A DNA stretch of 64,000 nt from Nitrospirota bacterium (GTDB lineage Bacteria > Nitrospirota > Thermodesulfovibrionia > Thermodesulfovibrionales > Dissulfurispiraceae). A program made the position numbers and the translations under genes. Positions 1 to 64,000 of the stretch are shown here, piece after piece. The notes under the pieces are model-generated. The model saw nothing but the letters and a program-made list of their open reading frames with translations. It was not told where the DNA came from and made no database searches. How positions within the stretch are numbered: the stretch's first letter is position 1; each line of letters starts with the position of its first letter. The stretch covers positions 384,001 to 448,000 of the forward strand of contig CAWBMP010000002.1 of the NCBI GenBank assembly GCA_963790025.1, in the 5' to 3' direction.

Positions 1-1
1 C

Positions 2-205
2 GTTGAGGAATGGAAAGACGACGGGTTTACTGCGAAGAGCAGGATTGTTGCTGATTTCACAGCCAAAGGTAAAATAGAGGAACTCACTGTAGAGTACAAT
101 ATGGAAGATAGGGGCCTTAGTCTCGAGAATGTTTACAAACTATACCGCGCTGCCGCCCTGGACCTGGCAAATCAGATAAAGAACCGGATGGGCCCGCAGC
201 TGTAA
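2..205 (+). CDS. 3' end of a hypothetical protein (partial, runs off window start)
   Basis: Frame 2 is open from base 2 to TAA 203-205 (VEEWKDDG...NRMGPQL*). Confidence 0.55.
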   Translation, partial: VEEWKDDGFTAKSRIVADFTAKGKIEELTVEYNMEDRGLSLENVYKLYRAAALDLANQIKNRMGPQL

Positions 206-263
206 TAGAGCAGAGCATATCGGCATTATCTTCTTTTCCCGCAGAGAAAAGGCTGAAAAATTT

Positions 264-1499
264 ATGCGAAGCAGTCTCAAAAGGTCAGATGATATAACTA
301 CGTGGGCTTCAAGAGACGCGAAGCGCACCGTCTTCGAGGTGCTCGGCGCTATCAGTTTTTCTCACTTCCTGAACGACACTATCCAATCATTGATCCTTGC
401 AATTTATCCGCTTCTCAAGGTCAAGTTCCAGCTAAGTTTCGCCCAGATCGGACTAATTACACTTAGCTACCAGCTCACAGCTTCTCTGCTCCAGCCTATG
501 GTCGGATTCTACACCGACCATCATCCAAAACCGTATTCATTGGCCTTCGGAATGGGATGCACGCTGGTTGGTCTTCTGGTCCTGGGTGTTGCTCCGAACT
601 ATGGCACGCTTCTCCTTGCTGCTGCGCTTGTGGGAACAGGATCGTCGATTTTCCACCCCGAGTCCTCGCGTGTTGCCCGCATGGCGTCGGGTGGACAGCA
701 CGGGCTGGCACAGTCGATCTTCCAGGTCGGCGGAAATACGGGTACTGCAATGGGCCCCCTTATGGCCGCGTGGATAGTCATACCGCATGGGCAGGGCAGC
801 GTTGCATGGTTCTCGCTCGTCGCTCTGATTGCTATCGCGGTGCTCTGGAAAGTGGGCGGCTGGTACAGGGACCGCCAGGCGCATGCAGTTCACAGCGCTA
901 CCCGGAAGGAGCAGCACCCGGTTTTGCCGACCCGCACCGTCTTTCTGTCCATGCTTGTCCTGCTGGTTCTGATGTTCTCGAAGTTTTTTTACCTGGCGAG
1001 TCTCAGCAGCTATTATACATTTTACCTCATGCACCGGTTCCACCTGACCATCCGGTCTGCACAAGTGCATCTTTTCGTGTTCCTGTTCGCCGTTGCAGCG
1101 GGCACTCTTTTTGGCGGTCCTATCGGCGACCGCATCGGCAGAAAGCGCGTCATCTGGATATCGATCCTGGGCGCGGCGCCTTTCGCCCTGGCACTGCCTT
1201 ATGCAAATCTGGCGTGGACCGGCATCTTTTCTTTTGTTATTGGATTCATTCTCGCTTCTGCCTTCTCGGCCATCCTGGTGTTTGCGCAGGAACTAATTCC
1301 TGGTAAAGTGGGAACGGTCTCAGGCCTGTTCTTCGGCCTGGCTTTTGGTATGGCTGGAATCGGCGCCGCAGTAATAGGCAGACTCGCTGATCGGCATGGC
1401 ATTGAATTCGTATACCACGTGTGCTCCTATCTGCCCTTGCTCGGCATTTTTACCGCATTCTTACCTGACCTCAGACGCCGGTTTGCATCAGTGCAGTAG
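264..1499 (+). CDS. fsr: MFS transporter, Fsr (fosmidomycin resistance) family
   Basis: Many hydrophobic segments; SFSHFLND, FHPESSRVARMASGG and GPIGDRIGRK motifs. Confidence 0.9.
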   Translation: MRSSLKRSDDITTWASRDAKRTVFEVLGAISFSHFLNDTIQSLILAIYPLLKVKFQLSFAQIGLITLSYQLTASLLQPMVGFYTDHHPKPYSLAFGMGCTLVGLLVLGVAPNYGTLLLAAALVGTGSSIFHPESSRVARMASGGQHGLAQSIFQVGGNTGTAMGPLMAAWIVIPHGQGSVAWFSLVALIAIAVLWKVGGWYRDRQAHAVHSATRKEQHPVLPTRTVFLSMLVLLVLMFSKFFYLASLSSYYTFYLMHRFHLTIRSAQVHLFVFLFAVAAGTLFGGPIGDRIGRKRVIWISILGAAPFALALPYANLAWTGIFSFVIGFILASAFSAILVFAQELIPGKVGTVSGLFFGLAFGMAGIGAAVIGRLADRHGIEFVYHVCSYLPLLGIFTAFLPDLRRRFASVQ

Positions 1500-1765
1500 A
1501 AGACCTTGAGGAGGGAATCGAGATTATACGCGAAATTAAAAAAACGGAAAAGTCTTTTTCATCTGATGCCGTATGCTTCAAAATACATTGCGAATTACTT
1601 CTTCTAAAGCTTTCATTTTTTGAATTCCAATCTGGCAGGAAATGACCATAATGACCATTTCCCGCCGGATTTTGGAGAGCAAAATTTTTTTTCTTCCCGA
1701 GTTTTCAAAATATGATATACTGCTTCAGATATCAGCCGGCACTCTGCCACAAAAGGGAACGCAGC

Positions 1766-4447
1766 ATGTCAATCAAACATCTGGACGTTTTTTTTAATCC
1801 ACGAAGCGTTGCAGTTATTGGTGCCAGCGAGGACAAGAAAGCCATTGGATACCGTGTTCTTAGAAACCTGATTGGTAAGGGCTTCAAAGGGATTGTGTAT
1901 CCTGTTAACCCGCATACGGAGGGAGTGCAGGGTATTTTATCATACAAGAATATCAACGATATCCATAATCCTGTAGATTTAGCCATAGTTGCCTCTCATC
2001 CTGAAACCTTCTCTGACATACTGGATGAATGCGGACAGAAGAATGTGAAGGGCGTGATTATTTTATCGCTTGCCCTTGAGTCAGCAATCGAAGATCCCAA
2101 AACCCTCTATGCTCAAATCAAAGAGTTCTCCTCAAAATACGGTTACAGAATTTTGGGACCTAATTCACTTGGTTTTTTGAGGCCCGACATAAATCTGAAC
2201 GCCAGTCTTTTACCCAAGTCGCCGCCTAAAGGCAACATCGCCTTTATTTCACAAGGCAGCATTTTTGCGTCGGCATTTTTGGAACGCGCGATGAGCAAAA
2301 ATGTCGGGTTCAGTTATTTCATTTCATTGGGCGACAAACTGGATATCACTATTTCAGATCTCATCGATTTTCTGGGCAGTGATCCTCATACCAGAGCAAT
2401 AGTTCTCCATGTGCGGGAAATAAAGGATGGCAGAAGATTTATGACCGCAGCGCGAAGCTTTGCAAGTAGTAAGCCTATCGTAATTGTCAAGTCGGGCAAT
2501 CCGGACATTTCCTCCTCTGTTTCACTGACACATTCAGGCATTCTCGCCTCTGAAAACAAAATCTATGAGGCTGCTTTTAAACGGGCAGGAGCTGTACAGG
2601 TAGATGATATGGTTGACCTTTTATATATGATAGAGACCCTTGCAAAACAAGATCGCCCCAAAGGAAAACGCCTGGCCGTTATTTCAAATTCCATTGCGCC
2701 GGCTGACATGGCTGCTGACATGCTTTTGAAGCGTGGCGGAGAACTGGCTAAGCTGGGAAACCATGCGTGGAAGAGTAAAAGAAACAAACTTCCGATTACA
2801 AGACAAATTCAAAATCCAATGGATCTTGATCCGGATGCGGTACCTGCTGACTATATGGCGGCATTAAAAAACTGTTTAATGAATGAAGATGTCGATGGTA
2901 TCTTGTTGATCTATGTTCCGTTCTATGGCATAGATGCCAAAGATATCGCGGGAGCAATAGTTTCTGCCGCAATGACGAATCCACATGTCCCCATATTTAC
3001 AACATGGCTGGGGGGTGAAACGGTGCTCGATGCCATGCAATTTCTCAACAGTAAAAATATCCCAACCTATTTTACGCCGGAACAGGCGGTAAAATGTTTT
3101 ATGTATATGCACCAATATGGCAATAATTTGGAGCTTATGAGGGAGACCCCTGAGATTATTCTGAAGGATTTTATACCGGACATCGGACTGGCAGAGGAGA
3201 TTATCAGGGATGCTGCAAAGAGAGACAGACGATCACTTCATTTAGATGAAGTCACTGAAATACTTGAAGCATATGGCATCCCTGTAGCAAAGACATTAAG
3301 AATCTCAAGTGAAGAGGATGCCTTGCGGGAAGCTGAGAGGATCGGCTATCCGGTAGTTCTGAAAATAGATTTCGGGATCGTCTCTCACACACTCCCAAAA
3401 GAGGTTGTCCGTGCAAACCTGAAGGACGAACTCGAAGTCAGAGAGGCCTTTGCGTCTCTCAGAAAACTGACTTCACTTTTTGGGGATACCTGTGCAGATT
3501 TGATAATACAACCTATGATTATAGAACAAGGGTGTGAACTGGCTATCGGAGCAAAAAAAAGTTCGAATTTTGGCACGGTGATAGTATTCGGGATGGGAGG
3601 GGTATTCCGGGGTGCCTTGATGGATTATTCGATGGGGCTGCCGCCCCTTAATCAGACTGTTGCAAGACAAATAATGGAGGGCACCAAAATCTACCAATAT
3701 CTGAAAGGGCTGAATCTCTTTACGGCTTCTTTAAGACATCTTGAACAAGTATTGATCAGATTTTCTCAATTGATAGTCGACTTTCCCCAAATTGAAGAAA
3801 TTGATATTAACCCGTTCTCCCTAACAGAAGAAAGAGGCATTGTCCTGGCTGCAAGTATGTATATCGATCTGAAAATGCACAAGGAAGGCACGTGGAACAA
3901 AGGAGATCTTTTCCCCCCGCATCTTGCGATACCTCCCTATCCCTTTAAATATATGCGTGAACTATCGCTTAAGGATGGAACTGACATTCTCATACGACCT
4001 ATCCGCGGGGAAGATGAACCAGCAATGGGTCATTTTTTTGAATCACTGTCAGAAAAGTCAGTTGCTTACCGGTTTTGCCAGCTGCGCATTAATATGCCAC
4101 ATGAAAAGTTAGTCAGATTCTGTCAGATTGACTATGACCGCGATTTAGCTTTCATTGCGGTTCTTAAAGGGAACGAGAAAGAAATCATTGGAGATGTGAG
4201 GATGAACAAACTGCCTGACCTTGAAAGTGCGGAGCTTTCATTTGTGGTATCCGACCAATATCAGGGTAAAGGAGTTGGCAATGTGCTTATGGATTATTGC
4301 ATTGGAGTAGCCAGAGAAATTGGTTTGAAGTCAATTTGGATGGAAATTCTGAAAGACAATATCAGGATGATAAATTTTGGAGAGAAATATGGTTTCGAAC
4401 AGACATATGATGATGAAGATATGATAAAAGTGGCATTGCGGCTTTAA
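1766..4447 (+). CDS. Acyl-CoA synthetase (NDP-forming)-like/ATP-grasp/GNAT fusion; Pat/PatZ-type protein lysine acetyltransferase
   Basis: FNPRSVAVIGAS CoA-binding start, GPNSLG, GYPVVLKI ATP-grasp, C-terminal GNAT (QYQGKGVG). Start placed at ATG 1766 after AAGGGAA. Confidence 0.9.
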   Translation: MSIKHLDVFFNPRSVAVIGASEDKKAIGYRVLRNLIGKGFKGIVYPVNPHTEGVQGILSYKNINDIHNPVDLAIVASHPETFSDILDECGQKNVKGVIILSLALESAIEDPKTLYAQIKEFSSKYGYRILGPNSLGFLRPDINLNASLLPKSPPKGNIAFISQGSIFASAFLERAMSKNVGFSYFISLGDKLDITISDLIDFLGSDPHTRAIVLHVREIKDGRRFMTAARSFASSKPIVIVKSGNPDISSSVSLTHSGILASENKIYEAAFKRAGAVQVDDMVDLLYMIETLAKQDRPKGKRLAVISNSIAPADMAADMLLKRGGELAKLGNHAWKSKRNKLPITRQIQNPMDLDPDAVPADYMAALKNCLMNEDVDGILLIYVPFYGIDAKDIAGAIVSAAMTNPHVPIFTTWLGGETVLDAMQFLNSKNIPTYFTPEQAVKCFMYMHQYGNNLELMRETPEIILKDFIPDIGLAEEIIRDAAKRDRRSLHLDEVTEILEAYGIPVAKTLRISSEEDALREAERIGYPVVLKIDFGIVSHTLPKEVVRANLKDELEVREAFASLRKLTSLFGDTCADLIIQPMIIEQGCELAIGAKKSSNFGTVIVFGMGGVFRGALMDYSMGLPPLNQTVARQIMEGTKIYQYLKGLNLFTASLRHLEQVLIRFSQLIVDFPQIEEIDINPFSLTEERGIVLAASMYIDLKMHKEGTWNKGDLFPPHLAIPPYPFKYMRELSLKDGTDILIRPIRGEDEPAMGHFFESLSEKSVAYRFCQLRINMPHEKLVRFCQIDYDRDLAFIAVLKGNEKEIIGDVRMNKLPDLESAELSFVVSDQYQGKGVGNVLMDYCIGVAREIGLKSIWMEILKDNIRMINFGEKYGFEQTYDDEDMIKVALRL

Positions 4448-4658
4448 GTTAAGAATACCCCGGTCTCAAATAAATGCTTTCGTGGAGGAGAAGTTCTTCT
4501 TGATATAATATTCATGGCCGGGAAGTAAAATCCGGAAAACTACAGATTATTTAGTACTATTTGCTCTGCCACTCCTTGCCATGGCATCTGCCTTTGCCTT
4601 TCTCTACTTGTCAATTGTAAAACCAGCAAATCAGGTCGTAGCATTCGTCAATGCCTTT

Positions 4659-4769
4659 TCATCTGACGGAGGACTCTGTCGGAGGGAGAGCGTGCAGCAT
4701 TATCCTGAACCGTCTATAGGGTTTGCGCTCAAGTTCTGCAATAACCTCAGCACCCAACAAAAGGATTAG
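4659..4769 (-). pseudogene. Possible remnant of the C-terminus of a YihY/BrkB-family gene
   Basis: Minus strand reads LILLLGAEVIAELERK..., resembling the YihY C-terminal 'L(L/F)GAE' motif. No upstream body is present. Confidence 0.3.
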
Positions 4770-4807
4770 CGGGCCGCACGTGAATGGTTTCTTTTCCGTC
4801 TTGACCC

Positions 4808-5479
4808 TTACTTGACTTCTTCTTCGGGGTGTGTCATATGCCTTATCATTTTGCCAGCTGCAAGATAAATCGCCATCTCGGCAATATTGGTGGCATGGTC
4901 GGCGATACGCTCGAGATTCTGGGCCACAAAGCTTATTTTCATTGCCCTTGTTACTGTCGTTGGGTCCTTTACCATAAAAAGAATTAATTCATTTTGAACT
5001 TCATTCCTCAGATCATCGATTTCATCGTCTCTCATGATAACATCCATCGCCAATTTTTTGTCCCCTTTTACAAAGGCGTCAAGTGCGTCTCTTGTCATTC
5101 CCTGGGCAATCTCTCTCATTCTCGGGACATCGATATACGGTTTCAGCAGGGGCTCTTCATTGAGTTGAAGGGCCCTATGAGCAATATTGACTGCGAGATC
5201 ACCCATCCTTTCGAGGTCGGTGGTGATCTTCATTGCCGTTGTTATAAATCTCAAGTCGCTTGCCTTAGGCTGCATAAGTGCAATGAGGCGAATGCACTCC
5301 TCATCTATTTGGATATCAAACATGTTGATCTGATGATCTTTCTCGATTATACTTTGGGCGAGATCATTGTCCCTGTCGACGAGCGCCCTCACCGAATCCT
5401 TGATGGCATTTTCAACCATGGACCCCATCATAAGGACCTTTTCTTTAAGCCGCAGCAATTCCTCATCGAAAATGGACAT
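4808..5479 (-). CDS. phoU: Phosphate signalling protein PhoU
   Basis: QPKASDLR, DLERMGD and LERIADHATNIAE motifs; directly follows pstB. Confidence 0.97.
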   Translation of the reverse strand: MSIFDEELLRLKEKVLMMGSMVENAIKDSVRALVDRDNDLAQSIIEKDHQINMFDIQIDEECIRLIALMQPKASDLRFITTAMKITTDLERMGDLAVNIAHRALQLNEEPLLKPYIDVPRMREIAQGMTRDALDAFVKGDKKLAMDVIMRDDEIDDLRNEVQNELILFMVKDPTTVTRAMKISFVAQNLERIADHATNIAEMAIYLAAGKMIRHMTHPEEEVK

Positions 5480-6258
5480 TATCCAAACCTCCCCGTAATA
5501 TAATCTTCCGTAAGCTTTTCAGACGGAGCAGTGAACATTTTATCGGTCCTGTCAAATTCAATCAGCTCTCCGAGCATCATAAACCCCGTCCAGTCGGATA
5601 TCCGGGCCGCCTGCTGCATATTGTGCGTTACGATTATTATTGTAACATTATTTTTCAACTGAACTATGAGCTCTTCTATCTTACTGGTTGAGATAGGATC
5701 CAGGGCGGAAGTCGGCTCATCGAAAAGAAGTACGTGCGGCTCAACCGCCAGCGCCCTGGCAATAACAAGCCGCTGCTGCTGTCCGCCCGATAAATCATAT
5801 GCGCTAACATTAAGTTTGTCCCTTACTTCATCCCAAAGGGCAGCATTTTTTAGGGCCTTTTCAACTCGTTCCGACAGTTCGGAACGATTAGTGACGCCCT
5901 TTAATTTAAGCCCGTACGCAATATTATCGAATATAGTCATCGGGAAGGGGGTAGGCTTCTGAAAGACCATGCCGATTCTGCTCCTCAGCTTGATGACATC
6001 GACGTCATTCGAAAGAATATTCTTTCCTTCGAAGACTATCTGTCCTTCGTATCTGTTCTTGGGATAAAGGTCATGCATACGGTTAAAACACCTGAGCAGA
6101 GTGGTTTTCCCGCAACCGGAAGGTCCGATCAAGGCAGTCACCCCCATTTTATGGGCGGACAGGCTGACCTGTTTTAATGAATGGATAGTACCCGAATAAT
6201 AAAAATTCAGCTCTTTTGCTTCTATTTCGACCATATCGGACACTATTTGTACCTCCAT
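5479..6258 (-). CDS. pstB: Phosphate ABC transporter ATPase PstB (start may be ATG 6234)
   Basis: [42 protein letters not shown]. Confidence 0.97.
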
Positions 6259-7082
6259 TTAATAATGAGTCTGCCTGCAATGGTAATCAGGAGAATGAAC
6301 ACCGTTATGATAAAAGCGGCGCCCCATGCCTGCGTGTGCCATTCTTCATAGGGGCCCATTGCGTACTGGAATATTGAAGCAGTTAATGACGCGACCGACC
6401 CCCGCATGTCGGTGGAAAAGAACGAATTGTTAAACGAAGTAAAAAGCAGCGGGGCTGTCTCACCGGCGACCCTGGCAATAGAAAGCAATATTCCGGTGAA
6501 AATGCCTGTGGCAGCGCCTCTGTAAACAACATCTATTATTACCTTGTAGTATGGCGCTCCAAGCGCAAAGGCCGCCTCCCTCAGCGTCCAGGGCACAAGG
6601 GAAAGCATGTCTTCAGTCGTCCTCAAAACAACGGGGATCATGATAACCGCCAGGGCGACTGCTCCGGCCCAGCCGTTGAAATGCCCGACAGGCTTTACCA
6701 TTATTGCATAGATAAAAGTGCCTACTACTATGGAAGGTACGCTTACCATGATATCAGAAAGTATGCTTATGGACCGGGCTATCCTAGTTCCCCTTGCATA
6801 TTCGGCAAGAAATGTGCCTCCCAGAACACCTATGGGCACACCTATTAATGTAGCAAAGCTGGTTATCATCAACTGCCCTACGAAGGCATTGCGAAGACCG
6901 CCGCCGGCGACACCCACGGGAGTCGGATCATTAAGGAATAAGCTCGGAGTAAGGGCGCCTATGCCGTGCACGAGTACATCGCCGAGAATAAAGACAAGCC
7001 AGAACATTCCTGACAGGGCGGCAAGAGTGCTCAATGCGAGGGCAGCAAGGCTTTCGGCTTTTCTTTTCTGATCGATGTTCAT
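6243..7082 (-). CDS. pstA: Phosphate ABC permease PstA
   Basis: [25 protein letters not shown]. Confidence 0.96.
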
Positions 7083-8020
7083 CGGGAATATCTTCTCTCA
7101 GCCTTGAGCAGGAAAAACTTTGCTATTGCAAGAACGATAAAACTCATTACGAAAAGGACAAGGGCCAGATAAAAAAGTGACGATAGATAGAGGTCTTTAT
7201 CGGCCTCGGTAAATTCATTGGCAAGCGTTACGGTAATGGTTGCAGCGGCATCAAAGAGCGACGTGGTAATCTGGTGATTATTTCCAAGGACAAAAGCCAC
7301 TGCCATAGTCTCGCCGAGCGCCCTGCCAAGGGATAGAACGACTCCTCCGTAAACACCGAGTTTTGAGTAAGGCAGTACAACGTTTTTCACAACCTCCCAT
7401 CTAGTTGCGCCGATGGCGTAAGCGGATTCCTTCACCACGGAAGGCGTCAAATTGAAAGAATCCCTTGAAATACTCGCAGTGAACGGTATAATCATAATGC
7501 TCAGGATGACACTCGCCGTCAGGATGTCGATGCCCATTGGGGTGCCGCTGAACAATATTCCGACTACGGGCAATGCGCCGAAGGTCTTCTGAAGAGCGGG
7601 TTCTATATACTTTGACATGATGGGGGCCAGTGTGAACAGCCCCCACATGCCGTAAATGATACTGGGTATTGCCGCCAGCAGTTCGATAGCGATCCCGATT
7701 GGTCCCTTCATGAAATTAGGAGCTATTTCAGTGACGAAAATAGCGATCCCGATAGCAAGCGGAATTGCAATTATGAGAGCGAGCACTGTTGTAACAAAAG
7801 TCCCGAAAATGGTAGTCGCAGCCCCGAAAGATTCTTTTACAGGGTCCCAATCGGTGGATTTCAGGAAATTTATGACGCCGAAATGGCCGATAGCCAGCGA
7901 CGATTCCCGTATAAGCACGTATAAAATGCCCAAAATCAAAAGAACTACCACTGAAGATGCTAATGCGGTGACAATAGAAAATGCGAAATCAGCAGAGTTC
8001 TTCTTATCAAGAATTGGCAA
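7079..8020 (-). CDS. pstC: Phosphate ABC permease PstC
   Basis: ELLAAIPSIIYGMWG, GRALGETMAV. Confidence 0.96.
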   Translation of the reverse strand: MPILDKKNSADFAFSIVTALASSVVVLLILGILYVLIRESSLAIGHFGVINFLKSTDWDPVKESFGAATTIFGTFVTTVLALIIAIPLAIGIAIFVTEIAPNFMKGPIGIAIELLAAIPSIIYGMWGLFTLAPIMSKYIEPALQKTFGALPVVGILFSGTPMGIDILTASVILSIMIIPFTASISRDSFNLTPSVVKESAYAIGATRWEVVKNVVLPYSKLGVYGGVVLSLGRALGETMAVAFVLGNNHQITTSLFDAAATITVTLANEFTEADKDLYLSSLFYLALVLFVMSFIVLAIAKFFLLKAERRYSR

Positions 8021-8062
8021 ACAGCTTGCTCCTTTTTGAAGAAATTAATCAAATGTTGAACG

Positions 8063-8179
8063 TTAAATGTTGCCGAGCACTCAAAGCGCCTGTGATTAGC
8101 GTGTTGAGCGCTCGGCAACATTTAATATCAAGAAGCAACTAAAAGGGTCAGGATATATAATACATGCCTGACCCTTTTA
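8063..8179 (-). terminator. Two tandem hairpins between pstS and pstC (terminator or mRNA stabiliser)
   Basis: 22-bp arms TTAAATGTTGCCGAGC(A/G)CTCAA at 8063-8084 and 8104-8125; 13-bp arms TAAAAGGGTCAGG at 8140-8152 and 8167-8179. Confidence 0.7.
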
Positions 8180-8191
8180 ATTCAATTAACT

Positions 8192-9202
8192 TTAATACAC
8201 GCCATACTCTTTCCAGTAGGCCCTGACCTTGTTCTTTAGGCCTTTGGGAAGCGGCACGTAAATCAGCTCTTTTGCTTTTGCATCCCCGTTCTTGAATGCC
8301 CAATCATAAAACTTAACGGCTTTCATAGCGCTTTCCTTTTTATCCTTGGCAAGCAGAATAAAGGTTGCGCCTGCGATTGGCCAGGAGTTCTTGCCAGGGG
8401 CATTAACGAGCCAGAGATCAAAGTCTTTTTTCGGATCGAAATTCGCTGAGGCAGCAGCATCTTCAAAGGCTTCGAAGCTCGGCTGGATAACTTTTCCTGC
8501 CGAATTTTTCAGCGCTGTATACGCCAGCTTGTTCTGTATTGCATAGGCAAATTCGACGTAGCCGATAGAATTCGGGGCCTGTTTTACATAGTTGGACACT
8601 CCCTCATTCCCCTTACCGCCTATACCGATTGGAAACTTTACAGATGTGCCTGCTCCAACTTTTGTTTTCCACGCAGGACACACATCGCTGAGATAATTGG
8701 TAAATATCGCGGTGGTACCGGAGCCGTCAGACCTATGGACAATGGAAATTTCACTGTGCGGCAATTGAACAGTCGGATTTAGGGACTTGATCTTTGCATC
8801 ATCCCAGAATTTTATCTCGCCAAGATATGCTTTGCATATGGAATCGGAGTCAAGTTTTAATTCGCCGGCTTTTAAGCCAGGCATGCTGACCACTAGAACG
8901 ACCCCTCCCATGACGGCAGGGAACTGGATCAAACCGTCTTTCTTGAGTTGTTCAGAGCTGAGAGGTGCATCGGATGCTCCGAAATCGACCGTCCGGGCTG
9001 AAATCTGCCTGATACCTCCGCCTGAGCCGATGGACTGGTAATTGATCCTGACGCCCGTAGCCTTCTGATAATCATAAGCCCAGGACTGATATACCGGGGC
9101 AGGGAATGATGCACCTGCGCCATTTATTATGTCCTCTGCATGCACCATGCTAAATGACAAGATACAAGCCACTGCTAAAATCAAACTTATTACTGATTTC
9201 AT
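8192..9202 (-). CDS. pstS: Phosphate ABC substrate-binding protein PstS
   Basis: Signal peptide, GAGASFP, YQSIGSGGG, DFGASD, HRSDGSGTT; AGGAGG RBS. Confidence 0.97.
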   Translation of the reverse strand: MKSVISLILAVACILSFSMVHAEDIINGAGASFPAPVYQSWAYDYQKATGVRINYQSIGSGGGIRQISARTVDFGASDAPLSSEQLKKDGLIQFPAVMGGVVLVVSMPGLKAGELKLDSDSICKAYLGEIKFWDDAKIKSLNPTVQLPHSEISIVHRSDGSGTTAIFTNYLSDVCPAWKTKVGAGTSVKFPIGIGGKGNEGVSNYVKQAPNSIGYVEFAYAIQNKLAYTALKNSAGKVIQPSFEAFEDAAASANFDPKKDFDLWLVNAPGKNSWPIAGATFILLAKDKKESAMKAVKFYDWAFKNGDAKAKELIYVPLPKGLKNKVRAYWKEYGVY

Positions 9203-9256
9203 AGTTATTCCTCCTTTTGTTAGAGCAACTTGGTTATCATAGCATAAGACTTTTTT

Positions 9257-9295
9257 GTTACGGGAATGTTACAGGAGAGTTAAAAATATATTACA
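9257..9295 (-). promoter_or_regulatory. Pho-box-like array upstream of pstS
   Basis: Plus-strand GTTACG/GTTACA/GTTAAA/ATTACA at 9257, 9268, 9279, 9290 (11-bp period). TATGCT lies 10 nt past the last GTAAC on the minus strand. Confidence 0.8.
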
Positions 9296-9396
9296 ATCAC
9301 CTCCCGTTATTCATTTTATTCATAAATACAACAGCTTGCTCCATGAGGTAGAGGGCTAAAGGCTAATGTCTAACGAGACGTGCGCCCTTTGTGGCC

Positions 9397-9585
9397 TTAA
9401 AAAAAAGGACATTTCTTATGCTGTTTACTCTTACAATATTCTTCGAGCTGAAACAGACTTGGCACATATGGTGCCTCGCCTGCCTGGCAAGTATATATAA
9501 GCCATTTGGTAAGATAGGGGCATTTCAGGCGCTTGGATTCAACTTTTACAAATCCGTCTTCCCTTCTTGCCGTGCCGCTTATCAT
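9397..9585 (-). CDS. Small 4-Cys protein, paralogue A
   Basis: C-x10-C-x17-C-x7-CPFF; same spacing as three other small ORFs in the window. Confidence 0.7.
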   Translation of the reverse strand: MISGTARREDGFVKVESKRLKCPYLTKWLIYTCQAGEAPYVPSLFQLEEYCKSKQHKKCPFF

Positions 9586-9591
9586 GTGACG

Positions 9592-9846
9592 TTACCCCAT
9601 TCCGATTGCAGCGAGAATTGCCTTGTTAGTTACCATTTCTTTCACATAGTTCTCTATATTAACGAGAGCGGGATCATAGGTGATAACAAGGCTGCCGGTA
9701 ACCGGATTGGCACGGATATCTTTAATACCGTCAGGGACAGGAAGAGCCGACAATTCTTTCAATGTTGCAATAGAAAGTTTCCTGATTATCGGCACCTGCA
9801 ACCTGATGCGTCCAGGAACATGGTGTACCACCTTATAGTCGATCAT
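9592..9846 (-). CDS. Stand-alone HMA2-like domain protein
   Basis: HHVPGRIRL ... ANPVTGSLVITYD; no CxxC. Confidence 0.8.
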   Translation of the reverse strand: MIDYKVVHHVPGRIRLQVPIIRKLSIATLKELSALPVPDGIKDIRANPVTGSLVITYDPALVNIENYVKEMVTNKAILAAIGMG

Positions 9847-9889
9847 CCACGCACCCCTTGACTTTCTTATTCATTAAATCATAACTATT

Positions 9890-9928
9890 CTTACAAAATG
9901 ATGAATTTGTTGTTACAACTTAATGACA
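9890..9928 (-). promoter_or_regulatory. Pho-box-like array upstream of the HMA2/4-Cys pair
   Basis: CTTACA/ATGAAT/GTTACA/ATGACA at 9890, 9901, 9912, 9923. Confidence 0.6.
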
Positions 9929-10060
9929 TTTCAGCAGAGATACGCGATGCAAGGTGATAGGCCAAAGGTAAAAGGTCAAAGAATTTATAACAGCCTATCT
10001 ATAAATGGGTAGGCGGTGTATAGGCCTAACGGCCTGAACAATTCATTTTTCGATAATGCG

Positions 10061-11254
10061 TTACTGTGATTTAAGCAGGTGGGCTTTATCGGTAATTTCC
10101 CATGGCAGCCCTATATCCATCCTGCCGACGTGTCCATAAGCTGCAAGCTTCCTGTAGAAACCTCCTTTAATCGCTGAAGGGAGGCGTCTCAGCTGAAACT
10201 GCCTTACAATACCTGCAAGCCTGAAATCGAAGTTTTTATCAACCAGGTCGGCAATAACAGTATCGGACAGTCTGCCGGTGCCGAACGTCTCTACCTGAAT
10301 GCTCACCGGATGGGCAAGTCCTATCGAATAACTGAGCTGGATTTCGCACTCGTCAGCAAGACCGGCCGCAACCACATTCTTTGCGGCGTAACGCGCCGCA
10401 TATGCGCCGATCCGGTCAATTCTCATCGGGTCCTTGCCGCTGAGCGCTGCACCGCTGTGGCGAGAGTACTCCCCATATGTATCAATAGCATTCTTTCTCC
10501 CGGTAAGCCCCGAATGGATTGACGGGCCTCCGGTAATAAACTGGCCGTCGGGATTGACGAAAATCCTGGTATCCTTATCCGGCTTCACGGCCTCATCATG
10601 GAATACATTGTCGATAATGGCCTCCCGTACATCACTGGTTAACTGTTTCAGATCAGGACCTGTGCCCTTCCTCTGGCTCGCAATTACCGTTATGCTGTGT
10701 ATCCTGTGAGGACGACGGTCTTTGAACTCCACACCCACCTGGGTTTTGCCGTCCTGGGAAAGATACGGAAGTATCTTCTGAAGTCTCGCTGAAGTGAGCC
10801 GTCTTGCGAGTTTGTGCGCCAGCCATATTGGAAGCGGCATAAATGCGGGAGTTTGCTTACAGGCGAAACCAAAAACCGTAACCTGATTTTTTACCGGGAC
10901 ACTGTCTATTTCACTCTCCGTCATCTCCCGTTCATCAAAACAGCAATCCGGGTCGCGGGGCGATTCTTTGAGGCTTGTTAAAATACTGCACGTTTTCCCG
11001 TTGAATTCCTGCCGTTCATAGCCAATCTGGCTTATCACCTGGCGGGCTATATAGGGGAAGTCCACATAAGCATCTGAGGAGTATCTGGCCGCAATAAAGA
11101 GAATGGAAGTCGAGACGGCGCATTCTGCTATAACGCGCGAGTACGGGTCCTGCTGGAGAAAGTGGTCTACGATAGCATCGCTTATCTGGTCACATAGTTT
11201 ATCTGGGTGCCCCTCGGTCACAGATTCGGATGTAAACATGAAATCTTTTTTCAT
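10061..11254 (-). CDS. metK: Divergent methionine adenosyltransferase (MetK) paralogue
   Basis: FTSESVTEGHPDK, DGKTQV, GLTGRK, SGKDP and AAYGH are kept, but GAGDQG is replaced by PVKNQV. ATGA overlap with the ATPase gene. Confidence 0.85.
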   Translation of the reverse strand: MKKDFMFTSESVTEGHPDKLCDQISDAIVDHFLQQDPYSRVIAECAVSTSILFIAARYSSDAYVDFPYIARQVISQIGYERQEFNGKTCSILTSLKESPRDPDCCFDEREMTESEIDSVPVKNQVTVFGFACKQTPAFMPLPIWLAHKLARRLTSARLQKILPYLSQDGKTQVGVEFKDRRPHRIHSITVIASQRKGTGPDLKQLTSDVREAIIDNVFHDEAVKPDKDTRIFVNPDGQFITGGPSIHSGLTGRKNAIDTYGEYSRHSGAALSGKDPMRIDRIGAYAARYAAKNVVAAGLADECEIQLSYSIGLAHPVSIQVETFGTGRLSDTVIADLVDKNFDFRLAGIVRQFQLRRLPSAIKGGFYRKLAAYGHVGRMDIGLPWEITDKAHLLKSQ

Positions 11255-14200
11255 ATCGCTTCACCTCGCATAGTTTTCTTTGTCGCTTCATTGACAACCA
11301 GAGGGAGTACCGCGCTTCCACCGATTACAAGGGCATCGGTAAGATTTATCATCGTAGTTCCGAGCAGTCCTCTTAGTCCGGGCACCGCTATTGTCAGGGC
11401 CTGCAGCGCAAAAGACCCCCCAAGGGCAACGTCCAGATATCTGTTCGCGGGCAGCCGCTCCTTGTCGAACATACTCAGTCTCTCAGAACGGCAGCTTATG
11501 GCATGCAGAAGCTGACTTGAGGTGAGACTCATAAAGGCCAGGGTCCCTGCCTGAGCTCCAGGACCGTACCGCATGACGCCATATCCGTAAGCTCCGAGCG
11601 CAGTCGCACTCATCATCGCAGATTCGAAACCGATCCTTTTAAAGTCACTGCTCATGATAATAGGATGGTTAGGATTACGCGGAGGCTTGCTTAGGACGTC
11701 GGGTTCAGGGAGTTCAAGTGCCAATGCGAGCCCGGGGAATATATCGGATATGAGGTTGATCCAGAGCAATTGCATCGCACTAAGCGGCTGTCCAAGACCG
11801 GCGGCAGTGGCGGTGAACATTACCATAATTTCGCTCAGGTTTGTCGACAGGATGAAGTGCAACGATTTTCTGATATTGTTATAAATGGTGCGTCCATGAC
11901 TTACCGCGATAATCATGGTCTCAAGATTGTCGTCTTCGAGCACAATATCCGCCACCTCACGAGCGACGTCTGTGCCGGTGTGGCCCATTGCAATTCCTAT
12001 GTCGGCTGCCTTGAGCGCAGGGCCGTCATTAATACCGTCACCGGTCATGGCGACAACTTTCCCTGTGCTCTGCAGGGCCTGCACAATTTGAAGCTTATGC
12101 GCCGGACTCACGCGGGAAAAGACATGGACCCGCCCGGCAAGCGCTTTCATGACATCGGGTTCAATATCCGTAAGGTGCGTCGAATCAAGAATTTCGAGTT
12201 GTTCTCCGTTGCTCAGGTCCAGCTCGTTTCCGATGGCATAGGCCGTCGGCGTCTGGTCCCCGGTTATCATAACTGTTTCTATGCCGGCTGAGTGGAAAAC
12301 GCCGATCAGTTCCTTGACCCCCCTTCTCGTAGGGTCTGCCATACCTACAAGACCGAGCCAGACGAAACCGCTGGTGATGTCGCAGGCACTGCTTCCGTTT
12401 TCTATATGTTGATACGCGATGCCGAGGATCCTGAGTGCTTCACCGGCCATTCGTTCATTTTCCGTTTCCATTGCGAGCCTGTCATCAACTGAAATCGGGA
12501 ACTTTTCGCCGTCCTTTATATACAAGTCGCACATTTCCAGCACTTCTGTAGGGCTGCCTTTCAGTGCTATGATCTTGCCCTCGGGGCCGAAGTCATGTTG
12601 GGTGGCCATATAATTGCGGTTTTCAGCACGGTAACATATTTTCAGTAACGGGTACATCTTTCTGATTTGAATGATGTCGACGCCTGCACAAATCGCCATA
12701 TGCATCAGGGCATTCTCGGTTGGTGATCCCCGCAGCACATATCTTCCTTCTCCATTTTCATAACAACTGCTTTCTGCAGGCGCCTCACCGGCATGTTCTT
12801 TTACGCTGATTTCAGATTCGTTGCATAGCACAGATATATGAATAAGCCTCATGAACTCGTCCGAGGCATAGGGGTTAACTGTCTCAACCCCGACCATAAA
12901 TTTGCCGTCCCTTGCCTTTATTCTCTTCATTCCTGTATAAATTGCAACAACCGACATCCTGTTCAATGTTATAGTGCCGGTCTTGTCCATACATATAGTT
13001 TGCACAGAGCCGAGAGTTTCGACTGCGTTGAGATGACGGATAAGGACTTTATGCCGTCTCATATTCCTGATTCCGAGAGCGAGGGTCGTGGTGGCAACGG
13101 TCGGCAGCCCTTCGGGGACCGCTGCTACAGCAAGAGAAATCGAGCTTTTAAGCATCTGGATGAAACCGTATCCCCTGAGCAGCCCTATAAGGAAAACAAC
13201 ACCGCAGACAGCCCCGCTGATCAACACAAGCTGTGTACCCATTTTCTTGAGCTGCCGCTCCATAGGTGTCTCGGGAGACTCCGCAGCTCCCACGAGTTCC
13301 TGTATTTTTCCTATCTCAGTAAACTTTCCTGTGGCCACGACCACTGCAAGGCCCTGTCCCCCCGTAACCAGGGTGCCCATATAGGCCATGTTGACCCTAT
13401 CAGCAAGCGGCACATTGTCTTCGTCTATGCTCTCTGTAGTCTTCACGACCGGCAGGCTCTCGCCGGTAAGCGCAGATTCATCGACGCTCAGATAGGTCGC
13501 TTCAATCAGCCTGCTGTCGGCGGCAATATAGCTGCCGGGCCTGAACACCAGCATATCGCCAACGACCACCTCCTCGGCAGGGATATCTTTAAAAATACCG
13601 TCCCTTATGACAAGCGAGGATGGCCTTACAAGACTTTTGAGCGAGTTAATGGTTTTTTCCGCCTGGCTCTCGGTGACATAGCCGATGACCGCATTGATGA
13701 CCACTACTCCGGCAATAACCACAGCATCAGCGACGCCGCCAGTCACTATCGAGAGACCGGCTGCAACACCCAGCAGGGCATTCGGGATCGAATTGAATTG
13801 ATCGATAAGAATACTGAATGCTGAACGTGGAACTGATTCAGGGAGCAAATTGGGGCCGAATTTCTTTAGTCTGGCTTGAGCGCTATCAGTTGAAAGACCG
13901 GCAGTTGCCGAGGAACCCAAACGCTTAAGGACTGCGGATGGTGCTTCGGTATGCCATGCCTCTACCGTCTGGTCTTCCGCGTGTTCAACAAGTCTTCTTA
14001 ATTTTCCCCTGCTTTTTACTGGGACAGAAGACCGGACAACATTGGCCTTGCCGCTTTCTACAACAGGGAAAGGGTACCCGGGCGCAGTCTCTGACTGAGT
14101 AACTGTATTTGCAGCCTGCTGAAAGTCGCCGCCTTGATATTCGCGGACGATATCATGAATAAGATGCGCTATGGCATGAGGGGTATTGAAGGAATTGAAA

Positions 14201-14364
14201 TAGACGAGAACACTGCCGGTCAATATGTTTATTGAGACGTCACTAATCCCCTCTAAGCCAGAAAGGCCTGATTCAAGGTGTTTTTTTAGAGATTCCGAAC
14301 GACGAAGCCCCTCTACCTTGTATCGGACCCTTCCCGGCACTGCCGCATGTACTGTCTCGACCAC
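11251..14364 (-). CDS. P2A-type (Ca2+/Mn2+-like) P-type ATPase with N-terminal HMA2-like domain
   Basis: TGES, AVPEGL, DKTGT, TGDGIND, STNLSE (M5), WINLISD (M6); N-terminus HAAVPGRVR. Confidence 0.92.
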   Translation of the reverse strand: MVETVHAAVPGRVRYKVEGLRRSESLKKHLESGLSGLEGISDVSINILTGSVLVYFNSFNTPHAIAHLIHDIVREYQGGDFQQAANTVTQSETAPGYPFPVVESGKANVVRSSVPVKSRGKLRRLVEHAEDQTVEAWHTEAPSAVLKRLGSSATAGLSTDSAQARLKKFGPNLLPESVPRSAFSILIDQFNSIPNALLGVAAGLSIVTGGVADAVVIAGVVVINAVIGYVTESQAEKTINSLKSLVRPSSLVIRDGIFKDIPAEEVVVGDMLVFRPGSYIAADSRLIEATYLSVDESALTGESLPVVKTTESIDEDNVPLADRVNMAYMGTLVTGGQGLAVVVATGKFTEIGKIQELVGAAESPETPMERQLKKMGTQLVLISGAVCGVVFLIGLLRGYGFIQMLKSSISLAVAAVPEGLPTVATTTLALGIRNMRRHKVLIRHLNAVETLGSVQTICMDKTGTITLNRMSVVAIYTGMKRIKARDGKFMVGVETVNPYASDEFMRLIHISVLCNESEISVKEHAGEAPAESSCYENGEGRYVLRGSPTENALMHMAICAGVDIIQIRKMYPLLKICYRAENRNYMATQHDFGPEGKIIALKGSPTEVLEMCDLYIKDGEKFPISVDDRLAMETENERMAGEALRILGIAYQHIENGSSACDITSGFVWLGLVGMADPTRRGVKELIGVFHSAGIETVMITGDQTPTAYAIGNELDLSNGEQLEILDSTHLTDIEPDVMKALAGRVHVFSRVSPAHKLQIVQALQSTGKVVAMTGDGINDGPALKAADIGIAMGHTGTDVAREVADIVLEDDNLETMIIAVSHGRTIYNNIRKSLHFILSTNLSEIMVMFTATAAGLGQPLSAMQLLWINLISDIFPGLALALELPEPDVLSKPPRNPNHPIIMSSDFKRIGFESAMMSATALGAYGYGVMRYGPGAQAGTLAFMSLTSSQLLHAISCRSERLSMFDKERLPANRYLDVALGGSFALQALTIAVPGLRGLLGTTMINLTDALVIGGSAVLPLVVNEATKKTMRGEAI

Positions 14365-14370
14365 GTAACT

Positions 14371-15039
14371 TTATTCTTCCCTTTTCGTTTTATGCTTTGT
14401 AGAAATTTCAGCCGGCCCGCTGGAAGAGGGTCCTGATGCAGACGAACGCGGCAGCGCGGAGCCGGCAATTTCCTTAACTCCGGAAACGACGCCGACCAGC
14501 ATGTCCTTTACAGCTCGCACTGCCGTATTCCCGATCGAGCCCGCGGCCTCTATTGCCCCGCCAACAGCGACAGTAGCGGCCTCTTCGACATTCCCACCTA
14601 CTTCTTTCGTAGCTTCAATTACACCGTCAACGGCCCTTCTCGCTACGAGTGCCACATCGGCACCGACTTCGGCAGCCCCCTTGACAGCGCCCTTAACGGT
14701 CTGCTCGGCAACTTTCATAACATCCCCGCCAACATCGCTGACGCCCATTACGATGCCCTTGGCAACGCTTTTGGTGCTCAGGATTAAGCCTGTGCCGACC
14801 TCTTCCGTAGCCTGAATTGCACCTTTTACCACATCTGCGGTAATAGTAACACCTTCATTAGCCACAGATGCAGTCGCTTTCAGGGTATTCGATACAGTAT
14901 TTCTGACAAGACTCACGATTTCCGCCTCGATTTCGTTTATCCCCTTCAGACTGCTTACAATCCCCTCTTTCACCTTTGTTCCGGCTGCGCCAATATATGC
15001 AGCCCCCTCTGAACCGACCTTCCCTTCGCTCTTAGCCAT
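14371..15039 (-). CDS. Ala/Val/Gly-rich protein with ~8 tandem 22-aa repeats
   Basis: Units such as EQTVKGAVKGAAEVGADVALVA and RRAVDGVIEATKEVGGNVEEAA; GGAGG RBS before ATG 15039. Confidence 0.85.
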   Translation of the reverse strand: MAKSEGKVGSEGAAYIGAAGTKVKEGIVSSLKGINEIEAEIVSLVRNTVSNTLKATASVANEGVTITADVVKGAIQATEEVGTGLILSTKSVAKGIVMGVSDVGGDVMKVAEQTVKGAVKGAAEVGADVALVARRAVDGVIEATKEVGGNVEEAATVAVGGAIEAAGSIGNTAVRAVKDMLVGVVSGVKEIAGSALPRSSASGPSSSGPAEISTKHKTKREE

Positions 15040-15092
15040 GATAATGCCCTCCATTTTTACACCTTTTAATTGTGTTGTTTTTAGCGTGCCGT

Positions 15093-15130
15093 AAAGTAGC
15101 GGCGTCACGGCGCATAGCTGCCGCTACTTT
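15093..15130. terminator. Intra-operon hairpin overlapping the stop of 15124..15609
   Basis: AAAGTAGCGGC ... GCCGCTACTTT. Confidence 0.5.
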
Positions 15131-15609
15131 CTCTCCTCATCAGCGGCAGCAGGCAATGATTTCAGAAATACGTTTAATGCATACCAGAAGGCGGTATACC
15201 ACGCAGGAGCTGCAAAGTTTCCACTTGCAATTTCGTAAACACCGAACCCGACAAGAGTAACGAAAGCAACTCCGGGTACATCCACTTCGTTACCGGTAAA
15301 TTTTTTCACTTTTTTATCAAAGCCACTGAAAGCATTGACAATATTGGCGGACAGAGCTGTGGTCCGTGGCCCTTTTTTGAGCTTGAAAAGTGCCTTTCCC
15401 TCGGCAAATGCTGCAATGGCCTTTAAATCAGCAGTATGTATAAATAACAGACTGCCTGTCAGGGCATTTGCATGGACCTGCTCAACTCCCTCAAATTGCG
15501 CAAAGTGATCCTGCAAAGCAGAGAAGTAGGCGGCATCTCCTTTCCTTCCAGGCACTTTTACCCTGAATCTTCCAGGCGTTGCGTGGCTCAAAATGGCTTC
15601 AGGTATCAT
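15124..15609 (-). CDS. HMA2-like domain protein with C-terminal membrane segment
   Basis: HATPGRFRV, ANALTGSLL; hydrophobic tail with PAWYTAFWYA. Confidence 0.85.
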   Translation of the reverse strand: MIPEAILSHATPGRFRVKVPGRKGDAAYFSALQDHFAQFEGVEQVHANALTGSLLFIHTADLKAIAAFAEGKALFKLKKGPRTTALSANIVNAFSGFDKKVKKFTGNEVDVPGVAFVTLVGFGVYEIASGNFAAPAWYTAFWYALNVFLKSLPAAADEERK

Positions 15610-15896
15610 TAAGCTCCTGTTTTGTCCTCGGGGTTAATGCCGGTTGTTTCAGTATGAGATTCTGCCATTTCAGCCTTTACCTCCGCAACGATATCTTCCA
15701 TCATTTCCCCTGCTTCCGCGAAAGTCTCTCTGCTTTTTTCATAGAGTATAAGGCCGCCCTTTATTGCAGCTTTTGCAATCGGTTTTACGACTCCTGCAAT
15801 CGCAGGAATCACCTGCGGGGCAAATAGGGCCGCGCCAATACCTATAGCCAATCCTGTAAGGATATTACCTTTTAACCCATTTTCAAATAGTGCCAT
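15609..15896 (-). CDS. DUF5132-like small protein (GxxxG membrane segment plus amphipathic helix)
   Basis: GLAIGIGAA..P ... KPIAKAAIKGG ... EDIVAEVKAE; AGGAGG RBS. Confidence 0.85.
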   Translation of the reverse strand: MALFENGLKGNILTGLAIGIGAALFAPQVIPAIAGVVKPIAKAAIKGGLILYEKSRETFAEAGEMMEDIVAEVKAEMAESHTETTGINPEDKTGA

Positions 15897-16025
15897 GGTT
15901 TCCTCCTTGTCGGTCTTTAAGTAAAGTGTATATTAATATGGGTTCAAAGTAAATGTAACCCAAACTTTTCATTACTTGCCTACTTTCAAGACAGGTAATC
16001 AGGAGACAGTTAAAGAATTCTTCAC

Positions 16026-16125
16026 TGTTAAAACCTTTGCTGTGACATGTTAAAACCTTTGTCTTGACACTCTTCATTTTTCGGCTATACTTTAATTGGA
16101 GCGTATATAAATTGGAGCGTATATA
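16026..16125 (+). promoter_or_regulatory. Sigma70-type promoter with a 22-bp direct repeat and a 16-bp tandem duplication
   Basis: TGTTAAAACCTTTG...TGACA twice (16026-16069); TTGACA 16064, 16 nt, TATACT 16086; AATTGGAGCGTATATA twice (16094-16125). Confidence 0.6.
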
Positions 16126-16144
16126 AAAAGGGAGGTGCATCGCT

Positions 16145-16306
16145 ATGCCTATTGAAGTGAGCGTCACAGAACGGGAACTGCTGAAGAAGATCCTCAATTC
16201 GTATCTTTCAGAGCTGAGACTTGAGATCGTCGAAACGAAACACGACAAATCGTCCCTCCATGAAGAAGAGAACCTCGTAAGAGGGCTGCTGCAAAAGGTA
16301 TCCTAA
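16145..16306 (+). CDS. 53-aa helical hypothetical protein (not in ORF track)
   Basis: GGGAGGT RBS; MPIEVSVTERELLKKILNSYLSELRLEI...QKVS*; promoter upstream and hairpin downstream. Confidence 0.75.
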   Translation: MPIEVSVTERELLKKILNSYLSELRLEIVETKHDKSSLHEEENLVRGLLQKVS

Positions 16307-16328
16307 CTGTTGTTATGCCTTGTTCCCC

Positions 16329-16370
16329 GCCGAAGCTACCCGCTCCACCCGGGTGGCTTCGGTCGATTTT
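16329..16370 (+). terminator. Intrinsic terminator-like hairpin
   Basis: CCGAAGCTACCCG ... CGGGTGGCTTCGG followed by a short T run. Confidence 0.55.
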
Positions 16371-16387
16371 AACAGCGTAATAGATTA

Positions 16388-16443
16388 TGTAACTTAAAAT
16401 TAATATTTCTGTAAAACTGCTTTAACCCTCTATCCTTTAAACT
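16388..16443 (+). promoter_or_regulatory. Pho-box-like array plus -10 upstream of olsB/olsA-like genes
   Basis: TGTAAC/ATTAAT/TGTAAA/TTTAAC at 16388, 16399, 16410, 16421, then 11 nt and TAAACT. Confidence 0.75.
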
Positions 16444-16583
16444 ATACAAATTCACATCGTGACATCAGAAATAATGAATATCCAATTTTACTATGTTACC
16501 AAGCACTTAAAGCGTATATGGATAATGTATTGAGTGTCCTGCGACATGCAGCATTCAACATTTCCCATAGAGGAGGTGCATTT

Positions 16584-17378
16584 ATGGAACACACTCAATG
16601 TACGGTTCTGAGCATGCGCAACGGTAATTTTATTGTGAAACTTGCTGAATACCATGAGGAACTGGTTAAAGCACTCAGACTGCGTTTTGATGTATTCAAT
16701 AGAGAATTGAACGAGGGTCTTGACAGCTCTTATATGACCGGGATGGACCGGGACAGTTACGATGACTATTGCGACCATCTTATTGTAATCGATACAAGAT
16801 GTAACAAGGTTGTAGGCACCTATCGCCTCCTCCTTGGTTCGGTCGCAGAAAGCAATATCGGCTATTATTCGGAGGGTGAATTCGACATGACCGGCATCAA
16901 GGCTATAGGTGGAGAGAAACTTGAACTCGGCCGATCCTGCGTCCACAGTGATTACAGGAATGCAGGTGTCATCAACCTGCTTTGGGCCGGCATAGCGCGG
17001 TACGTGGAAATGTACGATGTACGCCATTTATTCGGCTGCGGCAGCCTGCACACCGATGACCCTGTTGAAGTAAGCATGGTATACTTTTATATGAACACGT
17101 TTCACCGCTCGGGCGCCGAATTTACGGTGTACCCCATGAAAAAGCTGCGCGGGGTCGGCTTATGCCCTATTGTGGACCAGAAAACCGCGTTCGATAAACT
17201 TCCCCCGCTTATTAAGGGATACCTGCGGCTCGGAGCACTTATATGCGGAGAGCCGGCCTACGACGACGTATTCGGCACTACCGATCTCTATCTGCTACTG
17301 GAAACCGAAAAGTTGATCTCCCGGTATAAAAGGAGGTTTTTCCAGGAGCCAAACGAGACGTTATGCCGGGCATCGTAA
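16584..17378 (+). CDS. olsB: GNAT N-acyltransferase, OlsB-like (lyso-ornithine lipid synthase family)
   Basis: LRFDVFNREL, DSYDDYCDHL, VGTYRLL, LELGRSCVH, PPLIKGYLRLGA; GAGGAGG RBS before ATG 16584. Confidence 0.8.
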   Translation: MEHTQCTVLSMRNGNFIVKLAEYHEELVKALRLRFDVFNRELNEGLDSSYMTGMDRDSYDDYCDHLIVIDTRCNKVVGTYRLLLGSVAESNIGYYSEGEFDMTGIKAIGGEKLELGRSCVHSDYRNAGVINLLWAGIARYVEMYDVRHLFGCGSLHTDDPVEVSMVYFYMNTFHRSGAEFTVYPMKKLRGVGLCPIVDQKTAFDKLPPLIKGYLRLGALICGEPAYDDVFGTTDLYLLLETEKLISRYKRRFFQEPNETLCRAS

Positions 17379-18157
17379 AAATCCGAAAATTATTTCTCCT
17401 TCTTATAGTTAGCCTTTTCGTTTTTGTCTGTGGTATCCTGATCAAAGTCTTTCCCCTTGAACAGGGTCGAAAATTGAGTCTTCAGACACGCTTCATGCGG
17501 TTATGGGCACGGTCCGGCTGTTTCATCCTCGGCATCAATATTGCCTCCACCGGCTCATATAGAGCTGACGATGTTTTTTTTATCGTGAGCAATCATTGCA
17601 GCTATATCGATATACTTATTATCGGCAGTCTGATTCCATCCGTATTCGTTTCAAAAAGTGATGTGGCCTCATGGATATTCCTTGGGAGGATGGTAAAACT
17701 TGCCGGGACCATTTTTGTCAACCGGGAATCCAAAACAGCTTCGGTCAGAGCAATGGAGGCCATTAAGGAGCGACTTGCAAACGGCATCAATGTTGTGGTT
17801 TTTCCTGAAGGTACCACCAATAACGGACTTGCTATCAGAGATTTCAAGAGCACCTTTTTCAAGGCGCCCATCGACAGTAACGTGCCTGTTTTGCCTGTGA
17901 GCATTATTTATTCGCACATAGATCGAACTCCCGTGACACCCGGCACAATAGACGCCGTCGCCTGGCACTCAGACATGGAGTTTCTTTCTCATTTTTGGAA
18001 CCTTCTCGGTATCGGGAGGATTGACGCGCGTATTCATTTCAGTCCGCCCCTCTACCATTTTACCGAAAACAGAAAAATACTTTCTTCTTTTGTCTTTGAG
18101 AAAGTCAGAGATGGAATAGAAATTGGAAGATGTTTTAGAGAAGAAGATACTTGTTGA
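17363..18157 (+). CDS. PlsC-family acyltransferase, OlsA-like
   Basis: NHCSYID (HX4D) and FPEGT; overlaps the olsB-like gene. Confidence 0.85.
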   Translation: MPGIVKIRKLFLLLIVSLFVFVCGILIKVFPLEQGRKLSLQTRFMRLWARSGCFILGINIASTGSYRADDVFFIVSNHCSYIDILIIGSLIPSVFVSKSDVASWIFLGRMVKLAGTIFVNRESKTASVRAMEAIKERLANGINVVVFPEGTTNNGLAIRDFKSTFFKAPIDSNVPVLPVSIIYSHIDRTPVTPGTIDAVAWHSDMEFLSHFWNLLGIGRIDARIHFSPPLYHFTENRKILSSFVFEKVRDGIEIGRCFREEDTC

Positions 18158-18206
18158 ATGGGACAATTAGCCTGGCGGCAAGAAAGCGGCTGCGTTCGCG
18201 GCAGTT

Positions 18207-18578
18207 TTATATCAGGACAGCTAATATTGAGAGGGCCGAACCTTCCAATGCCTGCTGGACAAAGGCACCCAAAACCGCCCTGCCCACGATATGACCGGCT
18301 GTTTTAGCTGCTCCATGAATATACTGATCAGTGGTTGCCGCCTTTGTCGTATCGAAATAACCTTTTCTCTGCAATATATTGATAATATCGTTGTGGCCGG
18401 TCATTTTGGGGTTATAGTTTACCAGAAGACTACCGGTAGTAAGGTTAATATCGATTGTCGCAATACCCTGCAGCTGACTTAATGTCTTTTTTAACTCGTT
18501 AGCCACGTTTTCGTTCTTTTTTATTACAGGGCTTTTTATTCTGAGTCTTCCAGGCACATTATGAATGTAATAGCTCAC
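18207..18578 (-). CDS. HMA2-like domain protein with hydrophobic C-terminus
   Basis: HNVPGRLRI, INLTTGSLLVNY; GGAGGAG RBS. Confidence 0.85.
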   Translation of the reverse strand: MSYYIHNVPGRLRIKSPVIKKNENVANELKKTLSQLQGIATIDINLTTGSLLVNYNPKMTGHNDIINILQRKGYFDTTKAATTDQYIHGAAKTAGHIVGRAVLGAFVQQALEGSALSILAVLI

Positions 18579-18873
18579 TATCTCCTCCCTTCATGTCAAT
18601 TTTCGTGAATGTTTTACAATCTGGATATCCCGAACACCTGAACCGCAATATTTTTTCTTCCCTTTTATATAAATGCATCATTCTTCCGCAAACCGGGCAC
18701 AGAGGCCTGTTTTTTACTTCAAATCTTACGGCACCGGCGCTAAACTGCCTGCCGCATATAAGACATAGGAACCTCTGTTTTCCCTGCCACGTCTTACCAT
18801 ATTTATACACGGCATCCAACTTGCAGTGCGGGCATTTAGTTGTAAAGCTTTGTGTCACCGCATCTGCTGTCAT
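18559..18873 (-). CDS. Double zinc-ribbon protein (IS1 InsA-like ribbon plus topoisomerase C4-like ribbon)
   Basis: CPHC..KYGK..GKQRFLCLICGRQF and CPVCG...RCSGYPDC; no DDE domain. Start codon uncertain. Confidence 0.75.
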   Translation of the reverse strand: MTADAVTQSFTTKCPHCKLDAVYKYGKTWQGKQRFLCLICGRQFSAGAVRFEVKNRPLCPVCGRMMHLYKREEKILRFRCSGYPDCKTFTKIDMKGGDSELLHS

Positions 18874-18894
18874 GTAATATTTAATCAAATTATG

Positions 18895-18933
18895 GTTACA
18901 CGACTATGACAGTTTTGTTACTTTTGTGTTAAA
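18895..18933 (-). promoter_or_regulatory. Pho-box-like array
   Basis: GTTACA/ATGACA/GTTACT/GTTAAA at 18895, 18906, 18917, 18928. Confidence 0.75.
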
Positions 18934-19144
18934 TCTCGGCACACCGGGAAAACTCGGATAGCTTGCCATCCCAAGCAGGCTGCAATGCGCAAAAATAAAT
19001 CGAACACGCTTCATGATGACGGCCCATGCATACTTTAATATTGACATCTCTCATGTCTTTAATAAGTCTGTCCGCCGCATAGCAGTGAGCACCTTCAGAG
19101 GTCCCCTTAAGGTAAGGGCACATTATAAGACTTTGCATATTCAT
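18929..19144 (-). CDS. Small 4-Cys protein, paralogue B
   Basis: C-x11-C-x17-C-x7-CSIY; GGAGG RBS before ATG 19144. Confidence 0.75.
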   Translation of the reverse strand: MNMQSLIMCPYLKGTSEGAHCYAADRLIKDMRDVNIKVCMGRHHEACSIYFCALQPAWDGKLSEFSRCAEI

Positions 19145-19182
19145 AATACCCTCCATACCATAGATAGAATAGCAGTTGAATT

Positions 19183-19221
19183 GTTACAAGAATATTAAAA
19201 TAATGTTACATTCTTGTAACA
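19183..19221 (-). promoter_or_regulatory. Pho-box-like array
   Basis: GTTACA/ATTAAA/GTTACA/GTAACA at 19183, 19194, 19205, 19216; TATTCT 11 nt past the last GTAAC on the minus strand. Confidence 0.75.
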
Positions 19222-19280
19222 AAGAATTAATCGGTTCTGGGTCATAGAAAAATTATATTTTAACTCGGGGCACATACTCT

Positions 19281-19487
19281 TTATCTACTTCGCAAGGTCC
19301 TGGCAAGGAAAATTGGACAATTATCATAATTCTCGTTATCGCAATGACCTGCCCTTCTGTTTGTATCGATTACCATTCGTGAAAGAGAGGCTGCACAAAT
19401 ACCGCTCTCGTCATTGCAATACGGACAGTTATGCTCCTCACGTATAACGGCATAAATAGCTTCGCTCCTGGTTGCACACGTGTCCAT
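19281..19487 (-). CDS. Small 4-Cys protein, paralogue C
   Basis: C-x9-C-x17-C-x7-CPIF; starts 11 nt after the glycosyltransferase stop. Confidence 0.75.
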   Translation of the reverse strand: MDTCATRSEAIYAVIREEHNCPYCNDESGICAASLSRMVIDTNRRAGHCDNENYDNCPIFLARTLRSR

Positions 19488-19498
19488 ATAAGTGCCCC

Positions 19499-20728
19499 CT
19501 AGGCGAATCGCCCCTTTATAGCATCGATAATTCTGTAACGCAACGACCAGAAACCGTTTTCGGGACATGGGAACAGCATCGAATCTTTGCCGATACTATA
19601 CCGGTTACCCCTCCATACAACAGTATTGCTGACAATCGGTACAGACCATATGAGCCCGATAACAAGGTCTTTAATCGGGGAGAGCAAATAAAGAAAAGGG
19701 TTATCCATTTCGGTTTCCGTCTTTCTGCCAATATAAAAGTCGCCTGCCACTTTAAGGAGGGAGGTGAGAATCGCAAAGGTCACCGTCAATTTGGAGCACT
19801 CCCAGAATACGATCGGTAACGATGACATGAACACAGGATTCCCAACTAATTCGAATATATATCTCACCCCTCCGATCTTCCACCTGATCTTACCCCATCT
19901 TGTGTGGCGGTTAAGGAATCGACTCATTCCCCAGTATTCATTCACGTTTTGCACCATGTACCTGGACAGCACCACTTTTTTGCCGCTTTTATGCATTCTT
20001 TCACCGATAACATAATCCTCGGCAAGAATATCTTTTACCGATCTGAGCCCGCCGATTGCTTCCAAATCCTTTTTTTTCATCAGCATGGACTTTCCTACCA
20101 CACAGGGCATTTTCAAAAATTTATCAAGAAAACACACGCTTCCCATAATAAAAGAATTAAGGTGGAGGTTTTCAAATACGGAACCCAGCGAACGGCCGCC
20201 GACACCTTTTATAATATTGCTTACTAATCCGACTTCATGGCCTGTTTCCGGCTGGCTGATATGACTGGTTATCTCCGTAAGATAATTTGAGTCAACCATT
20301 ACATTGCTGTCGCTGATAAGAATATACTCATACTTTGAAGCCTTGTAAGCTGGAAGAAGATTATTGACCTTGGGATTGAGGCCTATAGAGGAATCTTTTA
20401 CAATAATGGTGATGTCCTTGTCCTGGTTTTTTTCCTGTATTTTTTGTGCTATTTTGTATGCAGGATCATTATGGCTCTGAAGAGAGAATATAATCTCATA
20501 TTCAGGATAGTCCTGTGCGCAAAAGCTCAGGAGATTGTCAAATAGATTATCATCCAGGCCCTTAAGCGGCTTAAGTATCGAAATTGGAGGAAAAAGTCGG
20601 GGAAGGGCCCGTTGCCCTTCCCCGCAGTTACAGGGAGTGGAAAGATATGAGCGTACTGCCCATATTTGGAAGCCGTAAGCGACGAGACCTAAAAAAGTAA
20701 CAAATGCGAAGAACCAGAATATACCCAT
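19499..20728 (-). CDS. GT2/GT21 ceramide-glucosyltransferase (HpnI-like) family membrane glycosyltransferase
   Basis: SILKPLKG, QDYP, NPKVNNL, ISDSNV, LAEDY, RHTRW. Confidence 0.88.
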   Translation of the reverse strand: MGIFWFFAFVTFLGLVAYGFQIWAVRSYLSTPCNCGEGQRALPRLFPPISILKPLKGLDDNLFDNLLSFCAQDYPEYEIIFSLQSHNDPAYKIAQKIQEKNQDKDITIIVKDSSIGLNPKVNNLLPAYKASKYEYILISDSNVMVDSNYLTEITSHISQPETGHEVGLVSNIIKGVGGRSLGSVFENLHLNSFIMGSVCFLDKFLKMPCVVGKSMLMKKKDLEAIGGLRSVKDILAEDYVIGERMHKSGKKVVLSRYMVQNVNEYWGMSRFLNRHTRWGKIRWKIGGVRYIFELVGNPVFMSSLPIVFWECSKLTVTFAILTSLLKVAGDFYIGRKTETEMDNPFLYLLSPIKDLVIGLIWSVPIVSNTVVWRGNRYSIGKDSMLFPCPENGFWSLRYRIIDAIKGRFA

Positions 20729-20750
20729 ACTTCCACCTCCTTTGAAGCAC

Positions 20751-21449
20751 TTAGTTTCTGAAAAGGGTAATTGCCACCCCTTTATTATGTTTGATGCATT
20801 GTTTCACTGCTGCCGTATCTTTCTCGCAATTGAGAAGTGTCTTCCATGAATACAGGTGACGCGCCTTGTGAAAATCGCTATTGGCGAGATAAGGATACTT
20901 TTTAAGGCTTATTACATTAAAAACATCGTCCCTGTTTGCCACTTCCCATGCATCGATGTATTTGGCATATTTTTCCCTGTTGTTCCAGAGGAAAAGCGTG
21001 TCCTTGCTCATGTCCGACATATAATGCGGGTGGCAGGCCACTATCAGCGCATCCTGCTCCTTTGCCTCGGAAAATATTTTTTCGTAGTTCCAGGAGGCAG
21101 AAATAAAATCTTTTATATCAATTAGCAGCATATGGGCCGATTTGTCGGATGACAGATGGTTTTTGCTGATTTCAACTCCTGGGATCACCAGCATCCCGTA
21201 CTTGTCCCATGCCCTTTCAGCTTCCTCTTTGACATGTTCCATATACTCGTCGAAATTGTCTTCTCTCACTGTAAGATTGAAGCGATGGGCAAACTTTCCG
21301 ATCGAGTTGACTTCACTTACTACATGGTCCGTAATTGCGATAACATCGAACCCTGCCTGTCCAAAAAGGTCGACGGTCCGTTTTAACTCTACTGAACCGT
21401 CGGAGTAGGTGGTGTGTATATGGAAATCGCATAAAAGCATCACATACAT
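20751..21449 (-). CDS. PHP-domain phosphoesterase
   Basis: DFHIHT, ITDH, PGVE, HPH, NSDFH. Confidence 0.9.
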   Translation of the reverse strand: MYVMLLCDFHIHTTYSDGSVELKRTVDLFGQAGFDVIAITDHVVSEVNSIGKFAHRFNLTVREDNFDEYMEHVKEEAERAWDKYGMLVIPGVEISKNHLSSDKSAHMLLIDIKDFISASWNYEKIFSEAKEQDALIVACHPHYMSDMSKDTLFLWNNREKYAKYIDAWEVANRDDVFNVISLKKYPYLANSDFHKARHLYSWKTLLNCEKDTAAVKQCIKHNKGVAITLFRN

Positions 21450-21464
21450 ACTATTATTTATTCG

Positions 21465-21513
21465 GTTACAGGATTATTAAGGGCTTATTAAGATTGTGTT
21501 ACGTTATGTTACG
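21465..21513 (-). promoter_or_regulatory. Pho-box-like array upstream of the PHP-GT-4Cys operon
   Basis: GTTACA/ATTAAG/ATTAAG/GTTACG at 21465, 21476, 21487, 21498 (plus GTTACG 21508); TAGTAT 11 nt downstream on the minus strand. Confidence 0.75.
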
Positions 21514-21534
21514 AAAATATGGGATGGGCTTTTC

Positions 21535-22776
21535 TTACGATCTGCTTTTTATTATATATGCGTAATACGCCGCGGCATTAGTAGGCTTGCGTTCCATTGT
21601 GTCGAAATCGACCCTGTACAGGCCAAACCTGGCATCGAGACCTTGCAGCCATTCGTAGTTATCTATAAGCGTCCAGTAGAAATAGCCCCTTACGTCGATA
21701 CCGTCCTTAATGCTTTTCTCAAGCGCATCCACATGCCTGCTCATGTATTTTATTTTTTTCTGGCCGTCATGGGTTGCGATACCGTTCTCCGTGATAATCA
21801 GCGGCACTTTAAGCCTTGACGCATATCGCAGGACTTTCTCAAGGCCGCGCGGATGTACTTCCCATCCCATGTCGGTCAGCCCATATCCGTCTATATCCAT
21901 GTGCCTCAGTTCAATACCCATCTTTTTAAACGGGTTAAACCGAATATGCACCCGCGTATAATAGTTGACACCAAAAAAATCCAGTTTGTTTTGTATGGGG
22001 ACCTGAATTGTTATTTCCTTTGTAAAGGGGAACTTTATGCGGACCGTGCCGGTTAAAAAGGCATCAAGCAGCGAGTGGTTGTAAAAATACTTGGCGATTT
22101 TTACAAGAAGCCTGTCAAGCGGGTTGTACCGTTTCCAGGACGCCAGGGCCGCCATATTATGAGCTACGCTTACCATCGCGGTACTTCCATTGTCCTTTGC
22201 CAGTTCATGAATAATGTCGTAAGACCTTCCGTGGCAGATAAGAATGTTTTGCAGTGCCTTTACGGCAAGCAGGGGATCACGAATGCCAGGCGGCACGCAG
22301 CCTTCGAGATATCCGCCAAGCAAGAGCACATAGGGTTCGTTAAATGTTATCCAGTACCGTACCCCCTTGAGCGTTGTTACCACTTTTTGGGCAAATCTTA
22401 AAAATTTCTCGACTGAAGCATCCTCATGCCACGGATATTTTTTGATGAACCACAAAGGATGGGTAAAGTGATGGATTGTGACCATCGGTTCGATATTGTT
22501 CTGTATAAGAATATCGATTATCTCCTGGTAATGGGCCAGCGATGCATCGTCCCAGACGTTTTCTCTCGGCTGGATCCTGCTCCACTCCACGGAAAAACGG
22601 TAGGAGTTGACACCAAGGTCTTTGAGCAGGTTCAGGTCTTCTTTGTAAAGTGTATAATGACTGGTGACATTAGGTTTTTCGGCAAGAATTGCGTCCCATG
22701 ATGTCCAGTCTGCGTGTGGAGAACCTTCAAGTTGAAAGGCAGATGTAGCTACGCCCCAGAGAAATCCTTTATTCAT
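21535..22776 (-). CDS. Glycoside hydrolase family 1
   Basis: FLWGVATSAFQLEG, YRFSVEWSRI, TFNEP, ITENG, DNYEW. Confidence 0.95.
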   Translation of the reverse strand: MNKGFLWGVATSAFQLEGSPHADWTSWDAILAEKPNVTSHYTLYKEDLNLLKDLGVNSYRFSVEWSRIQPRENVWDDASLAHYQEIIDILIQNNIEPMVTIHHFTHPLWFIKKYPWHEDASVEKFLRFAQKVVTTLKGVRYWITFNEPYVLLLGGYLEGCVPPGIRDPLLAVKALQNILICHGRSYDIIHELAKDNGSTAMVSVAHNMAALASWKRYNPLDRLLVKIAKYFYNHSLLDAFLTGTVRIKFPFTKEITIQVPIQNKLDFFGVNYYTRVHIRFNPFKKMGIELRHMDIDGYGLTDMGWEVHPRGLEKVLRYASRLKVPLIITENGIATHDGQKKIKYMSRHVDALEKSIKDGIDVRGYFYWTLIDNYEWLQGLDARFGLYRVDFDTMERKPTNAAAYYAYIIKSRS

Positions 22777-22892
22777 CAAAACCGTTTCAGTCCCGCCAAT
22801 CCCATCTTAATCGTACAGCCATAACAGACATCTCCTTTAAACGCGCTCATACTCCCGTACTCATCAGCCGTGCTGACAAGTTGCCAGGCCAT
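22776..22892 (-). CDS. Possible 38-aa ORF with CYGC, coupled (TGATG) to GH1
   Basis: MAWQLVSTADEYGSMSAFKGDVCYGCTIKMGLAGLKRF*; no clear RBS. Confidence 0.3.
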   Translation of the reverse strand: MAWQLVSTADEYGSMSAFKGDVCYGCTIKMGLAGLKRF

Positions 22893-22939
22893 CACTAACT
22901 GCTTGTTTGTCTTCAACTATTTAAAATCATTGACGCCGA

Positions 22940-22995
22940 AGTATACAATAACTAATGTTACAGAAATATGACAAAGGTATGAAGCCTCAGTAACC
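22940..22995 (-). promoter_or_regulatory. Pho-box-like array plus -10 upstream of GH1
   Basis: GTTACA/ATGACA/ATGAAG/GTAACC at 22957, 22968, 22979, 22990; TATACT 11 nt past the last GTAAC. Confidence 0.7.
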
Positions 22996-23031
22996 CGCCA
23001 TAAGTAAGCAACACGCAGCAGCCTCTTTTTG

Positions 23032-25254
23032 CTACCTGTTATTTCTGCGGAACATGTCGGAGAGAACGAAAAACCGCCTGTCGATAACTATTTGTTCGAG
23101 GCTTACAGGCGTTTTCTGCATCCAGTTGGGGTACGATCCAGTAATACCAGGAATATTCTGCTGGTCCAGCGTACCGATGACATCATCAAGACTTACCGCG
23201 ACCAGTTTGCACGGGGTGCATGCCAAGTATTCATAGATGCACAGGCACAGTTCGGGAGACATGGCAGGCATAGTTTGAATGTCACTGGAAACAATGCCGC
23301 ACGATTTAAGGGCATCGAGAACAAGTGCCCGGTCACGCTCCCTGTCATTAAGAAGCCGCTGCATCACCTCACCATCACTGTATATGTTCAGCTGTTTTTT
23401 TGCCTCGATATCCCGGCCTGACCAGAAGCCGTAAACTGTCGGCAGGTCGTGGGTCGTTATGGCGCAGAATGCCAAGGCAGGATACCGGTCAGGGGGTTTA
23501 AATGAAGGGTCCGGATAATTCCTTTCAAAATAAAAAAGCCGGCAGGAAAGCATCCGGAACCTTTGCAGCGCCTCATGAACGTTTCCTCCCACAGTGCCCA
23601 GGTCCTCTCCAATTACCATCGTCCTGTTTCGCACGCTCTCAAGCGCAATGATTCTAAGAAGGTCTTCATGGGGATAAGTCACATACGCACCTTTTTCAGC
23701 GGGCATGCCCCTGGGTATCCAGAAAAGCCTGAACAGCCCCAGGGCATGGTCAATTCTCAGTGCGCCGTTGTATTTCATGTTCTTTCTCATGATCTGGATG
23801 AAATAATCATAGCCGGCTTCTTTGAGTTTTCCGGGAATTATTGGAGGGAAACTCCAGTTTTGTCCGTTAGGGTTGAAATCATCGGGCGGGGCGCCGACAT
23901 CTATTTCACCGGCGGTAAGACCCTGGTATTTCCACGCATCGCTTCCACCGCCTATTGAGCCGATGGCGAGGTCGTGGTAGATCCCGATAGGCATTCGCAA
24001 ACTAAAAACCAGTTCCGCAGCTTCTTTGTGTTGTTCATCTATAAGCCACTGCACGTATTTATGGAAAAGCAACTCTTTCTCATTTGACACCCTGAACTCC
24101 CGAACGGCCTCGCTTTGCGGACTGAGCAATTCCTTTGGCCAAGCCTGCCACTTATAGGTCCCATGCATATCATTCATATGCTCCCATAAGGCTGAATACA
24201 GTGCATACGACTCAAGGGCCTCTCCCTCTTCTGCGATGTACTTTCTGAATGCGCCACCGCGGGGCGTGTTATTTTGATACGCGGCATGATAGAAAAAATC
24301 AAATGCATTTTTTAGGATGCTCTTTTTAAAAAAGGCAATTTTCTCATATTCGATCAGGTCGCCATCTATTAAGTCGCCAAGCTCCTTTTTAAAGGCATCG
24401 GAATTTATCATTTCCTGTGCCGGTCCGGATGCTTTGACTTCCGCTATTGAATCCATGTCGAGATAAATGAAATTCTTATAAAACCTGCTGATTGGTGAGT
24501 AGGGGCTCACTCCGTAAGGCTTTACATCGGGAATGGCATGCAGCGGGTTTATGCCCACGAAGCCGCCTTTTAGCTCTGCAGCTAACCTGAGAATGGTTTT
24601 AAGGTCGGTAAAATCGCCTATGCCCCAGTTTCTGGATGACCTCAGCGAATAGAGATTAATGGACAACCCCCAGGTCTTGCCGTACTCAAGTTCCGGGGGC
24701 ATATAGCAGGTATCAGGGGCAATAATGATCCGGCATGTCTTCTGCAACACAGCGGTTTCGCCGGGAAAAATTTTTTCGGCATGACTACATATGACTGTTG
24801 CCGAGTAATATCCGATATCTCTGCGTCCTTTATCGGTAATTTCCAGCTTCACGTACCTTGTACCGTCAATTACCTGCCGGTCTTTAACCGGCAGGCCCTC
24901 TCCTGCAAATGTCACCGCTTCCCGCTGACCTCGCTCATTCACAAGGGAATAAGAAAGAGTCAGCCGGTGTTCTTCAACATCATTTACAGGAACATAAACA
25001 GCAATAGTAAAAGGCTGGGCATTGACCGAAAGCACTTTCACGGGTTCGATAAAACTGGACCACGGCTTTCGACGCTCCTCGTCAAGGGCTGCAGCCAGGC
25101 TCCCGGCTGAATCCACATCTATTTGCATAGCCCTAAGGATGGATTTTTTTGTATCTATGGAAGCAACATGCCTGTTGCCGAAAATATCCCAGTACTCCGG
25201 GATAATTCCACAGAGGTCCGACAATTGATTAATTAATTCATCATAATCTGGCAT
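23032..25254 (-). CDS. malQ: 4-alpha-glucanotransferase (GH77)
   Basis: LYSLRS, GIGDF, SPYSP, DLAIG, GAPPD, LRIDH, GEDLG, THDLPT. Confidence 0.96.
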   Translation of the reverse strand: MPDYDELINQLSDLCGIIPEYWDIFGNRHVASIDTKKSILRAMQIDVDSAGSLAAALDEERRKPWSSFIEPVKVLSVNAQPFTIAVYVPVNDVEEHRLTLSYSLVNERGQREAVTFAGEGLPVKDRQVIDGTRYVKLEITDKGRRDIGYYSATVICSHAEKIFPGETAVLQKTCRIIIAPDTCYMPPELEYGKTWGLSINLYSLRSSRNWGIGDFTDLKTILRLAAELKGGFVGINPLHAIPDVKPYGVSPYSPISRFYKNFIYLDMDSIAEVKASGPAQEMINSDAFKKELGDLIDGDLIEYEKIAFFKKSILKNAFDFFYHAAYQNNTPRGGAFRKYIAEEGEALESYALYSALWEHMNDMHGTYKWQAWPKELLSPQSEAVREFRVSNEKELLFHKYVQWLIDEQHKEAAELVFSLRMPIGIYHDLAIGSIGGGSDAWKYQGLTAGEIDVGAPPDDFNPNGQNWSFPPIIPGKLKEAGYDYFIQIMRKNMKYNGALRIDHALGLFRLFWIPRGMPAEKGAYVTYPHEDLLRIIALESVRNRTMVIGEDLGTVGGNVHEALQRFRMLSCRLFYFERNYPDPSFKPPDRYPALAFCAITTHDLPTVYGFWSGRDIEAKKQLNIYSDGEVMQRLLNDRERDRALVLDALKSCGIVSSDIQTMPAMSPELCLCIYEYLACTPCKLVAVSLDDVIGTLDQQNIPGITGSYPNWMQKTPVSLEQIVIDRRFFVLSDMFRRNNR

Positions 25255-25365
25255 AAGGACCGGGCACTGCCATTTAATTATACGCTAAAAAGAGCATTTT
25301 GTCTTGAATCATACGCTCCGTATAACGTATTATTAATTTTATCTTAACTATTGCCGGAGGGTTGA

Positions 25366-26772
25366 TTGAGCAATGCAGTAAGAGTACGATTTGCACCGAG
25401 TCCTACGGGGCATTTGCATATCGGCGGCGCCAGGACCGCCCTGTTCAACTGGCTGTTTGCCAGGCATTACAAAGGCACGTTTATCCTCAGGATCGAGGAT
25501 ACCGATACAAGCCGCTCCACGGATGAGTATATAGAGGCTATTATAAAGGGCATGGAGTGGCTGGGACTCGACTGGGACGAGGGTCCGTACCGGCAAACAG
25601 CCCGGTTCGAAGTATACCGGAACTATATCGACAGGCTGCTGAAAGAAGGCAAGGCGTATTATTGTTACTGCACCCCCGAAGAACTGGAGCAGAGGAGGCA
25701 GGAAGCTCTGGCCCAGGGCAGGACGCCCAAGTACGATAACAGATGCCGCTACCTGAAAGAGCCTGTCCCCGGCAGGACCCCGGCTGTACGGTTCATGATG
25801 CCCCAGGAGGGACGGACTGCAGTAAATGACCTTATAAAAGGGATAATCGAATTTGAAAACAATATTCTTGAAGATATGGTTATTCTGCGTTCGGATGGGA
25901 CCCCTACCTATAATTTTGTTGTGGTTGTCGATGATATAGACATGAGGATAACTCACGTCATCAGGGGCGATGATCATTTGAACAATACACCGAAACAGAT
26001 ACACATTTACAAGGCGTTCGGATGGGAAGTTCCGGAATTTGCCCACTTGCCTATGATCCTCGGCTCCGACAAGGCGAGATTGAGCAAGCGTCACGGTGCA
26101 ACATCTGTGATGGCCTACAAAGACATGGGCTATCTCCCCGATGCACTGGTCAATTATTTGGTGCGGCTTGGATGGGCTTACGGCGACCAGGAAGTATTTA
26201 CGAGGGAAGAACTGGTCGACTTTTTCTCCCTTGAGAGCGTGGGCAAATCTGCGGCGGTCTTCAATCCCGAAAAACTGCTTTGGCTCAACAGCCAGTATAT
26301 CAACGGACCGGCGGCTAAAGATCTTCCGGAGGCAGTGATCCCCTTTCTGATAAAGGATGGGACCATTTCCGAAGCGCGGCAGCTTGACAAGCAATGGCTG
26401 TCAAAGGCCGTTTTGTCGCTGAAAGAAAGGTCCCGCACACTGGTCGAACTCGCCCATTCATTGCGTTATTATATCCTTGACGACATTGAAATCGATCCCA
26501 AGGCCAGAGACAAATTTCTGAAACCCGAACATATAGGCCATCTTTCGGAACTGCATGCGTTGCTTTCGGATATCACTGACTTCACCTCAGAGGAAATTGA
26601 AAAAACATTCATATCGCTCGCGGAAAGGCATGAGTTGAAACTCGGAGCCATTGCCCAGCCTGCACGCGTTGCAATAACAGGGTCTACTGCAAGCCCCGGC
26701 ATATTCGAGGTCATGGAACTCGTCGGGAAAGAAAAAATATTGAAGAGATTATCCGGAGTAATCGGAGGCTGA
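25366..26772 (+). CDS. gltX: Glutamate--tRNA ligase
   Basis: RFAPSPTG, HIGG, RIEDTD, LSKR. Confidence 0.97.
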   Translation: MSNAVRVRFAPSPTGHLHIGGARTALFNWLFARHYKGTFILRIEDTDTSRSTDEYIEAIIKGMEWLGLDWDEGPYRQTARFEVYRNYIDRLLKEGKAYYCYCTPEELEQRRQEALAQGRTPKYDNRCRYLKEPVPGRTPAVRFMMPQEGRTAVNDLIKGIIEFENNILEDMVILRSDGTPTYNFVVVVDDIDMRITHVIRGDDHLNNTPKQIHIYKAFGWEVPEFAHLPMILGSDKARLSKRHGATSVMAYKDMGYLPDALVNYLVRLGWAYGDQEVFTREELVDFFSLESVGKSAAVFNPEKLLWLNSQYINGPAAKDLPEAVIPFLIKDGTISEARQLDKQWLSKAVLSLKERSRTLVELAHSLRYYILDDIEIDPKARDKFLKPEHIGHLSELHALLSDITDFTSEEIEKTFISLAERHELKLGAIAQPARVAITGSTASPGIFEVMELVGKEKILKRLSGVIGG

Positions 26773-26776
26773 TGCA

Positions 26777-26947
26777 ATGCCTGTAGCTAAAGAACTGGTC
26801 AATTTTCTCGCCTGCCAGAAATGCAAAGGCGATCTTATTCTCACAGAAAAAGGAGATGGCATTACATGCATGCACTGCATGCTCACGTATCCAATCAGGG
26901 ATGACATACCGATCATGGTCATTGAAGAAACGACGCCGGTAAAGTAG
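26777..26947 (+). CDS. Trm112/YcaR-family protein (not in ORF track)
   Basis: MPVAKELVNFLACQKCKGDL...CMHCMLTYPIRDDIPIM; GGAGG upstream. Confidence 0.9.
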   Translation: MPVAKELVNFLACQKCKGDLILTEKGDGITCMHCMLTYPIRDDIPIMVIEETTPVK

Positions 26948-27053
26948 GAAGACAGAAAAAAATAGTCAGTAAGCAGCAAAGAAAAACAGAAGAAGAAATA
27001 CTTGCTGCTTGCTACTGGCTACCAAATTGTGTGGTAATGCTATAATAACGCTC

Positions 27054-28424
27054 ATGGGAACGTGGAGCCACATTGAGGAACGCCTGGAGAGCAAGAAGAA
27101 TGATTTCCGTTCCTATGATTTTAGCCAGACGGAAAGCGATGCGCTGGCGGCTTTTTTTGATCTGGCCCAGGAATTTGACGGCATTGAGGACTTTTACTCG
27201 CTCTGCACTGCCATTCCCAAGGCCTTCTTCGGGCTGGAATCCAGACTCTATCTTATAGAACCGAAAATGAACGGTTTGGCGCTTGTCGCCAAAACCGAAG
27301 AGGACGGACCAGACCTGCAGACGGCGCCTCCCTCTTTCATACAACCGGGAGAACGCCCGTATCACACCGGCAACGCTAGTCTAGTGCTGACGATACGAGG
27401 GAAGAAATACCTTATTGACCAACTCCCTTTTAACGTTACGGACAACGTTTTGGGACTGCTGGAAATTTATCCCGACAGGAGTATCGACGCACACCTTGAA
27501 TTGTTTTTCGAAAAATATGCCAACAGGATCGGTTTTAATTTTCACAACCGTTTTGTAGTCGAGAAAAATATAGAACACCTCAAGTTTATCAAGTCGCTCG
27601 TTGCCGATATTGAGCATAACGTTATCGTTCCCAACATCGTTTATAAACTTTTCCTGAGGCGGCTCAAGGGAAAGATTGAGAAGAACGTCGAGATAGAACA
27701 TCTGCTCGAAAGCATGGATATCGATAAAACATGCGATAAGGCGCATTTGCAGCTTACTCTCGCTGAACTTATGGATGTTAACCATGGTTTGACCGAAGAG
27801 TTGGAAAATATTGAAAAACATTACAAGAATATGAGCCTGTTTCTGGAGACTCTTTTGCGCAGAAGCCATTTCGAGCAGGGCAAGCTTACCTTGCGCACGA
27901 CACCCTGCAATATAAGACAGGATGTAGTTCTGCCCCAGGTTGAGCGTTTCGCAGACAGGTTCAGGGAAATGGGAATCGCTATTGACGATAAGTTCGGTGG
28001 CATCCCCGACAAAGAGGTCATAAGCGTTGTGGATGTCGGGCTTGTGGCCCAGGTATATGCCAACCTTTTTTCCAATGCACTTAAATATACTCAGGAGGTC
28101 GTGACCATATCCGACGAGAAAAAAAAATATATAGCCTACGGTCGGGAAATTATAAAAGATTATTTCGGGTCCGGCAAGGATGGGGTTAAATATAACGTAT
28201 TCAGCACGGGGCCGCACATCGATCCGGATGAACGGGAAAAGATCTTTGAGGAGGGGTTTCGGGGTTCCAACGCCGTTAACAAGCCCGGCACCGGACACGG
28301 CCTTGCATTTGTAAAAAATGCCGTTGAGATACACGGAGGCGTGGTCGGCTATGAGGCCACCCAATACGGCAACAATTTCTATTTTATCATTCCTAAAGAC
28401 AGCAGCAACAGGGCCGGCCAATAA
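27054..28424 (+). CDS. Orphan sensor histidine kinase-like protein (C-terminal HATPase, atypical H-box)
   Basis: NLFSNALKY, IFEEGFRG, GTGHGL; candidate His in DIEHN. TG-n-TATAAT ends 7 nt before ATG 27054. Confidence 0.8.
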   Translation: MGTWSHIEERLESKKNDFRSYDFSQTESDALAAFFDLAQEFDGIEDFYSLCTAIPKAFFGLESRLYLIEPKMNGLALVAKTEEDGPDLQTAPPSFIQPGERPYHTGNASLVLTIRGKKYLIDQLPFNVTDNVLGLLEIYPDRSIDAHLELFFEKYANRIGFNFHNRFVVEKNIEHLKFIKSLVADIEHNVIVPNIVYKLFLRRLKGKIEKNVEIEHLLESMDIDKTCDKAHLQLTLAELMDVNHGLTEELENIEKHYKNMSLFLETLLRRSHFEQGKLTLRTTPCNIRQDVVLPQVERFADRFREMGIAIDDKFGGIPDKEVISVVDVGLVAQVYANLFSNALKYTQEVVTISDEKKKYIAYGREIIKDYFGSGKDGVKYNVFSTGPHIDPDEREKIFEEGFRGSNAVNKPGTGHGLAFVKNAVEIHGGVVGYEATQYGNNFYFIIPKDSSNRAGQ

Positions 28425-28462
28425 ATGAGGGTAGGATTCAGACTGACCGCCCCTGTCAAGCG

Positions 28463-28798
28463 TTAAGGCATCGTGATAGCAATGTCATAGGTGCCTACCC
28501 CTACTCTGTCGGCAATTCCTTTTTGCCATAATATCTCCATCACCTTTACACGGGAGCTTTTTGGAACCATAAGAATAAGCTTGGTACCAGGCTGGGCCAG
28601 GTCCTTCCATTTCTCGGCTTTTTCCCGCGTTATACTGTTTTCAGTCTCAACTTCAACGACGGCAAGAAGGAGTCCGTGATTTGACAGGGTCAGGTCAGGG
28701 TCTCCACCGGGATTGACCTTTATTTCACTGTATTCCTTCCTGAACCTGTGTTTCAAATGGTTGATAATTAAATTGTGTACAAGGTGCTCGTTATCCAT
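28463..28798 (-). CDS. Hypothetical protein with PD-(D/E)xK-like motif
   Basis: PDLTL...VVEVET; 2 nt after the sspB-like gene. Confidence 0.7.
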   Translation of the reverse strand: MDNEHLVHNLIINHLKHRFRKEYSEIKVNPGGDPDLTLSNHGLLLAVVEVETENSITREKAEKWKDLAQPGTKLILMVPKSSRVKVMEILWQKGIADRVGVGTYDIAITMP

Positions 28799-28800
28799 TT

Positions 28801-29256
28801 TTAGTCTTTTCCCTTCGTAATGTCGTTTTGTTTTTGTTTTTTAGTAAAATCCACTTTGATGACATTGCCAGAGGGTGCGGAAGGGCCCTTGGTGTCGACT
28901 GAACTCTCGATACGGAGGTCCTGAGTCTTACCTGACACGGGTGACACAATGAATTGTGCACCGAGTTCGGGAGAATAGATGGCAGAGATATCATCTAACG
29001 GAATAAAACATTTCTGGGGAGAGGTGCCGAAGACAAGAGTGCCTGTAATACCGTATTCATCCCACTGGAAGTTCATCCTGGAGTTAAGTACAAGGATAAT
29101 ACCGTTTTCTTTTTCCTCCGCGGTAAAGCCACGGTTCCCGAGGACAGCATGCTCGGAATACCTGACTAGCATGAATACTCTGCCTGCGAGATTCAACAAT
29201 TCATAAAAAACATGTTTTTTCAGGCCGTTCACACTAGCCGCTGTCTCCGGGTTCAT
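28801..29256 (-). CDS. SspB-like ClpXP adaptor family protein
   Basis: WDEYGITGTLVFG...CFIPLDDISAIY and C-terminal NVIKVDFTKK. Confidence 0.7.
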   Translation of the reverse strand: MNPETAASVNGLKKHVFYELLNLAGRVFMLVRYSEHAVLGNRGFTAEEKENGIILVLNSRMNFQWDEYGITGTLVFGTSPQKCFIPLDDISAIYSPELGAQFIVSPVSGKTQDLRIESSVDTKGPSAPSGNVIKVDFTKKQKQNDITKGKD

Positions 29257-29310
29257 TACCGCCCCCCTCACTTCACATACCAACCGATAAAAGTATATCA
29301 TAATAAGGCC

Positions 29311-30222
29311 GTGAAAATTCCACCTTTCAGTGATGCTCATATGCATTTCATGCTTGAAGGAAAGCCGTTTACTGCCTTTGAGTTTTCAGGCATAAAAGAC
29401 GCTTATCTCAGTTGCGGGATTTTCTCTTTGAGCGATATGGGACACCAAAGCGGCATAGGCCTGCAGGCAAAGGCGCTTTTCAACTCTGACCCCAAAGGCA
29501 TAAAGGTCAAATCGGCCGGATATGCCATTTACAAGAAAGGGACCTATGGGTCCTTCCTCGGAAAAGGGGTTTCGGACACTTCAGAGATTAAGAGGGCCGT
29601 GGGTGAAATCGCGGACGCGGGCGCCGATTTTCTTAAAGTAATTAATTCCGGAATTGTTTCAGCAAAAGGACGAGGACTGGTAACCGAAGGAGGATTTTCT
29701 CCGGAGGAATTAAGGGTGCTTAACGAAGCCGGCAGGTCAAGAAATCTCAATATGGTCTGCCACGCCAATTCCGATGCGGCGGTGCAAAAAGCCCTTAGTG
29801 CCGGAGCGGTTTCGATTGAGCACGGCTATTTCGTGTCTTATGATACACTGGACAGAATGGCAGCAGAGAACATTGAATGGATACCGACAATATTTGCGCT
29901 CCTCAATCTTGCCGTACTATTTCCGGCTGCTGAACGGGCGCATATAGAAAAGATCGTTGAAGAACATCTTCTGTCAGTCAGTTATGCCGCCTCAGTCGGT
30001 GTGCCATTGCGTATAGGCACCGACAGCGGCTCGAAAGGGGTAGCGCATGGCAGTTCGTTTATTAATGAACTGGAATTATTCAGAAAAGCGGGATTGACTC
30101 CGCAGCAGATTCTTTCCGCAGCGTGCATGGATGAGAGTGAAATTGCGAAGGGCAATTTCATAGAAGTGACCAAGGACTTTAAGCTCAGTGCAGTATATAA
30201 AGAGGGAAAACAAATCATATAG
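29311..30222 (+). CDS. Amidohydrolase-superfamily protein
   Basis: DAHMH, GADFLK, CHAN, SIEHG, GTDSG; GTG start at 29311. Confidence 0.85.
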   Translation: MKIPPFSDAHMHFMLEGKPFTAFEFSGIKDAYLSCGIFSLSDMGHQSGIGLQAKALFNSDPKGIKVKSAGYAIYKKGTYGSFLGKGVSDTSEIKRAVGEIADAGADFLKVINSGIVSAKGRGLVTEGGFSPEELRVLNEAGRSRNLNMVCHANSDAAVQKALSAGAVSIEHGYFVSYDTLDRMAAENIEWIPTIFALLNLAVLFPAAERAHIEKIVEEHLLSVSYAASVGVPLRIGTDSGSKGVAHGSSFINELELFRKAGLTPQQILSAACMDESEIAKGNFIEVTKDFKLSAVYKEGKQII

Positions 30223-30270
30223 ATAGACTTCCCCTATTTAATTTGAAGGCGTCCGGGATCCTTTTTCAAA

Positions 30271-31062
30271 TCAATTGTGAGAGCGCAGATACATGATAAC
30301 CAGGCCTATCAGGAGCATGGAAAGGCTCAGGACCTGCCCCATAGTAAATATGCCTAAAACGTAACCGAGCTGCACATCCGGCTCCCTGAAGAACTCTACA
30401 AAAAATCTGAAGGCCCCATACAACACAACGAAGAGAGAGGCCAGCACCCCGCTTTTATAATTCTTCCTCCGCAAGGTCCATAACACAGTGAATAGTACCA
30501 CTCCCTCGAGAAAGAACTCGTAAAGCTGCGAGGGGTGGCGGGGATCAGGCCCCCCGGAGGGGAATACCATTGCCCAGGGCACATCGCTCACCCTGCCGTA
30601 CAACTCTCCGTTTATGAAATTGCCCAGTCTTCCAAGACCGAGCCCGATAGGAGCAGTAACAATAACAAGGTCTGCGGTGTGCCAGAAATCAAGCCTCAAT
30701 CTTTTGCAGAACAGGAATCCCGCGATAATGCTCCCGATAAGCCCGCCGTGGAAAGACATTCCCCCGTGCCATACGGCAAACGTTTCCAGGGGATGCTGCA
30801 GGTAAAAAGAAAGATTGTAAAATACTACATAGCCCAATCTGGCGCCCAGCAAAAGACCGAGGATGATATATGAATAGAGGGAATCTATATCCTGCGGCTC
30901 GAAAGCCCTGAAGGTCGTATGCGGCGAAGTGTCGTTTTTGATTTGATACTTAACAAGAAGATATGATGATGCAAACCCGACCAGATACATCATCCCGTAC
31001 CACCTGACAGCAAACGGTCCTACTCTTACAATTTCCGGGTTGATAACAGGATATGGGACCAC
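30271..31062 (-). CDS. lgt: Prolipoprotein diacylglyceryl transferase
   Basis: RWYG, GGMSFHGG, GRLGNFINGELYGR, HPSQLYE. Confidence 0.97.
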   Translation of the reverse strand: MVPYPVINPEIVRVGPFAVRWYGMMYLVGFASSYLLVKYQIKNDTSPHTTFRAFEPQDIDSLYSYIILGLLLGARLGYVVFYNLSFYLQHPLETFAVWHGGMSFHGGLIGSIIAGFLFCKRLRLDFWHTADLVIVTAPIGLGLGRLGNFINGELYGRVSDVPWAMVFPSGGPDPRHPSQLYEFFLEGVVLFTVLWTLRRKNYKSGVLASLFVVLYGAFRFFVEFFREPDVQLGYVLGIFTMGQVLSLSMLLIGLVIMYLRSHN

Positions 31063-31097
31063 AAGTGAGCCTCCTCAAGTTAAACTGTTATCATACA

Positions 31098-32699
31098 TTA
31101 TCTTGCCCTCAAATTCACATATTTAGCACTATAGATGCCGTCTATCTTTTGCAATGCCTTAATTATATTGCCGCTTACAGGGTCATCTATATTTAGAATC
31201 ATTATGGATTCACCACCTGCCCGGGCACGGACTTTTCTGCCTACCTGCATCATGGATATATTAATGTTTTCTTTACTCAATAGCGTTGCAACTTGAGCAA
31301 CCATGCCGGGTCTGTCTATGTGAGGCAGAAACAGCATATGCTCCGCAGGCTCGATACTTGTGTAGTAGCCGTTAATTCCAAGTATTCTTGGGATGTCCCT
31401 GCCTATAACGGTCCCTGTCGTCCTGTTTGTTTCTTTATCAGTAGTTAGGACCACTTTTAATAAGCCCGTGTAACTTTCAGAATCTGTTGACGTCGATTTC
31501 TTAAAATGCAGTCCGCTTTTTTGGGCTAAACTGGGAGCGTTCACATAATTGACGCCTTCAACGCTGCACTCCAGGACCCCTTTAGTGACCGCTACCATCA
31601 ATGGAGATATTTCCATCCCTGCCAGTTCGCCGCAGGCGACTATTTCTATTTCCTGCGCTGCGCCGGCTGTAACTTGCCTCACGAGAGACCCAAGGTTTTC
31701 GGCAAGTGCCATATAATGCCTGACCGGTTCGAGTGTTTCAGGCTTCAGAAATGGAATATTAACGGCGCTTCTGGCCGGCAGTCCCTGCGCAATATCACGA
31801 ATCTGCTCGGCAACATCAACGGCAACATTGACCTGGGCTTCTTCTGTGCTGGCCCCCAGGTGCGGCGTAAGGACAACTTTATCCCCCAGCTTTAAAAGTG
31901 GAGACCCTTCGACCGGTTCTTTGTCGAAAACATCTATAGCAGCCATTTCAACCTGGCCGTTCAGTATTGCGTCGGCAAGGTCGGTTTCGTTAATTATTCC
32001 GCCACGGGCGCAGTTGATTATTTTTACGCCTTTTTTCATTTTGGCTATCGTATCTTTATCAATCAAATTAAGGGTATCTTTATTTTTAGGTACATGCATC
32101 GTAATAAAATCGCATGATTTCCATATGTCATCAAGCGATGCGGCATAATGAGCACAAGCCTTTTCCACAATTTCTTTGCCGACAAACGGATCATATACTA
32201 AAACTTTCATGCCCATTGCATTGGCAGTACAAGATACCCTGCTCCCGATTTTCCCAAAGCCGATTACACCTAATGTTTTGTTAAAAATTTCTTTGCCCGT
32301 CAGGCTGGATCTTTCCCATTTGCCTGATTTAATCGAAGCGTCAGCAGCGGGGATGTGCCTCGTCATGGCCAGCATCATGGCCACAGTATGTTCAGCAGCT
32401 GCGACAGTATTGCCTTCAGGAGAGTTAATTACAATAATTCCTTTGTCTGTAGCCGCGTCAATATCGACATTGTCTACACCAACGCCAGCTCTGCCGATTA
32501 CCTTCAGCCTGTCGGCGGCTGCAATAATATCTTCGGTAATTTTTGAAGAACTTCTGATCATTAAAGCATCGTAATCTTTAATGATCGTCTTAAGCTCTTC
32601 AGCGCTGAGAACCGGCTTATAATCAACTTCACAGGTTTCCTCCAAAATTTTCACGGCAATTTCATTAATCTTGTCTGTAACCAATACTTTGTAGCCCAT
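31098..32699 (-). CDS. serA: D-3-phosphoglycerate dehydrogenase (long form with ACT domain)
   Basis: GRAGVGVDN, GFGKIG, NCARGG, TPHLGASTEEAQ, DRPG. Confidence 0.95.
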   Translation of the reverse strand: MGYKVLVTDKINEIAVKILEETCEVDYKPVLSAEELKTIIKDYDALMIRSSSKITEDIIAAADRLKVIGRAGVGVDNVDIDAATDKGIIVINSPEGNTVAAAEHTVAMMLAMTRHIPAADASIKSGKWERSSLTGKEIFNKTLGVIGFGKIGSRVSCTANAMGMKVLVYDPFVGKEIVEKACAHYAASLDDIWKSCDFITMHVPKNKDTLNLIDKDTIAKMKKGVKIINCARGGIINETDLADAILNGQVEMAAIDVFDKEPVEGSPLLKLGDKVVLTPHLGASTEEAQVNVAVDVAEQIRDIAQGLPARSAVNIPFLKPETLEPVRHYMALAENLGSLVRQVTAGAAQEIEIVACGELAGMEISPLMVAVTKGVLECSVEGVNYVNAPSLAQKSGLHFKKSTSTDSESYTGLLKVVLTTDKETNRTTGTVIGRDIPRILGINGYYTSIEPAEHMLFLPHIDRPGMVAQVATLLSKENINISMMQVGRKVRARAGGESIMILNIDDPVSGNIIKALQKIDGIYSAKYVNLRAR

Positions 32700-32773
32700 A
32701 TTTTTCTACCTCCGGGATACCCCTAAAACGCCCTTTGTCATCCGGGCTCGTTCGGATATACTAAATAATTATT

Positions 32774-32812
32774 ATTACAGCAATGTTAAGATGAGATTAA
32801 CGTTTGGTTAAA
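32774..32812 (-). promoter_or_regulatory. Pho-box-like array upstream of serA
   Basis: ATTACA/GTTAAG/ATTAAC/GTTAAA at 32774, 32785, 32796, 32807; TAGTAT 10 nt downstream on the minus strand. Confidence 0.65.
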
Positions 32813-34251
32813 TCGCCGTCATTCCACCAGCCGCCGCCAAGGGCCACAAAGAGGGCAACGGTGTCCTGAAGGCGCTGGGCCAATGCCTGGAGATAACCTA
32901 TCTTGGCCTGAGAATATTGAGCATCTGCAATAAGCATTTGCAAATAGCCGACCGTTCCTGACTGGTAATTTGCCTGCAGTAATCGCATCGTTTCCTCAGC
33001 AGTGCTCAGCGCTTCCGACTGGGATTTCACGGCATCCGCGTCATTTTCCAGTGCCCGCAGGGTGTCGGCAACCTGTTCAAAAGCGCTGAGGACGGTCTGA
33101 CGATAGTTGGCCAGAGATTGATTGTAGGCTTCAATCGCCGCTTCCCGCCTGAACCACAAGGTCCCGCCATGGAAAATTGGAGTAACGACACCTCCTCCCA
33201 GATTCCAGATACCGCTCGAATTTTTGACAAGGTTGCCTAGCGAATTGTTACTCCATCCGTAAGCGCCGCTCAATGTGAAGTCCGGAAACATCGCGGCAGT
33301 GGCCACCCCGATATTGGCGCTCGCACTATGCAGTTGCGCTTCGGCAGCAAGGACATCTGGACGCTGGCGCACCAGATCCGAAGGTAGTGACAGCGGCAGG
33401 TTGCCGGGAAGAGTGATGTCAGCCAAATCTATTTGCGGCAGTGTCCCTTCTGCAGGTAGATGACCCGTGAGGGTGGCAAGCAAGTGATCGGCCTGGCTGA
33501 GTTTTTGTCTCAGAGGCGGGAGAGTCGATTCAGAGGCGGCAAGCTGGCTGCGGAGGCTGAGCACATTTGAATAAGGAACAGTTCCAGCTTGAGCCTGAGT
33601 TTCGGTAATCCCGACCTGTTCCTTCTCGAAACCGATAACTTGGTCAGTAGCTTTCACCTGTTCACGGTAGGCCGCCCGGGCAATAATGGTGTTGACTATA
33701 TTGCCGGACAGAGCAAGATAAGTACCCAGAAACGCATACCGTTGAAAGTCCGCCTGGGCTTCCAAGCTTTCCACTGTACGGTGTTCGCCTCCAAACACAT
33801 CGAGTGTGTAACTGACAGTCGCCTGCAGCGTGTAGAGATTAAAGATGCTGCTCTTGGGGCTGCCGCCGAATCGGGCGAGAGAGGACTTCTGTCGCGATGC
33901 ATCAAACCCGGCATCAACCTGTGGGAGAAAGACGCCGTAACCAGCCCTGAGGTTGTCCTGACTCTGGAGCAAACTTGCCTGCGCCGCCTGCAGGGTTGGA
34001 TTATTGACAATTGCATCTTTAATCACAGTTTCTATCCCGGAGGAGTTAAAAAAGCGCCACCAGTCTGCGGCGATTTTGGCGCCTTGTTCAAAGTGCTGGG
34101 CCTGACCGCCTGCAGGAATTGTCTCGGCAGGCTCTGCACCATTTGTGTAGTGTTCAACCTGCGGCGGTTCGGGACGGACAAAGTCCGGCCCCACAGCACA
34201 TCCGGCTAAAGACAGGCAAAGGCAGATGTAAAGACAAAGGAAACTTTTCAT
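32797..34251 (-). CDS. Outer-membrane efflux lipoprotein (NodT/OprM family)
   Basis: Lipobox LAGC, RPDVLAAE, ALGGGW. Confidence 0.93.
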   Translation of the reverse strand: MKSFLCLYICLCLSLAGCAVGPDFVRPEPPQVEHYTNGAEPAETIPAGGQAQHFEQGAKIAADWWRFFNSSGIETVIKDAIVNNPTLQAAQASLLQSQDNLRAGYGVFLPQVDAGFDASRQKSSLARFGGSPKSSIFNLYTLQATVSYTLDVFGGEHRTVESLEAQADFQRYAFLGTYLALSGNIVNTIIARAAYREQVKATDQVIGFEKEQVGITETQAQAGTVPYSNVLSLRSQLAASESTLPPLRQKLSQADHLLATLTGHLPAEGTLPQIDLADITLPGNLPLSLPSDLVRQRPDVLAAEAQLHSASANIGVATAAMFPDFTLSGAYGWSNNSLGNLVKNSSGIWNLGGGVVTPIFHGGTLWFRREAAIEAYNQSLANYRQTVLSAFEQVADTLRALENDADAVKSQSEALSTAEETMRLLQANYQSGTVGYLQMLIADAQYSQAKIGYLQALAQRLQDTVALFVALGGGWWNDGDLTKR

Positions 34252-35333
34252 TTCTCTCCAATATAAACATCCACGAGCTGCCCGGGATAAAGGTTGATAT
34301 TCCTTGGTTTCTCGAACCTGAATATTACAGGCAACACCCGCACATCCACCCTTTCAGTCCTTTGATTGGACAATTCAACTTTAGGCGATACATATGGCTG
34401 TATCCGAACGTATTCCAGAGGAATGCTGATATTAGTACCCCGTATGAACAATTGCGCATGCATTTGTGACGTGCCCGGCAGTCTGTGTACAAGAATCTCA
34501 TCAATATAGCATCTGACCCCGATATAGTTTTGCGGTCCTCCCATAACAATGACGGGATCGGCACCCTGCGTATAAGTATCATATGCGCCTTGCTGGGAAA
34601 TGTAGCTGCCGACCGCAGCATTTACGGATAGAACCACGCCATCTGCCGGAGCCTTTATGGCGTACTTTTCCAGCAGTGCACTTGAAGCCATGTAGGCTTT
34701 TATCAGCGCATTGTACTGGTTTTCCTGATTTCTTATATCATAAATCCAGGCCCCTGCTTTTGTAAGTTCGTACTGCTTCCGCGCGACTTCGAGATTTGCT
34801 CTAGCAGTTTTGACTGCATTTTCCGCATTATCCAAATCATTTTTGCTCACCGATTTGGGATTCAGTTCGTAAGATTTCCTTAATTTGTCCAACTGGTCCT
34901 GCGAGGTCTTGAGGCCTGCGTCGGCAAACTCCACCTGGGCCACTGCAATTTCAAGGGTTTCTTTTCTTGGTTGGGCCTTCAATTCTTCCAGAAGGGCCTT
35001 GGCAGCTTCGGCTTGTGACTTGAGCTGCTCAGCGGTCGCCCTTTGTACGGAATCATCCATCAGCAGCAGCGGAGTTCCCTGATGCACGCTATCCCCTTCA
35101 GCTACAGGAATTTTTACTACGGTTCCCGGAACTTCAGGGTATATGTTGATATTAGCTCCATGCGTCTGGTAGCTTTCAACAATACCGTTGGCATAGATAC
35201 CCTTTGCATAGGGATTCGAGGCCGGACTGAACACCGGGGGCAGCGGCTTTTTTTCGATGCCGTATATGTATGCGCTCACCAAAGCGACGAAAACACCTAT
35301 AATTGAAAGAGAGAATAATATCTTATTCCTCAC
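34248..35333 (-). CDS. HlyD-family membrane fusion protein
   Basis: N-terminal TM, VAEGDSV lipoyl half, coiled coil, IKAPADG, ERVDVRV. Confidence 0.9.
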   Translation of the reverse strand: MRNKILFSLSIIGVFVALVSAYIYGIEKKPLPPVFSPASNPYAKGIYANGIVESYQTHGANINIYPEVPGTVVKIPVAEGDSVHQGTPLLLMDDSVQRATAEQLKSQAEAAKALLEELKAQPRKETLEIAVAQVEFADAGLKTSQDQLDKLRKSYELNPKSVSKNDLDNAENAVKTARANLEVARKQYELTKAGAWIYDIRNQENQYNALIKAYMASSALLEKYAIKAPADGVVLSVNAAVGSYISQQGAYDTYTQGADPVIVMGGPQNYIGVRCYIDEILVHRLPGTSQMHAQLFIRGTNISIPLEYVRIQPYVSPKVELSNQRTERVDVRVLPVIFRFEKPRNINLYPGQLVDVYIGEK

Positions 35334-36027
35334 GCAATCCTCCTTTTACGATTCCTGTTATCCTGCCGTCAGCCATCTTCATTATCCTGTCCGCATATTC
35401 GAATATCCTGCTATCATGCGTAACAATTATAATGCACCGGTTCTCGTTCAGTATATTTTTTTTTACAAAATCCACAATTCTTCTTCCTGTTTCGCCATCC
35501 AGGGACGCGGTAGGCTCGTCGAAAATCAGGATATCGGGACTGCTGGCTATTGCCCTTGCGATTGCCACCCGTTGCTGCTCCCCACCGCTTAATTTGACCG
35601 GGGGAAGCTGCGCCCGGTCCTTTATCCCCACTATTTCCAGATACTTCATGGCGATGTTTATGGATTCATTCCAGTCCATCCTTTTTAAAATCAGGGGAAT
35701 CGCTGCGTTTTCCACCGTTGTCAGTTTTGGAAAGAGGTGATAATCCTGAAACACGAATCCCACCTTATTCAATCTGAAATCGGCGATCTGGTCGCCGGTA
35801 AAACTCCAGATGTCTTCATCATCCACAATTACAGTCCCCGAATTCGGTCTGAGGATGCCCGATATGATGCTCAACAACGTCGTTTTCCCGCTCCCGGATG
35901 GGCCTTCTATATAAAGCATTTCTCCAAAATAGGCTTCAAAACTGACGTCCCTCACCGCGTAAGTTTTGGCTTCTCCTTCGCCAAACCATTTGACCAGTTC
36001 TTTTGCGCTCACTGCCAGTCTGGGCAT
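35323..36027 (-). CDS. ABC ATP-binding protein (LolD/DevA-like)
   Basis: GPSGSGKT, LSGGEQQR, DEPTASLD, VTHD. Confidence 0.95.
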   Translation of the reverse strand: MPRLAVSAKELVKWFGEGEAKTYAVRDVSFEAYFGEMLYIEGPSGSGKTTLLSIISGILRPNSGTVIVDDEDIWSFTGDQIADFRLNKVGFVFQDYHLFPKLTTVENAAIPLILKRMDWNESINIAMKYLEIVGIKDRAQLPPVKLSGGEQQRVAIARAIASSPDILIFDEPTASLDGETGRRIVDFVKKNILNENRCIIIVTHDSRIFEYADRIMKMADGRITGIVKGGLREE

Positions 36028-36028
36028 A

Positions 36029-37165
36029 TTAACCTCTGAAGATATCGAAAGGCTCTATTTTGATCACTTTTCTCACTCCGATATAACTCGAAATCGCAGC
36101 TATTATCAGTACCATCACAAAAGCAAATGCGAGGCTTGTATAAGCTATCATGGCCGCATAGCTCGGCAACCTGAATTTAGCCAGGGCTATTACAAGGGAG
36201 GCCAGTCCAACTCCCATTCCATAACCAGTGAGTGCAGTAAAAGTCGCCTGGAACAATATCATATAAATAAGTTCCGATCCTTTGGCGCCTATCGCCTTTA
36301 AGGCCCCGAATTTTTCAAGGTTCTCAAGTATGAAGGTATAGAAGGTCTGCCCGCTGATTGACAACCCTACAATAAAACTTATTACAGTCATTATCAGCAC
36401 GTTCATGCCGAGACCTGTCTGGTATTTATAATAAGTCGAAATTTTCCGGATAAATTGATCCTTTGTGAGGGCTTGATAGCCGAGCGCTTTTATCTGCTGT
36501 TGAATGTAGGGTACAGCCGCGATGCTCTTCGGTTCTATAAGGATATATGAAATAGTGAACCTCATCGAAGGAATATACTGAATCGCCCTATTGTACGTGG
36601 TATACAGAGTGGGGGTCCCAAACAGGGAGCCGACACTGACCCGTGCTATTCCGACAATAACACCCCTGTGGTCGTTTATCTCAAATTCAGTTCCTAGCCC
36701 GGGGTTCCCCAGTTTGGGATATTCCGAATCCTTGACCACAATAAATGAATTTTCGGCATAGATGTCCTCGATGTGTCCCTGAAGCAGGCCCGGTCTGCCA
36801 AACAGACTTGCATCATCCAGCCCTATGACAGTTACTGCCTGATAATCGCCGCTCCGAAGTTTCACAAGGCCTGCACCGGAATACAAAGGCACAGCATATT
36901 TGACTCCGTTGATGCTCCGTACCGCGTCCAGTACATAATCCGGCATCGGGATGCTGTTAGCCGGAGTATTTACTGCAGGGTCCATTACCCACACCTTGGC
37001 CCCTACATTAACGACTGTGGCTGATGCCCTGTGCAATATACCTGCGAACATCGATGTCATCATAACCATCAAAAAGACAGCAAAGGTTATTCCGACAAGC
37101 AGTGCCGCGAATTTCCCTCTGTCGTTTACGAGCAGTTTATATGCAATTTTGAGGATTCCCTTCAT
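36029..37165 (-). CDS. ABC permease (FtsX/MacB/DevC-like)
   Basis: 1+3 TM layout; FGALKAIGA. Confidence 0.9.
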   Translation of the reverse strand: MKGILKIAYKLLVNDRGKFAALLVGITFAVFLMVMMTSMFAGILHRASATVVNVGAKVWVMDPAVNTPANSIPMPDYVLDAVRSINGVKYAVPLYSGAGLVKLRSGDYQAVTVIGLDDASLFGRPGLLQGHIEDIYAENSFIVVKDSEYPKLGNPGLGTEFEINDHRGVIVGIARVSVGSLFGTPTLYTTYNRAIQYIPSMRFTISYILIEPKSIAAVPYIQQQIKALGYQALTKDQFIRKISTYYKYQTGLGMNVLIMTVISFIVGLSISGQTFYTFILENLEKFGALKAIGAKGSELIYMILFQATFTALTGYGMGVGLASLVIALAKFRLPSYAAMIAYTSLAFAFVMVLIIAAISSYIGVRKVIKIEPFDIFRG

Positions 37166-37247
37166 ACGGCTTCACCCCTCTGCATCACGTGCTCATCTGC
37201 AAATACAAGCTTACAACATAGTGGAAATAAAAAACACAGTGCTATTA

Positions 37248-38699
37248 TTATTTTTTCTCGAGGACGGCATTTGCCGGTACGTATTCCCAACCGCCCCCCA
37301 GGGCCTTGTAAAGGGCGATGAGATCAATTATGATGTTGCGCTCGCTTTGAACCAATGCGTCTTCCGAGGCGTAAAGTGAGCGCTGGGCATCGAGCACATT
37401 CAAAAAAGGAATTTGGCCTTCGGTGTAAAGCTGGAGCGACAAGTCCACGGCCTTGCGGTTGGCTGCTACGGCATCTCTAAGAGATTTGCGGTGTTCCTGT
37501 TCCTTTGCAAACGCAATTAGCGCATTTTCGACATCCTGAAATGCTGTCAGGACTGTTTTCTGGTATGTGATGAACGATTGGTCGCGCAGCGCTTCCTGCA
37601 AGCGAACGTTGGACACAATAGCGCCCCCCTGGAAAACCGGCCAATTCAGTGATGGGCCGAAAGAGAACGAACGGTTAGCATCGCTCCACCATGTGTGAAG
37701 CAGGTTGCTATGCCAGTTCACAGTGCCGGTCAGCGAAAAAGAAGGAAAGAGCTGCGCAACGGCAACACCGATTTCGGCTGTGGCGGCATGGAGTTGCGCT
37801 TCGGCTTCACGGATGTCAGGCCGGCGGCGCAGCAATTCTGACGGAAGCCCGGCAGGGATTTTAGCGGGGACCACTGGCAGACTGCCTGTGAGCGATAATT
37901 TCTCAAGCAAATCGGCAGGTGGCCGCGCTAGCAGCACGCTCAAAGAATAAATGGATTGCTGAGCTGCTGTTTCAAAGACCGGGATTTGAGACTCCGTGGT
38001 AGCAACGTTAGAGTCGGCGTTGGCAACATCGAGCGCACTGTCGAAGCCCACACTGAATAGTTTACGGGTAATTTCAGCTGTGTGCTGCTGGGCTTTAAGG
38101 TTATCTTGCGCAGTCACTATCTCCTGTTGGTAACCGCGTAGTTGAATATAATCAAGCGCTACTTCGGCAATGAGGCTGACCTGCACATCCCGGATGTTTT
38201 CGACAGCGGTCTGGATGTTGGCGTTGGCCGATTCTATATTGCGGCGAATGCCGCCGAACAGATCAAGTTCCCACACAGCATCCACTCCTGACTGGTAAAG
38301 GTCCTGCTGTTGATTATCAGGAGTGATCCCGGCCGTGTGGATCCTCTGGTAACTTCCGGCGGCGATAACGGACGGCCACAAGCCTCCTATTGCGATACCA
38401 CTCAAGGCGCGCGCCTGGCGCAACCGGGCCCCAGCGATCTGCAAGTCGAGGTTCGCCTTCACCGCTTCCCCGACTAGTTCGTTCAGTATTGGATCGTTGA
38501 ACTGACACCACCACTGAGTGAGTTCAGCCGGCAGCGCAGTGGCCACTGATGGTTCATTCGGTATCTTCGACACGCCCGCCCACGCAGCGGGGGCTGCCAT
38601 CTGCGGCGGACGAAACTCCGGACCCACCATGCAACCGCTGATTATAAGCAAGGACAAACCGGCGGCAATCAGGACTGGAAGAGAAGCTGTCTTACTCAT
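37248..38699 (-). CDS. Outer-membrane efflux lipoprotein (NodT/OprM family)
   Basis: ISGC lipobox, WELDLFG, RRPDIREAE, ALGGGW; start at ATG 38699. Confidence 0.93.
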   Translation of the reverse strand: MSKTASLPVLIAAGLSLLIISGCMVGPEFRPPQMAAPAAWAGVSKIPNEPSVATALPAELTQWWCQFNDPILNELVGEAVKANLDLQIAGARLRQARALSGIAIGGLWPSVIAAGSYQRIHTAGITPDNQQQDLYQSGVDAVWELDLFGGIRRNIESANANIQTAVENIRDVQVSLIAEVALDYIQLRGYQQEIVTAQDNLKAQQHTAEITRKLFSVGFDSALDVANADSNVATTESQIPVFETAAQQSIYSLSVLLARPPADLLEKLSLTGSLPVVPAKIPAGLPSELLRRRPDIREAEAQLHAATAEIGVAVAQLFPSFSLTGTVNWHSNLLHTWWSDANRSFSFGPSLNWPVFQGGAIVSNVRLQEALRDQSFITYQKTVLTAFQDVENALIAFAKEQEHRKSLRDAVAANRKAVDLSLQLYTEGQIPFLNVLDAQRSLYASEDALVQSERNIIIDLIALYKALGGGWEYVPANAVLEKK

Positions 38700-40065
38700 A
38701 TCTGAGCGCATCGATTGGATCGAGCCGGGATGCCTTCCATGCCGGATAAAAACCAAAGACGACCCCCACAACAGCCGATACGACCACTGAAACCACGATG
38801 GCGCCCACCGAGGCCGCTGTCGGCCAGTGCAGTACCTTCGTTACAATATACGAAGCGGTGCGGCCCAGTATGATCCCCATAGTGCCGCCGAGCAGGCACA
38901 GCACTATAGCTTCCGTCAAAAACTGACGCAGTATGTCTGCCGGCTCTGCGCCCACTGCCATGCGCAGGCCGATCTCCCGCGTCCGTTCCGTGACCGAGAC
39001 GAGCATAATGTTCATGATCCCAATACCTCCGACAACCAGCGAAATCATCGCAACACATAACAGGAGCTTGGTTATCAACTCAGTCGTCGAACTCATCGCC
39101 TTGGTAATCTCGGTCATGTCGCGTATAGTGAAATCGCTCGGATCGCCCGGCAAAAGGTGATGGCGCTCCCTGAGCAGCACGGTCATTTCCTGCATGGCCG
39201 AAGGTATCTGTATCGCTGACTGGGCGGCGGTCAATATCTGGTCCACGTTAGTGAACCGGATAGGCTGTGGGGTGTCAGCCTGCTCTGTAGCCGACGCAAC
39301 CGGGTAGAGGTTCTGAGCGAGATTAGGATATACCTGACTCAATGAAATGGCTTCGTTGCCGCTTGAAGTATTTGTATTGCTCTGATTGCCGGCAGAAAGA
39401 GAAGTAGCTACCACACGGTATTTGATGGTTGTCCATGGCGCCAGCAGGATATCATCCTGGTCCATGCCCATCATGTTTGCTCCCTTCGGGCGTAATACTC
39501 CAATGACCTTGAAGGCCACATTCCGTATCCGGATTTCCTTGCCTATGGGAAATTCTCCGCCGAACAACTGTCTTACGATAGTCTGGCCTATCAAACACAC
39601 CTTGTTTACATTCAGGACATCATGATCGCTGAAAGATTCACCGCTATCAAGATCGGTCCAATCCCTGACCTCCAGAAATTGAGGAGTAGTGCCATAGAGG
39701 TAAGTCGGAACGTAGTTGCGGTTGCCGAATACCAGCTGGGTGCGGGCGCGCACTATCGGCGCAACGTTGCGGACAGCAGGACACTCTTTGATTATCGCAT
39801 CGGCGTCCTGCGGTGTGAGGGTCATCATGCTGCCGATCCCCATATTGATGCCGCTTGCAGTTGCCGCTCCTGGAACGATGACAAGGGTGTTGGCGCCCAT
39901 GCTGGCCATGGTTTTCTGGATTGCAATAGTCGCGCCGTGGCCGATCTCCATCATAGTGATCACCGCCGCAACTCCGATCACGATGCCCAAAGTTGTGAGC
40001 AGTGTCCTCATGACGTTGCGGCGCAGAGCATTTAAAGCCGTTTTCAGGATACCGTACCAGTTCAT
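38692..40065 (-). CDS. MacB-type ABC permease
   Basis: LGIVIGV, GGIGIMNIMLVSVTERTREIGLRMAVGA, LDPIDALRYE. Confidence 0.95.
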   Translation of the reverse strand: MNWYGILKTALNALRRNVMRTLLTTLGIVIGVAAVITMMEIGHGATIAIQKTMASMGANTLVIVPGAATASGINMGIGSMMTLTPQDADAIIKECPAVRNVAPIVRARTQLVFGNRNYVPTYLYGTTPQFLEVRDWTDLDSGESFSDHDVLNVNKVCLIGQTIVRQLFGGEFPIGKEIRIRNVAFKVIGVLRPKGANMMGMDQDDILLAPWTTIKYRVVATSLSAGNQSNTNTSSGNEAISLSQVYPNLAQNLYPVASATEQADTPQPIRFTNVDQILTAAQSAIQIPSAMQEMTVLLRERHHLLPGDPSDFTIRDMTEITKAMSSTTELITKLLLCVAMISLVVGGIGIMNIMLVSVTERTREIGLRMAVGAEPADILRQFLTEAIVLCLLGGTMGIILGRTASYIVTKVLHWPTAASVGAIVVSVVVSAVVGVVFGFYPAWKASRLDPIDALRYE

Positions 40066-40772
40066 ACTGCATCCCTAGACTTGCATATATCGGAACTTTT
40101 TTCTATGTGGCCATCCTTGATATTAACGATCCGCCTCGCATGCTGCGCCACGCCGGGATCGTGGGTAACAAGTATGATAGTGATGCCCTCTTCAGTATTG
40201 AGCTGCCGGAACATCACGAGGAGTTCCTCATTGGTGCGCGAGTCGAGGTTGCCTGTCGGCTCATCGGCCAGGAGTACCTGCGGATGGTTGATCAGAGACC
40301 GTGCTATCGCCACGCGCTGCTGTTGGCCGCCCGAAAGCTGTGATGGGAGATGTTCCAGGCGATCAGCCAAACCCACTTTGTCCAACAGTTCAGCAGCTCG
40401 TTGCTTCTTTTGGCTCTCACTGAGGTCCTCTTTTGTATAGAGCAGAGGCATCATTACATTCTCCAGCGCGGATGTGCGCGGCAGCAGGTTGAAGGTTTGG
40501 AAAACGAAACCGATCATACGGTTTCGCAGTCTTGCCTGCTCCGTTGCATTGAGCCTGGAAACCTCCCTGTCGTCGAACCAGTACTCCCCTGCAGTCGGAC
40601 GATCCAGGCAACCGATAATGTTCATAAGCGTGCTTTTGCCGGAACCGCTCGAGCCCATCAGGGCCACGAATTCGCCGCGAGATACACTGAGCGTCACGCC
40701 CATAAGCACCGGAAGATCAACTTCGCCAAGACGGTAAGTCTTACGAATATCGCGCAATTCGATCAAATCCAT
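40062..40772 (-). CDS. MacB-type ABC ATP-binding protein
   Basis: [25 protein letters not shown]. Confidence 0.95.
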   Translation of the reverse strand: MDLIELRDIRKTYRLGEVDLPVLMGVTLSVSRGEFVALMGSSGSGKSTLMNIIGCLDRPTAGEYWFDDREVSRLNATEQARLRNRMIGFVFQTFNLLPRTSALENVMMPLLYTKEDLSESQKKQRAAELLDKVGLADRLEHLPSQLSGGQQQRVAIARSLINHPQVLLADEPTGNLDSRTNEELLVMFRQLNTEEGITIILVTHDPGVAQHARRIVNIKDGHIEKSSDICKSRDAV

Positions 40773-40844
40773 GTCACAGCAACTCCACAATATGTATTAG
40801 CCTTAATTGCCCGGGCAATTCCATGATTCTCATAGTTCCATTTC

Positions 40845-42179
40845 TTAGGGCCGTCCCCGGCCGACCTGGGGTGTGAAAGGACTTCGTTCTGCACCGGGAC
40901 CGGCTTTGACTTCGGGAGCAGCTTCGCCGACAACGGCCTGCAACCCCTCGGACAGGTCCCTGTCTTCGACTTCCGTTACTACTCCATCAGTCAAACCAAC
41001 CTTCACATGGATAGGCCGGACAAATTTACCTTGCTCGACCCAGATTGTACCCCGGGCTTGCATAGCGCCGCCTGCGCCATGTCCTTCCCCTTTGCCCAAA
41101 CCTGATGCCGCTGCCTGGACATGCGATTTTCTACGGGCTTCCGGTGATATCTGGTTTGGTAAGGGGGACCAGCGCAGTGCCGCATTCGGGACCACCAGCA
41201 CCCCATGACGGCGGCCAACCATAAAATGGGCGTTGGCGGTCAGGTATGGCAACAGTTTGCCGTCGTCATTGTCTGTGTTGACCTCAATAGTATATGTTAC
41301 TACGTTCTGCACCATCGTCGCGTTAAGGCGGATTTTACCGACTTCTCCGTGAAAAACCCGGTTGGGAAATGCATCTACAGTGAATGTAACCGGCTGGCCT
41401 TTTGAAATGCTGCCGATATCGGCTTCATTAACAGACACCCAAACCTGGATGTGCTTCAAGTCTTTCGCGATAAGGAACAGGCTCGTGGCACTCATACTCG
41501 ACACAACGGTCTGACCGATATTTACCTGCCGGTCAACAATCACACCCTTGACCGGCGACTTGATGGTACAGTAACCGAGATTCACCTGTGCGCTGTCAAG
41601 GTTGGCCTTTGCTTGCGCTACTGCTGCCTTCGTCTGCTCCACTGCTGCATGGGCAGCTGCCAGGTTGGCTTTGGCAACTTCAAAATTTGCCCGGTACTGG
41701 TCATAAGCGCTTTTAGCCAATGCATCGGATGGCCCGAGCTTCTGAGCCCTGTCCCAGTCTTGCCCGGCCTGCAGCAACTTGGCTTCCATCTGGAGAACAT
41801 TGGCGTCAGCGGTGATCTTGTTGGCCATTGCCTGCTGCAATTGGGCCTTGGCAGCTTCTACGGCAGCCGCATAAAGTGAATCGTCGATCCTAGCCAGCAC
41901 AGTGCCTGCTTCAACAGGCGAACGGTAATTGATCATGCTCCCGAATTTGTCTTTGCCGAAGCTGCTGATGATCCCCGAAACCTGGGCGCCGACATCCACG
42001 ACTACCTCCGGCTCCACTGTGCCTGTTGCGCTGATCGTAGCTTCAAGGTCTCCACGTTTGATCTCAGCGGTGCGGAACATCGGTCCTTTACTCCCGCTGG
42101 AGCGAAGCCACCAAAAACAGCCAATAACTATAGACAGGCCGATAACTACAAGTATTGTCATGCCAACTTTTCGTTTCAT
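40845..42179 (-). CDS. MacA-like periplasmic adaptor, downstream copy
   Basis: SATGTVEP, VGAQVSG, IKSPVKG, VPNAALR. Confidence 0.93.
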   Translation of the reverse strand: MKRKVGMTILVVIGLSIVIGCFWWLRSSGSKGPMFRTAEIKRGDLEATISATGTVEPEVVVDVGAQVSGIISSFGKDKFGSMINYRSPVEAGTVLARIDDSLYAAAVEAAKAQLQQAMANKITADANVLQMEAKLLQAGQDWDRAQKLGPSDALAKSAYDQYRANFEVAKANLAAAHAAVEQTKAAVAQAKANLDSAQVNLGYCTIKSPVKGVIVDRQVNIGQTVVSSMSATSLFLIAKDLKHIQVWVSVNEADIGSISKGQPVTFTVDAFPNRVFHGEVGKIRLNATMVQNVVTYTIEVNTDNDDGKLLPYLTANAHFMVGRRHGVLVVPNAALRWSPLPNQISPEARRKSHVQAAASGLGKGEGHGAGGAMQARGTIWVEQGKFVRPIHVKVGLTDGVVTEVEDRDLSEGLQAVVGEAAPEVKAGPGAERSPFTPQVGRGRP

Positions 42180-42261
42180 CTTAACTCCAGTCGTTATGGA
42201 CAGTCTAAAAGTTACAGTTGTTAACCTTTAGCTTTTTCCAATGCTCAATTAAGAGAGTATC

Positions 42262-43557
42262 TTAAGGTGCAGCTTCGCCGACGACGGCTTGCAAACCCTC
42301 GGACAGGTCCTTGCCTTTGACTTCCGTTACTACTCCGTCAGTAAGACCAATATTGACATGGATAGGCTTGACAAATTTGCCCTGTTCGATCCAGATGGTC
42401 CCCCGCCGGGCTTGCGTCGCTCCTCCGGAGCCATGCCCTCCGTTACTGTCCGAATCTGATATTCCTGTCTGAGAGCGGGATTTTCTCCGGGCTTCCGGTG
42501 CGATTTGATCTGGCAAGGGAGACCAGCGCAGCGCCGCATTCGGGACCACCAGCACTCCCTCACGGCGGCCAACCTGAAAATTGGCTTTGGCGGTCATGTA
42601 TGGCAACAGCTTGCCGTCGGCATTGTTTGTGTTAACCTCGACAGTATATGTTACTACATTCTGCGTCATAGTCGCGTTGAACCGGGTTTGGCCGACTTCT
42701 CCGTGAAAAACGCGGTTGGGAAATGCATCTACTGTCAATGTTACAGGCTGACCTTCTGAAATGCTGCCTACATCAGATTCATTAACAGAAGCCCAAACCT
42801 GGACTTGTTTCAAGTCCTTCGCAATGAGGAACAGGCTCGTGGCACTCATACTCGACACAACGGTCTGACCGATATTTACCCGTCGGTCAACAATCACACC
42901 CTTGACAGGCGACTTAATTGTACAATAACCGAGATTCACCTGCGCGCTGCCGAGGTTGGCCTTTGCTTGCAATACTGCCGCCTTTGTCTGTTCCACAGCT
43001 GATTCAGCTGCTGCCAGGTTGGCTTTGGCAACCTCGAAATTTGCCCTGTACTGGTCGTAAGCGCTTTTAGACAATGCATCGGATGGCCCGAGCCTCTGGG
43101 CCCTGTCCCAGTCCTGCCGGGCCTGCAGTAACAAGGCTTCCATCTGAAGGATATTGGCATCGGCAGCGATCTTGTTGGCCATTGCCTGCTTCAGTTGTGC
43201 CTTAGAAGCTTCTACGGCAGCAGCATAAAGTGAATCGTCTATTCTCGCAAGTACAGTGCCCGGTTCAACAGGCGAACTGTAATTGATCATATTTCCGTAT
43301 TTGTCTTTGCCGAAGCTGCTGATCATCCCAGAAACCTGGGAGCCGACATCCACTACTACCTCCGGCTCCACTGTACCTGTTGCGCTGATTGTAGCTTCAA
43401 GGTCGCCACGTTTAATCACCACGGTACGGAATATCGGCCCTTTGCTCCCGCTGGCGCGAAGCCAAAAAATGCCGCCGCCGATGATAAACAAGCAAAAAAC
43501 TACCAGTATTGTTATTCCAACTTTTCGTTTCACCCTTAATTGAGTCGTCATGGACAA
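42262..43557 (-). CDS. MacA-like periplasmic adaptor, upstream copy (close paralogue)
   Basis: Same motifs; long identical stretches with 40845..42179. Confidence 0.93.
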   Translation of the reverse strand: MSMTTQLRVKRKVGITILVVFCLFIIGGGIFWLRASGSKGPIFRTVVIKRGDLEATISATGTVEPEVVVDVGSQVSGMISSFGKDKYGNMINYSSPVEPGTVLARIDDSLYAAAVEASKAQLKQAMANKIAADANILQMEALLLQARQDWDRAQRLGPSDALSKSAYDQYRANFEVAKANLAAAESAVEQTKAAVLQAKANLGSAQVNLGYCTIKSPVKGVIVDRRVNIGQTVVSSMSATSLFLIAKDLKQVQVWASVNESDVGSISEGQPVTLTVDAFPNRVFHGEVGQTRFNATMTQNVVTYTVEVNTNNADGKLLPYMTAKANFQVGRREGVLVVPNAALRWSPLPDQIAPEARRKSRSQTGISDSDSNGGHGSGGATQARRGTIWIEQGKFVKPIHVNIGLTDGVVTEVKGKDLSEGLQAVVGEAAP

Positions 43558-43833
43558 TCCAAAGGTTACAAGTGATATATAATATATAAAAAATACGTGG
43601 TCAAATTCATTATTGTGCCTCTCACCTTTTTACAGAATCAAGGCAGGAAATTTTTTCCGGGCGATAAACGAGAAGAGGAAAACATTGCCTGACTATCACT
43701 TGAACCCTTACAAAAACTTGCCTTTCATTACTGGACAGTTAATGATCTTTTACAGTTTAAAGATATTTCCGACATCTGATAATTAAAGGAAGTTTTCTGT
43801 TTTATTCCTCAAATCCTTCCATTCCCGTGATTC

Positions 43834-43849
43834 CGGCACACAAGTTGCA
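43834..43849 (+). promoter_or_regulatory. Sigma54 (-24/-12) promoter candidate
   Basis: CGGCAC-ACAAG-TTGCA (GG-N10-GC), ~45 nt before ATG 43894. Confidence 0.65.
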
Positions 43850-43893
43850 AAGATTGCATAGACATTTTTGATCAAAAAGGAGGTGAAAAGCAA

Positions 43894-44529
43894 ATGACGA
43901 TTCAATCAATCAGCACTCTCTATCAGAATCAGAACACAATGCAGACAGATTTCAAGAATTTTCGCAAAAACTTAAATGCCCTTCAGAGTGCGTTAAATTC
44001 AGGGAACCAGGACCAGGTTACGTTGTCTGAGACCGCTTTATCTGCAGCAATAACACAACTCCAGGGCAACTTTTCTACGCAGTCGGCCGGAGGCGGCAAT
44101 TCTGCCCAGGGCACGGGTAACACCGGTATGCAAAGTTTCCAGACCGACCTGCAGGCCCTCCAGACAGCTCTGAATTCAGCTGCCTCAGGCACTACGTCTA
44201 CGCCGTCCACTTCTGCGACAACCTCTACAACTCTGCAAAACTCTGTGGGCATTGCGTTGAACCAAGTTAAAAGCGACCTCTTCAGTATTAAGGAACATCG
44301 CCACCATCACCATCATGTGGGGGGTGGCAACTCCGGCAGTAACGCTTCCGGGGGTACCGGTTCTGCCTCGTCAAGCAGTGACACTAATAGCGACGATCTA
44401 ATGTTACAACTCCTTGGCATGTTGAATAGTAACACAAGCAGCGCCTCCGGCAATAACACTACTTCTCTGGCTGCACTCTTTGGCATGGTAAATAGCGGAA
44501 GCACTAACGGCATCAGCATTAAGACATAA
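43894..44529 (+). CDS. Ser/Thr/Gly/Asn/Gln-rich low-complexity protein with His tract
   Basis: AAGGAGGT RBS; two ALQ(S/T)ALNS motifs; HRHHHHH. Confidence 0.85.
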   Translation: MTIQSISTLYQNQNTMQTDFKNFRKNLNALQSALNSGNQDQVTLSETALSAAITQLQGNFSTQSAGGGNSAQGTGNTGMQSFQTDLQALQTALNSAASGTTSTPSTSATTSTTLQNSVGIALNQVKSDLFSIKEHRHHHHHVGGGNSGSNASGGTGSASSSSDTNSDDLMLQLLGMLNSNTSSASGNNTTSLAALFGMVNSGSTNGISIKT

Positions 44530-44544
44530 GATTGCAGGACACTA

Positions 44545-44590
44545 GAAGAAGGAAGAGCAGGGGAACTCTTCCTTCTTACTCCTTTTCTCG
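44545..44590 (+). terminator. Intrinsic terminator-like hairpin
   Basis: AGAAGGAAGAG ... CTCTTCCTTCT followed by a pyrimidine run. Confidence 0.6.
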
Positions 44591-44706
44591 TGTAACCATA
44601 TTGCCTTTTTGATCGACTTAGTAAGACAAGTAGAAGTTGCGATAGGCTGCAACAAATATATTGAAGAACGGAAAGCTCTTTATTTTAATTTGTTTGCTGG
44701 AGGTGC

Positions 44707-44904
44707 ATGATGACTTGTCGGTATTTCAATGAGGATTATGCCGGTTTTTGCGGAGCAACAGCATCTTTACATATCCCCAGTATCAGTGATATGGAACAGC
44801 TCTGTTTTAAAAATTTTCAAAGCTGCCCTATATATAATGAATTTGAAGAAGACCACAGACCTGTTGCCGGCAAAATTTGTAATCAGGCGCTATTTCAGTC
44901 CTGA
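44707..44904 (+). CDS. Small 4-Cys protein, paralogue D
   Basis: GGAGGT RBS; C-x10-C-x17-C-x6-CPIY. Confidence 0.8.
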   Translation: MMTCRYFNEDYAGFCGATASLHIPSISDMEQLCFKNFQSCPIYNEFEEDHRPVAGKICNQALFQS

Positions 44905-44948
44905 GTTTTTTATAATTTCCGTTGACATTCGCAACCTATAGTTCGCTG

Positions 44949-46385
44949 TCAATTCGTTACCCGCGTTCTGTAAGTAAGTCTGGTCTCCCCGTCTTTGGAC
45001 ACCGGTATAGTGAATTCGACAGTATGGGCGTCGATTTTTTTGGGCACGTGTGATGCTGTCAGGATTGTCCAATCTCCAGGAATCGGCTCTATTACTTTAA
45101 CGGAAACGTCCCCCGCCCCGTGATTCCTCAAAGTTATCTCGAAACTGCTTTCATTCATAAAGCGGGAGATTTTGTTCCAATCCATCTGTTTCCTTTCTGC
45201 TGTGACATCAAACGCATCTCCGGTTTTTATGCTCAGTTTTTCTTTCTTAGGTGTATGGTCAACAGTGTTTTCTCCGACAAGCTGAGCGCTGCCGTCCCTG
45301 TCGTTTTTAAATACCCTTACCACTCCCTTGGGCAGTGGAATGCCGGGCCCGTTCTTTTCAGTATTCATTAGTTCAAGGTATACACCGACTTTCTGTGGCA
45401 GCGGGGCATCATATTTATTCATGAAATAAGAGGATTCACCCTTTAGCACAAGCTCTTTCTTTACAGATATATTGCGGGCATTCAAGAAAGCAATCTGCTT
45501 TATCTCGTTATCCTTTATCTGAATCGGACCGTCAAGCGTATAGATGTGATACTCTGAAAAACTCTCTTCTTTAACAGGTGATTCCCCATCAGCGACAGCC
45601 ATCAGAGGCATAATCTTGCCCGGTCCGTGTTCGCTCACTCTGCTTATATCTCCTGCCACAAGTTTTACGCGGGCATTTTTAAAGCCAATACCGCTTTGGT
45701 TATTGATAGTCACCCATCCCGTGAGGTCTGCCTTGTTGTCGGCTTCGTTGAGGGTGAGCGTATAATCCGCCTTCCAATCTATCCCTTCGGTAATATAGGC
45801 GGCCTCGATCCTCTGCGTCTGGACCGAGTTTTTTAGCAGCCAAAGAAGAGAAGGTTTAGAGACAACATCATCGGGCAGTTTCGGAAAGATAATCCTACCG
45901 GGATGATTAAAGGTGATCTCATCGCCCATTTTAAATACGGGACCATTATTGTTTGAGAGGAGTAGAGCAGTGACTATCTCTTCCTTGCCTGTGTAAGGGT
46001 CTTTCGACGAGAGCCTGACCTCCTTGCCTACGAATTTATCGAGCAATTTTTTGGGGCTTATAAGGTCATATTCGTAACGCTGCTCAAGCAACTGCATGCT
46101 GTCCGGCTTTACAGGAGAACTTACGCGAACACTTGATGGTATGATTTTAGTCGCTATGTCAGTGAATAGCACCTCCTGAACGCCAGCCCCCAGCAAAATA
46201 TTGCGCTGGTCTTTGACCAGCCCTATCCCGGAATTATAAACTGTGAGATACACCTCTATCTGCTGTCCCTGGTCCGACCGGACGATCTCGCCAAGACAGA
46301 CACTATTGAGAACGCAGGACACGCTAAACAAAATAGATACGATTAAAATGACTCCCTTACCCTTCACAGAAACCTCCTTTGTCAT
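44949..46385 (-). CDS. DUF4139-type exported protein
   Basis: N-terminal hydrophobic segment, LTVYN, YEYDL, WKADY, YHIY, PLPKG. Confidence 0.8.
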   Translation of the reverse strand: MTKEVSVKGKGVILIVSILFSVSCVLNSVCLGEIVRSDQGQQIEVYLTVYNSGIGLVKDQRNILLGAGVQEVLFTDIATKIIPSSVRVSSPVKPDSMQLLEQRYEYDLISPKKLLDKFVGKEVRLSSKDPYTGKEEIVTALLLSNNNGPVFKMGDEITFNHPGRIIFPKLPDDVVSKPSLLWLLKNSVQTQRIEAAYITEGIDWKADYTLTLNEADNKADLTGWVTINNQSGIGFKNARVKLVAGDISRVSEHGPGKIMPLMAVADGESPVKEESFSEYHIYTLDGPIQIKDNEIKQIAFLNARNISVKKELVLKGESSYFMNKYDAPLPQKVGVYLELMNTEKNGPGIPLPKGVVRVFKNDRDGSAQLVGENTVDHTPKKEKLSIKTGDAFDVTAERKQMDWNKISRFMNESSFEITLRNHGAGDVSVKVIEPIPGDWTILTASHVPKKIDAHTVEFTIPVSKDGETRLTYRTRVTN

Positions 46386-46738
46386 GCCACGGCAGGCTCA
46401 ATACCGATTTTCTCAATTAATCCATTCAGTAAACCAAACAATAAAGTATCAATAACATGTTGATACATTGTGCATAAAAGGATGAACAAACCCGCCCCTT
46501 TTCCCTGATGGTCAATAGTTTAGTGCCTTTGAAACCAGCTAAAGATTAACGTCTGAGTCGGATATTTGCTTACATTTCGGGCGGAAGCCATACAAAAAGT
46601 TATCAACATTTGTTAATAAAGCGTTGATAACTTTTTAGTATAAATAAATTTAAATTAGCGGGACTGACTTTCATATTTAACTGCCTGTATGTAACCGCAT
46701 TGAGAACAGAAATTCCGGCATCTGCAGGAACAGCCGGA

Positions 46739-48070
46739 CTACTCGATTTTTCCGAGTATTTTTATGAATGTTTTTAAAAACTTATGGTCGTAATTTTCCG
46801 TTTCTTTAGCTATAACAGAAAGGGCAAAATAAGGCGCCAATGCAGGCTTGAAAGGCCGCTGCGTTGTCAGAGCATCGAAGCAGTCCGCAATTGCGGTGAT
46901 CCGTCCAAAGGTTTCGATATCATTGCCGGATAGTTGGTACGGATATCCCTTGCCGGACAATTTTTCGTGGTGCTGTAATACGGCTGGGAAGGATTCTTCG
47001 GGGAATTCCTTGAAACAACGCAGAATTCTCTCTCCTTCAAAAACATGGTTCCTGAGTATGTGATATTCGGCGTGATTAAGCTTTCCCTGCTTGTGCAGAA
47101 TCTCTGGAGGAATAAGGCTCTTGCCGATGTCATGGAGAATTGCTCCTATCCCCAGCTTTTCCACAAGATCTCTTTTCAGGTCCAGGGCAATGCCCAGGCT
47201 CACAGAAAGGACTGCCACATTCACCGAATGCGTATAGGTGTAATAGTCACACCCCTTCAGCGAGAGAAGCCCGTAAACGGCATCTCTGTTTTCCATTATA
47301 CTGTCAATCATTTCATTTATCGAGTCTTTCAGTTCCCGTATCTTCTCTTCACCTGCAGGGTAATTAAGAATATCTCCGGTAAGTATTTCTGCTTTTTCTT
47401 TTGTCTCCATCTTCTTTACGCGTGTAACGCCCACATGACTGTCGAAAAATTCGCTCAATACAACTTTAGCCTTTTCCTTTATGGTTGTAAGTTTTATCCT
47501 GCACTTGTCATCTGAGGGAATAGTTGGTGAAGTTGAAAGTAAATTGAGATATTCATAATACAGCGGAATATCCGCTCTCTTTATAACGACATCGCCTGTT
47601 ACTGTTTGTACTCTTTCATCTATCGGCGCAGGCTGTTCGACAGTAGCCTCGACAAGCGGAGAAAATTCGTGGTTATCAAACGAATAGAGACCAAAGCATA
47701 GCTCTACTCCCGGAATGAGAAATGTCCTGTCTATTTGATGATACTGGTCTTTGTAAAACGAATACTCCCTGAACATGGCAGGGTCATCGCAAATAGAACC
47801 CTTTTGTGGTTTTTTTACGGAAAAGAATGCTTTGTTATCGTCAATATCTTTTGTTCTGACATAAACTTCTGATATGCCCTGCTCTTTCAGATCGTCCTTT
47901 ACAGCAGCGGTAATCAGCATCCCCTCTCTGAAGAGGGGTCTGATAATACTGAAATCCTTAATGAAAACATCAAAAGGCAAATTCTTGCCTTCAGTTAGCT
48001 TTTCCACATCAACTACGGTATGGTACTCAAACGAGGACTTTATGTTCACTCGCTTTTTCGACGTAAACAT
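46739..48070 (-). CDS. HD-GYP cyclic-dinucleotide phosphodiesterase
   Basis: HSVNV, LHDIGK, HHEKLSGKGYP, DALTTQRP; GGAGG RBS before ATG 48070. Confidence 0.92.
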   Translation of the reverse strand: MFTSKKRVNIKSSFEYHTVVDVEKLTEGKNLPFDVFIKDFSIIRPLFREGMLITAAVKDDLKEQGISEVYVRTKDIDDNKAFFSVKKPQKGSICDDPAMFREYSFYKDQYHQIDRTFLIPGVELCFGLYSFDNHEFSPLVEATVEQPAPIDERVQTVTGDVVIKRADIPLYYEYLNLLSTSPTIPSDDKCRIKLTTIKEKAKVVLSEFFDSHVGVTRVKKMETKEKAEILTGDILNYPAGEEKIRELKDSINEMIDSIMENRDAVYGLLSLKGCDYYTYTHSVNVAVLSVSLGIALDLKRDLVEKLGIGAILHDIGKSLIPPEILHKQGKLNHAEYHILRNHVFEGERILRCFKEFPEESFPAVLQHHEKLSGKGYPYQLSGNDIETFGRITAIADCFDALTTQRPFKPALAPYFALSVIAKETENYDHKFLKTFIKILGKIE

Positions 48071-48300
48071 ATGCGACTTCCCCTCCCGAGCCACTTTGCT
48101 AAGCCGTTTGCCACAAATTAATGGCATTAGAAATACTATGATTAATAATACATCTTTAATCTTATTTTTGTCATCTCCTGTTGACAACACTCCTGTTGTT
48201 AACATCCCGATTATCCGGGACCATTATTTTGAGTGAAATTTGACTTTTATATGATATCTGTTAGAATTCTCTTATAATTTCTATTTGAAAAGGAGGCATT

Positions 48301-48879
48301 ATGTCGTATACCGCAAAGGATTATGGAAAGCTCATAGGCATGGAAGGCTTCAGCGAAACATTGCTCAAGAACCACTTTACACTCTACCAGGGTTATGTCA
48401 CAAACACTAACAAAGTCCTTGATTCGCTGTCGGCGATGATAAAAGAGGAGAAAGGAGGCACGCCCGAGTTTGCAGAGATGAAGAGAAGGCTCGGCTGGGA
48501 ATTCAACGGTATGAGACTCCACGAATACTACTTTGAGAACCTCGGCGGCAAGGGCGGCATACAGAAAGACGGCAAGCTCACCGCAAAGCTTGCTGAGGAT
48601 TTCGGAAGCTATGAAGCGTGGGAGAAGCACTTCAGAGCGACCGGCGCCATGAGAGGTATAGGATGGGTTGCACTTTATCAGGATACTTCAAACGGCAAGC
48701 TTATCAATTTCTGGATAAATGAGCATGATACGGGACACCCGGCGGGGGGCAACCCGATATTGATAATGGATGTGTTTGAGCATGCCTTCATGACCGATTA
48801 TGGTCTCAAGAGGGTCGATTATATCGAGGCATTCTTCAAAAATATCGATTGGAAAACAGTGGAAGGACGACTTAAATAA
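48301..48879 (+). CDS. Fe/Mn superoxide dismutase family (short, ChrC-like)
   Basis: HFTLYQGY, LHEYYF, DVFEHAF. Confidence 0.9.
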   Translation: MSYTAKDYGKLIGMEGFSETLLKNHFTLYQGYVTNTNKVLDSLSAMIKEEKGGTPEFAEMKRRLGWEFNGMRLHEYYFENLGGKGGIQKDGKLTAKLAEDFGSYEAWEKHFRATGAMRGIGWVALYQDTSNGKLINFWINEHDTGHPAGGNPILIMDVFEHAFMTDYGLKRVDYIEAFFKNIDWKTVEGRLK

Positions 48880-48885
48880 AAAGAA

Positions 48886-48984
48886 ACCACAGAGGCACAG
48901 AGACACAGAGAAAAAGTCAGGTTAAAATAATTCCTGTAAAAATCTTTTTTATATATTATTTCTCCGTGTCAGTGCCTCTGTGGT
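48886..48984. repeat. REP-like intergenic inverted repeat
   Basis: ACCACAGAGGCAC ... GTGCCTCTGTGGT (13-bp perfect arms plus inner imperfect arms). Confidence 0.7.
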
Positions 48985-48999
48985 CAGGATTTTGACACT

Positions 49000-49113
49000 A
49001 TGCAAAAAGAAAGTTTTTCCAGAAAGATAGCTTTCCTGAGGGCTGGATGGTGGATAATTCATTTTATCGGTATATCAATTGTGTATACATTGGGGCATCT
49101 TCTCTGGAGGTAA
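49000..49113 (+). CDS. 37-aa single-TM protein, GWW..H...LGH motif (not in ORF track)
   Basis: MQKESFSRKIAFLRAGWWIIHFIGISIVYTLGHLLWR*; paralogous to the next ORF. Confidence 0.7.
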   Translation: MQKESFSRKIAFLRAGWWIIHFIGISIVYTLGHLLWR

Positions 49114-49114
49114 T

Positions 49115-49219
49115 ATGCTGAAGTATTTTATGCGGTTCAAACCCGGCTGGTGGATTCTCCACATTCTCGCGATAGGGCTGACTTTTTATCTTGGCCATAT
49201 GGCAAGATTTTCGTCTTAG
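49115..49219 (+). CDS. 34-aa single-TM protein, GWW..H...LGH motif (not in ORF track)
   Basis: GGAGG RBS; MLKYFMRFKPGWWILHILAIGLTFYLGHMARFSS*. Confidence 0.75.
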   Translation: MLKYFMRFKPGWWILHILAIGLTFYLGHMARFSS

Positions 49220-49228
49220 GGTTTGCGC

Positions 49229-49630
49229 ATGACTAAAAAAGTATTGCTGGTTGCCTTGTTTCTCATAGCATTGTCGGGGTTGATGCTTCATTGGCGCATC
49301 CATAGCTTCATGGTGCACGACAAAGTGCACCCTGAGGTTCTGGTTTTCGACGGTACCCGCTTCCTCTCTTTTATATTTCCGCTTATTGATGTTATTGTAG
49401 TAACGATACTCTTCATGTCGAGGAAGACTGCTGTTTATGGCTATCTTCTTAACGGGTTAATAGTAATTTACGGAACGGTTTTTATGGCCCATTTCAGTAT
49501 TGCCGAAATGATCACAAAATCTCTGCCCCTCGACTCGCTGCTGGTGAAATCGACACTGCCGGATATCATGGTGGCATGGGTTGATTTTTTGATTGGCAAA
49601 GCACTTTACGACCTGCACATGAAAGGTTGA
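49229..49630 (+). CDS. Hypothetical membrane protein (~4 TM) with His residues at helix ends
   Basis: LMLHWRIH and FMAHF within or next to hydrophobic helices. Confidence 0.8.
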   Translation: MTKKVLLVALFLIALSGLMLHWRIHSFMVHDKVHPEVLVFDGTRFLSFIFPLIDVIVVTILFMSRKTAVYGYLLNGLIVIYGTVFMAHFSIAEMITKSLPLDSLLVKSTLPDIMVAWVDFLIGKALYDLHMKG

Positions 49631-49634
49631 TATA

Positions 49635-50081
49635 ATGCCGCACGCGGGTTTGATGAATGCTTATGAACTTGGTCCCGAAGCAGCAGCCCTGCAGCAGGCA
49701 AAGCTTCACATAAGGGGTGGAAGGCGCAGATTGACACAGGGAAAGATCGCTGAAGGCATAGTTACGCTCTACGATGCCCTGAGCAGTGCAATGCAGTGGT
49801 ATATACTTTCCCCCGCGCGTCGGGCGCTGCTCCGCATTACTGATGATGACGACCTTAACAACGATAGAACCGTTTTTGACATTTTGACCAGCTCAGGAGT
49901 ACTTGACGGAACCTTCGATTACGAAGCTTTTGACCTGGTAGTGGAGCGGGCGCTCCGTGAAAGTCTCCCTGATTATGATTATTCCCCCCTGGTTGAGGGA
50001 ATCGAATCAGTGATGACGCAGCTCCGGGTGATGCCTTTCGATGAAAATTCGCTTCCGCCCGAAGACCCGGCAACATATTAA
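49635..50081 (+). CDS. Hypothetical protein
   Basis: 148-aa ORF 4 nt after the previous gene. Confidence 0.75.
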   Translation: MPHAGLMNAYELGPEAAALQQAKLHIRGGRRRLTQGKIAEGIVTLYDALSSAMQWYILSPARRALLRITDDDDLNNDRTVFDILTSSGVLDGTFDYEAFDLVVERALRESLPDYDYSPLVEGIESVMTQLRVMPFDENSLPPEDPATY

Positions 50082-50176
50082 AAAAGGTAAAGGTATAGAC
50101 AGAGGTAGAGTAAAAAAACATATTTTTTTATCTTTACCTATATCTTCACCTTTGCCTGTCTTTAAAGGGGGAGAGA

Positions 50177-50596
50177 ATGATTTTTACCGAGGACTTTGAC
50201 GACCAGTTGAGAAGTCTGGGCAGGGAATTCCTGATTGCCGATATTCAGTATGTGAACAGCTTGACTTCGTGGACAAAAAAGAATAACGCATCGCTGAGCG
50301 AGCCCGCACAGCCCATGAAACTTATCACAGGCGCCAATAACCAGCTTGTGATGATTGTGCAAAAAGAGATAAGTGATGAGGCGGTTGAAGGCATTATCAA
50401 CGCGCTGAGTGTGAGGTGGGCGGTCAGCGATGTTGTTACGGATATCAACAAACGGCTTAACAGCCCCGAGAAAAAGCTGGCCTGGTACTTTCTGAAAGAA
50501 TATGCCAGGACAAAAGAAGACCTCGTCGGAGACGACCTGCTTGAAGATCGGTGGACCATCAATAAGATGGAGAAATTGGGATTTTTCAGAAAATGA
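50177..50596 (+). CDS. Hypothetical protein
   Basis: GGGGAG RBS; ATGA overlap with the next gene. Confidence 0.75.
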   Translation: MIFTEDFDDQLRSLGREFLIADIQYVNSLTSWTKKNNASLSEPAQPMKLITGANNQLVMIVQKEISDEAVEGIINALSVRWAVSDVVTDINKRLNSPEKKLAWYFLKEYARTKEDLVGDDLLEDRWTINKMEKLGFFRK

Positions 50597-52551
50597 ACAG
50601 ACTCGCTAAAGAGAGGTCTCCCTATCTTGCCCATGCAGCCGGTCAGAAGATAGACTGGCATCCATGGTCTGAAGAAGCATTTGAAAAAGCGCGCCGCGAG
50701 GACAAACCGGTTTTCCTGAGTTCTGGCGCCATATGGTGCCACTGGTGTCATGTGATGGCAAAGGAATGTTTTTTTGATGACGAGATTGCCGCTCTGCTCA
50801 ACGAAAATTTTGTGAGTATAAAGCTTGACAGGGATGAGCGGCCTGACATTGACAGGCGCTACCAGCATGCAGTAACTGCAATGGGAGCTGCAGGAGGATG
50901 GCCGCTCAGCGTGTTTCTTACGGCCGAAAAAAAGCCTTTTTTCGGGGGCACCTATTTCCCGCCTGATGACAGTTACGGAAGGCCGGGGTTTAAAAAAGTA
51001 CTCAGGGAAATTAGCAAAGCATACAAGTCGGACAGGCGGGAAGTCGAGCGCTACACAGAGCAGCTGATGGATTTCATCAAGCCGAAGCCCGCTATATGGG
51101 GCGACATAAACAGAACACTGCTTGACGGCGTGCAGCCAGCTATGCTGTCGCAATTTGACGCTCAGAACGGCGGGTTCGGCACTGCCCCAAAATTTCCCAT
51201 GCCAGGTGCAATATCATTCCTGCTTTACCAGCATTTTTTTACGGGCAGCGAGTCAAGCGGTTATTCTGCAATAAAAACGCTTGAGGCCATGGCAAAAGGC
51301 GGGTTCCATGATCAGCTCAAGGGCGGATTCCACCGGTACTCTGTTGATGAAGGCTGGATTGTTCCCCACTTCGAGAAGATGGCCGATGATAACGCATGGC
51401 TTCTGAGAAATTATGCCGATGCCTGGTCCATCTTCGGCAACGACTATTTCAAAGAGGTCGCACTGGGAATTATCAGCTTTACCAGGGATGTCCTGTCCGA
51501 CAAAGAGGGAGGGTTTTATGCGAGCCAGGATGCTGATGTTACCCCTGATGACGAGGGAGGATATTTCACCTGGACAGAAGATGATTTCAAAAGTGTGCTG
51601 AACGATGAAGAATTCCCGGTGCTTTCCCTGCATCTGCTCCACGACCGGGGGAGCATGCACCACGACAGTACAAAGCATGTTCTTTTTGTTGCCACAGAAA
51701 GCGACGCTATCGCGCAGGAGCTCAAAATGGATGCAGGCCTGCCTGATCACCTTATCAGGCAGGGCAAAGCCAAGCTGCTTCAGGCACGGCAAAAGCGGGA
51801 GGAGCCCTTTATCGATACAACAATCTACACCTCCTTAAACGGAATGCTGATAACATCGTATCTCAGGGCTTACCGGGCCTTTAAAGATATCGCCATAAAG
51901 GATTTTGCACTCAAAAGTCTATGGAGAATACTGGAAATCAGTTTTGCAGAAAAAGAACTGCTCCATACCTATGGGATAAAAGCGCTGCTGGACGATTACG
52001 TATATTTAATCGAGGCGCTTGTTGCAGCCTATGAAGTTTCCGGCAACAGAGAATTCCTTGGCACGGCCGATGCACTAATGGAAAAATGCCTGGACAGATT
52101 CTGGGACAAGAATGGAGGCGGCTTTTTCGATACCGATACCGAGGTCCTCGGTCTAAGATTGAAGGGGATTGAAGACATCCCTCATCCATCGGCCAATGCT
52201 GCCGCAATAATGCTGCTGATCAAATTGTTTTACGCAACAGACAAATCAATGTATCGCCGGTATGCGGAGATTGCACTTGCGGCATTTTCACAAAAAGTGA
52301 GCGAGTTAGGTATCCATGCAGGACATTATTTCTGCTCGCTTGATTCTCATTTTCGTATGATACGGTTGACAGTGGAAGCCCGCCCGGAGAGCAGGCTCGG
52401 CAATATGGCTGTCTCCCTATTTGCCCCATATATAAGCATTGTTTACTCCAAAGACAACAACCGTATTGTCCCGTGTATGGGCGGTTCATGTTATGAGCCG
52501 GTAGAAGATGAAGAACAGTTAAAGGAATTTATCCGCTCAACCAGGAAATGA
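50593..52551 (+). CDS. YyaL/SSP411 thioredoxin-domain protein (DUF255)
   Basis: NRL...SPYL, WCHWCHVM, GGWPL, APKFP, PHFEKM. Confidence 0.93.
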   Translation: MNRLAKERSPYLAHAAGQKIDWHPWSEEAFEKARREDKPVFLSSGAIWCHWCHVMAKECFFDDEIAALLNENFVSIKLDRDERPDIDRRYQHAVTAMGAAGGWPLSVFLTAEKKPFFGGTYFPPDDSYGRPGFKKVLREISKAYKSDRREVERYTEQLMDFIKPKPAIWGDINRTLLDGVQPAMLSQFDAQNGGFGTAPKFPMPGAISFLLYQHFFTGSESSGYSAIKTLEAMAKGGFHDQLKGGFHRYSVDEGWIVPHFEKMADDNAWLLRNYADAWSIFGNDYFKEVALGIISFTRDVLSDKEGGFYASQDADVTPDDEGGYFTWTEDDFKSVLNDEEFPVLSLHLLHDRGSMHHDSTKHVLFVATESDAIAQELKMDAGLPDHLIRQGKAKLLQARQKREEPFIDTTIYTSLNGMLITSYLRAYRAFKDIAIKDFALKSLWRILEISFAEKELLHTYGIKALLDDYVYLIEALVAAYEVSGNREFLGTADALMEKCLDRFWDKNGGGFFDTDTEVLGLRLKGIEDIPHPSANAAAIMLLIKLFYATDKSMYRRYAEIALAAFSQKVSELGIHAGHYFCSLDSHFRMIRLTVEARPESRLGNMAVSLFAPYISIVYSKDNNRIVPCMGGSCYEPVEDEEQLKEFIRSTRK

Positions 52552-52918
52552 CTAATAAATGGGACGGTTCTATTTTTCTTCACCCCCCCAGGGAAAATTG
52601 CATATTATTGTACATGACTCGCAAGAATTTCAATAACATTTAGACCCTAGTTTACACTTCGCGGAGGGAAACGCATCAAATCTTTCTTGTCTTTTTCGAA
52701 CCCACCACATCGATTAATTAAAATGATCATTGCAAGGAAAATTTCGAAAGTGTAAGATTGTTAATCCAAACAATTTAAGGTTTAAATGTGTCGGCCACTG
52801 CCTAAAGAAACAAATAGTGGCAACTATAGCTTAGGGCTTTTCTTAGATTTCTCGCTTGTCAAGGAATATGCCGCTGCTCCTGTAGGTGAATTGGCATAAG
52901 AAGTGCCGATATGATAAA

Positions 52919-55156
52919 TCATCCTTTCGGGCCCATATCACTCCATTTTTTAAGTTTTTCAAGTAATTGGGCCTGATTAAACGGCTTGGGAAGGTAATCA
53001 TCCATTCCGGCTTTTAGACAATTTTCTTTATCGTTTTCCATCGCAAGGGCTGTCAGCGCTATTATCGGCACATGGACCGGTATTACATCATGATTCAGTG
53101 ATTCCACGTTCTTTAGCTTTTGTCTTTCCCTTATTGTTCTTGTCGCTTCAAAGCCGTCCATATCAGGCATCTGACAATCCATAAGCACGATGTCATACTG
53201 TCCGGCTAACACTGCACCTACGGCCTCCCTGCCGTTATTAGCCAGATCAACACTGCAGCCCATACTCTCCAGCATGGCTGCTCCAATTGCTTGATTGACA
53301 ATATTGTCCTCCACAAGCAGGACTTTTAGGTTTGATTTTAAAGACTGGGAAAGCGGTTTCATTATAGTTTCAGGTTGCATAGACTTGCCATCATATACCG
53401 GTGATAACTTCATCATTGTTAATATGCTCTTATACAGATAGGATTGCCTCACCGGCTTGCTTAGAACGCACTGGATCCCTGCCTTGCGAGCCTCTTCATC
53501 ATCAATATAAGGGCCGGCTAAAGAAAGCAGCATAAGCCTTAATTCCTTGAAAACAGGATCGGCTTTAATGTTATTCGCCAACTCCAAACCGTCCATTTCA
53601 GGCATTAACATATCGAGTATGACAAGGTCATAAGGATCATTCTGCATTATTGAACCCTGAAGCAGCTCCAGAGACTTGCGCCCGTTTTCAGCGTTGTCGG
53701 CCCTCATACCCCAACTGCTGATCTGGTTCTGCAGTATATTTCTGTTAGTAGCGTTGTCATCAACTATAAGCACCCTCTTGTCTTTTAGTATTTCTTCGGG
53801 GACCAGTGACGCAATTGTTTGGGGTGTTCTTTTCTTCAAGCGAACTGTAAACCAGAAGGTTGCCCCCTTACCGGGAACGCTCTCGACTCCTATCTCTCCG
53901 CCCATTAATTCAGCAACTTGTTTTGATATGGACAATCCCAGACCGGTGCCTTCATATGCCCTGGTGCTAGATGCATCCGCCTGGGAAAAGGGACGGAATA
54001 TAAATTTCATATATTCAGGGGCAATACCAATACCAGTGTCTTTAATCTCTGTACGTATCAGGGCAGTGCCATTTATGTCCTCCGCTTTCTCCATGCTAAT
54101 AAGTATTTCACCTTTGGGGGTGAACTTGATTGCATTGCCAATCAGGTTAATCAATATCTGCTGCAGACGCGCAGGGTCTCCTGAGACTGTTGCAGGCATA
54201 TCGCTGCTTATGTTGCACATAAGCTCCAGCCCCTTGGAATGTGCTCGTGCGGCAAACATTTCGACTGTGTTTTCTACTGTCTCGTACAGGTCAAAGGGGA
54301 CATCCCCGATCTCAAGCTTGCCTGCCTCTATCTTTGATAAATCAAGTATGTCATTGATTACATTGAGCAGGGAATCTGCTGAAAGCTGTATTGCTTCGGC
54401 AAATTTCCGCTGCTTTTCAGTCAACCCGGAGTTCAGGAGCAGATCGGTCATACCTATAACGCCGTTCATAGGTGTGCGTATCTCATGGCTCATGTTTGCA
54501 AGGAATAACGATTTAGCGGCATTTGCCTTTTCAGCCAGTTCCCTCGCCGCCTTAAGTTCCTGTGTACGCTTTTCCACCTCCTGCTCAAGAAAAACCGTAT
54601 TTTCACGCAACAAGGAATTCAGGATGAAACTCTCGATGTAGTAAGCTGCATTTCTGAGAATTATAGAGAGAATCAGCAAAAATGGGTCAGCAGCTGCAAC
54701 ATCACTTTCTTTTATCAAGCCTATAAACATTCCCCTGATTCTTGCAATTGTTGACACAACGTGCATTACAAGCGTAAAGCCTGATAGCAATGAAGGCACC
54801 ATTATAGGTCTGTTCTGGTTCAATGCCCAGGCAAAAGTGCCATCCAATATTTTATTGTCGACTTCCTTCTGCAGAATCCCCCGATCCGTTGCAGGATCAC
54901 AATCTGTCATAACAAAACTGTTATCTGATTCGTCTATGTACAAAAACGCCATACTGTTAAATGAAAAGATGCGCTTCAACTGATCACGTACAGCAGAAAA
55001 TATTTCCCTGACATCGCTTTTTTGGCTTATATGTGCCTGAAAATCACCGCTTGACGCCAGCATGTCAAGAGAGTCAAGCAGCCTTCTGTCAATGGCCTCA
55101 AGATATCTGCAACGTTGTTCTAAATATTCCGTTTCTTTTCTATTTGAATTCTTCAT
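52919..55156 (-). CDS. Hybrid sensor histidine kinase with two receiver domains
   Basis: [27 protein letters not shown]; two REC domains (LDMLMP, MDCQMP). Confidence 0.95.
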
Positions 55157-56023
55157 TCATTTTCCCATGTTATGTCCCAGCAAGTGCAGTGCCTCATTGA
55201 AATGTCTTTCAGCCTGGTCAAAGATAGATGATATAAGGCTCGTCGGTAAATCAAGCATCTCCCAGGCCCTAGTATTCATGGGAGGCACGTATGTATCCCC
55301 ACTTCTCCCGAATTGCATGGCATGGGTCATAAACTCTGCAATATGAACAATTGCGGCCCCTGTCGGAAAATGTTTCGCTCGCAAAGGATAATGGTGGCAG
55401 GCGACAATTTCCCTTAGACTTAAGGGAATCTTCCATTCATCCAGCAGAACATCACCCATCTCAGCATGATCAAAACCAATAGCCCTCCGCTCGCCCTCAA
55501 AGAGAAGTTCACTGTGCTCCCTGCAGTTCAGAACAACTTCTCTGAACATTTTAGGAATTTTAATACAGATAATAAGACGGCCTATATCATGCATTATGCC
55601 GGCCACAAAAAATCGTTCCACATTCGGTTCCCTTTTATAAATTGCTATTATCCTGGCAATCACACCGCAGCCTATACTGTGGCGCCAAAACGCCTCTATC
55701 GTAATAAGGTCTTCAGGAATTCCCTTAAACAACTCCATAACCGACGTAGCGAGTACAAGGTCAAGAATCTGCTGTGTTCCTATGATTGTAACAGCTTTTG
55801 TAATTGTCTCAACTCTTGATGGAAATGAAAAGAATGCACTATTCGCCAGTCTGAGTATGCGGGCCGTCAGACCCTGATCTTCGCTTATTATCTTTCCCAT
55901 GTCGAGAACCGAACTGCATGGATTATTGATAACCTCATTCAGCTTTAAGTAAACAAATGGGGGGGTAGAAAGCTGAAGATCGTCTATTATTAAATCATGG
56001 GGGGTTTTTTTATCCAAGGACAA
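55157..56023 (-). CDS. HDOD domain protein
   Basis: LRLANSAFF, FWRHS, HDIGRL, DHAEMG, HHYP. Confidence 0.92.
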   Translation of the reverse strand: MSLDKKTPHDLIIDDLQLSTPPFVYLKLNEVINNPCSSVLDMGKIISEDQGLTARILRLANSAFFSFPSRVETITKAVTIIGTQQILDLVLATSVMELFKGIPEDLITIEAFWRHSIGCGVIARIIAIYKREPNVERFFVAGIMHDIGRLIICIKIPKMFREVVLNCREHSELLFEGERRAIGFDHAEMGDVLLDEWKIPLSLREIVACHHYPLRAKHFPTGAAIVHIAEFMTHAMQFGRSGDTYVPPMNTRAWEMLDLPTSLISSIFDQAERHFNEALHLLGHNMGK

Positions 56024-56360
56024 CTCCCTCGGCTAACATGCGGGCTCTTCTCACAACGCTGAGACGGAACATTTCTCTTACTGCATGATTACCCATGTCG
56101 GTGTGGAGGAATGCGATGCCCATTTCTTCCTCAGCCCTTTTAATAAGAAGGGGATTTATCTCTTCACTTACGGCCGGCTCGTCTTGATTCGGTGCTGCTC
56201 CTTGCACATCTACTTCAGTAACACCCCATGCCCTGAAAACGATAATGTGCTTTTCGGAAATATCTCTACCTGAAGGAAGTAAAAGACGTCCATTGATGTC
56301 CTTGACATCGCTCTCCAATTTCATTCCAGGCTTCAAAAACTCTATACCGACTTTGCCCAT
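56010..56360 (-). CDS. Hypothetical protein (LKPGM..DV..GRLL accessory domain)
   Basis: Overlaps the HDOD gene; resembles N-terminal domains of HD-type proteins. Confidence 0.75.
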   Translation of the reverse strand: MGKVGIEFLKPGMKLESDVKDINGRLLLPSGRDISEKHIIVFRAWGVTEVDVQGAAPNQDEPAVSEEINPLLIKRAEEEMGIAFLHTDMGNHAVREMFRLSVVRRARMLAEGVVLG

Positions 56361-56449
56361 AAGTTATTACCCGTTTTCAGCAATTATAGCACCGTTTGGA
56401 ATAGCTGCACAATCGGTGTGCAACGGAACGGCTGTCCCAGACAAGACTG

Positions 56450-56722
56450 TCATGCCAAACCACGTATAAAGCGTTCTTCGTCCTTTTTACTCAGAATTTT
56501 CAGAACCACCGTTCTGCCCGGTTCAACTATATAAAACACCCGATATGTGTCTACCCTGGGCCGATAATAATCCAATTTCTTCCCTCTGATCTTTTTGATC
56601 GGTTTTCCTCTGGAGAATGGGTTTCCCCTGAGTATCTGCAATGCCCGAACAATCTTCCGGCAAACAGCGTCGCTGAAATCGTCAAGGTCTTTAACGGCTC
56701 AGGGTGAAAGGACTACCTGAAC
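56450..56722 (-). pseudogene. RelE/ParE-family toxin pseudogene
   Basis: In frame VQVVLSP*AVKDLDDF...YRPRVDTYRVFY with TGA at 56699-56701; no start codon or antitoxin. Confidence 0.7.
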
Positions 56723-57762
56723 ATTACAACTGCCAGCGCAAAGATGCCGTAAATTACTCCTCCCAAAAGCATGGCAACAGGTGAGACTTTCTTTCCTAAA
56801 TGAATGTTTGCGATGACTATCAAAGCGGAGATTAGCGCCAGTGCAGCAGACAGCAGCGCCAGGCCCGAAATCGTCCAGTCGGTAAAAAGCAGTCCCACCG
56901 AGACGGGAAAGGTTGCTTGAAAAACCATGGCTCCCGTGATATTTCCCACGGCAAGAGTGTCTCTGCCTTTCAGCGTCCATGTTATGCTATTGAATTTTTC
57001 GGGCAATTCAGTGGCAATAGGCGCGACCAGCAGGGCAAACAACAGAGGACTCATTCCCCATGAGAGTGAAAGTTTTTCAAGACTTCCGACAAATATATGA
57101 GCGCCGCCCACCATGATAACAAGCGAGGCGGTTATCTGAAAGCAAATGAGTAATAATGACGTGTTTTTGTATGGTTCCGGCCTCGCTGGTCCGAGTTCCA
57201 TGCCCGCAAACCGCCTGAAGTCTGCAAACAGCTTTTCAAAATGCAATTGTTCGGCATGGAGGATATCAGCGCTTTCCGCCTTGAATGTAGAGTACACATA
57301 CAGCACATATCCGCCGGCAAGCAAAGCTGCTATCAGGATATGACTGTGGGGGACTATGAAGGGCAAGAAGATAGCTGCGCCGTACATGACAACGAAAAAG
57401 ATAAGGTCCCGTTTAGTGGAACCAGGTTCGATATAGAGGGCGAATTTCCTTTTTTTTCTTAGCTTGCCGATCAATACTGTCAGTCCTACAACAAAAAAAG
57501 CAAGTGTTGCAAGCATGAAAGGTGCGCCGAGTATCGCTCCGACCCCTATCTTCCTTGCAGTATCGCCGCCGTGCAGCAGAATGGCGACAAGGGGGAGTAT
57601 GGTCTCGGGTAAGGCAGTGCCGATTGCCGCAAGTATACTTCCGACAACTGCCTGGGACAACGATAGCCGCCTGCCGAACGATTCGATGCCGTTAGTGAAG
57701 AATTCGGCACTGAACAGTATCATGAAGAGACTGAAAATGAGAAACAGAATAGGTTGTATCAT
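56713..57762 (-). CDS. Sodium:calcium antiporter (CaCA family)
   Basis: Alpha repeats GTALPE and ATELPE; GNITG. Confidence 0.9.
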   Translation of the reverse strand: MIQPILFLIFSLFMILFSAEFFTNGIESFGRRLSLSQAVVGSILAAIGTALPETILPLVAILLHGGDTARKIGVGAILGAPFMLATLAFFVVGLTVLIGKLRKKRKFALYIEPGSTKRDLIFFVVMYGAAIFLPFIVPHSHILIAALLAGGYVLYVYSTFKAESADILHAEQLHFEKLFADFRRFAGMELGPARPEPYKNTSLLLICFQITASLVIMVGGAHIFVGSLEKLSLSWGMSPLLFALLVAPIATELPEKFNSITWTLKGRDTLAVGNITGAMVFQATFPVSVGLLFTDWTISGLALLSAALALISALIVIANIHLGKKVSPVAMLLGGVIYGIFALAVVMFR

Positions 57763-58641
57763 TTAACGGACAAGCATCACAGGGCAAGGCGAAGATTTAA
57801 TCAGTGCTTCGGCAATGCTTCCGAGCAGAACACCCTTTGTGGAAGAAACACCCTGTGCCCCGATGACCATCAACTCTGCTTTTTTCTCCACAGCAAGCTC
57901 GTTGATGGCTTTATAAGGGACTCCTGTCCGGACAATGCGCTCTGCTCCTTCACATAAGTCCGACAGGGAGCATATCGATTTCTCCGCCTCCTGAACTGCG
58001 TGATTTCTATAGTTCCGTTTTTCCTCTTCGCTTAAATTCCTCAGCCTGTCGAAACTTTTTTCCAGTTTAAGGCTTGAGAGTATATGGGCGACTGTTAGTG
58101 CAGAAGAATTTTTTCCCGATAAAAAGCGCGCAAACTCAAGAGCCTTTCCCGAGTGATCGGAAAAATCAACTGCACACAAAATATTTTTTATAGCGACTGA
58201 ACCCAGTGCGGCGCTGTCCGCTTTCTGTCCCCTCACAACCAGCACGGGAATGGCCAAGGATTTAACGAGCCGCTCCGAACTGCTGGTCTGTATCAGATGA
58301 GATTTGTGCACGAGTACGAGGGCGGCAACCGAAAGTTCGCATATTGTCTTGCTGAATGTTTCTACAAGCCTGCCGACTCCAATCCTGCCGGTTGCGGTTA
58401 CACCGTATGCCTTCAGGCTATCAGCCCATTTCTTCAGCTCTGCACCACTCGCATCCTCTTCCTGTTCAATATAAGGCAGAAGGTAGGCGGGGGGAGTAAG
58501 TGCGTAATCCATTGCATTGAGCATTGTGATCTCACCGTCCCCATCCGCGAGGGCTTGTGACAACCATAACGCATAAGATAGGACTTTTTCTGTATCGGCT
58601 CCAAAATCGACTGCGGCGAGTATTGTCTTTTTAGTATCCAT
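57763..58641 (-). CDS. Tandem universal stress protein
   Basis: Two USP domains (AAVDF and CAVDFS; LGSIAE..PCPVM). Confidence 0.92.
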   Translation of the reverse strand: MDTKKTILAAVDFGADTEKVLSYALWLSQALADGDGEITMLNAMDYALTPPAYLLPYIEQEEDASGAELKKWADSLKAYGVTATGRIGVGRLVETFSKTICELSVAALVLVHKSHLIQTSSSERLVKSLAIPVLVVRGQKADSAALGSVAIKNILCAVDFSDHSGKALEFARFLSGKNSSALTVAHILSSLKLEKSFDRLRNLSEEEKRNYRNHAVQEAEKSICSLSDLCEGAERIVRTGVPYKAINELAVEKKAELMVIGAQGVSSTKGVLLGSIAEALIKSSPCPVMLVR

Positions 58642-58823
58642 TTAAAAGATACTATACACTACCTGCTTTGATAAAAAAAGATAGCAAGTACCCAGTAGTA
58701 AGTAGTAAGTGGAAAAGATTGGCAGGAAGAAATAGGTAGTAAGTACAGGCAAACATTAGTAGCAAGTATTTTGATTCTATTCTTTCCCTTTGTCACTTGC
58801 TACTGGCTACTTAGTACTGTTTC

Positions 58824-59180
58824 TCAGACGTATTGAATGGCAACTTCATAGATAATAGCTGAGTGGTCGGCAGAAGGGCCGCCTTCACAACCGAGTTCTC
58901 CCTTTGATAACTCTCTGTGGTTTCCAATCATCCCGGTTAGAATCTCTGTGAAATCAAACCCGCCTTCAACACAGTCTTTGCTCAGACATTCTATGGTAAA
59001 AAAAGCATAGCTACTGGGGAAAAAATTAACAGTCCGGGGCATTGCCTGCTTTATACCTCTTTGACTGTATAACATGCTGATAGCGATGCTTGCAACCTCA
59101 GGGAAGAGCGCAGAGACTAAACCGGCATCAATTCTCTGTTGTCTTCTTTCCGCCCTTGCCGCGCTCTTTTTGTTAAACAT
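58824..59180 (-). CDS. Hypothetical Cys-containing protein downstream of csp
   Basis: GGAGG RBS; CLSKDCVEGGFD...C. Confidence 0.75.
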   Translation of the reverse strand: MFNKKSAARAERRQQRIDAGLVSALFPEVASIAISMLYSQRGIKQAMPRTVNFFPSSYAFFTIECLSKDCVEGGFDFTEILTGMIGNHRELSKGELGCEGGPSADHSAIIYEVAIQYV

Positions 59181-59194
59181 GGTCCTCCCGAAAT

Positions 59195-59230
59195 GAAAAG
59201 GCCCCCTCCAAAAGGAAAGGGCCTTTCCCG
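59195..59230 (-). terminator. Terminator-like hairpin after csp
   Basis: AAAGGCCC ... GGGCCTTT; T run follows on the minus strand. Confidence 0.6.
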
Positions 59231-59235
59231 ATTAA

Positions 59236-59436
59236 CTACATTTTAACAACGTTGATTGCCTTTGGGCCTTTTGGTCCATTTTCGGTGTCAAAACTGACTG
59301 GGTCGCCTTCGGCTATGGTCTTGAAGCCGTTGCTCTGAATCGAAGAGTAGTGGACAAATACATCGCCGCCGTCTTCGCTTGTTATAAAGCCAAAGCCCTT
59401 GGCTTCGTTGAACCACTTTACTGTTCCATTAGTCAT
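59236..59436 (-). CDS. cspA: Cold-shock protein
   Basis: GTVKWFN, KGFGFI, DVFVHYS. Confidence 0.95.
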
Positions 59437-59622
59437 AGTCTTCCCCTCCTTACATAAAGATTAAAGGATCAGAATTAACGTTTTACCAAAATAAAAAAGC
59501 CACGAATCTAAAAGTCTCCGTGGCTATATCTCATTTGCGTTCTAAACAAGCTCTGAAACTTCTGTAATTATAATGGCACAAAGGAGAATAAAAAAGCAAC
59601 TTATCCAATGTCTGGGCACAAA

Positions 59623-59660
59623 TAAAAAGAGGTGGGGACATAATCTCTCCACCTCTTATC
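59623..59660 (-). terminator. Terminator after HU gene
   Basis: AAGAGGTGG ... CCACCTCTT with T tail on the minus strand. Confidence 0.65.
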
Positions 59661-59722
59661 TATCTAATAGGTCGCCGAAATTAAATGGAACAAATATTTA
59701 AAACTGCTCCGTTTGCTACTTG

Positions 59723-59995
59723 TTACTTAACAGCATCTTTCAGCGTTTTCCCGGCAGTAAATTTCGGGATTTTCGCTGCAGGTATCTTGATCTCCGCTCC
59801 CGTCCTCGGATTACGTCCCTTTCTGGCCTTTCTTTTAACAACTGAAAAAGTTCCAAAACCAACGAGTGTAACTTTTTGCCCTTTTTTGAGGGCGAATTTA
59901 ACTGCGTCGATAGTTGCATCGAGTGCTTTTCCTGCATCGGTCTTTGAGAGACCTGCGCCCGATGCAATTTTTTCTATAAGATCTGCTTTCGTCAT
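59723..59995 (-). CDS. hup: DNA-binding protein HU
   Basis: MTKADLI, GFGTF, GRNPRTG, PKFTAGK. Confidence 0.96.
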
Positions 59996-60196
59996 ATCTC
60001 TGATTCCCCCTTTCTCCCGGAAAAAAGTTTATTTTTTTATTATTTCAAGATCGGTATACACAATAACAAGAACGTGCTTATTTGTCAAGGAAAAAAAAGC
60101 AGTGTCAGAGTATCAGAGAGTCAGCGCAAAAAACAAAACTCCAAGACTTTCGCCTATAATCTTAGACACTAAATACTTTGACAATCCGACACTGCT

Positions 60197-62044
60197 TTAG
60201 TGCGCCTTCGCCCAGTTTTTTCCCCATCCGATCTCGACTTTCAGGGGGACTGAAAGATCAAGGGCAGATTCCATTCCGGTCGCGATTAACTCTCTGGTTT
60301 CATCTATCTCATCTTCCGGTACTTCAAAAAGAAGCTCGTCATGTATTTGCAAGAGCATTCTTGCTGAAAGATTTTTAGCTTTCAGTGCATCTGAAACCCG
60401 CACCATCGCTATCTTGATCAAATCGGCGGCAGTGCCCTGAATTGGGGTATTTATAGCAAGCCGGTCTGCCTGCTGCCTGGTCGCGGCATTTGTGCTAGCA
60501 ATTTCAGGCAACGGTCTTATTCTACCCAGAAGTGTTGTGACGAAGCCGTGCTGTTTTGCAGCATTTATTGTACGCTCCATATACCGTTTCACTCCGGCAT
60601 GTCTATTGAAATATTTTTCTATGAAGGCAGCTGCCTCTTTCGGCGCGATAGAGAGCGCTTCGGACAATCCATAGGAACTCATTCCATACGCAATGCCGAA
60701 ATTTACAACTTTGGCCGCCCTCCTCATATCGGCGGTAACAGCATGGAGATGTACTCCGAATATCTCTGAGGCGGTCCTGGCATGAACATCAATGTTATTT
60801 TTAAAAGCATCAATAAGGCTTTCGTCTTCGCTGATGTGCGCCAATATCCGCAATTCAACCTGGGAGTAGTCAGCTGAAACAAGCAAATATCCTTGGTCGG
60901 CAACAAAAATCTCTCTGATTTTAGTTCCCCACTCACCACGGATTGGAATATTCTGAAGATTGGGATCACTGCTGCTCAACCTGCCAGTTGAGGTAACGGT
61001 CTGGTTAAATGAAGTATGGATACGGCCTGTTCTTTCATTAATCAGTTCCGGGAGAGTGTCCGTATAGGTTGTTTTAAGCTTATAGAGCGTTCGGTAATTA
61101 AGGATTTCCCCGGGGAGATCGTGGGTCTTTGCCAGTTCCTCAAGTACGTCCATACCTGTAGAAAAGCCGGTTTTCGTTTTCTTGAGCGGTTTCATCCCGA
61201 GGTCCTCGAAAAGCACTTTGCAGAGCTGGCGCGGGGAGTTTATGTTAAAGGCGCTGCCGGCAAGAGTATATATTTTTGACTGGAGAGCCTCCAGCTCGCG
61301 TTCGAGTTCCTTTGATAATTCCTCGGTACGTTTTTTGTCGATTTTGATTCCGGCCTCTTCCATATCGGTCAGGATATAGATAAGGGGCATCTCGATGTCA
61401 AAGTAGAGGTGTTCGAGCCCTGCATCCTTCAGCTTGCCGAAAAGAATATCTTTCAGTTCCATTGCCAGTTCGGCATCTTCGGCAGCATACCGTGTGGCCT
61501 CCTCAACCGGGACCTCCGCAAAGGATTGCCTTTTACCCAAAACTTCGGCAAAGGGGCGTTTATTGTGCGCGAGGTGTTCACGCGCCACATCTTCGAGGCT
61601 GTGATCGGGTTTATTCGGGTTCAGCAGGTAGGAAGCCACCATGGTATCATAGAGCATCCCTTGCACGTGGATTCCCTCCTGTTTGAGTATAAGAATGTCA
61701 TATTTCAGATTATGTCCTACCTTCGCAATCGCAGGGTCCTCCAGCACCGGCTTTAAAATGACGACGGCCTCCGGGACATTATATGATCCGGAGTAACTGT
61801 CGGCGTGTCTCCCGGAGTGCCTGATAGGAACATAATATGATCTGCCTTTCTCCCTGCAGAGGGCGATCCCTACAATAGTATCACTCATCGGATCTCTGCC
61901 AGTTGCCTCTATGTCAAATGATAATTCTGAAATAGGGGCGGTCTTAGCCCTTTTGGCTTGCAAGCCCCTGCTTTTGGCGGATATACCTTCGACCTCGTGC
62001 TGCGAATCATGCACATTATCTCCAAAGAGCGGGTATTGTTTCAT
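60197..62044 (-). CDS. polA: DNA polymerase I, 3'-5' exonuclease plus polymerase part (split gene)
   Basis: FDIE, HNLKYD, YAAEDA, TGRLSS, DYSQVELR, QIHDEL; ATG 62044 overlaps the upstream TGA. Confidence 0.9.
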   Translation of the reverse strand: MKQYPLFGDNVHDSQHEVEGISAKSRGLQAKRAKTAPISELSFDIEATGRDPMSDTIVGIALCREKGRSYYVPIRHSGRHADSYSGSYNVPEAVVILKPVLEDPAIAKVGHNLKYDILILKQEGIHVQGMLYDTMVASYLLNPNKPDHSLEDVAREHLAHNKRPFAEVLGKRQSFAEVPVEEATRYAAEDAELAMELKDILFGKLKDAGLEHLYFDIEMPLIYILTDMEEAGIKIDKKRTEELSKELERELEALQSKIYTLAGSAFNINSPRQLCKVLFEDLGMKPLKKTKTGFSTGMDVLEELAKTHDLPGEILNYRTLYKLKTTYTDTLPELINERTGRIHTSFNQTVTSTGRLSSSDPNLQNIPIRGEWGTKIREIFVADQGYLLVSADYSQVELRILAHISEDESLIDAFKNNIDVHARTASEIFGVHLHAVTADMRRAAKVVNFGIAYGMSSYGLSEALSIAPKEAAAFIEKYFNRHAGVKRYMERTINAAKQHGFVTTLLGRIRPLPEIASTNAATRQQADRLAINTPIQGTAADLIKIAMVRVSDALKAKNLSARMLLQIHDELLFEVPEDEIDETRELIATGMESALDLSVPLKVEIGWGKNWAKAH

Positions 62045-62964
62045 GAGGCAAGCCCGAGAAATTCCTGGAGCTGTTCCCTGCTGATAATCGTTACATATTC
62101 TCCCCGCGGCGCATGACCTTGCGAGGGAACAAGCTTTATAAGGCTTTTGAATTCCAGTTCTGTAAACAGGGAAAGGAGCGCCGTCCAATCCGGCCCTTTG
62201 ATCATAAGATCGGGCAGATGGGCCTCAACAGGCAGGTCCATATCGATGGTTGCAAGCGACCGGCTCAGCCTGATTTGTTCGACGTTTTCCGTTATTAACT
62301 TTCTCAGGCGCTTGTTTTCGATTTTTTCGGGATGGTCCAGCAGGCTCTCCAGACCTCCCGCCTTCAAAAGAAGAACTTTGGCGGTCTTTTCCCCGATGCC
62401 TTTTACTCCCGGTATATTATCAACAGCATCGCCACCGAGTGCCATGATTTCGGCAATCTTTTCGGGAGGCATCTCAAAGCGATCTCTAATATATTTATCG
62501 TCAATAATTACTTCTTTCATAGGATCGTAAATCTTGATGAAACTATTAACTGCCTGCATCATGTCTTTATCACCGCTAACAATAAACACGCGGGCCTGCT
62601 GTACAGCGGCTTTCCTCGCAAGTGTGCAGATAACATCGTCCGCCTCATAGCCGGGCATTTCGAAAACTGGAATGTTAAAGGCCTTTATCACCTCCTTGAT
62701 CAGCGGGATCTGAATAATCAGATCGCCCGGCGTTTCGGGCCTCTTTGCCTTATAGTGTTCATAGAGCCTGTGGCGTTCAGTCGGTACCGGGGAATCAAAG
62801 ACTATTGCCAAAGCATCAGGTTTCTTCTCCCGAAGTATCTTCAGTACCATGGTAGTGAAACCGTAAACCGCGTTCGTCGGGATGCCTTTTGAGTTGGTAA
62901 GCTTTTTTATGGCATGGAAGGCCCTGTGAAAATAGGAGTTCCCGTCAATCAGGTAAAGGTCCAT
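62041..62964 (-). CDS. polA: DNA polymerase I, 5'-3' exonuclease part (split gene)
   Basis: LIDG, PTNAVYGF, YEADD, GDKD, DNIPGVKGIGEKTA. Confidence 0.9.
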   Translation of the reverse strand: MDLYLIDGNSYFHRAFHAIKKLTNSKGIPTNAVYGFTTMVLKILREKKPDALAIVFDSPVPTERHRLYEHYKAKRPETPGDLIIQIPLIKEVIKAFNIPVFEMPGYEADDVICTLARKAAVQQARVFIVSGDKDMMQAVNSFIKIYDPMKEVIIDDKYIRDRFEMPPEKIAEIMALGGDAVDNIPGVKGIGEKTAKVLLLKAGGLESLLDHPEKIENKRLRKLITENVEQIRLSRSLATIDMDLPVEAHLPDLMIKGPDWTALLSLFTELEFKSLIKLVPSQGHAPRGEYVTIISREQLQEFLGLAS

Positions 62965-63224
62965 CCCTGATTATAAGACGAGGTAGAGACAAAGGTAAAG
63001 GAAAAGAGTCAAAGAAACCTGGATGTTTATGAAACTTGTTTCCTGTGCCTTTACTCCACCTCTACCTATCCTTGTCTTTGCGGAAAGCTCGCGAATATGG
63101 TAGTATACCCGTGGTGATATTGCATTAGTTTTCCCCATAAATAAGGTCCTTATGGTTGCCGGCTATCCGGCCTGTCAGCGTTTTTAAATTTCAACCTACG
63201 TTGAGTAATTTTGAAGAGAGACTA

Positions 63225-64000
63225 ATGGCAAATAAATACTTTGCAGGTGTTGATATAGGCGGTACCAATATCAGGGCTGCCCTCTTCGATTCAGACGGCA
63301 AGGTAGTGACGAAATCAAAGGCGCCTACCAATAAAGACCCTATGCAGGTGCTCTTCGGATTGTTGGAAACAGTATGTGCGCCCAATGCCCGGGACGTTGC
63401 CGGCATAGGTATTGCTGTTGCTGGGCTGATCGACAGATCAAATGGTGTTGTCATGCGGTCGCCGAACATTCCGAAACTGAACGGTGTAAACCTGAAGTCT
63501 GAAATAGGGAACCTCTATAAGACCCGCATCGTTGTCGAAAACGATGCAAATGCCGCTGCTTATGGTGAAAAAATTTCAGGGGCTGGAAAAAATATCCGAA
63601 ACTTTGTTATGTTCACCCTGGGCACCGGCATCGGCGGCGGAATTGTTTTTCATGACAAACTCCTGGACGTTGCTGCCGAGATAGGCCATATGAGCATCAA
63701 TGCCGGAGGCCGGCAATGCCCCTGCGGCAATGTGGGTTGTTTAGAACTATATGCCTCTGCGACCGCGATTATAGGCAATACCGTTGAAGAGCTGGAAAAA
63801 GGCGGCAGCAGCATTCTCAGGGATTTCAACAATGGTAATTTCTACAAACTTATGGCCGAAGATATTTATAACGCTGCACTCGAAGGAGACCCCCTGGCGA
63901 GGAATGTTTTACGCGAGGCAGGCAAAAGCCTCGGCATAGGCATTGCAAATGTCATTAACATCATGGGCCCCGATGCTATAATCCTTACAGGAGGGCTTAT
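63225..64000 (+). CDS. ROK-family sugar kinase (glucokinase-like), partial
   Basis: DIGGT, ENDANAAA, LGTGIGGG, EIGH, CPCGNVGCLE; runs off window end. Confidence 0.92.
   Translation, partial: MANKYFAGVDIGGTNIRAALFDSDGKVVTKSKAPTNKDPMQVLFGLLETVCAPNARDVAGIGIAVAGLIDRSNGVVMRSPNIPKLNGVNLKSEIGNLYKTRIVVENDANAAAYGEKISGAGKNIRNFVMFTLGTGIGGGIVFHDKLLDVAAEIGHMSINAGGRQCPCGNVGCLELYASATAIIGNTVEELEKGGSSILRDFNNGNFYKLMAEDIYNAALEGDPLARNVLREAGKSLGIGIANVINIMGPDAIILTGGL

Follow-up and report, generated by a model that had tools for sequence, protein, structure and literature searches.

Gene content of the locus

The locus described here lies in a stretch of 64,000 nucleotides from a Nitrospirota bacterium (GCA_963790025.1 CAWBMP010000002.1:384001-448000), the whole of which was analysed and is referred to as the window. 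At its centre is an operon on the minus strand which, in order of transcription, encodes a DUF5132 protein of 95 aa (15609..15896; Pfam PF17195, E 1.4e-17), a 161-aa CoBaHMA (HMA_2) protein with a C-terminal helical hairpin (15124..15609; PF19991, E 2.5e-12), a 222-aa protein with a 22-residue repeat (14371..15039), a P2A-type (Ca2+-type) P-type ATPase of 1037 aa with an N-terminal CoBaHMA domain (11251..14364) and a three-domain MetK-derived enzyme of 397 aa (10061..11254). The tight spacing reported in the initial annotation is borne out: the first two genes share 1 nt at 15609, 6 nt (14365-14370) separate the repeat gene from the pump gene, and the pump and MetK genes overlap by the 4 nt 11251-11254.

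Two further CoBaHMA proteins are encoded separately on the same strand. The first is a monodomain protein of 84 aa (9592..9846; PF19991, E 1.3e-8), and 6 nt 3' of its gene lies that of a small four-cysteine protein of 62 aa (9397..9585), which matched no Pfam family and in which C22, P23, C33, C51 and C59 are invariant (11 paralogues and orthologues). The second, of 123 aa, has a hydrophobic C-terminal tail (18207..18578; PF19991 6.5e-15, PF00403 6.2e-8), and the start of its gene is overlapped by that of a 109-aa protein with Zn-ribbon domains in both Pfam and NCBIfam (18559..18888, minus strand). Both stand-alone CoBaHMA genes and the Zn-ribbon gene are kept across the Nitrospirota loci. The pstS-pstC-pstA-pstB-phoU genes occupy 4808..9202 on the minus strand, all five scoring above their NCBIfam equivalog cutoffs, and two acyltransferase genes lie on the plus strand at 16518..18157. 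The best NCBIfam matches of the latter are OlsB and OlsA, both below the cutoffs, with Acetyltransf_5 and Acyltransferase domains in Pfam, and they probably serve the synthesis of ornithine lipid, a phosphorus-free lipid. A PHP phosphoesterase gene is also present in this phosphate island. All the genes, domains and motifs named in the initial annotation, including the pst-phoU neighbourhood and the two stand-alone H-x-x-PGRxR proteins at 9592 and 18207 (both HMA_2, PF19991), were recovered from Pfam, NCBIfam and the ORF list.

Conservation of the gene set

Linkage was scored within 10 kb of the pump gene for 19 related HMA_2-bearing pumps, 11 of them from close Nitrospirota relatives so that the set amounts to roughly six independent lineages, and for 58 ordinary P2A pumps as controls. 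A DUF5132 gene accompanied the fused pump at 17 of the 19 loci, the exceptions being L009, whose sequence breaks off 808 bp 5' of the pump gene, and L015. The variant MetK gene also adjoined 17 of the 19 (it is missing from L015 and L078), the hairpin-type CoBaHMA protein was found at 14 and the 22-residue-repeat protein at 12, and none of the four occurred at any of the 58 control loci. L015 has a fused pump and none of the partner genes, and three gammaproteobacterial loci have no stand-alone CoBaHMA protein within 10 kb. The association of the pump with its partner genes is not due to chance and persists in five of the roughly six lineages despite rearranged gene order, its carriers being Nitrospirota, Nitrosospira, two gammaproteobacterial groups and Microvirga. 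The gene set suggested from the single sequence is therefore a real unit, and the locus is a conserved, laterally mobile module around a CoBaHMA-bearing Ca2+-type (P2A) pump.

A granule-related gene, PHA_gran_rgn, is present at three of five gammaproteobacterial loci, the Nitrosospira locus has a glycine-zipper protein as its granule-related neighbour, and NUDIX or His_Phos_1 genes adjoin two of the gammaproteobacterial loci.

The pump

In Pfam the pump consists of HMA_2 at residues 5-63 followed by Cation_ATPase_N, E1-E2_ATPase, Cation_ATPase and Cation_ATPase_C. Its best NCBIfam matches are to Ca2+-ATPase models of the PMR1 and SERCA types, the top one being TIGR01522 at 606 bits, and since both scores fall below the equivalog cutoffs (606 where 798 are required, and 520 where 703 are) it belongs to a distinct subfamily. 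The closest solved relatives are SPCA1 (5e-138), LMCA1 (2e-133) and SERCA1a (about 1e-119), from which it differs in an extra N-terminus of 130 residues with the CoBaHMA domain and in its separate clade. In a tree of 72 pumps those with the fused domain group together in a single clade (support 0.998), and PF19991 is carried by 109 of the best 120 homologues listed for the pump.

The motifs PEGL, STNLSE and WINLISD, which had been taken as P2A-type Ca2+ ligands, are present and are conserved in the fused-pump clade. Among 12 aligned fused pumps M4 PEGL, M5 TN..E and M6 N..(S/T)D are conserved and DKTGT is also present, with the M8 glutamate replaced by Q in the Nitrospirota pumps; the ion-ligand positions in M4, M5, M6 and M8 are presumed from SERCA residue numbers. 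The assignment to P2A rather than P1B-6 is upheld by the family matches, by the solved relatives and by an architecture of the ten-helix Cation_ATPase_N/C type with DKTGT, M4 PEGL, M5 Asn/Glu and M6 Asn/Asp, and the pump lacks D[YF]SCA and HNxxT as well as any motif of the CPC type. Judged by its sequence it has retained the residues that form the Ca2+ site in SERCA-type and SPCA-type pumps, and these motifs point to Ca2+ as the probable ion. P2A pumps export Ca2+ from the cytosol.

The accessory proteins

Pfam finds PF19991 in four proteins of the window, namely the pump and the proteins of 161, 84 and 123 aa. All four copies have H-x2/3-PGR-x-R and no cysteine in the domain, the motif reading GRVRYK in the ATPase and, in the three remaining proteins, GRIRLQ, GRFRVK and GRLRIK, and H9, R14 and R16 are invariant in the alignment. 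The match in the 161-aa protein, whose orthologues are those found at 14 of the 19 loci, covers profile positions 11-153 of 154. In its AF2 model (pLDDT 70.3) a beta-alpha-beta-beta-alpha-beta core with one additional strand at the N-terminus is followed by helices at 111-128 and 134-151 that are below the standard transmembrane hydropathy threshold; the model matches HMA domains locally with an rmsd of about 2.0 A, none at E <= 1e-3. The PF19991 matches, the HMA-like ferredoxin fold with its additional strand predicted for the 161-aa protein, a histidine before beta1, basic residues and the lack of CxxC place these proteins in the CoBaHMA family, for which a conserved His before beta1 and a conserved basic patch on beta1/beta2 are described (bioRxiv 10.1101/2024.07.07.602159). 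The authors who named the domain put forward the binding of anionic lipids as a hypothesis.

The DUF5132 protein has an N-terminal hydrophobic helix at about residues 12-37 (Kyte-Doolittle), followed by a helix with an acidic stripe of seven residues, E53, E57, E61, E64, D68, E72 and E76, which are spaced i+3/i+4 and do not vary among 10 sequences drawn from three lineages. The initial annotation called it a GxxxG protein, and this motif is not kept in all DUF5132 partners: the Nitrospirota copies read GLAIGIG and the gammaproteobacterial orthologues are without these glycines. The 22-residue repeat, by contrast with shuffled sequences, is real, since self-identity reaches 27% at a shift of 22 and 20% at a shift of 44, and the maximum over 200 shuffles was 19.5%. 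No family in Pfam or NCBIfam corresponds to this protein, which is 59-89% identical across Nitrospirota and Nitrosospira. AF2 predicts for it eight helices that form an alpha-solenoid and, at the C-terminus, a basic tail without order (pLDDT 69.4, pTM 0.65), and Foldseek matched the model to designed helical-repeat proteins only. The structural statements made here on proteins of the cluster are predictions of moderate confidence, with pLDDT of about 70.

A MetK-derived enzyme with an altered methionine pocket

The MetK copy has three MetK domains and scores above the TIGR01034 cutoff. It resembles MetK in its three-domain fold and in retaining all the Mg2+, K+ and triphosphate residues: the clade shows no variation at H14, D16, E42, D163, K245, K265 or D271, and of its 136 members 135 retain K165 and 128 the adenine-stacking F230. 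It differs from MetK in that E55 is replaced by R in 133/136, D118 by N in 130/136 and D238 by H in 136/136 members of the clade, and the copy in the window has in addition K269 to R, G253 to E, a gating loop remodelled by a 5-residue insertion, and translational coupling to the pump gene. We take E55, D118 and D238, by their position in the motifs, to be human E70, D134 and D258, and D118 is presumed to bind methionine. In the human enzyme the amino group of methionine is hydrogen-bonded by Glu70 and Asp258, and the Asp258Gly variant no longer makes SAM and keeps phosphatase activity (PMC6850014). As read from the alignment, then, all three acidic residues of the methionine pocket are lost and the Mg/triphosphate site is intact, an observation newly made here.

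Were the copy nevertheless an ordinary or specialised SAM synthetase, the operon would supply SAM for methylation, for example of lipids, and the pump would be linked to it only through K+/Mg2+ or energy needs. This would agree with the equivalog score, with the retention of F230 and with the database names of the clade, which are all methionine adenosyltransferase. It is made quite improbable by the clade-wide replacement of E55, D118 and D238, by the finding of no methyltransferase gene in the cluster and by the gammaproteobacterial copies, which at 39-42% identity to E. coli MetK and 54-55% to the Nitrospirota copy are nearer the latter and are thus not the housekeeping orthologue. The Microvirga cluster has no MetK; in this single locus two CYTH proteins are encoded co-oriented and upstream of two DUF5132 genes and the pump. 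CYTH enzymes are typically triphosphatases or polyphosphatases (PMC8233210).

Association with phosphate status

The sequence TGTHAY-N5-YGTAAC, a Pho-box-like motif, occurs at six sites in the window where 0.06 are expected, and none of 100 shuffles reached six, a count that is partly circular as the motif was defined after the sites had been seen. The sites lie upstream of pstS (9257..9273, minus strand), of the 84-aa CoBaHMA gene (9912..9928, minus strand), of the Zn-ribbon/123-aa pair (18895-18911), of a small Cys protein gene and of a GH1 gene, and a related motif is found at 16376-16393 near the OlsB-/OlsA-like genes. In L001, L005 and L008 the pstS matches are just downstream of the pstS start. 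It had been cautioned that the operon's own promoter lacks a clean Pho-like array, and this is correct for the window, where the motif is absent from that promoter and is found at the satellite CoBaHMA units and elsewhere. In relatives the region upstream of the 84-aa CoBaHMA gene is shared with the divergent DUF5132 operon, and an exact match lies between the two at 8 of 10 Nitrospirota loci; in the window an inversion has parted the operon from the motif. The suggested tie to phosphate status thus stands for the Nitrospirota, on the strength of a motif common to the locus and pstS, and the Pho link is seen in this phylum only.

A possible role in calcium and phosphate handling

The favoured reading, still a tentative one to which we give a probability of about 0.4, is that the module serves a membrane-bounded store rich in calcium and in phosphate, be it ortho-, pyro- or polyphosphate, or else controls its counter-ion. 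On this proposal, whenever the Pho regulon is on, the pump would carry Ca2+, possibly Mn2+, out of the cytosol and through a specialised membrane. The CoBaHMA domains of the pump, the hairpin protein and the monodomain proteins would dock by their basic faces on an anionic partner, which may be DUF5132 with its acidic stripe or else anionic lipids, and docking would place or gate the pump, with the alpha-solenoid as a scaffold. Next to the pump, the MetK-derived enzyme would split a triphosphate, whether PPPi or a chain derived from ATP, into PPi and Pi. An inclusion or internal membrane in these organisms is putative. In favour of the proposal are the linkage of the partner genes, the monophyly and P2A type of the fused pumps, the CoBaHMA fold, the acidic stripe, the changed MetK pocket, the CYTH genes of Microvirga, the Pho-box-like motif and the granule-related neighbours. 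Against it count the M8 replacement, the scores below the Ca2+-ATPase cutoffs, the single CYTH locus, the restriction of the Pho link to Nitrospirota, the hydropathy of the hairpin helices and the exceptions to the linkage; storage induced by Pho is also less intuitive than the induction of scavenging or efflux.

It may instead be the case that the module serves Ca2+ efflux or homeostasis at the plasma membrane under phosphate stress, with no compartment, though we consider this rather unlikely. Consumption of polyphosphate and phospholipids would free bound Ca2+ to be pumped out, as P2A pumps in general do; the CoBaHMA domains would sense the drop in anionic lipids, in line with the lipid binding hypothesised by those who named the domain, and the MetK-like or CYTH enzyme, as a triphosphate enzyme well suited to such a role, would scavenge Pi from short-chain polyphosphate. 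The Pho island fits this explanation, with pstSCAB-phoU, the OlsBA-like lipid genes and the PHP phosphoesterase each near a Pho-like motif, and so do the NUDIX or His_Phos_1 neighbours of the two gammaproteobacterial loci. What it leaves unexplained is the presence of three or four extra membrane or scaffold partners, none of which accompanies the 58 ordinary P2A pumps, and the place of the same families beside organelle or biomineral genes elsewhere.

Comparison with known systems

The initial annotation saw a ferrosome (fez) toolkit reused with a different pump. This is borne out in part: the layout is parallel and the pump is P2A, no iron genes lie nearby, and GxxxG is present in some of the DUF5132 partners and missing from others. 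In the ferrosome study FezB has an R-rich (RxR/RxRxR) N-terminus and is a P1B-6 ATPase with D[YF]SCA and HNxxT, FezC is an HMA domain with two membrane helices, and FezA-like proteins are hydrophobic GxxxG proteins (bioRxiv 10.1101/2020.01.10.902569). The likeness, drawn from that description, is that one operon encodes a pump with an R-rich N-terminus, a protein in which an HMA domain precedes a hairpin, and another that is small and hydrophobic; the RxR motif is present on the pump and accessory proteins and conserved in the clade, and its equation with the Fez motif is likewise by description. A version of the study appeared in Nature in 2022. A tblastn search against plasmids gave matches in Microvirga and Sinorhizobium only. 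Ferrosomes store iron phosphate, a phosphate-containing mineral in a lipid-bounded organelle, and the store proposed here would resemble them in this. Both this product and the parallel with FezB, FezC and FezA would suit a true ferrosome with a P2A pump in the role of FezB. Such a ferrosome is nonetheless extremely improbable given the Ca2+-type ligands and the lack of any P1B-6 motif in the pump. Moreover, association with iron-homeostasis genes (Fur, Feo, ferritin-like) is counted as a feature of fez clusters, and no Fur, Feo, ferritin-like or other iron gene was found in the window (Pfam and NCBIfam) or in the 9 non-Nitrospirota loci scanned. The module is in all likelihood not a ferrosome.

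Acidocalcisomes are Ca/polyphosphate organelles reported in Agrobacterium and Rhodospirillum, and are defined by an H+-pyrophosphatase and acidity. The likeness is in the idea that ion pumps fill a membrane-bounded store of Ca and phosphate; within the 64-kb window no gene for H+-PPase, PPK or VTC was seen.

A closer documented relative than fez is the neighbourhood of ccyA (calcyanin) in Microcystis aeruginosa PCC 7806, which holds candidate genes for intracellular amorphous CaCO3 (iACC). It contains two DUF5132 genes, a CoBaHMA-helical hairpin protein, a CoBaHMA monodomain protein and a Ca2+/H+ exchanger, and the DUF5132, CoBaHMA-DUF454 and cax genes are co-expressed with ccyA (bioRxiv 10.1101/2024.07.07.602159). 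Set against that description, the Pfam content here agrees in having DUF5132, CoBaHMA-hairpin and CoBaHMA monodomain proteins beside a Ca2+ transporter, and in a DUF5132 architecture of a transmembrane helix followed by a long soluble helix. It differs in that the transporter there is an exchanger without CoBaHMA and here a P2A ATPase with the domain fused, and that calcyanin is described there and not found here. Neither a MetK-like enzyme nor a 22-residue-repeat solenoid nor a Pho context is part of that neighbourhood as described.

These shared families, together with the Ca-carbonate inclusions reported in Nitrospirota (PMC12710302), would be expected of an iACC system without calcyanin, in which the module loads Ca2+ into carbonate granules as in magnetotactic Nitrospirota and Pseudomonadota. 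This is improbable, as a crude glycine-zipper scan of all window ORFs for (GlyZip)3 of calcyanin matched nothing but transporters at a distance from the cluster (the repeat protein consists of soluble helical repeats of 22 residues), scans with Pfam and NCBIfam found no carbonic anhydrase or bicarbonate transporter in the window, the 64 kb showed no magnetosome genes, and the phosphate context and triphosphate enzymes point to P and not to C. For the reading of a calcium and phosphate store, the accessory parts are of the same kinds as those beside the ferrosome pump and beside the Ca2+ exchanger near ccyA, and the cluster hints at a previously undescribed system of calcium/phosphate handling or storage.

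Organisation of the gene cluster

The operon proposed in the initial annotation was recovered with every gene where it had been placed. On the minus strand it comprises genes for a DUF5132 protein (15609-15896), an HMA_2 (CoBaHMA) protein with a C-terminal hairpin (15124-15609), a 222-aa protein with a 22-residue repeat (14371-15039), a 1037-aa P-type ATPase with an HMA_2 domain within its first 63 residues (11251-14364) and a three-domain MetK (10061-11254), all assigned by Pfam apart from the repeat protein, which was taken from the ORF list. The genes are tightly packed, with stop/start codon overlaps at 15609 and at 11251-11254. Two stand-alone HMA_2 proteins of 84 aa (9592-9846(-)) and 123 aa (18207-18578(-)) were also found by Pfam, and pstS, pstC, pstA, pstB and phoU (4808-9202) all scored above their NCBIfam cutoffs (5/5). 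NCBIfam has no model for the small proteins of the cluster, and an Rfam search of window positions 9000-20000 gave zero family matches.

Several further genes lie nearby. A stand-alone Zn-ribbon protein (18559-18888(-)), similar to the zinc-binding domain at the N-terminus of IS1/IS1595 transposases but with no transposase body, overlaps the 123-aa CoBaHMA gene and is kept in the Nitrospirota loci. Three paralogous small Cys proteins (9397-9585(-), 18929-19156(-) and 19281-19568(-)) share an invariant CP-x9/10-C-x17-C-x7-C pattern, adjoin the stand-alone CoBaHMA genes and are conserved across the Nitrospirota loci; they belong to no family in Pfam or NCBIfam, the 62-aa member matched only unnamed clusters in the ESM Atlas, and their alignment suggests that the third starts at an internal Met (about 19490) rather than at 19568. 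OlsB-like and OlsA-like genes (16518-18157(+)), both under NCBIfam cutoffs, separate the operon from the 123-aa CoBaHMA gene; the OlsB/OlsA product, ornithine lipid, is a phosphorus-free lipid. Farther away (32797-43557(-)) are two adjacent, ordinary-looking ABC efflux sets of the MacAB/DevABC type, both accompanied by an outer-membrane factor of the NodT family.

Conservation of the module

A single scan of a species-representative genome collection with the pump (one genome per species, best 80 matches) gave 76 loci, of which 18 match it from residue 1-12 and carry the fused N-terminal domain: 11 from Nitrospirota, one from Nitrosospira multiformis, and MAGs of Sedimenticolaceae, three other Gammaproteobacteria, Competibacteraceae and Desulfobacterales. 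The remaining 58, in which the match begins at about residue 54-156 (most at about 110-156) with 35-41% identity, served as controls. A tblastn search of plasmids added a 19th fused pump, on a 1.4-Mb replicon of the cultured Microvirga sp. VF16. Searches of the locus ORFs by phmmer, and by iterated HMMs derived from the proteins of the window, showed the partners to recur with the fused pump: DUF5132 in 17/19 loci (L009 is cut off upstream and L015 has none), MetK in 17/19 (absent from L015 and Microvirga), the hairpin-type CoBaHMA protein in 14/19, any stand-alone CoBaHMA protein in 15/19 and the repeat protein in 12/19 (all Nitrospirota plus Nitrosospira), with none of them at any of the 58 control loci. 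The 11 Nitrospirota loci, being syntenic relatives, are treated as a single lineage, but the linkage is kept despite a different gene order in Nitrosospira, two gammaproteobacterial groups and Microvirga. Together these genes form a genuine conserved module. A tblastn search of plasmids with the DUF5132 and CoBaHMA-hairpin proteins returned only Microvirga sp. VF16 and Sinorhizobium chiapasense, the latter with a lone DUF5132 and no partners.

The proteobacterial loci have conserved neighbours of their own, namely Zn_peptidase_2 directly upstream (5/5), CitMHS transporters and Usp (5/5), EcsC (4/5), PHA_gran_rgn (3/5) and NUDIX (2/5). Of these, Usp flanks the gammaproteobacterial modules, and in the window a tandem-Usp protein lies beside an Na+/Ca2+ exchanger-family gene (56713-58641(-)). 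The Nitrosospira multiformis MAG locus has a glycine-zipper 2TM protein adjoining DUF5132 (17482-17940), which recalls the GlyZip proteins near ccyA, the calcyanin gene, and a radical-SAM/SPASM gene upstream of the pump (5905-7545).

The pump

The assignment of the ATPase to the P2A, Ca2+-type class rather than to the P1B-6 class of ferrosome pumps is upheld by several lines of evidence. Its nearest NCBIfam models are the PMR1-type (606 bits) and SERCA-type (520 bits) Ca2+-ATPases, both scores falling below the curated cutoffs, and its best solved relatives are human SPCA1 (5e-138), Listeria LMCA1 (2e-133) and SERCA1a (about 1e-119). The M4 PEGL, M5 (S/A)TN..E and M6 WINL.(S/T)D motifs are kept in 12/12 fused pumps printed in the alignment, and a scan of the pump for ferrosome-type P1B-6 motifs found none. 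At the M8 position the Nitrospirota pumps have Q, whereas ordinary bacterial P2A pumps and the gammaproteobacterial fused pumps have E. PF19991, the HMA_2 family, occurs together with P2 domains in 109 of the 120 best database homologues, and in a FastTree of 72 pumps, from which locus L004, where two ORFs make up the pump, and controls of <800 aa were left out, the 19 fused pumps formed one clade (support 0.998). For both the pump and MetK, the nearest homologues bear the names of Nitrospirota, Dissulfurispiraceae or Thermodesulfovibrionales MAGs, and an organism of this kind is the most likely source of the window. The CoBaHMA family paper of Gaschignard et al. 2024 reportedly mentions transport proteins and may already list a CoBaHMA-P2A fusion. 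Two MAG loci have the fused pump broken up into two or three ORFs (L004, 10001-13115; L016, 9974-13172), through either a frameshift (pseudogene) or an assembly error.

The MetK-derived enzyme

The MetK-like proteins form a clade sampled here by 136 members (120 database representatives at 73-100% identity and 16 locus copies) and aligned to E. coli MetK (annotated K-12 record), whose numbering is used. H14, D16, E42, D163, K245, K265 and D271 are invariant and K165 is present in 135/136, but E55 is replaced by R in 133/136, D118 by N in 130/136 (D in one only), D238 by H and K269 by R in 136/136, and G253 by E in 135/136; the gating loop is remodelled, with 5 residues inserted, and F230 is kept in 128/136. 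D118 is presumably a methionine-pocket residue. The gammaproteobacterial copies have 39-42% identity to E. coli MetK, compared to 54-55% to the Nitrospirota copy. In human MAT2A, related here to E. coli MetK by motif position, Glu70 and Asp258 are described as hydrogen-bonding the methionine amino group, and the Asp258Gly change as lowering SAM synthesis with phosphatase activity unaffected (PMC6850014). Judged by its residues, the copy is not an ordinary MetK, and by the identities above it is not the housekeeping gene.

A search of the full 50%-identity library gave 18,380 MetK-family representatives at E <= 1e-3, and among the best 150 of these the canonical E/D/D triad was present in 88 and H238-type variants in roughly 25-30. 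All of the source-given names among the 120 best MetK homologues listed are methionine adenosyltransferase or S-adenosylmethionine synthetase, and H238-type proteins are probably mis-annotated on a large scale. The clade is a clear example of a rebuilt substrate pocket in a housekeeping enzyme.

The Microvirga cluster, on the unannotated record of pMVF16-1, is without MetK and has two tandem, co-oriented CYTH-domain proteins (5728-7339 of its locus), which lie upstream of the pair of DUF5132 genes and of the fused pump, with a DUF445 protein and two CoBaHMA-hairpin proteins downstream. The usual substrates of CYTH enzymes are given as triphosphates and polyphosphate (PMC8233210). Pocket changes with intact triphosphate residues, together with the CYTH proteins of this single locus, suggest that the conserved enzyme role is triphosphate cleavage and not SAM supply; the latter would agree with the database names and is distinctly improbable in view of the altered pocket. 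A literature search for MetK paralogues associated with P-type ATPases found nothing relevant.

The accessory proteins

In an AF2 model built from nine sequences (pLDDT 70.3), the hairpin protein has a beta-alpha-beta-beta-alpha-beta core, preceded by an additional strand at the N-terminus and followed by the two helices of the hairpin (111-128 and 134-151), and its local Foldseek matches in the PDB were HMA domains at about 2.0 A rmsd, none at E <= 1e-3. As modelled, it fits the published description of CoBaHMA (extra strand beta0, conserved His and basic patch; bioRxiv 10.1101/2024.07.07.602159), and also the CoBaHMA-DUF454-Cter hairpin protein beside ccyA. Its helices fall short of the standard hydropathy threshold, and the hairpin may therefore be in-plane or monotopic. 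In DUF5132 a hydrophobic helix at the N-terminus (about residues 12-37) is followed by a second helix in which E53, E57, E61, E64, D68, E72 and E76 are invariant across three lineages, which as predicted form an acidic stripe along one helix face. This stripe, or anionic lipids, would be the putative partner of the CoBaHMA basic face. Within the searchable library, "DUF5132" and "PF19991" each occur in a single source, the same ccyA preprint (bioRxiv 10.1101/2024.07.07.602159).

The period of the repeat protein is evident from a self-identity of 27% at shift 22, compared to <=19.5% in 200 shuffles, and its predicted model (pLDDT 69.4, pTM 0.65) has eight helices of ~19 residues each. Designed helical repeats were its sole Foldseek matches in the PDB, and the ESM Atlas gave unnamed clusters only, with no named relatives. 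Kinship with calcyanin or glycine-zipper proteins was considered and rejected, the protein being predicted to be soluble with a 22-residue helix-turn-helix repeat.

The phosphate link and the inversion of the operon

Six sites in the window fit the motif TGTHAY-N5-YGTAAC where 0.06 would be expected, and 0/100 shuffles gave as many, although the motif was derived from the same window sites and the count is partly circular. The motif lies upstream of pstS (9257-9273), the 84-aa CoBaHMA gene (9912-9928), the Zn-ribbon/123-aa CoBaHMA pair (18895-18911), a small Cys protein (19204-19221, palindromic) and a GH1 glycosidase gene at 21535-22779(-) (22957-22973). Looser versions precede the OlsB-like gene (16376-16393, a half-site pair) and a PHP-domain phosphoesterase gene at 20751-21449(-) (21498-21513, with a 4-nt spacer). 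Because motifs precede the PHP phosphoesterase and GH1 genes, the putative Pho island may reach as far as about 23 kb. Independent support comes from the relatives: the interval that separates the DUF5132 operon from the 84-aa CoBaHMA gene contains the exact motif in 8/10 Nitrospirota loci with both (L001-L006, L008 and L017, not L007 or L018), and L001, L005 and L008 have matches a short way downstream of the pstS start. The E. coli Pho-box consensus resembles this motif, and it is on that resemblance and the association with pstS that the candidate Pho-box label rests. A strict regular expression for at least three Pho half-sites in 11-bp phase found none, and a four-hexamer array at 9912-9950 is seen only when TTCATC is taken as a degenerate half-site. 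The motif supports the proposed tie to phosphate status in Nitrospirota, but the proteobacterial loci show no Pho link.

The initial annotation had cautioned that the operon's own promoter has no clean four-repeat array. This stands, and is explained by an inversion. In the relatives with the intergenic motif the operon is transcribed divergently from the region it shares with the 84-aa CoBaHMA gene; in the window the 5.9-kb operon (10069-15958) is inverted relative to its flanks compared to 4/4 relatives (L004, L007, L008 and L018). The junction regions are 9937-10068 and 15959-16570, the latter being roughly 610 bp with no counterpart in these four relatives; a search of the junctions for inverted repeats found none. 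Just upstream of the operon, at 16025-16069, is a 22-bp direct repeat in two copies (TGTCA[AC] then CAAAGGTTTTAACA), and a 53-aa ORF at 16145-16306(+), on the strand opposite the operon, has no Pfam family and no homologue among the fetched loci.

Interpretation and comparison with known systems

The preferred reading, to which a probability of about 0.4 is given, is a Pho-linked module for sequestering or handling Ca2+, coupled to triphosphate cleavage and most likely serving a Ca/P-rich membrane-bounded store. Ca2+ efflux with polyphosphate mobilisation, free of any compartment, would use the same pump and enzyme and is possible, being nearly as likely, though it would leave the accessory proteins that accompany this pump, and their counterparts near ccyA, unaccounted for. 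A wider joint reading is more doubtful, and is put forward as a whole: that CoBaHMA and DUF5132-type small proteins would be a general prokaryotic toolkit for membrane-bounded mineral stores; that the pump plugged in would set the store (P1B-6 for iron phosphate, CAX for Ca carbonate, P2A here); that a Pho-controlled, acidocalcisome-like Ca-(pyro/poly)phosphate organelle, so far unseen, would result; that its carriers would be Nitrospirota, nitrifiers and sulfur/glycogen-accumulating Gammaproteobacteria; and that a neofunctionalised MetK (or CYTH enzyme) would supply PPi/Pi at the pump. If the module does make or service a Ca/P-rich compartment, the few bacterial mineral organelles with a defined genetic basis would gain a third pump class, ferrosome and intracellular-carbonate biology would be linked via common accessory parts, and Ca and P storage would become open to genetics in groups of environmental importance (nitrifiers, Competibacteraceae and Thermodesulfovibrionia-like Nitrospirota). 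Two of the carriers, Nitrosospira multiformis and Microvirga sp. VF16, are in culture, and questions on the module are therefore testable.

The label "ferrosome-like" survives in part. FezB is described as a P1B-6 pump whose N-terminus bears an RxR/RxRxR motif, FezC as an HMA domain with two membrane helices and FezA-like proteins as hydrophobic with GxxxG, and iron-homeostasis genes lie near fez (bioRxiv 10.1101/2020.01.10.902569). Compared by these descriptions, the layout of pump and accessory parts is parallel, but the pump here is P2A, iron genes are absent from the window and from the nine non-Nitrospirota loci scanned, and GxxxG is not conserved in the DUF5132 partners. The likeness would be an analogy of parts, not membership, and a true ferrosome is very improbable indeed. 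Within the searchable library there is no paper with both "CoBaHMA" and "ferrosome".

A carbonate system is unlikely, though it has the ccyA neighbourhood in its favour. A paper on carbonate inclusions in magnetotactic Nitrospirota makes no mention of any ATPase (PMC12710302). In Microcystis three genes of that neighbourhood are reported as co-expressed with ccyA (bioRxiv 10.1101/2024.07.07.602159), and this neighbourhood, which has the same Pfam families as the module, is the closest documented set to it, the transporter there being a Ca2+/H+ exchanger and here a P2A pump.

Follow-up and report, generated by a model that had tools for sequence, protein, structure and literature searches.

MetK is among the most conserved enzymes, and annotation pipelines call every member of the family 'methionine adenosyltransferase'. 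The motifs GAGDQG and GGGAFSGKD are taken here to be the family signatures, and D118 and K269 are presumed to count with the methionine/SAM site. The roles of single residues in PPPi hydrolysis as against SAM formation are presumably those deduced from mutant studies of E. coli MetK. MetK chemistry includes the hydrolysis of PPPi with two Mg2+ and K+, as set out in a passage of bioRxiv 10.1101/2021.02.18.431797, and the tripolyphosphatase step regarded as intrinsic to MetK in the initial annotation of this DNA fits that passage. In the E. coli enzyme (1RG9), SAM is contacted by E55, Q98, I102, H14, D163, R229, F230 and D238 according to a figure legend (PMC8727953, Fig. 5). For iACC-forming cyanobacteria, passages of two papers (bioRxiv 10.1101/2024.07.07.602159; PMC8890360) describe DUF5132 proteins and CoBaHMA proteins with a hydrophobic hairpin that accompany a Ca2+ transporter beside ccyA/cax; the Pfam family HMA_2 is the CoBaHMA domain.

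The DNA analysed here (64 kb, called the window) carries a gene for a MetK-fold protein, designated MetKv, next to a gene for a P-type ATPase (Table 1). The DNA at the junction of the two genes reads GCGATATGAAAAAAG, in which the ATPase stop codon TGA and the MetKv start codon ATG overlap as ATGA. The intact frame and the ATGA coupling to the P-type ATPase announced in the initial annotation were thus found in the DNA.

Table 1. Features of the MetKv module and neighbouring genes (positions in the window)
Feature	Position	Strand	Observations
MetK-fold paralogue (MetKv), 397 aa	10061..11254	(-)	Intact ORF; Met/SAM pocket rewritten, Mg2+/K+/triphosphate residues kept
P2-type (Ca2+-ATPase-like) P-type ATPase, 1037 aa, with N-terminal CoBaHMA (HMA_2)	11251..14364	(-)	Pfam E1-E2_ATPase, Cation_ATPase_N/C, Hydrolase; HMA_2 at residues 5-63
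Ala/Gly/Val/Glu/Lys-rich repetitive protein, 245 aa	14371..15108	(-)	No Pfam family; homologues adjoin the module in 22/61 variant loci
Stand-alone CoBaHMA (HMA_2) protein, 161 aa, with hydrophobic C-terminal segment	15124..15609	(-)	Pfam HMA_2, E 2.5e-12; homologues in 35/61 variant loci
DUF5132 protein, 95 aa	15609..15896	(-)	Pfam DUF5132, E 1.4e-17; one predicted TM segment (hydrophobic 12-30), then a soluble helix
121-aa ORF heading the gene row, doubtful gene	15883..16248	(-)	No Pfam match; no tblastn match in 80 loci
Second stand-alone CoBaHMA/HMA protein, 123 aa, loosely linked	18207..18578	(-)	Pfam HMA_2, E 6.5e-15; homologues in 30/61 variant loci
Zinc-ribbon protein, 109 aa	18559..18888	(-)	Pfam Zn_ribbon_InsA and Zn_ribbon_Top1; paired with the second CoBaHMA gene

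MetKv was matched by the three MetK Pfam domains PF00438, PF02772 and PF02773 (E 4e-55, 5e-36 and 6e-35), and TIGR01034 (NCBIfam) gave 385 bits, above the trusted cut-off of 309. Forty-five MetK sequences from the PDB matched, the best at 1e-101. An AF2 model was obtained with a pLDDT of 85.9 and a pTM of 0.86; the best Foldseek match of the model was 7r3b_C (E 2e-44, TM 0.88/0.94). The three-domain S-AdoMet synthetase fold and full-length homology were both present. Relatives found by protein search were all named 'methionine adenosyltransferase' or 'S-adenosylmethionine synthetase' in their sources. Atlas look-ups for the module returned generic MetK clusters and unnamed clusters only, and the nearest canonical MetK representative (P0128) belonged to the Anaerovoracaceae. 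A scan of 59 of the 60 window ORFs with 70 aa or more detected no second MetK-domain ORF. The window contained no SAM riboswitch or other Rfam match, and promoter and terminator scans stayed at shuffle level.

Residues were compared with E. coli MetK (from NC_000913.3) in the numbering of the literature, without Met1. H14, D16, K17, E42, D163, K165, F230, R244, K245, K265, D266 and D271 were retained. The substitutions were E55R, D118N, D238H, K269R, G258S, G260A and F262L; positions 55, 118, 238, 262 and 269 correspond to R57, N123, H247, L271 and R278 in the numbering of MetKv itself. Both signatures were altered, GAGDQG to PVKNQV and GGGAFSGKD to SGAALSGKD, and insertions were found ahead of the former GAGDQG loop (5 residues) and near the C-terminus (7 residues). 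Five of the eight SAM contacts were changed (E55 to R, Q98 to S or E, I102 to P, R229 to Q and D238 to H), which, with D118 and K269, leaves none of these methionine/SAM-site residues in place. The equivalent of Q98 depended on the alignment: it was S98 with HMMER and in one MAFFT alignment and E97 in another, so that the Gln was lost in both cases.

Conservation was counted in 120 sequences, i.e. the window MetKv and 119 relatives with 73-90% identity (the window subfamily). R55, N118, H238 and R269 were each present in 120/120, as were H14 and D163, and K165 and F230 were present in 119/120. The Mg2+/K+/triphosphate set (H14, D16, E42, K165, R244, K245, K265 and D271) was complete in the window MetKv and occurred in 118-120 of the 120. 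Position 98 was variable (L in 85, S in 20 and M in 6). At positions 55/118/238/269, MetKv reads RNHR; of 20 canonical loci fetched, 19 read EDDK and one read QDDK. By function, the Mg2+ ligands D16 and D271, the K+-site Glu E42 and the phosphate-binding residues H14, K17, K165, R244, K245 and K265 were kept, and the residues holding methionine/SAM gave way to conserved basic residues (R or H at 55, H238 and R269). The initial annotation had listed H14, D16, E42, D163/K165, R244/K245, K265 and D271 as kept, and E55R, D238H, K269R and GAGDQG to PVKNQV as changes; all were recovered in the alignment with E. coli MetK. Its change of Q98 to E was right as to the loss of Gln, whereas E was obtained in one alignment only and S98 in the others. 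Its general statement, an altered methionine pocket beside kept triphosphate/Mg2+ positions, agreed with this mapping and with the pattern of 103 positions given below.

In the tree, a single branch (SH-aLRT 100, length 0.75) parted 69 variant from 44 canonical MetKs, and the window MetKv lay on its variant side, within an all-variant clade of 30 rows (SH-aLRT 96). The alignment and tree proposed in the initial annotation as a check did separate an ATPase-linked clade by these substitutions; judged by both, the substitutions mark a family, not a one-off. As defined here, the clade is marked by H238, L262, R269, a basic residue at 55 (R or H) and the gene of a CoBaHMA P-type ATPase just ahead of the MetK-like gene, all found for the window MetKv. 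The 103 positions conserved at 93% or more in the 44 canonical MetKs were then scored in 56 ATPase-linked sequences. Sixty were kept, including H14, D16, K17, E42, D163, R244, K245, K265, D266, D271 and R272. At five, a different residue had become conserved (D238H, G258S, F262L, K269R and V270I), and 38 were relaxed, including E55, Q98, S99, I102, G115-G120, K165, F230, G259 and G260. In these 56 sequences, the adenine-stacking F230 was F in 27, L in 16 and V in 5, and K165 was K in 44 and T in 7. H14 was replaced by Asn in four Syntrophobacteraceae-type loci. Adenosine handling is therefore not a conserved feature of the wider clade, whereas the phosphate/metal set is. MetKv is under strong purifying selection (dN/dS 0.03-0.14 in six of eight close pairs, the other two being saturated).

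Most carriers of MetKv were anaerobic Nitrospirota and Thermodesulfobacteriota, and one was Chlorogloeopsis fritschii PCC 6912 (locus L012; NZ_CP170746.1), a strain that passages of PMC8890360 name only for a Ca2+/H+ antiporter that came from it. Rivularia sp. UHCC 0363 and Methylocystis sp. L43 also carry MetKv. When PLSDB was searched by tblastn with the window and Chlorogloeopsis copies, neither a plasmid-borne MetKv nor a link to the Fischerella ccyA megaplasmid was seen among the matches listed; these were all below 60% identity, the annotated ones being canonical metK, and one record in the 60-80% band lay outside them. A literature search found no publication on an ATPase-linked MetK-like clade; the paper of Gaschignard et al. 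2024, which reportedly deals with CoBaHMA-domain proteins and lay outside that search, may cover the ATPase architecture or the neighbours.

The partner ATPase was compared with the NCBIfam equivalogs PMR1, SERCA and PMCA; its scores of 606, 520 and 406 bits all fell short of the respective cut-offs (798, 703 and 507), PMR1 being the best match. The nearest solved structures were SPCA1 (8iww, 5e-138), then LMCA1 and SERCA. Invariant in 21 family members were DKTGT (460-464), TGE (300-302), PEGL (417-420), N842, E845, N870 and D874; S303, which completes TGES, occurred in at least 90% of them. The pump thus carries the three motifs together with Asn/Glu/Asn/Asp at the cation site of TM5/TM6, which we take, after matching by eye, to be SERCA-type cation-site residues. 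From these conserved site residues alone, we infer a Ca2+-type ion.

Among 61 variant loci from seven phyla, 60 had the same ATPase gene directly upstream of the MetKv gene and in the same orientation; the 61st had no upstream sequence. The spacing was a four-base overlap in 24 cases and never more than 223 nt; none of 20 canonical metK loci was adjoined by this ATPase. In all seven phyla, the genes of MetKv and the pump are passed on together. MetKv and pump distances were correlated (Mantel r 0.90, 0 of 2000 permutations as high), a co-divergence that is expected of adjacent genes from shared inheritance alone. A complex of MetKv with ATPase residues 1-140 plus 445-835 was predicted with a score of 0.56, in the weak band (best of three controls, 0.00), by a multi-chain design that differs from the calibration of the tool. 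In that calibration, 116 of 157 solved complexes passed the mark, as did 2 of 215 mismatches; passing values up to 0.60 comprised only 18 of the 157 and both of these mismatches. At least 94% of contacts agreed between runs, the partner pLDDT was 88 or more, and the score fell to 0.00 when the P/N chain was swapped out. The proposal of the initial annotation that MetKv works with the pump fits the strict synteny, the Mantel correlation and the complex score. Three ATPase-MetK chimeras were considered as Rosetta-stone fusions (P0393, 947 aa; P0394, 790 aa, from Richelia; P0438, 1090 aa; from the best 120 of 202 matches), and an 884-aa ORF in locus L051 as a natural fusion. Either the pump or MetKv was incomplete in each, and all are read as probable deletion products that make poor Rosetta-stone evidence.

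Further genes of the module were surveyed in the 61 variant loci. Homologues of the DUF5132 protein occurred in 41 of them; where at least 7.5 kb of upstream sequence was available (30 loci), they occurred in 27. Zinc-ribbon homologues occurred in 12 of the 61, mostly beside a CoBaHMA gene. Single-linkage clustering of the locus ORFs merged families through the common CoBaHMA domain and through shadow ORFs. Genes for DUF5132 and stand-alone CoBaHMA proteins are the usual companions of the pump gene. Atlas neighbours of the 245-aa repetitive protein were unnamed clusters from Thermodesulfobacteriota and Nitrospirota; our guess is that it might be a coat-like protein of amphipathic helices. The pst-phoU operon beside the module in the window recurred in only 3 of the 61 loci, and the olsB/olsA-like, GT21 and PHP genes of the window did not recur, save one PHP match in locus L053. 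No recurrent ppk, ppx, carbonic anhydrase, cax or carbonate gene was found beside the module by Pfam in six diverse loci.

The job of MetKv with the pump probably differs from SAM synthesis, because the methionine residues are lost, the metal/phosphate site is kept and a calcium-type pump lies directly ahead in many phyla. In our reading, MetKv would not be a SAM synthetase; it would be a pump-associated subunit with an Mg2+/K+ tri- or polyphosphate site, and in the window subfamily adenosyl transfer to another acceptor is possible. The explanation preferred here, tentatively and at somewhat under an even chance, is that MetKv is a neofunctionalised methionine adenosyltransferase paralogue that may no longer make SAM and would act, with tri/polyphosphate turnover, as a cytosolic partner of the CoBaHMA-bearing Ca2+-ATPase-like pump. 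If the retained site still binds an Mg2+-triphosphate chain, and if the former C5'/ribose and methionine cavity, now lined by Arg/His/Arg, accepts further negative charge, the most likely substrate would be inorganic tri- or polyphosphate, or else a nucleotide by way of its phosphate chain. The ancestral tripolyphosphatase chemistry would serve to hydrolyse the chain. This would take place on the cytoplasmic P/N domains of the pump and would tie phosphate-chain turnover to divalent-cation transport; for example, a cation chelated by polyphosphate could be freed at the pump, or the pump could be gated. The DUF5132 and CoBaHMA proteins may organise a membrane system in which the pump works. A broader form of the proposal is decidedly improbable: MetKv and the CoBaHMA ATPase would be a previously unrecognised two-protein pump, with a converted tri/polyphosphate or adenosyl-transfer centre docked on the P/N domains, which together with the DUF5132, CoBaHMA-hairpin and amphipathic-repeat proteins loads divalent cations into, or maintains, an intracellular phosphate- or carbonate-mineral compartment common to anaerobic Nitrospirota, Thermodesulfobacteriota and cyanobacteria.

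Several observations stand against the phosphate-chain reading, among them the TIGR01034 score above the trusted level, the lack of a recurring ppk, ppx or carbonate gene beside the module in the six annotated loci, and the rarity of pst-phoU there (3 of 61 loci). The adenosine-side residues, moreover, are fully kept in the window subfamily, and a pure phosphatase would explain this no better than adenosyl transfer. MetKv could thus be an adenosyltransferase, an unlikely but serious candidate, that binds ATP and moves the 5'-deoxyadenosyl group to another nucleophile (one without an alpha-amino group, one with extra negative charge, or a small inorganic anion). R55, N118, H238 and R269 would recognise the acceptor, and the product or PPPi would serve the pump. 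The persistence of H14, D163, K165 and F230 in the subfamily agrees with this, as does the conservation there of the loop that matches the gating loop; the invariance of the replacement residues themselves suggests a specific new ligand, not decay. Across the ATPase-linked clade, however, F230, K165, R229, D118 and the GAGDQG loop are relaxed and H14 is Asn in four loci, and neither the survey of the 61 variant loci nor Pfam in the six loci showed a recurring neighbour gene fit to produce or consume an adenosylated compound.

Next in order, and also unlikely, MetKv could be a non-catalytic regulatory subunit whose old active site senses ATP, PPPi, PPi or a SAM-like ligand and gates the pump. 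Such a pseudoenzyme would account for the strict pairing and translational coupling, for the weak-band prediction of a complex with the P/N domains and for the 38 relaxed positions. Against it, the complete catalytic metal/phosphate set is preserved under the low dN/dS given above, beyond the usual need of ligand sensing, and sequence cannot separate binding without turnover from catalysis. A phosphate-chain enzyme, an adenosyltransferase and a non-catalytic ligand-binding subunit are indistinguishable from sequence alone. Least of all is MetKv expected to be a divergent but genuine SAM synthetase, either a second metK for local demand or the only one of the organism: the TIGR01034 score, every source name and the existence of true second MetKs such as MetK2 of the glycine-betaine cluster (in a passage of PMC8092242) speak for it, whereas RNHR in place of EDDK or QDDK, the five altered SAM contacts, the acidic pair at the methionine side turned into basic R55/H238, a clade apart from the canonical MetKs of the same phyla with a spread that does not follow the species tree, and a window without a SAM riboswitch or other Rfam match make it very improbable.

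The case is that of a large, selectively maintained bacterial clade: its methionine site is lost, NCBIfam still names it MetK, and in at least seven phyla it is firmly linked to a Ca2+-type P-type ATPase. Should the phosphate-chain reading hold, a systematic misannotation would be corrected, and a spurious SAM synthetase may at present be included in metabolic models. P-type ATPase biology would gain a soluble enzyme-derived partner, for which we know of no precedent. The CoBaHMA/DUF5132 gene sets, which are poorly understood and have been connected with calcium handling inside the cell, would receive a concrete, testable component.

Among known systems, CYTH/TTM and PPX/GppA enzymes resemble MetKv in the proposed activity only (Mg2+-dependent hydrolysis of inorganic phosphate chains) and have no kinship with it in sequence or fold. 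The iACC ccyA/cax loci share the DUF5132 and CoBaHMA accessory families with the MetKv loci, but their transporter is a CAX antiporter instead of a P-type pump. They are defined by ccyA (calcyanin, with a triple GlyZip C-terminal domain), and no window ORF was recognised as calcyanin with profile libraries that hold no calcyanin model. In the passages of the iACC papers on these loci (bioRxiv 10.1101/2024.07.07.602159; PMC8890360), no MetK homologue is mentioned and 'adenosylmethionine' occurs 0 times. Like the SPCA, LMCA1 and P2A Ca2+ (Mn2+) ATPases, the partner pump keeps DKTGT, TGES, PEGL and the Asn/Glu/Asn/Asp of TM5/TM6; it differs from them by the N-terminal CoBaHMA, a variable linker, the obligatory MetK-fold neighbour and scores below all NCBIfam equivalog cut-offs. 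To our knowledge, no other P-type ATPase has a MetK-fold partner. Closest to MetKv is MetK itself (E. coli, PDB 1RG9 and 1FUG; L. plantarum, 7R3B), which has the three-domain fold and length in common with it at 40-44% identity and the same Mg2+-, K+- and triphosphate-binding residues, and from which MetKv differs in the Met/SAM contacts, both signature motifs, two insertions, a separate clade and the constant pairing with a P-type ATPase.

MetKv, the MetK paralogue of the window, has the fold of MetK. All three S-AdoMet synthetase Pfam domains were matched, NCBIfam TIGR01034 scored 385 bits (cut-off 309), and the solved structures that were matched represent 45 distinct MetK sequences (best 7r3b_A, 1e-101; E. 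coli 1fug_A, 9e-89). An AlphaFold2 model built from an alignment of 21 family members (pLDDT 85.9, pTM 0.86, disorder confined to 250-272 and 373-375) was superposed on MetK structures with TM values of 0.88/0.94. The DNA at the 5' end of the gene reads GCGATATGAAAAAAG, so that the stop codon TGA of the P-type ATPase (the pump) and the ATG of MetKv overlap by four bases.

Features of the window, with their positions and strands
Feature	Position	Strand	Remarks
pstS-pstC-pstA-pstB-phoU phosphate-uptake operon	4808-9202	-	complete; just downstream of MetKv, same strand
MetKv	10061-11254	-	intact ORF, 397 aa
P-type ATPase (pump)	11251-14364	-	1037-aa ORF, directly upstream of MetKv
245-aa low-complexity protein	14371-15108	-	Ala/Gly/Val/Glu/Lys repeats; without Pfam family; adjoins the pump in 22/61 loci
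GNAT (Acetyltransf_5 type) and PlsC-type acyltransferase	16518-18157	+	overlapping head to tail; flanked by the pump operon and the second CoBaHMA gene
Na+/Ca2+ exchanger-family gene	56713-58641	-	beside a tandem universal-stress-protein gene; ~42 kb from the pump
DNA polymerase I as two ORFs	60197-62964	-	~150 nt overlap; 5'-3' exonuclease 62041-62964; 3'-5' exonuclease and polymerase 60197-62188

Relatives were collected by a word-indexed search with the window protein. The best 120 of 8000 scored candidates were the protein itself and 119 relatives (73-90% identity) from Nitrospirota, Thermodesulfovibrionales and Dissulfurispiraceae MAGs and metagenomes, named only 'methionine adenosyltransferase' or 'S-adenosylmethionine synthetase'. 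These 120 sequences were aligned with E. coli MetK as annotated for strain K-12, and residues were numbered as in the literature, without Met1. H14, D16, K17, E42, D163, K165, F230, R244, K245, K265, D266 and D271 are retained in MetKv; the substitutions are E55R, D118N (GAGDQG to PVKNQV), D238H, K269R, G258S, G260A and F262L. Each of R55, N118, H238 and R269 occurs in 120/120 sequences. With this mapping and this invariance, the residue description of the initial annotation (methionine positions changed, triphosphate and metal residues kept) proved correct, except for its pairing of Q98 with Glu, which is uncertain: Q98 is absent from MetKv and its counterpart varies by alignment (S98 in two, E97 in another).

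An exhaustive search of 50%-identity representatives gave 18,380 MetK relatives. The best 150 comprise a series of divergent clusters with R/H55, H238, R269 and L262, the remainder being canonical (ordinary MetK, E/D/D/K). The matches listed by a separate search for longer proteins include many MetK proteins of ~780-880 aa, and some of ~1240 aa, with intein and LAGLIDADG domains PF14890 and PF14528 (e.g. P0397, P0400, P0443 and P0449); the few named are from Woesearchaeota, Aenigmarchaeota and Nanoarchaeota.

Genomic loci were obtained by scanning genomes, one for each species, with a profile of 17 aligned family sequences; at least 600 pattern matches were found and the best 80 were kept. Typing by positions 55, 118, 238 and 269 (RNHR in MetKv) gave 61 variant, i.e. 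MetKv-type, and 20 canonical loci (19 EDDK and one QDDK). MetKv is obligately paired with a pump of putative Ca2+ type carrying a CoBaHMA domain. MetKv is directly preceded, on the same strand, by a homologue of the window ATPase in 60 of the 61 variant loci; the 61st, L052, starts within the gene, so that its upstream pairing cannot be judged. The four-base overlap of the window recurs in 24 variant loci; gaps are of 0-100 nt in 21 loci and up to 223 nt in three. Other overlaps were computed for 12 loci, among them the fused ORF of L051 and at least one overlap produced only by the script (L028, real gap 15 nt). The pump-type ATPase is absent from all canonical loci (0/20); downstream of two of these, at a distance of a few kb, lie matches to unrelated P-type ATPases (26-28% identity). 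Carriers that are named in record titles or tree labels come from seven phyla: Nitrospirota, Thermodesulfobacteriota, Cyanobacteriota (including Chlorogloeopsis fritschii PCC 6912, Rivularia, Crocosphaera, Vacuolonema and Richelia), Pseudomonadota (alpha and gamma), Acidobacteriota, Myxococcota and Candidatus Binatota.

Four of the variant copies seem to be damaged, three by internal stops (L048, L053 and L059) and one, L051, by truncation and fusion. Single ORFs uniting a pump part and a MetKv part are rare (L051:8303-10957 from Richelia sp. SL_2_1, P0394, P0393 and P0438). The L051 ORF (884 aa) is without MetKv residues 1-94, and P0394, from another Richelia MAG, has 790 aa. The joined ORFs seem to have arisen by deletion in a reduced symbiont genome and not as designed fusions.

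A tree was computed from 113 rows: the window protein, E. coli MetK, 74 locus proteins, and 13 variant-like and 24 canonical representatives hand-picked from the best 150. L048, L051, L052, L053, L058 and L059 were left out as truncated or interrupted. The 'quick' search of IQ-TREE was used with LG+C20, and the tree is unrooted. MetKv-type proteins form a distinct clade, 69 variant rows being split from 44 canonical rows by a single branch (SH-aLRT 100, length 0.75). Branching on the variant side departs from the species tree (Binatia beside Thermodesulfovibrio, Syntrophus beside Nitrospirota), which suggests that the pump-MetKv pair spreads horizontally. MetKv is under purifying selection, with dN/dS of 0.03-0.14 in 6/8 close pairs, the other two being saturated. 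Pairwise distances of pump and MetKv across the same 21 loci were correlated (r 0.90; 0/2000 permutations as high), which shows co-inheritance, not binding.

The 103 positions conserved to at least 93% in the 44 canonical rows were scored in 56 ATPase-linked rows. Sixty were kept, including H14, D16, K17, E42, D163, R244, K245, K265, D266, D271 and R272. At five, a different residue has become conserved (D238H, G258S, F262L, K269R and V270I), and 38 were relaxed, including E55 (R 48, H 4, Q 2, K 2), Q98, S99, I102, G115-G120, K165 (K 44, T 7), F230 (F 27, L 16, V 5), G259 and G260. A Syntrophobacteraceae-type subgroup (L033, L034, L035 and L050) has H14N and D163E. MetKv has a rewritten methionine pocket and still has the metal and phosphate site; the retained residues are those that bind the two Mg2+, the K+ and the triphosphate in MetK. 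H14 and K165 mutants of E. coli MetK are reportedly impaired much more in SAM formation than in tripolyphosphatase activity. The SAM contacts listed for E. coli MAT 1RG9 in the Fig. 5 legend of PMC8727953 are E55, Q98, I102, H14, D163, R229, F230 and D238; set against the changed positions, they place the losses on the methionine and adenine side. The two-step chemistry of MetK and its ion requirement are given in the introduction of bioRxiv 10.1101/2021.02.18.431797.

We tentatively favour a MetKv that makes no SAM. In this reading its Arg/His/Arg-lined cavity would enlarge the site for phosphate and accommodate tri- or polyphosphate, or the phosphate chain of a nucleotide, which would probably be hydrolysed there, on the pump. 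Transfer of the adenosyl group to a different acceptor is distinctly less probable and stays a serious rival, since the residues on the adenosine side are intact in the subfamily to which the window protein belongs. A non-catalytic sensor subunit, also rather improbable, is ranked after it. A genuine SAM synthetase, the activity given in the names of the relatives, is unlikely. The literature searched yielded no account of a MetK-like protein partnering a P-type ATPase.

Docking of MetKv on the pump was addressed by one complex prediction, in which MetKv and ATPase residues 1-140 and 445-835 were used with custom alignments. The score was 0.56 (runs 0.39, 0.56 and 0.56; best of three controls 0.00; verdict, weak support), and the scores up to 0.60 that reach the mark come from only 18/157 solved complexes and from both passing mismatches. 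The mark is reached by 116/157 solved complexes and 2/215 mismatched pairs in the tool's calibration, from which the present job design differs. Contact agreement between runs was at least 94% and partner pLDDT at least 88. We know of no solved structure of a MetK-pump complex, which makes a remembered complex an unlikely source of the score. Replacement of the P/N-domain chain gave 0.00; any interface would therefore involve the P/N domains of the pump and not its CoBaHMA domain, and the model weakly suggests such docking.

The pump has E1-E2_ATPase, Cation_ATPase_N and _C and HAD domains, with an N-terminal HMA_2 at residues 5-63. DKTGT, TGE and PEGL are invariant in 21 family members, as are N842, E845, N870 and D874, and S303 follows TGE in at least 90%. 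The Asn, Glu, Asn and Asp residues were equated by eye with the cation-site residues of SERCA. The closest solved structures are SPCA1, LMCA1 and SERCA, and the pump scored below every NCBIfam equivalog cut-off. From its sequence we infer a Ca2+-type pump and hence its ion.

Homologues of the 245-aa repeat protein, which may be a coat-like amphipathic-helix protein, were found in 22/61 variant loci, and those of a zinc-ribbon protein in 12/61. No further recurrent neighbour family was seen in six annotated loci. As pstS lies near the module in only 3/61 variant loci (L005, L008 and L011), the pst-phoU operon is probably local Nitrospirota synteny and not a component of the system. The GNAT/PlsC pair, which resembles the OlsB/OlsA genes of ornithine-lipid synthesis, was found in none of the 80 loci. 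Just downstream of MetKv, a family of small ORFs (~100 aa) occurs in seven loci (L005:11199-11513, L003:2001-2282, L002:6875-7258 and four more; six under Nitrospirota-type record titles and one from a Syntrophus MAG), and no window counterpart was seen. A tandem universal-stress-protein gene also stands just upstream of the pump in L037. The two-ORF DNA polymerase I may reflect a natural split of polA or a start codon misplaced by the ORF caller.

The gene row upstream of the pump in the window starts with a DUF5132 gene, followed by that of a CoBaHMA protein whose tail is hydrophobic and then by that of the repeat protein. DUF5132 homologues were found in 41/61 variant loci (27/30 among loci with at least 7.5 kb upstream) and stand-alone CoBaHMA homologues in 37/61. 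The CoBaHMA domain (Pfam HMA_2) was described from calcyanin and ccyA-adjoining genes, and in cyanobacteria forming intracellular amorphous calcium carbonate, DUF5132 and CoBaHMA-hairpin proteins likewise adjoin a calcium transporter, a Ca2+/H+ exchanger (bioRxiv 10.1101/2024.07.07.602159 and PMC8890360).
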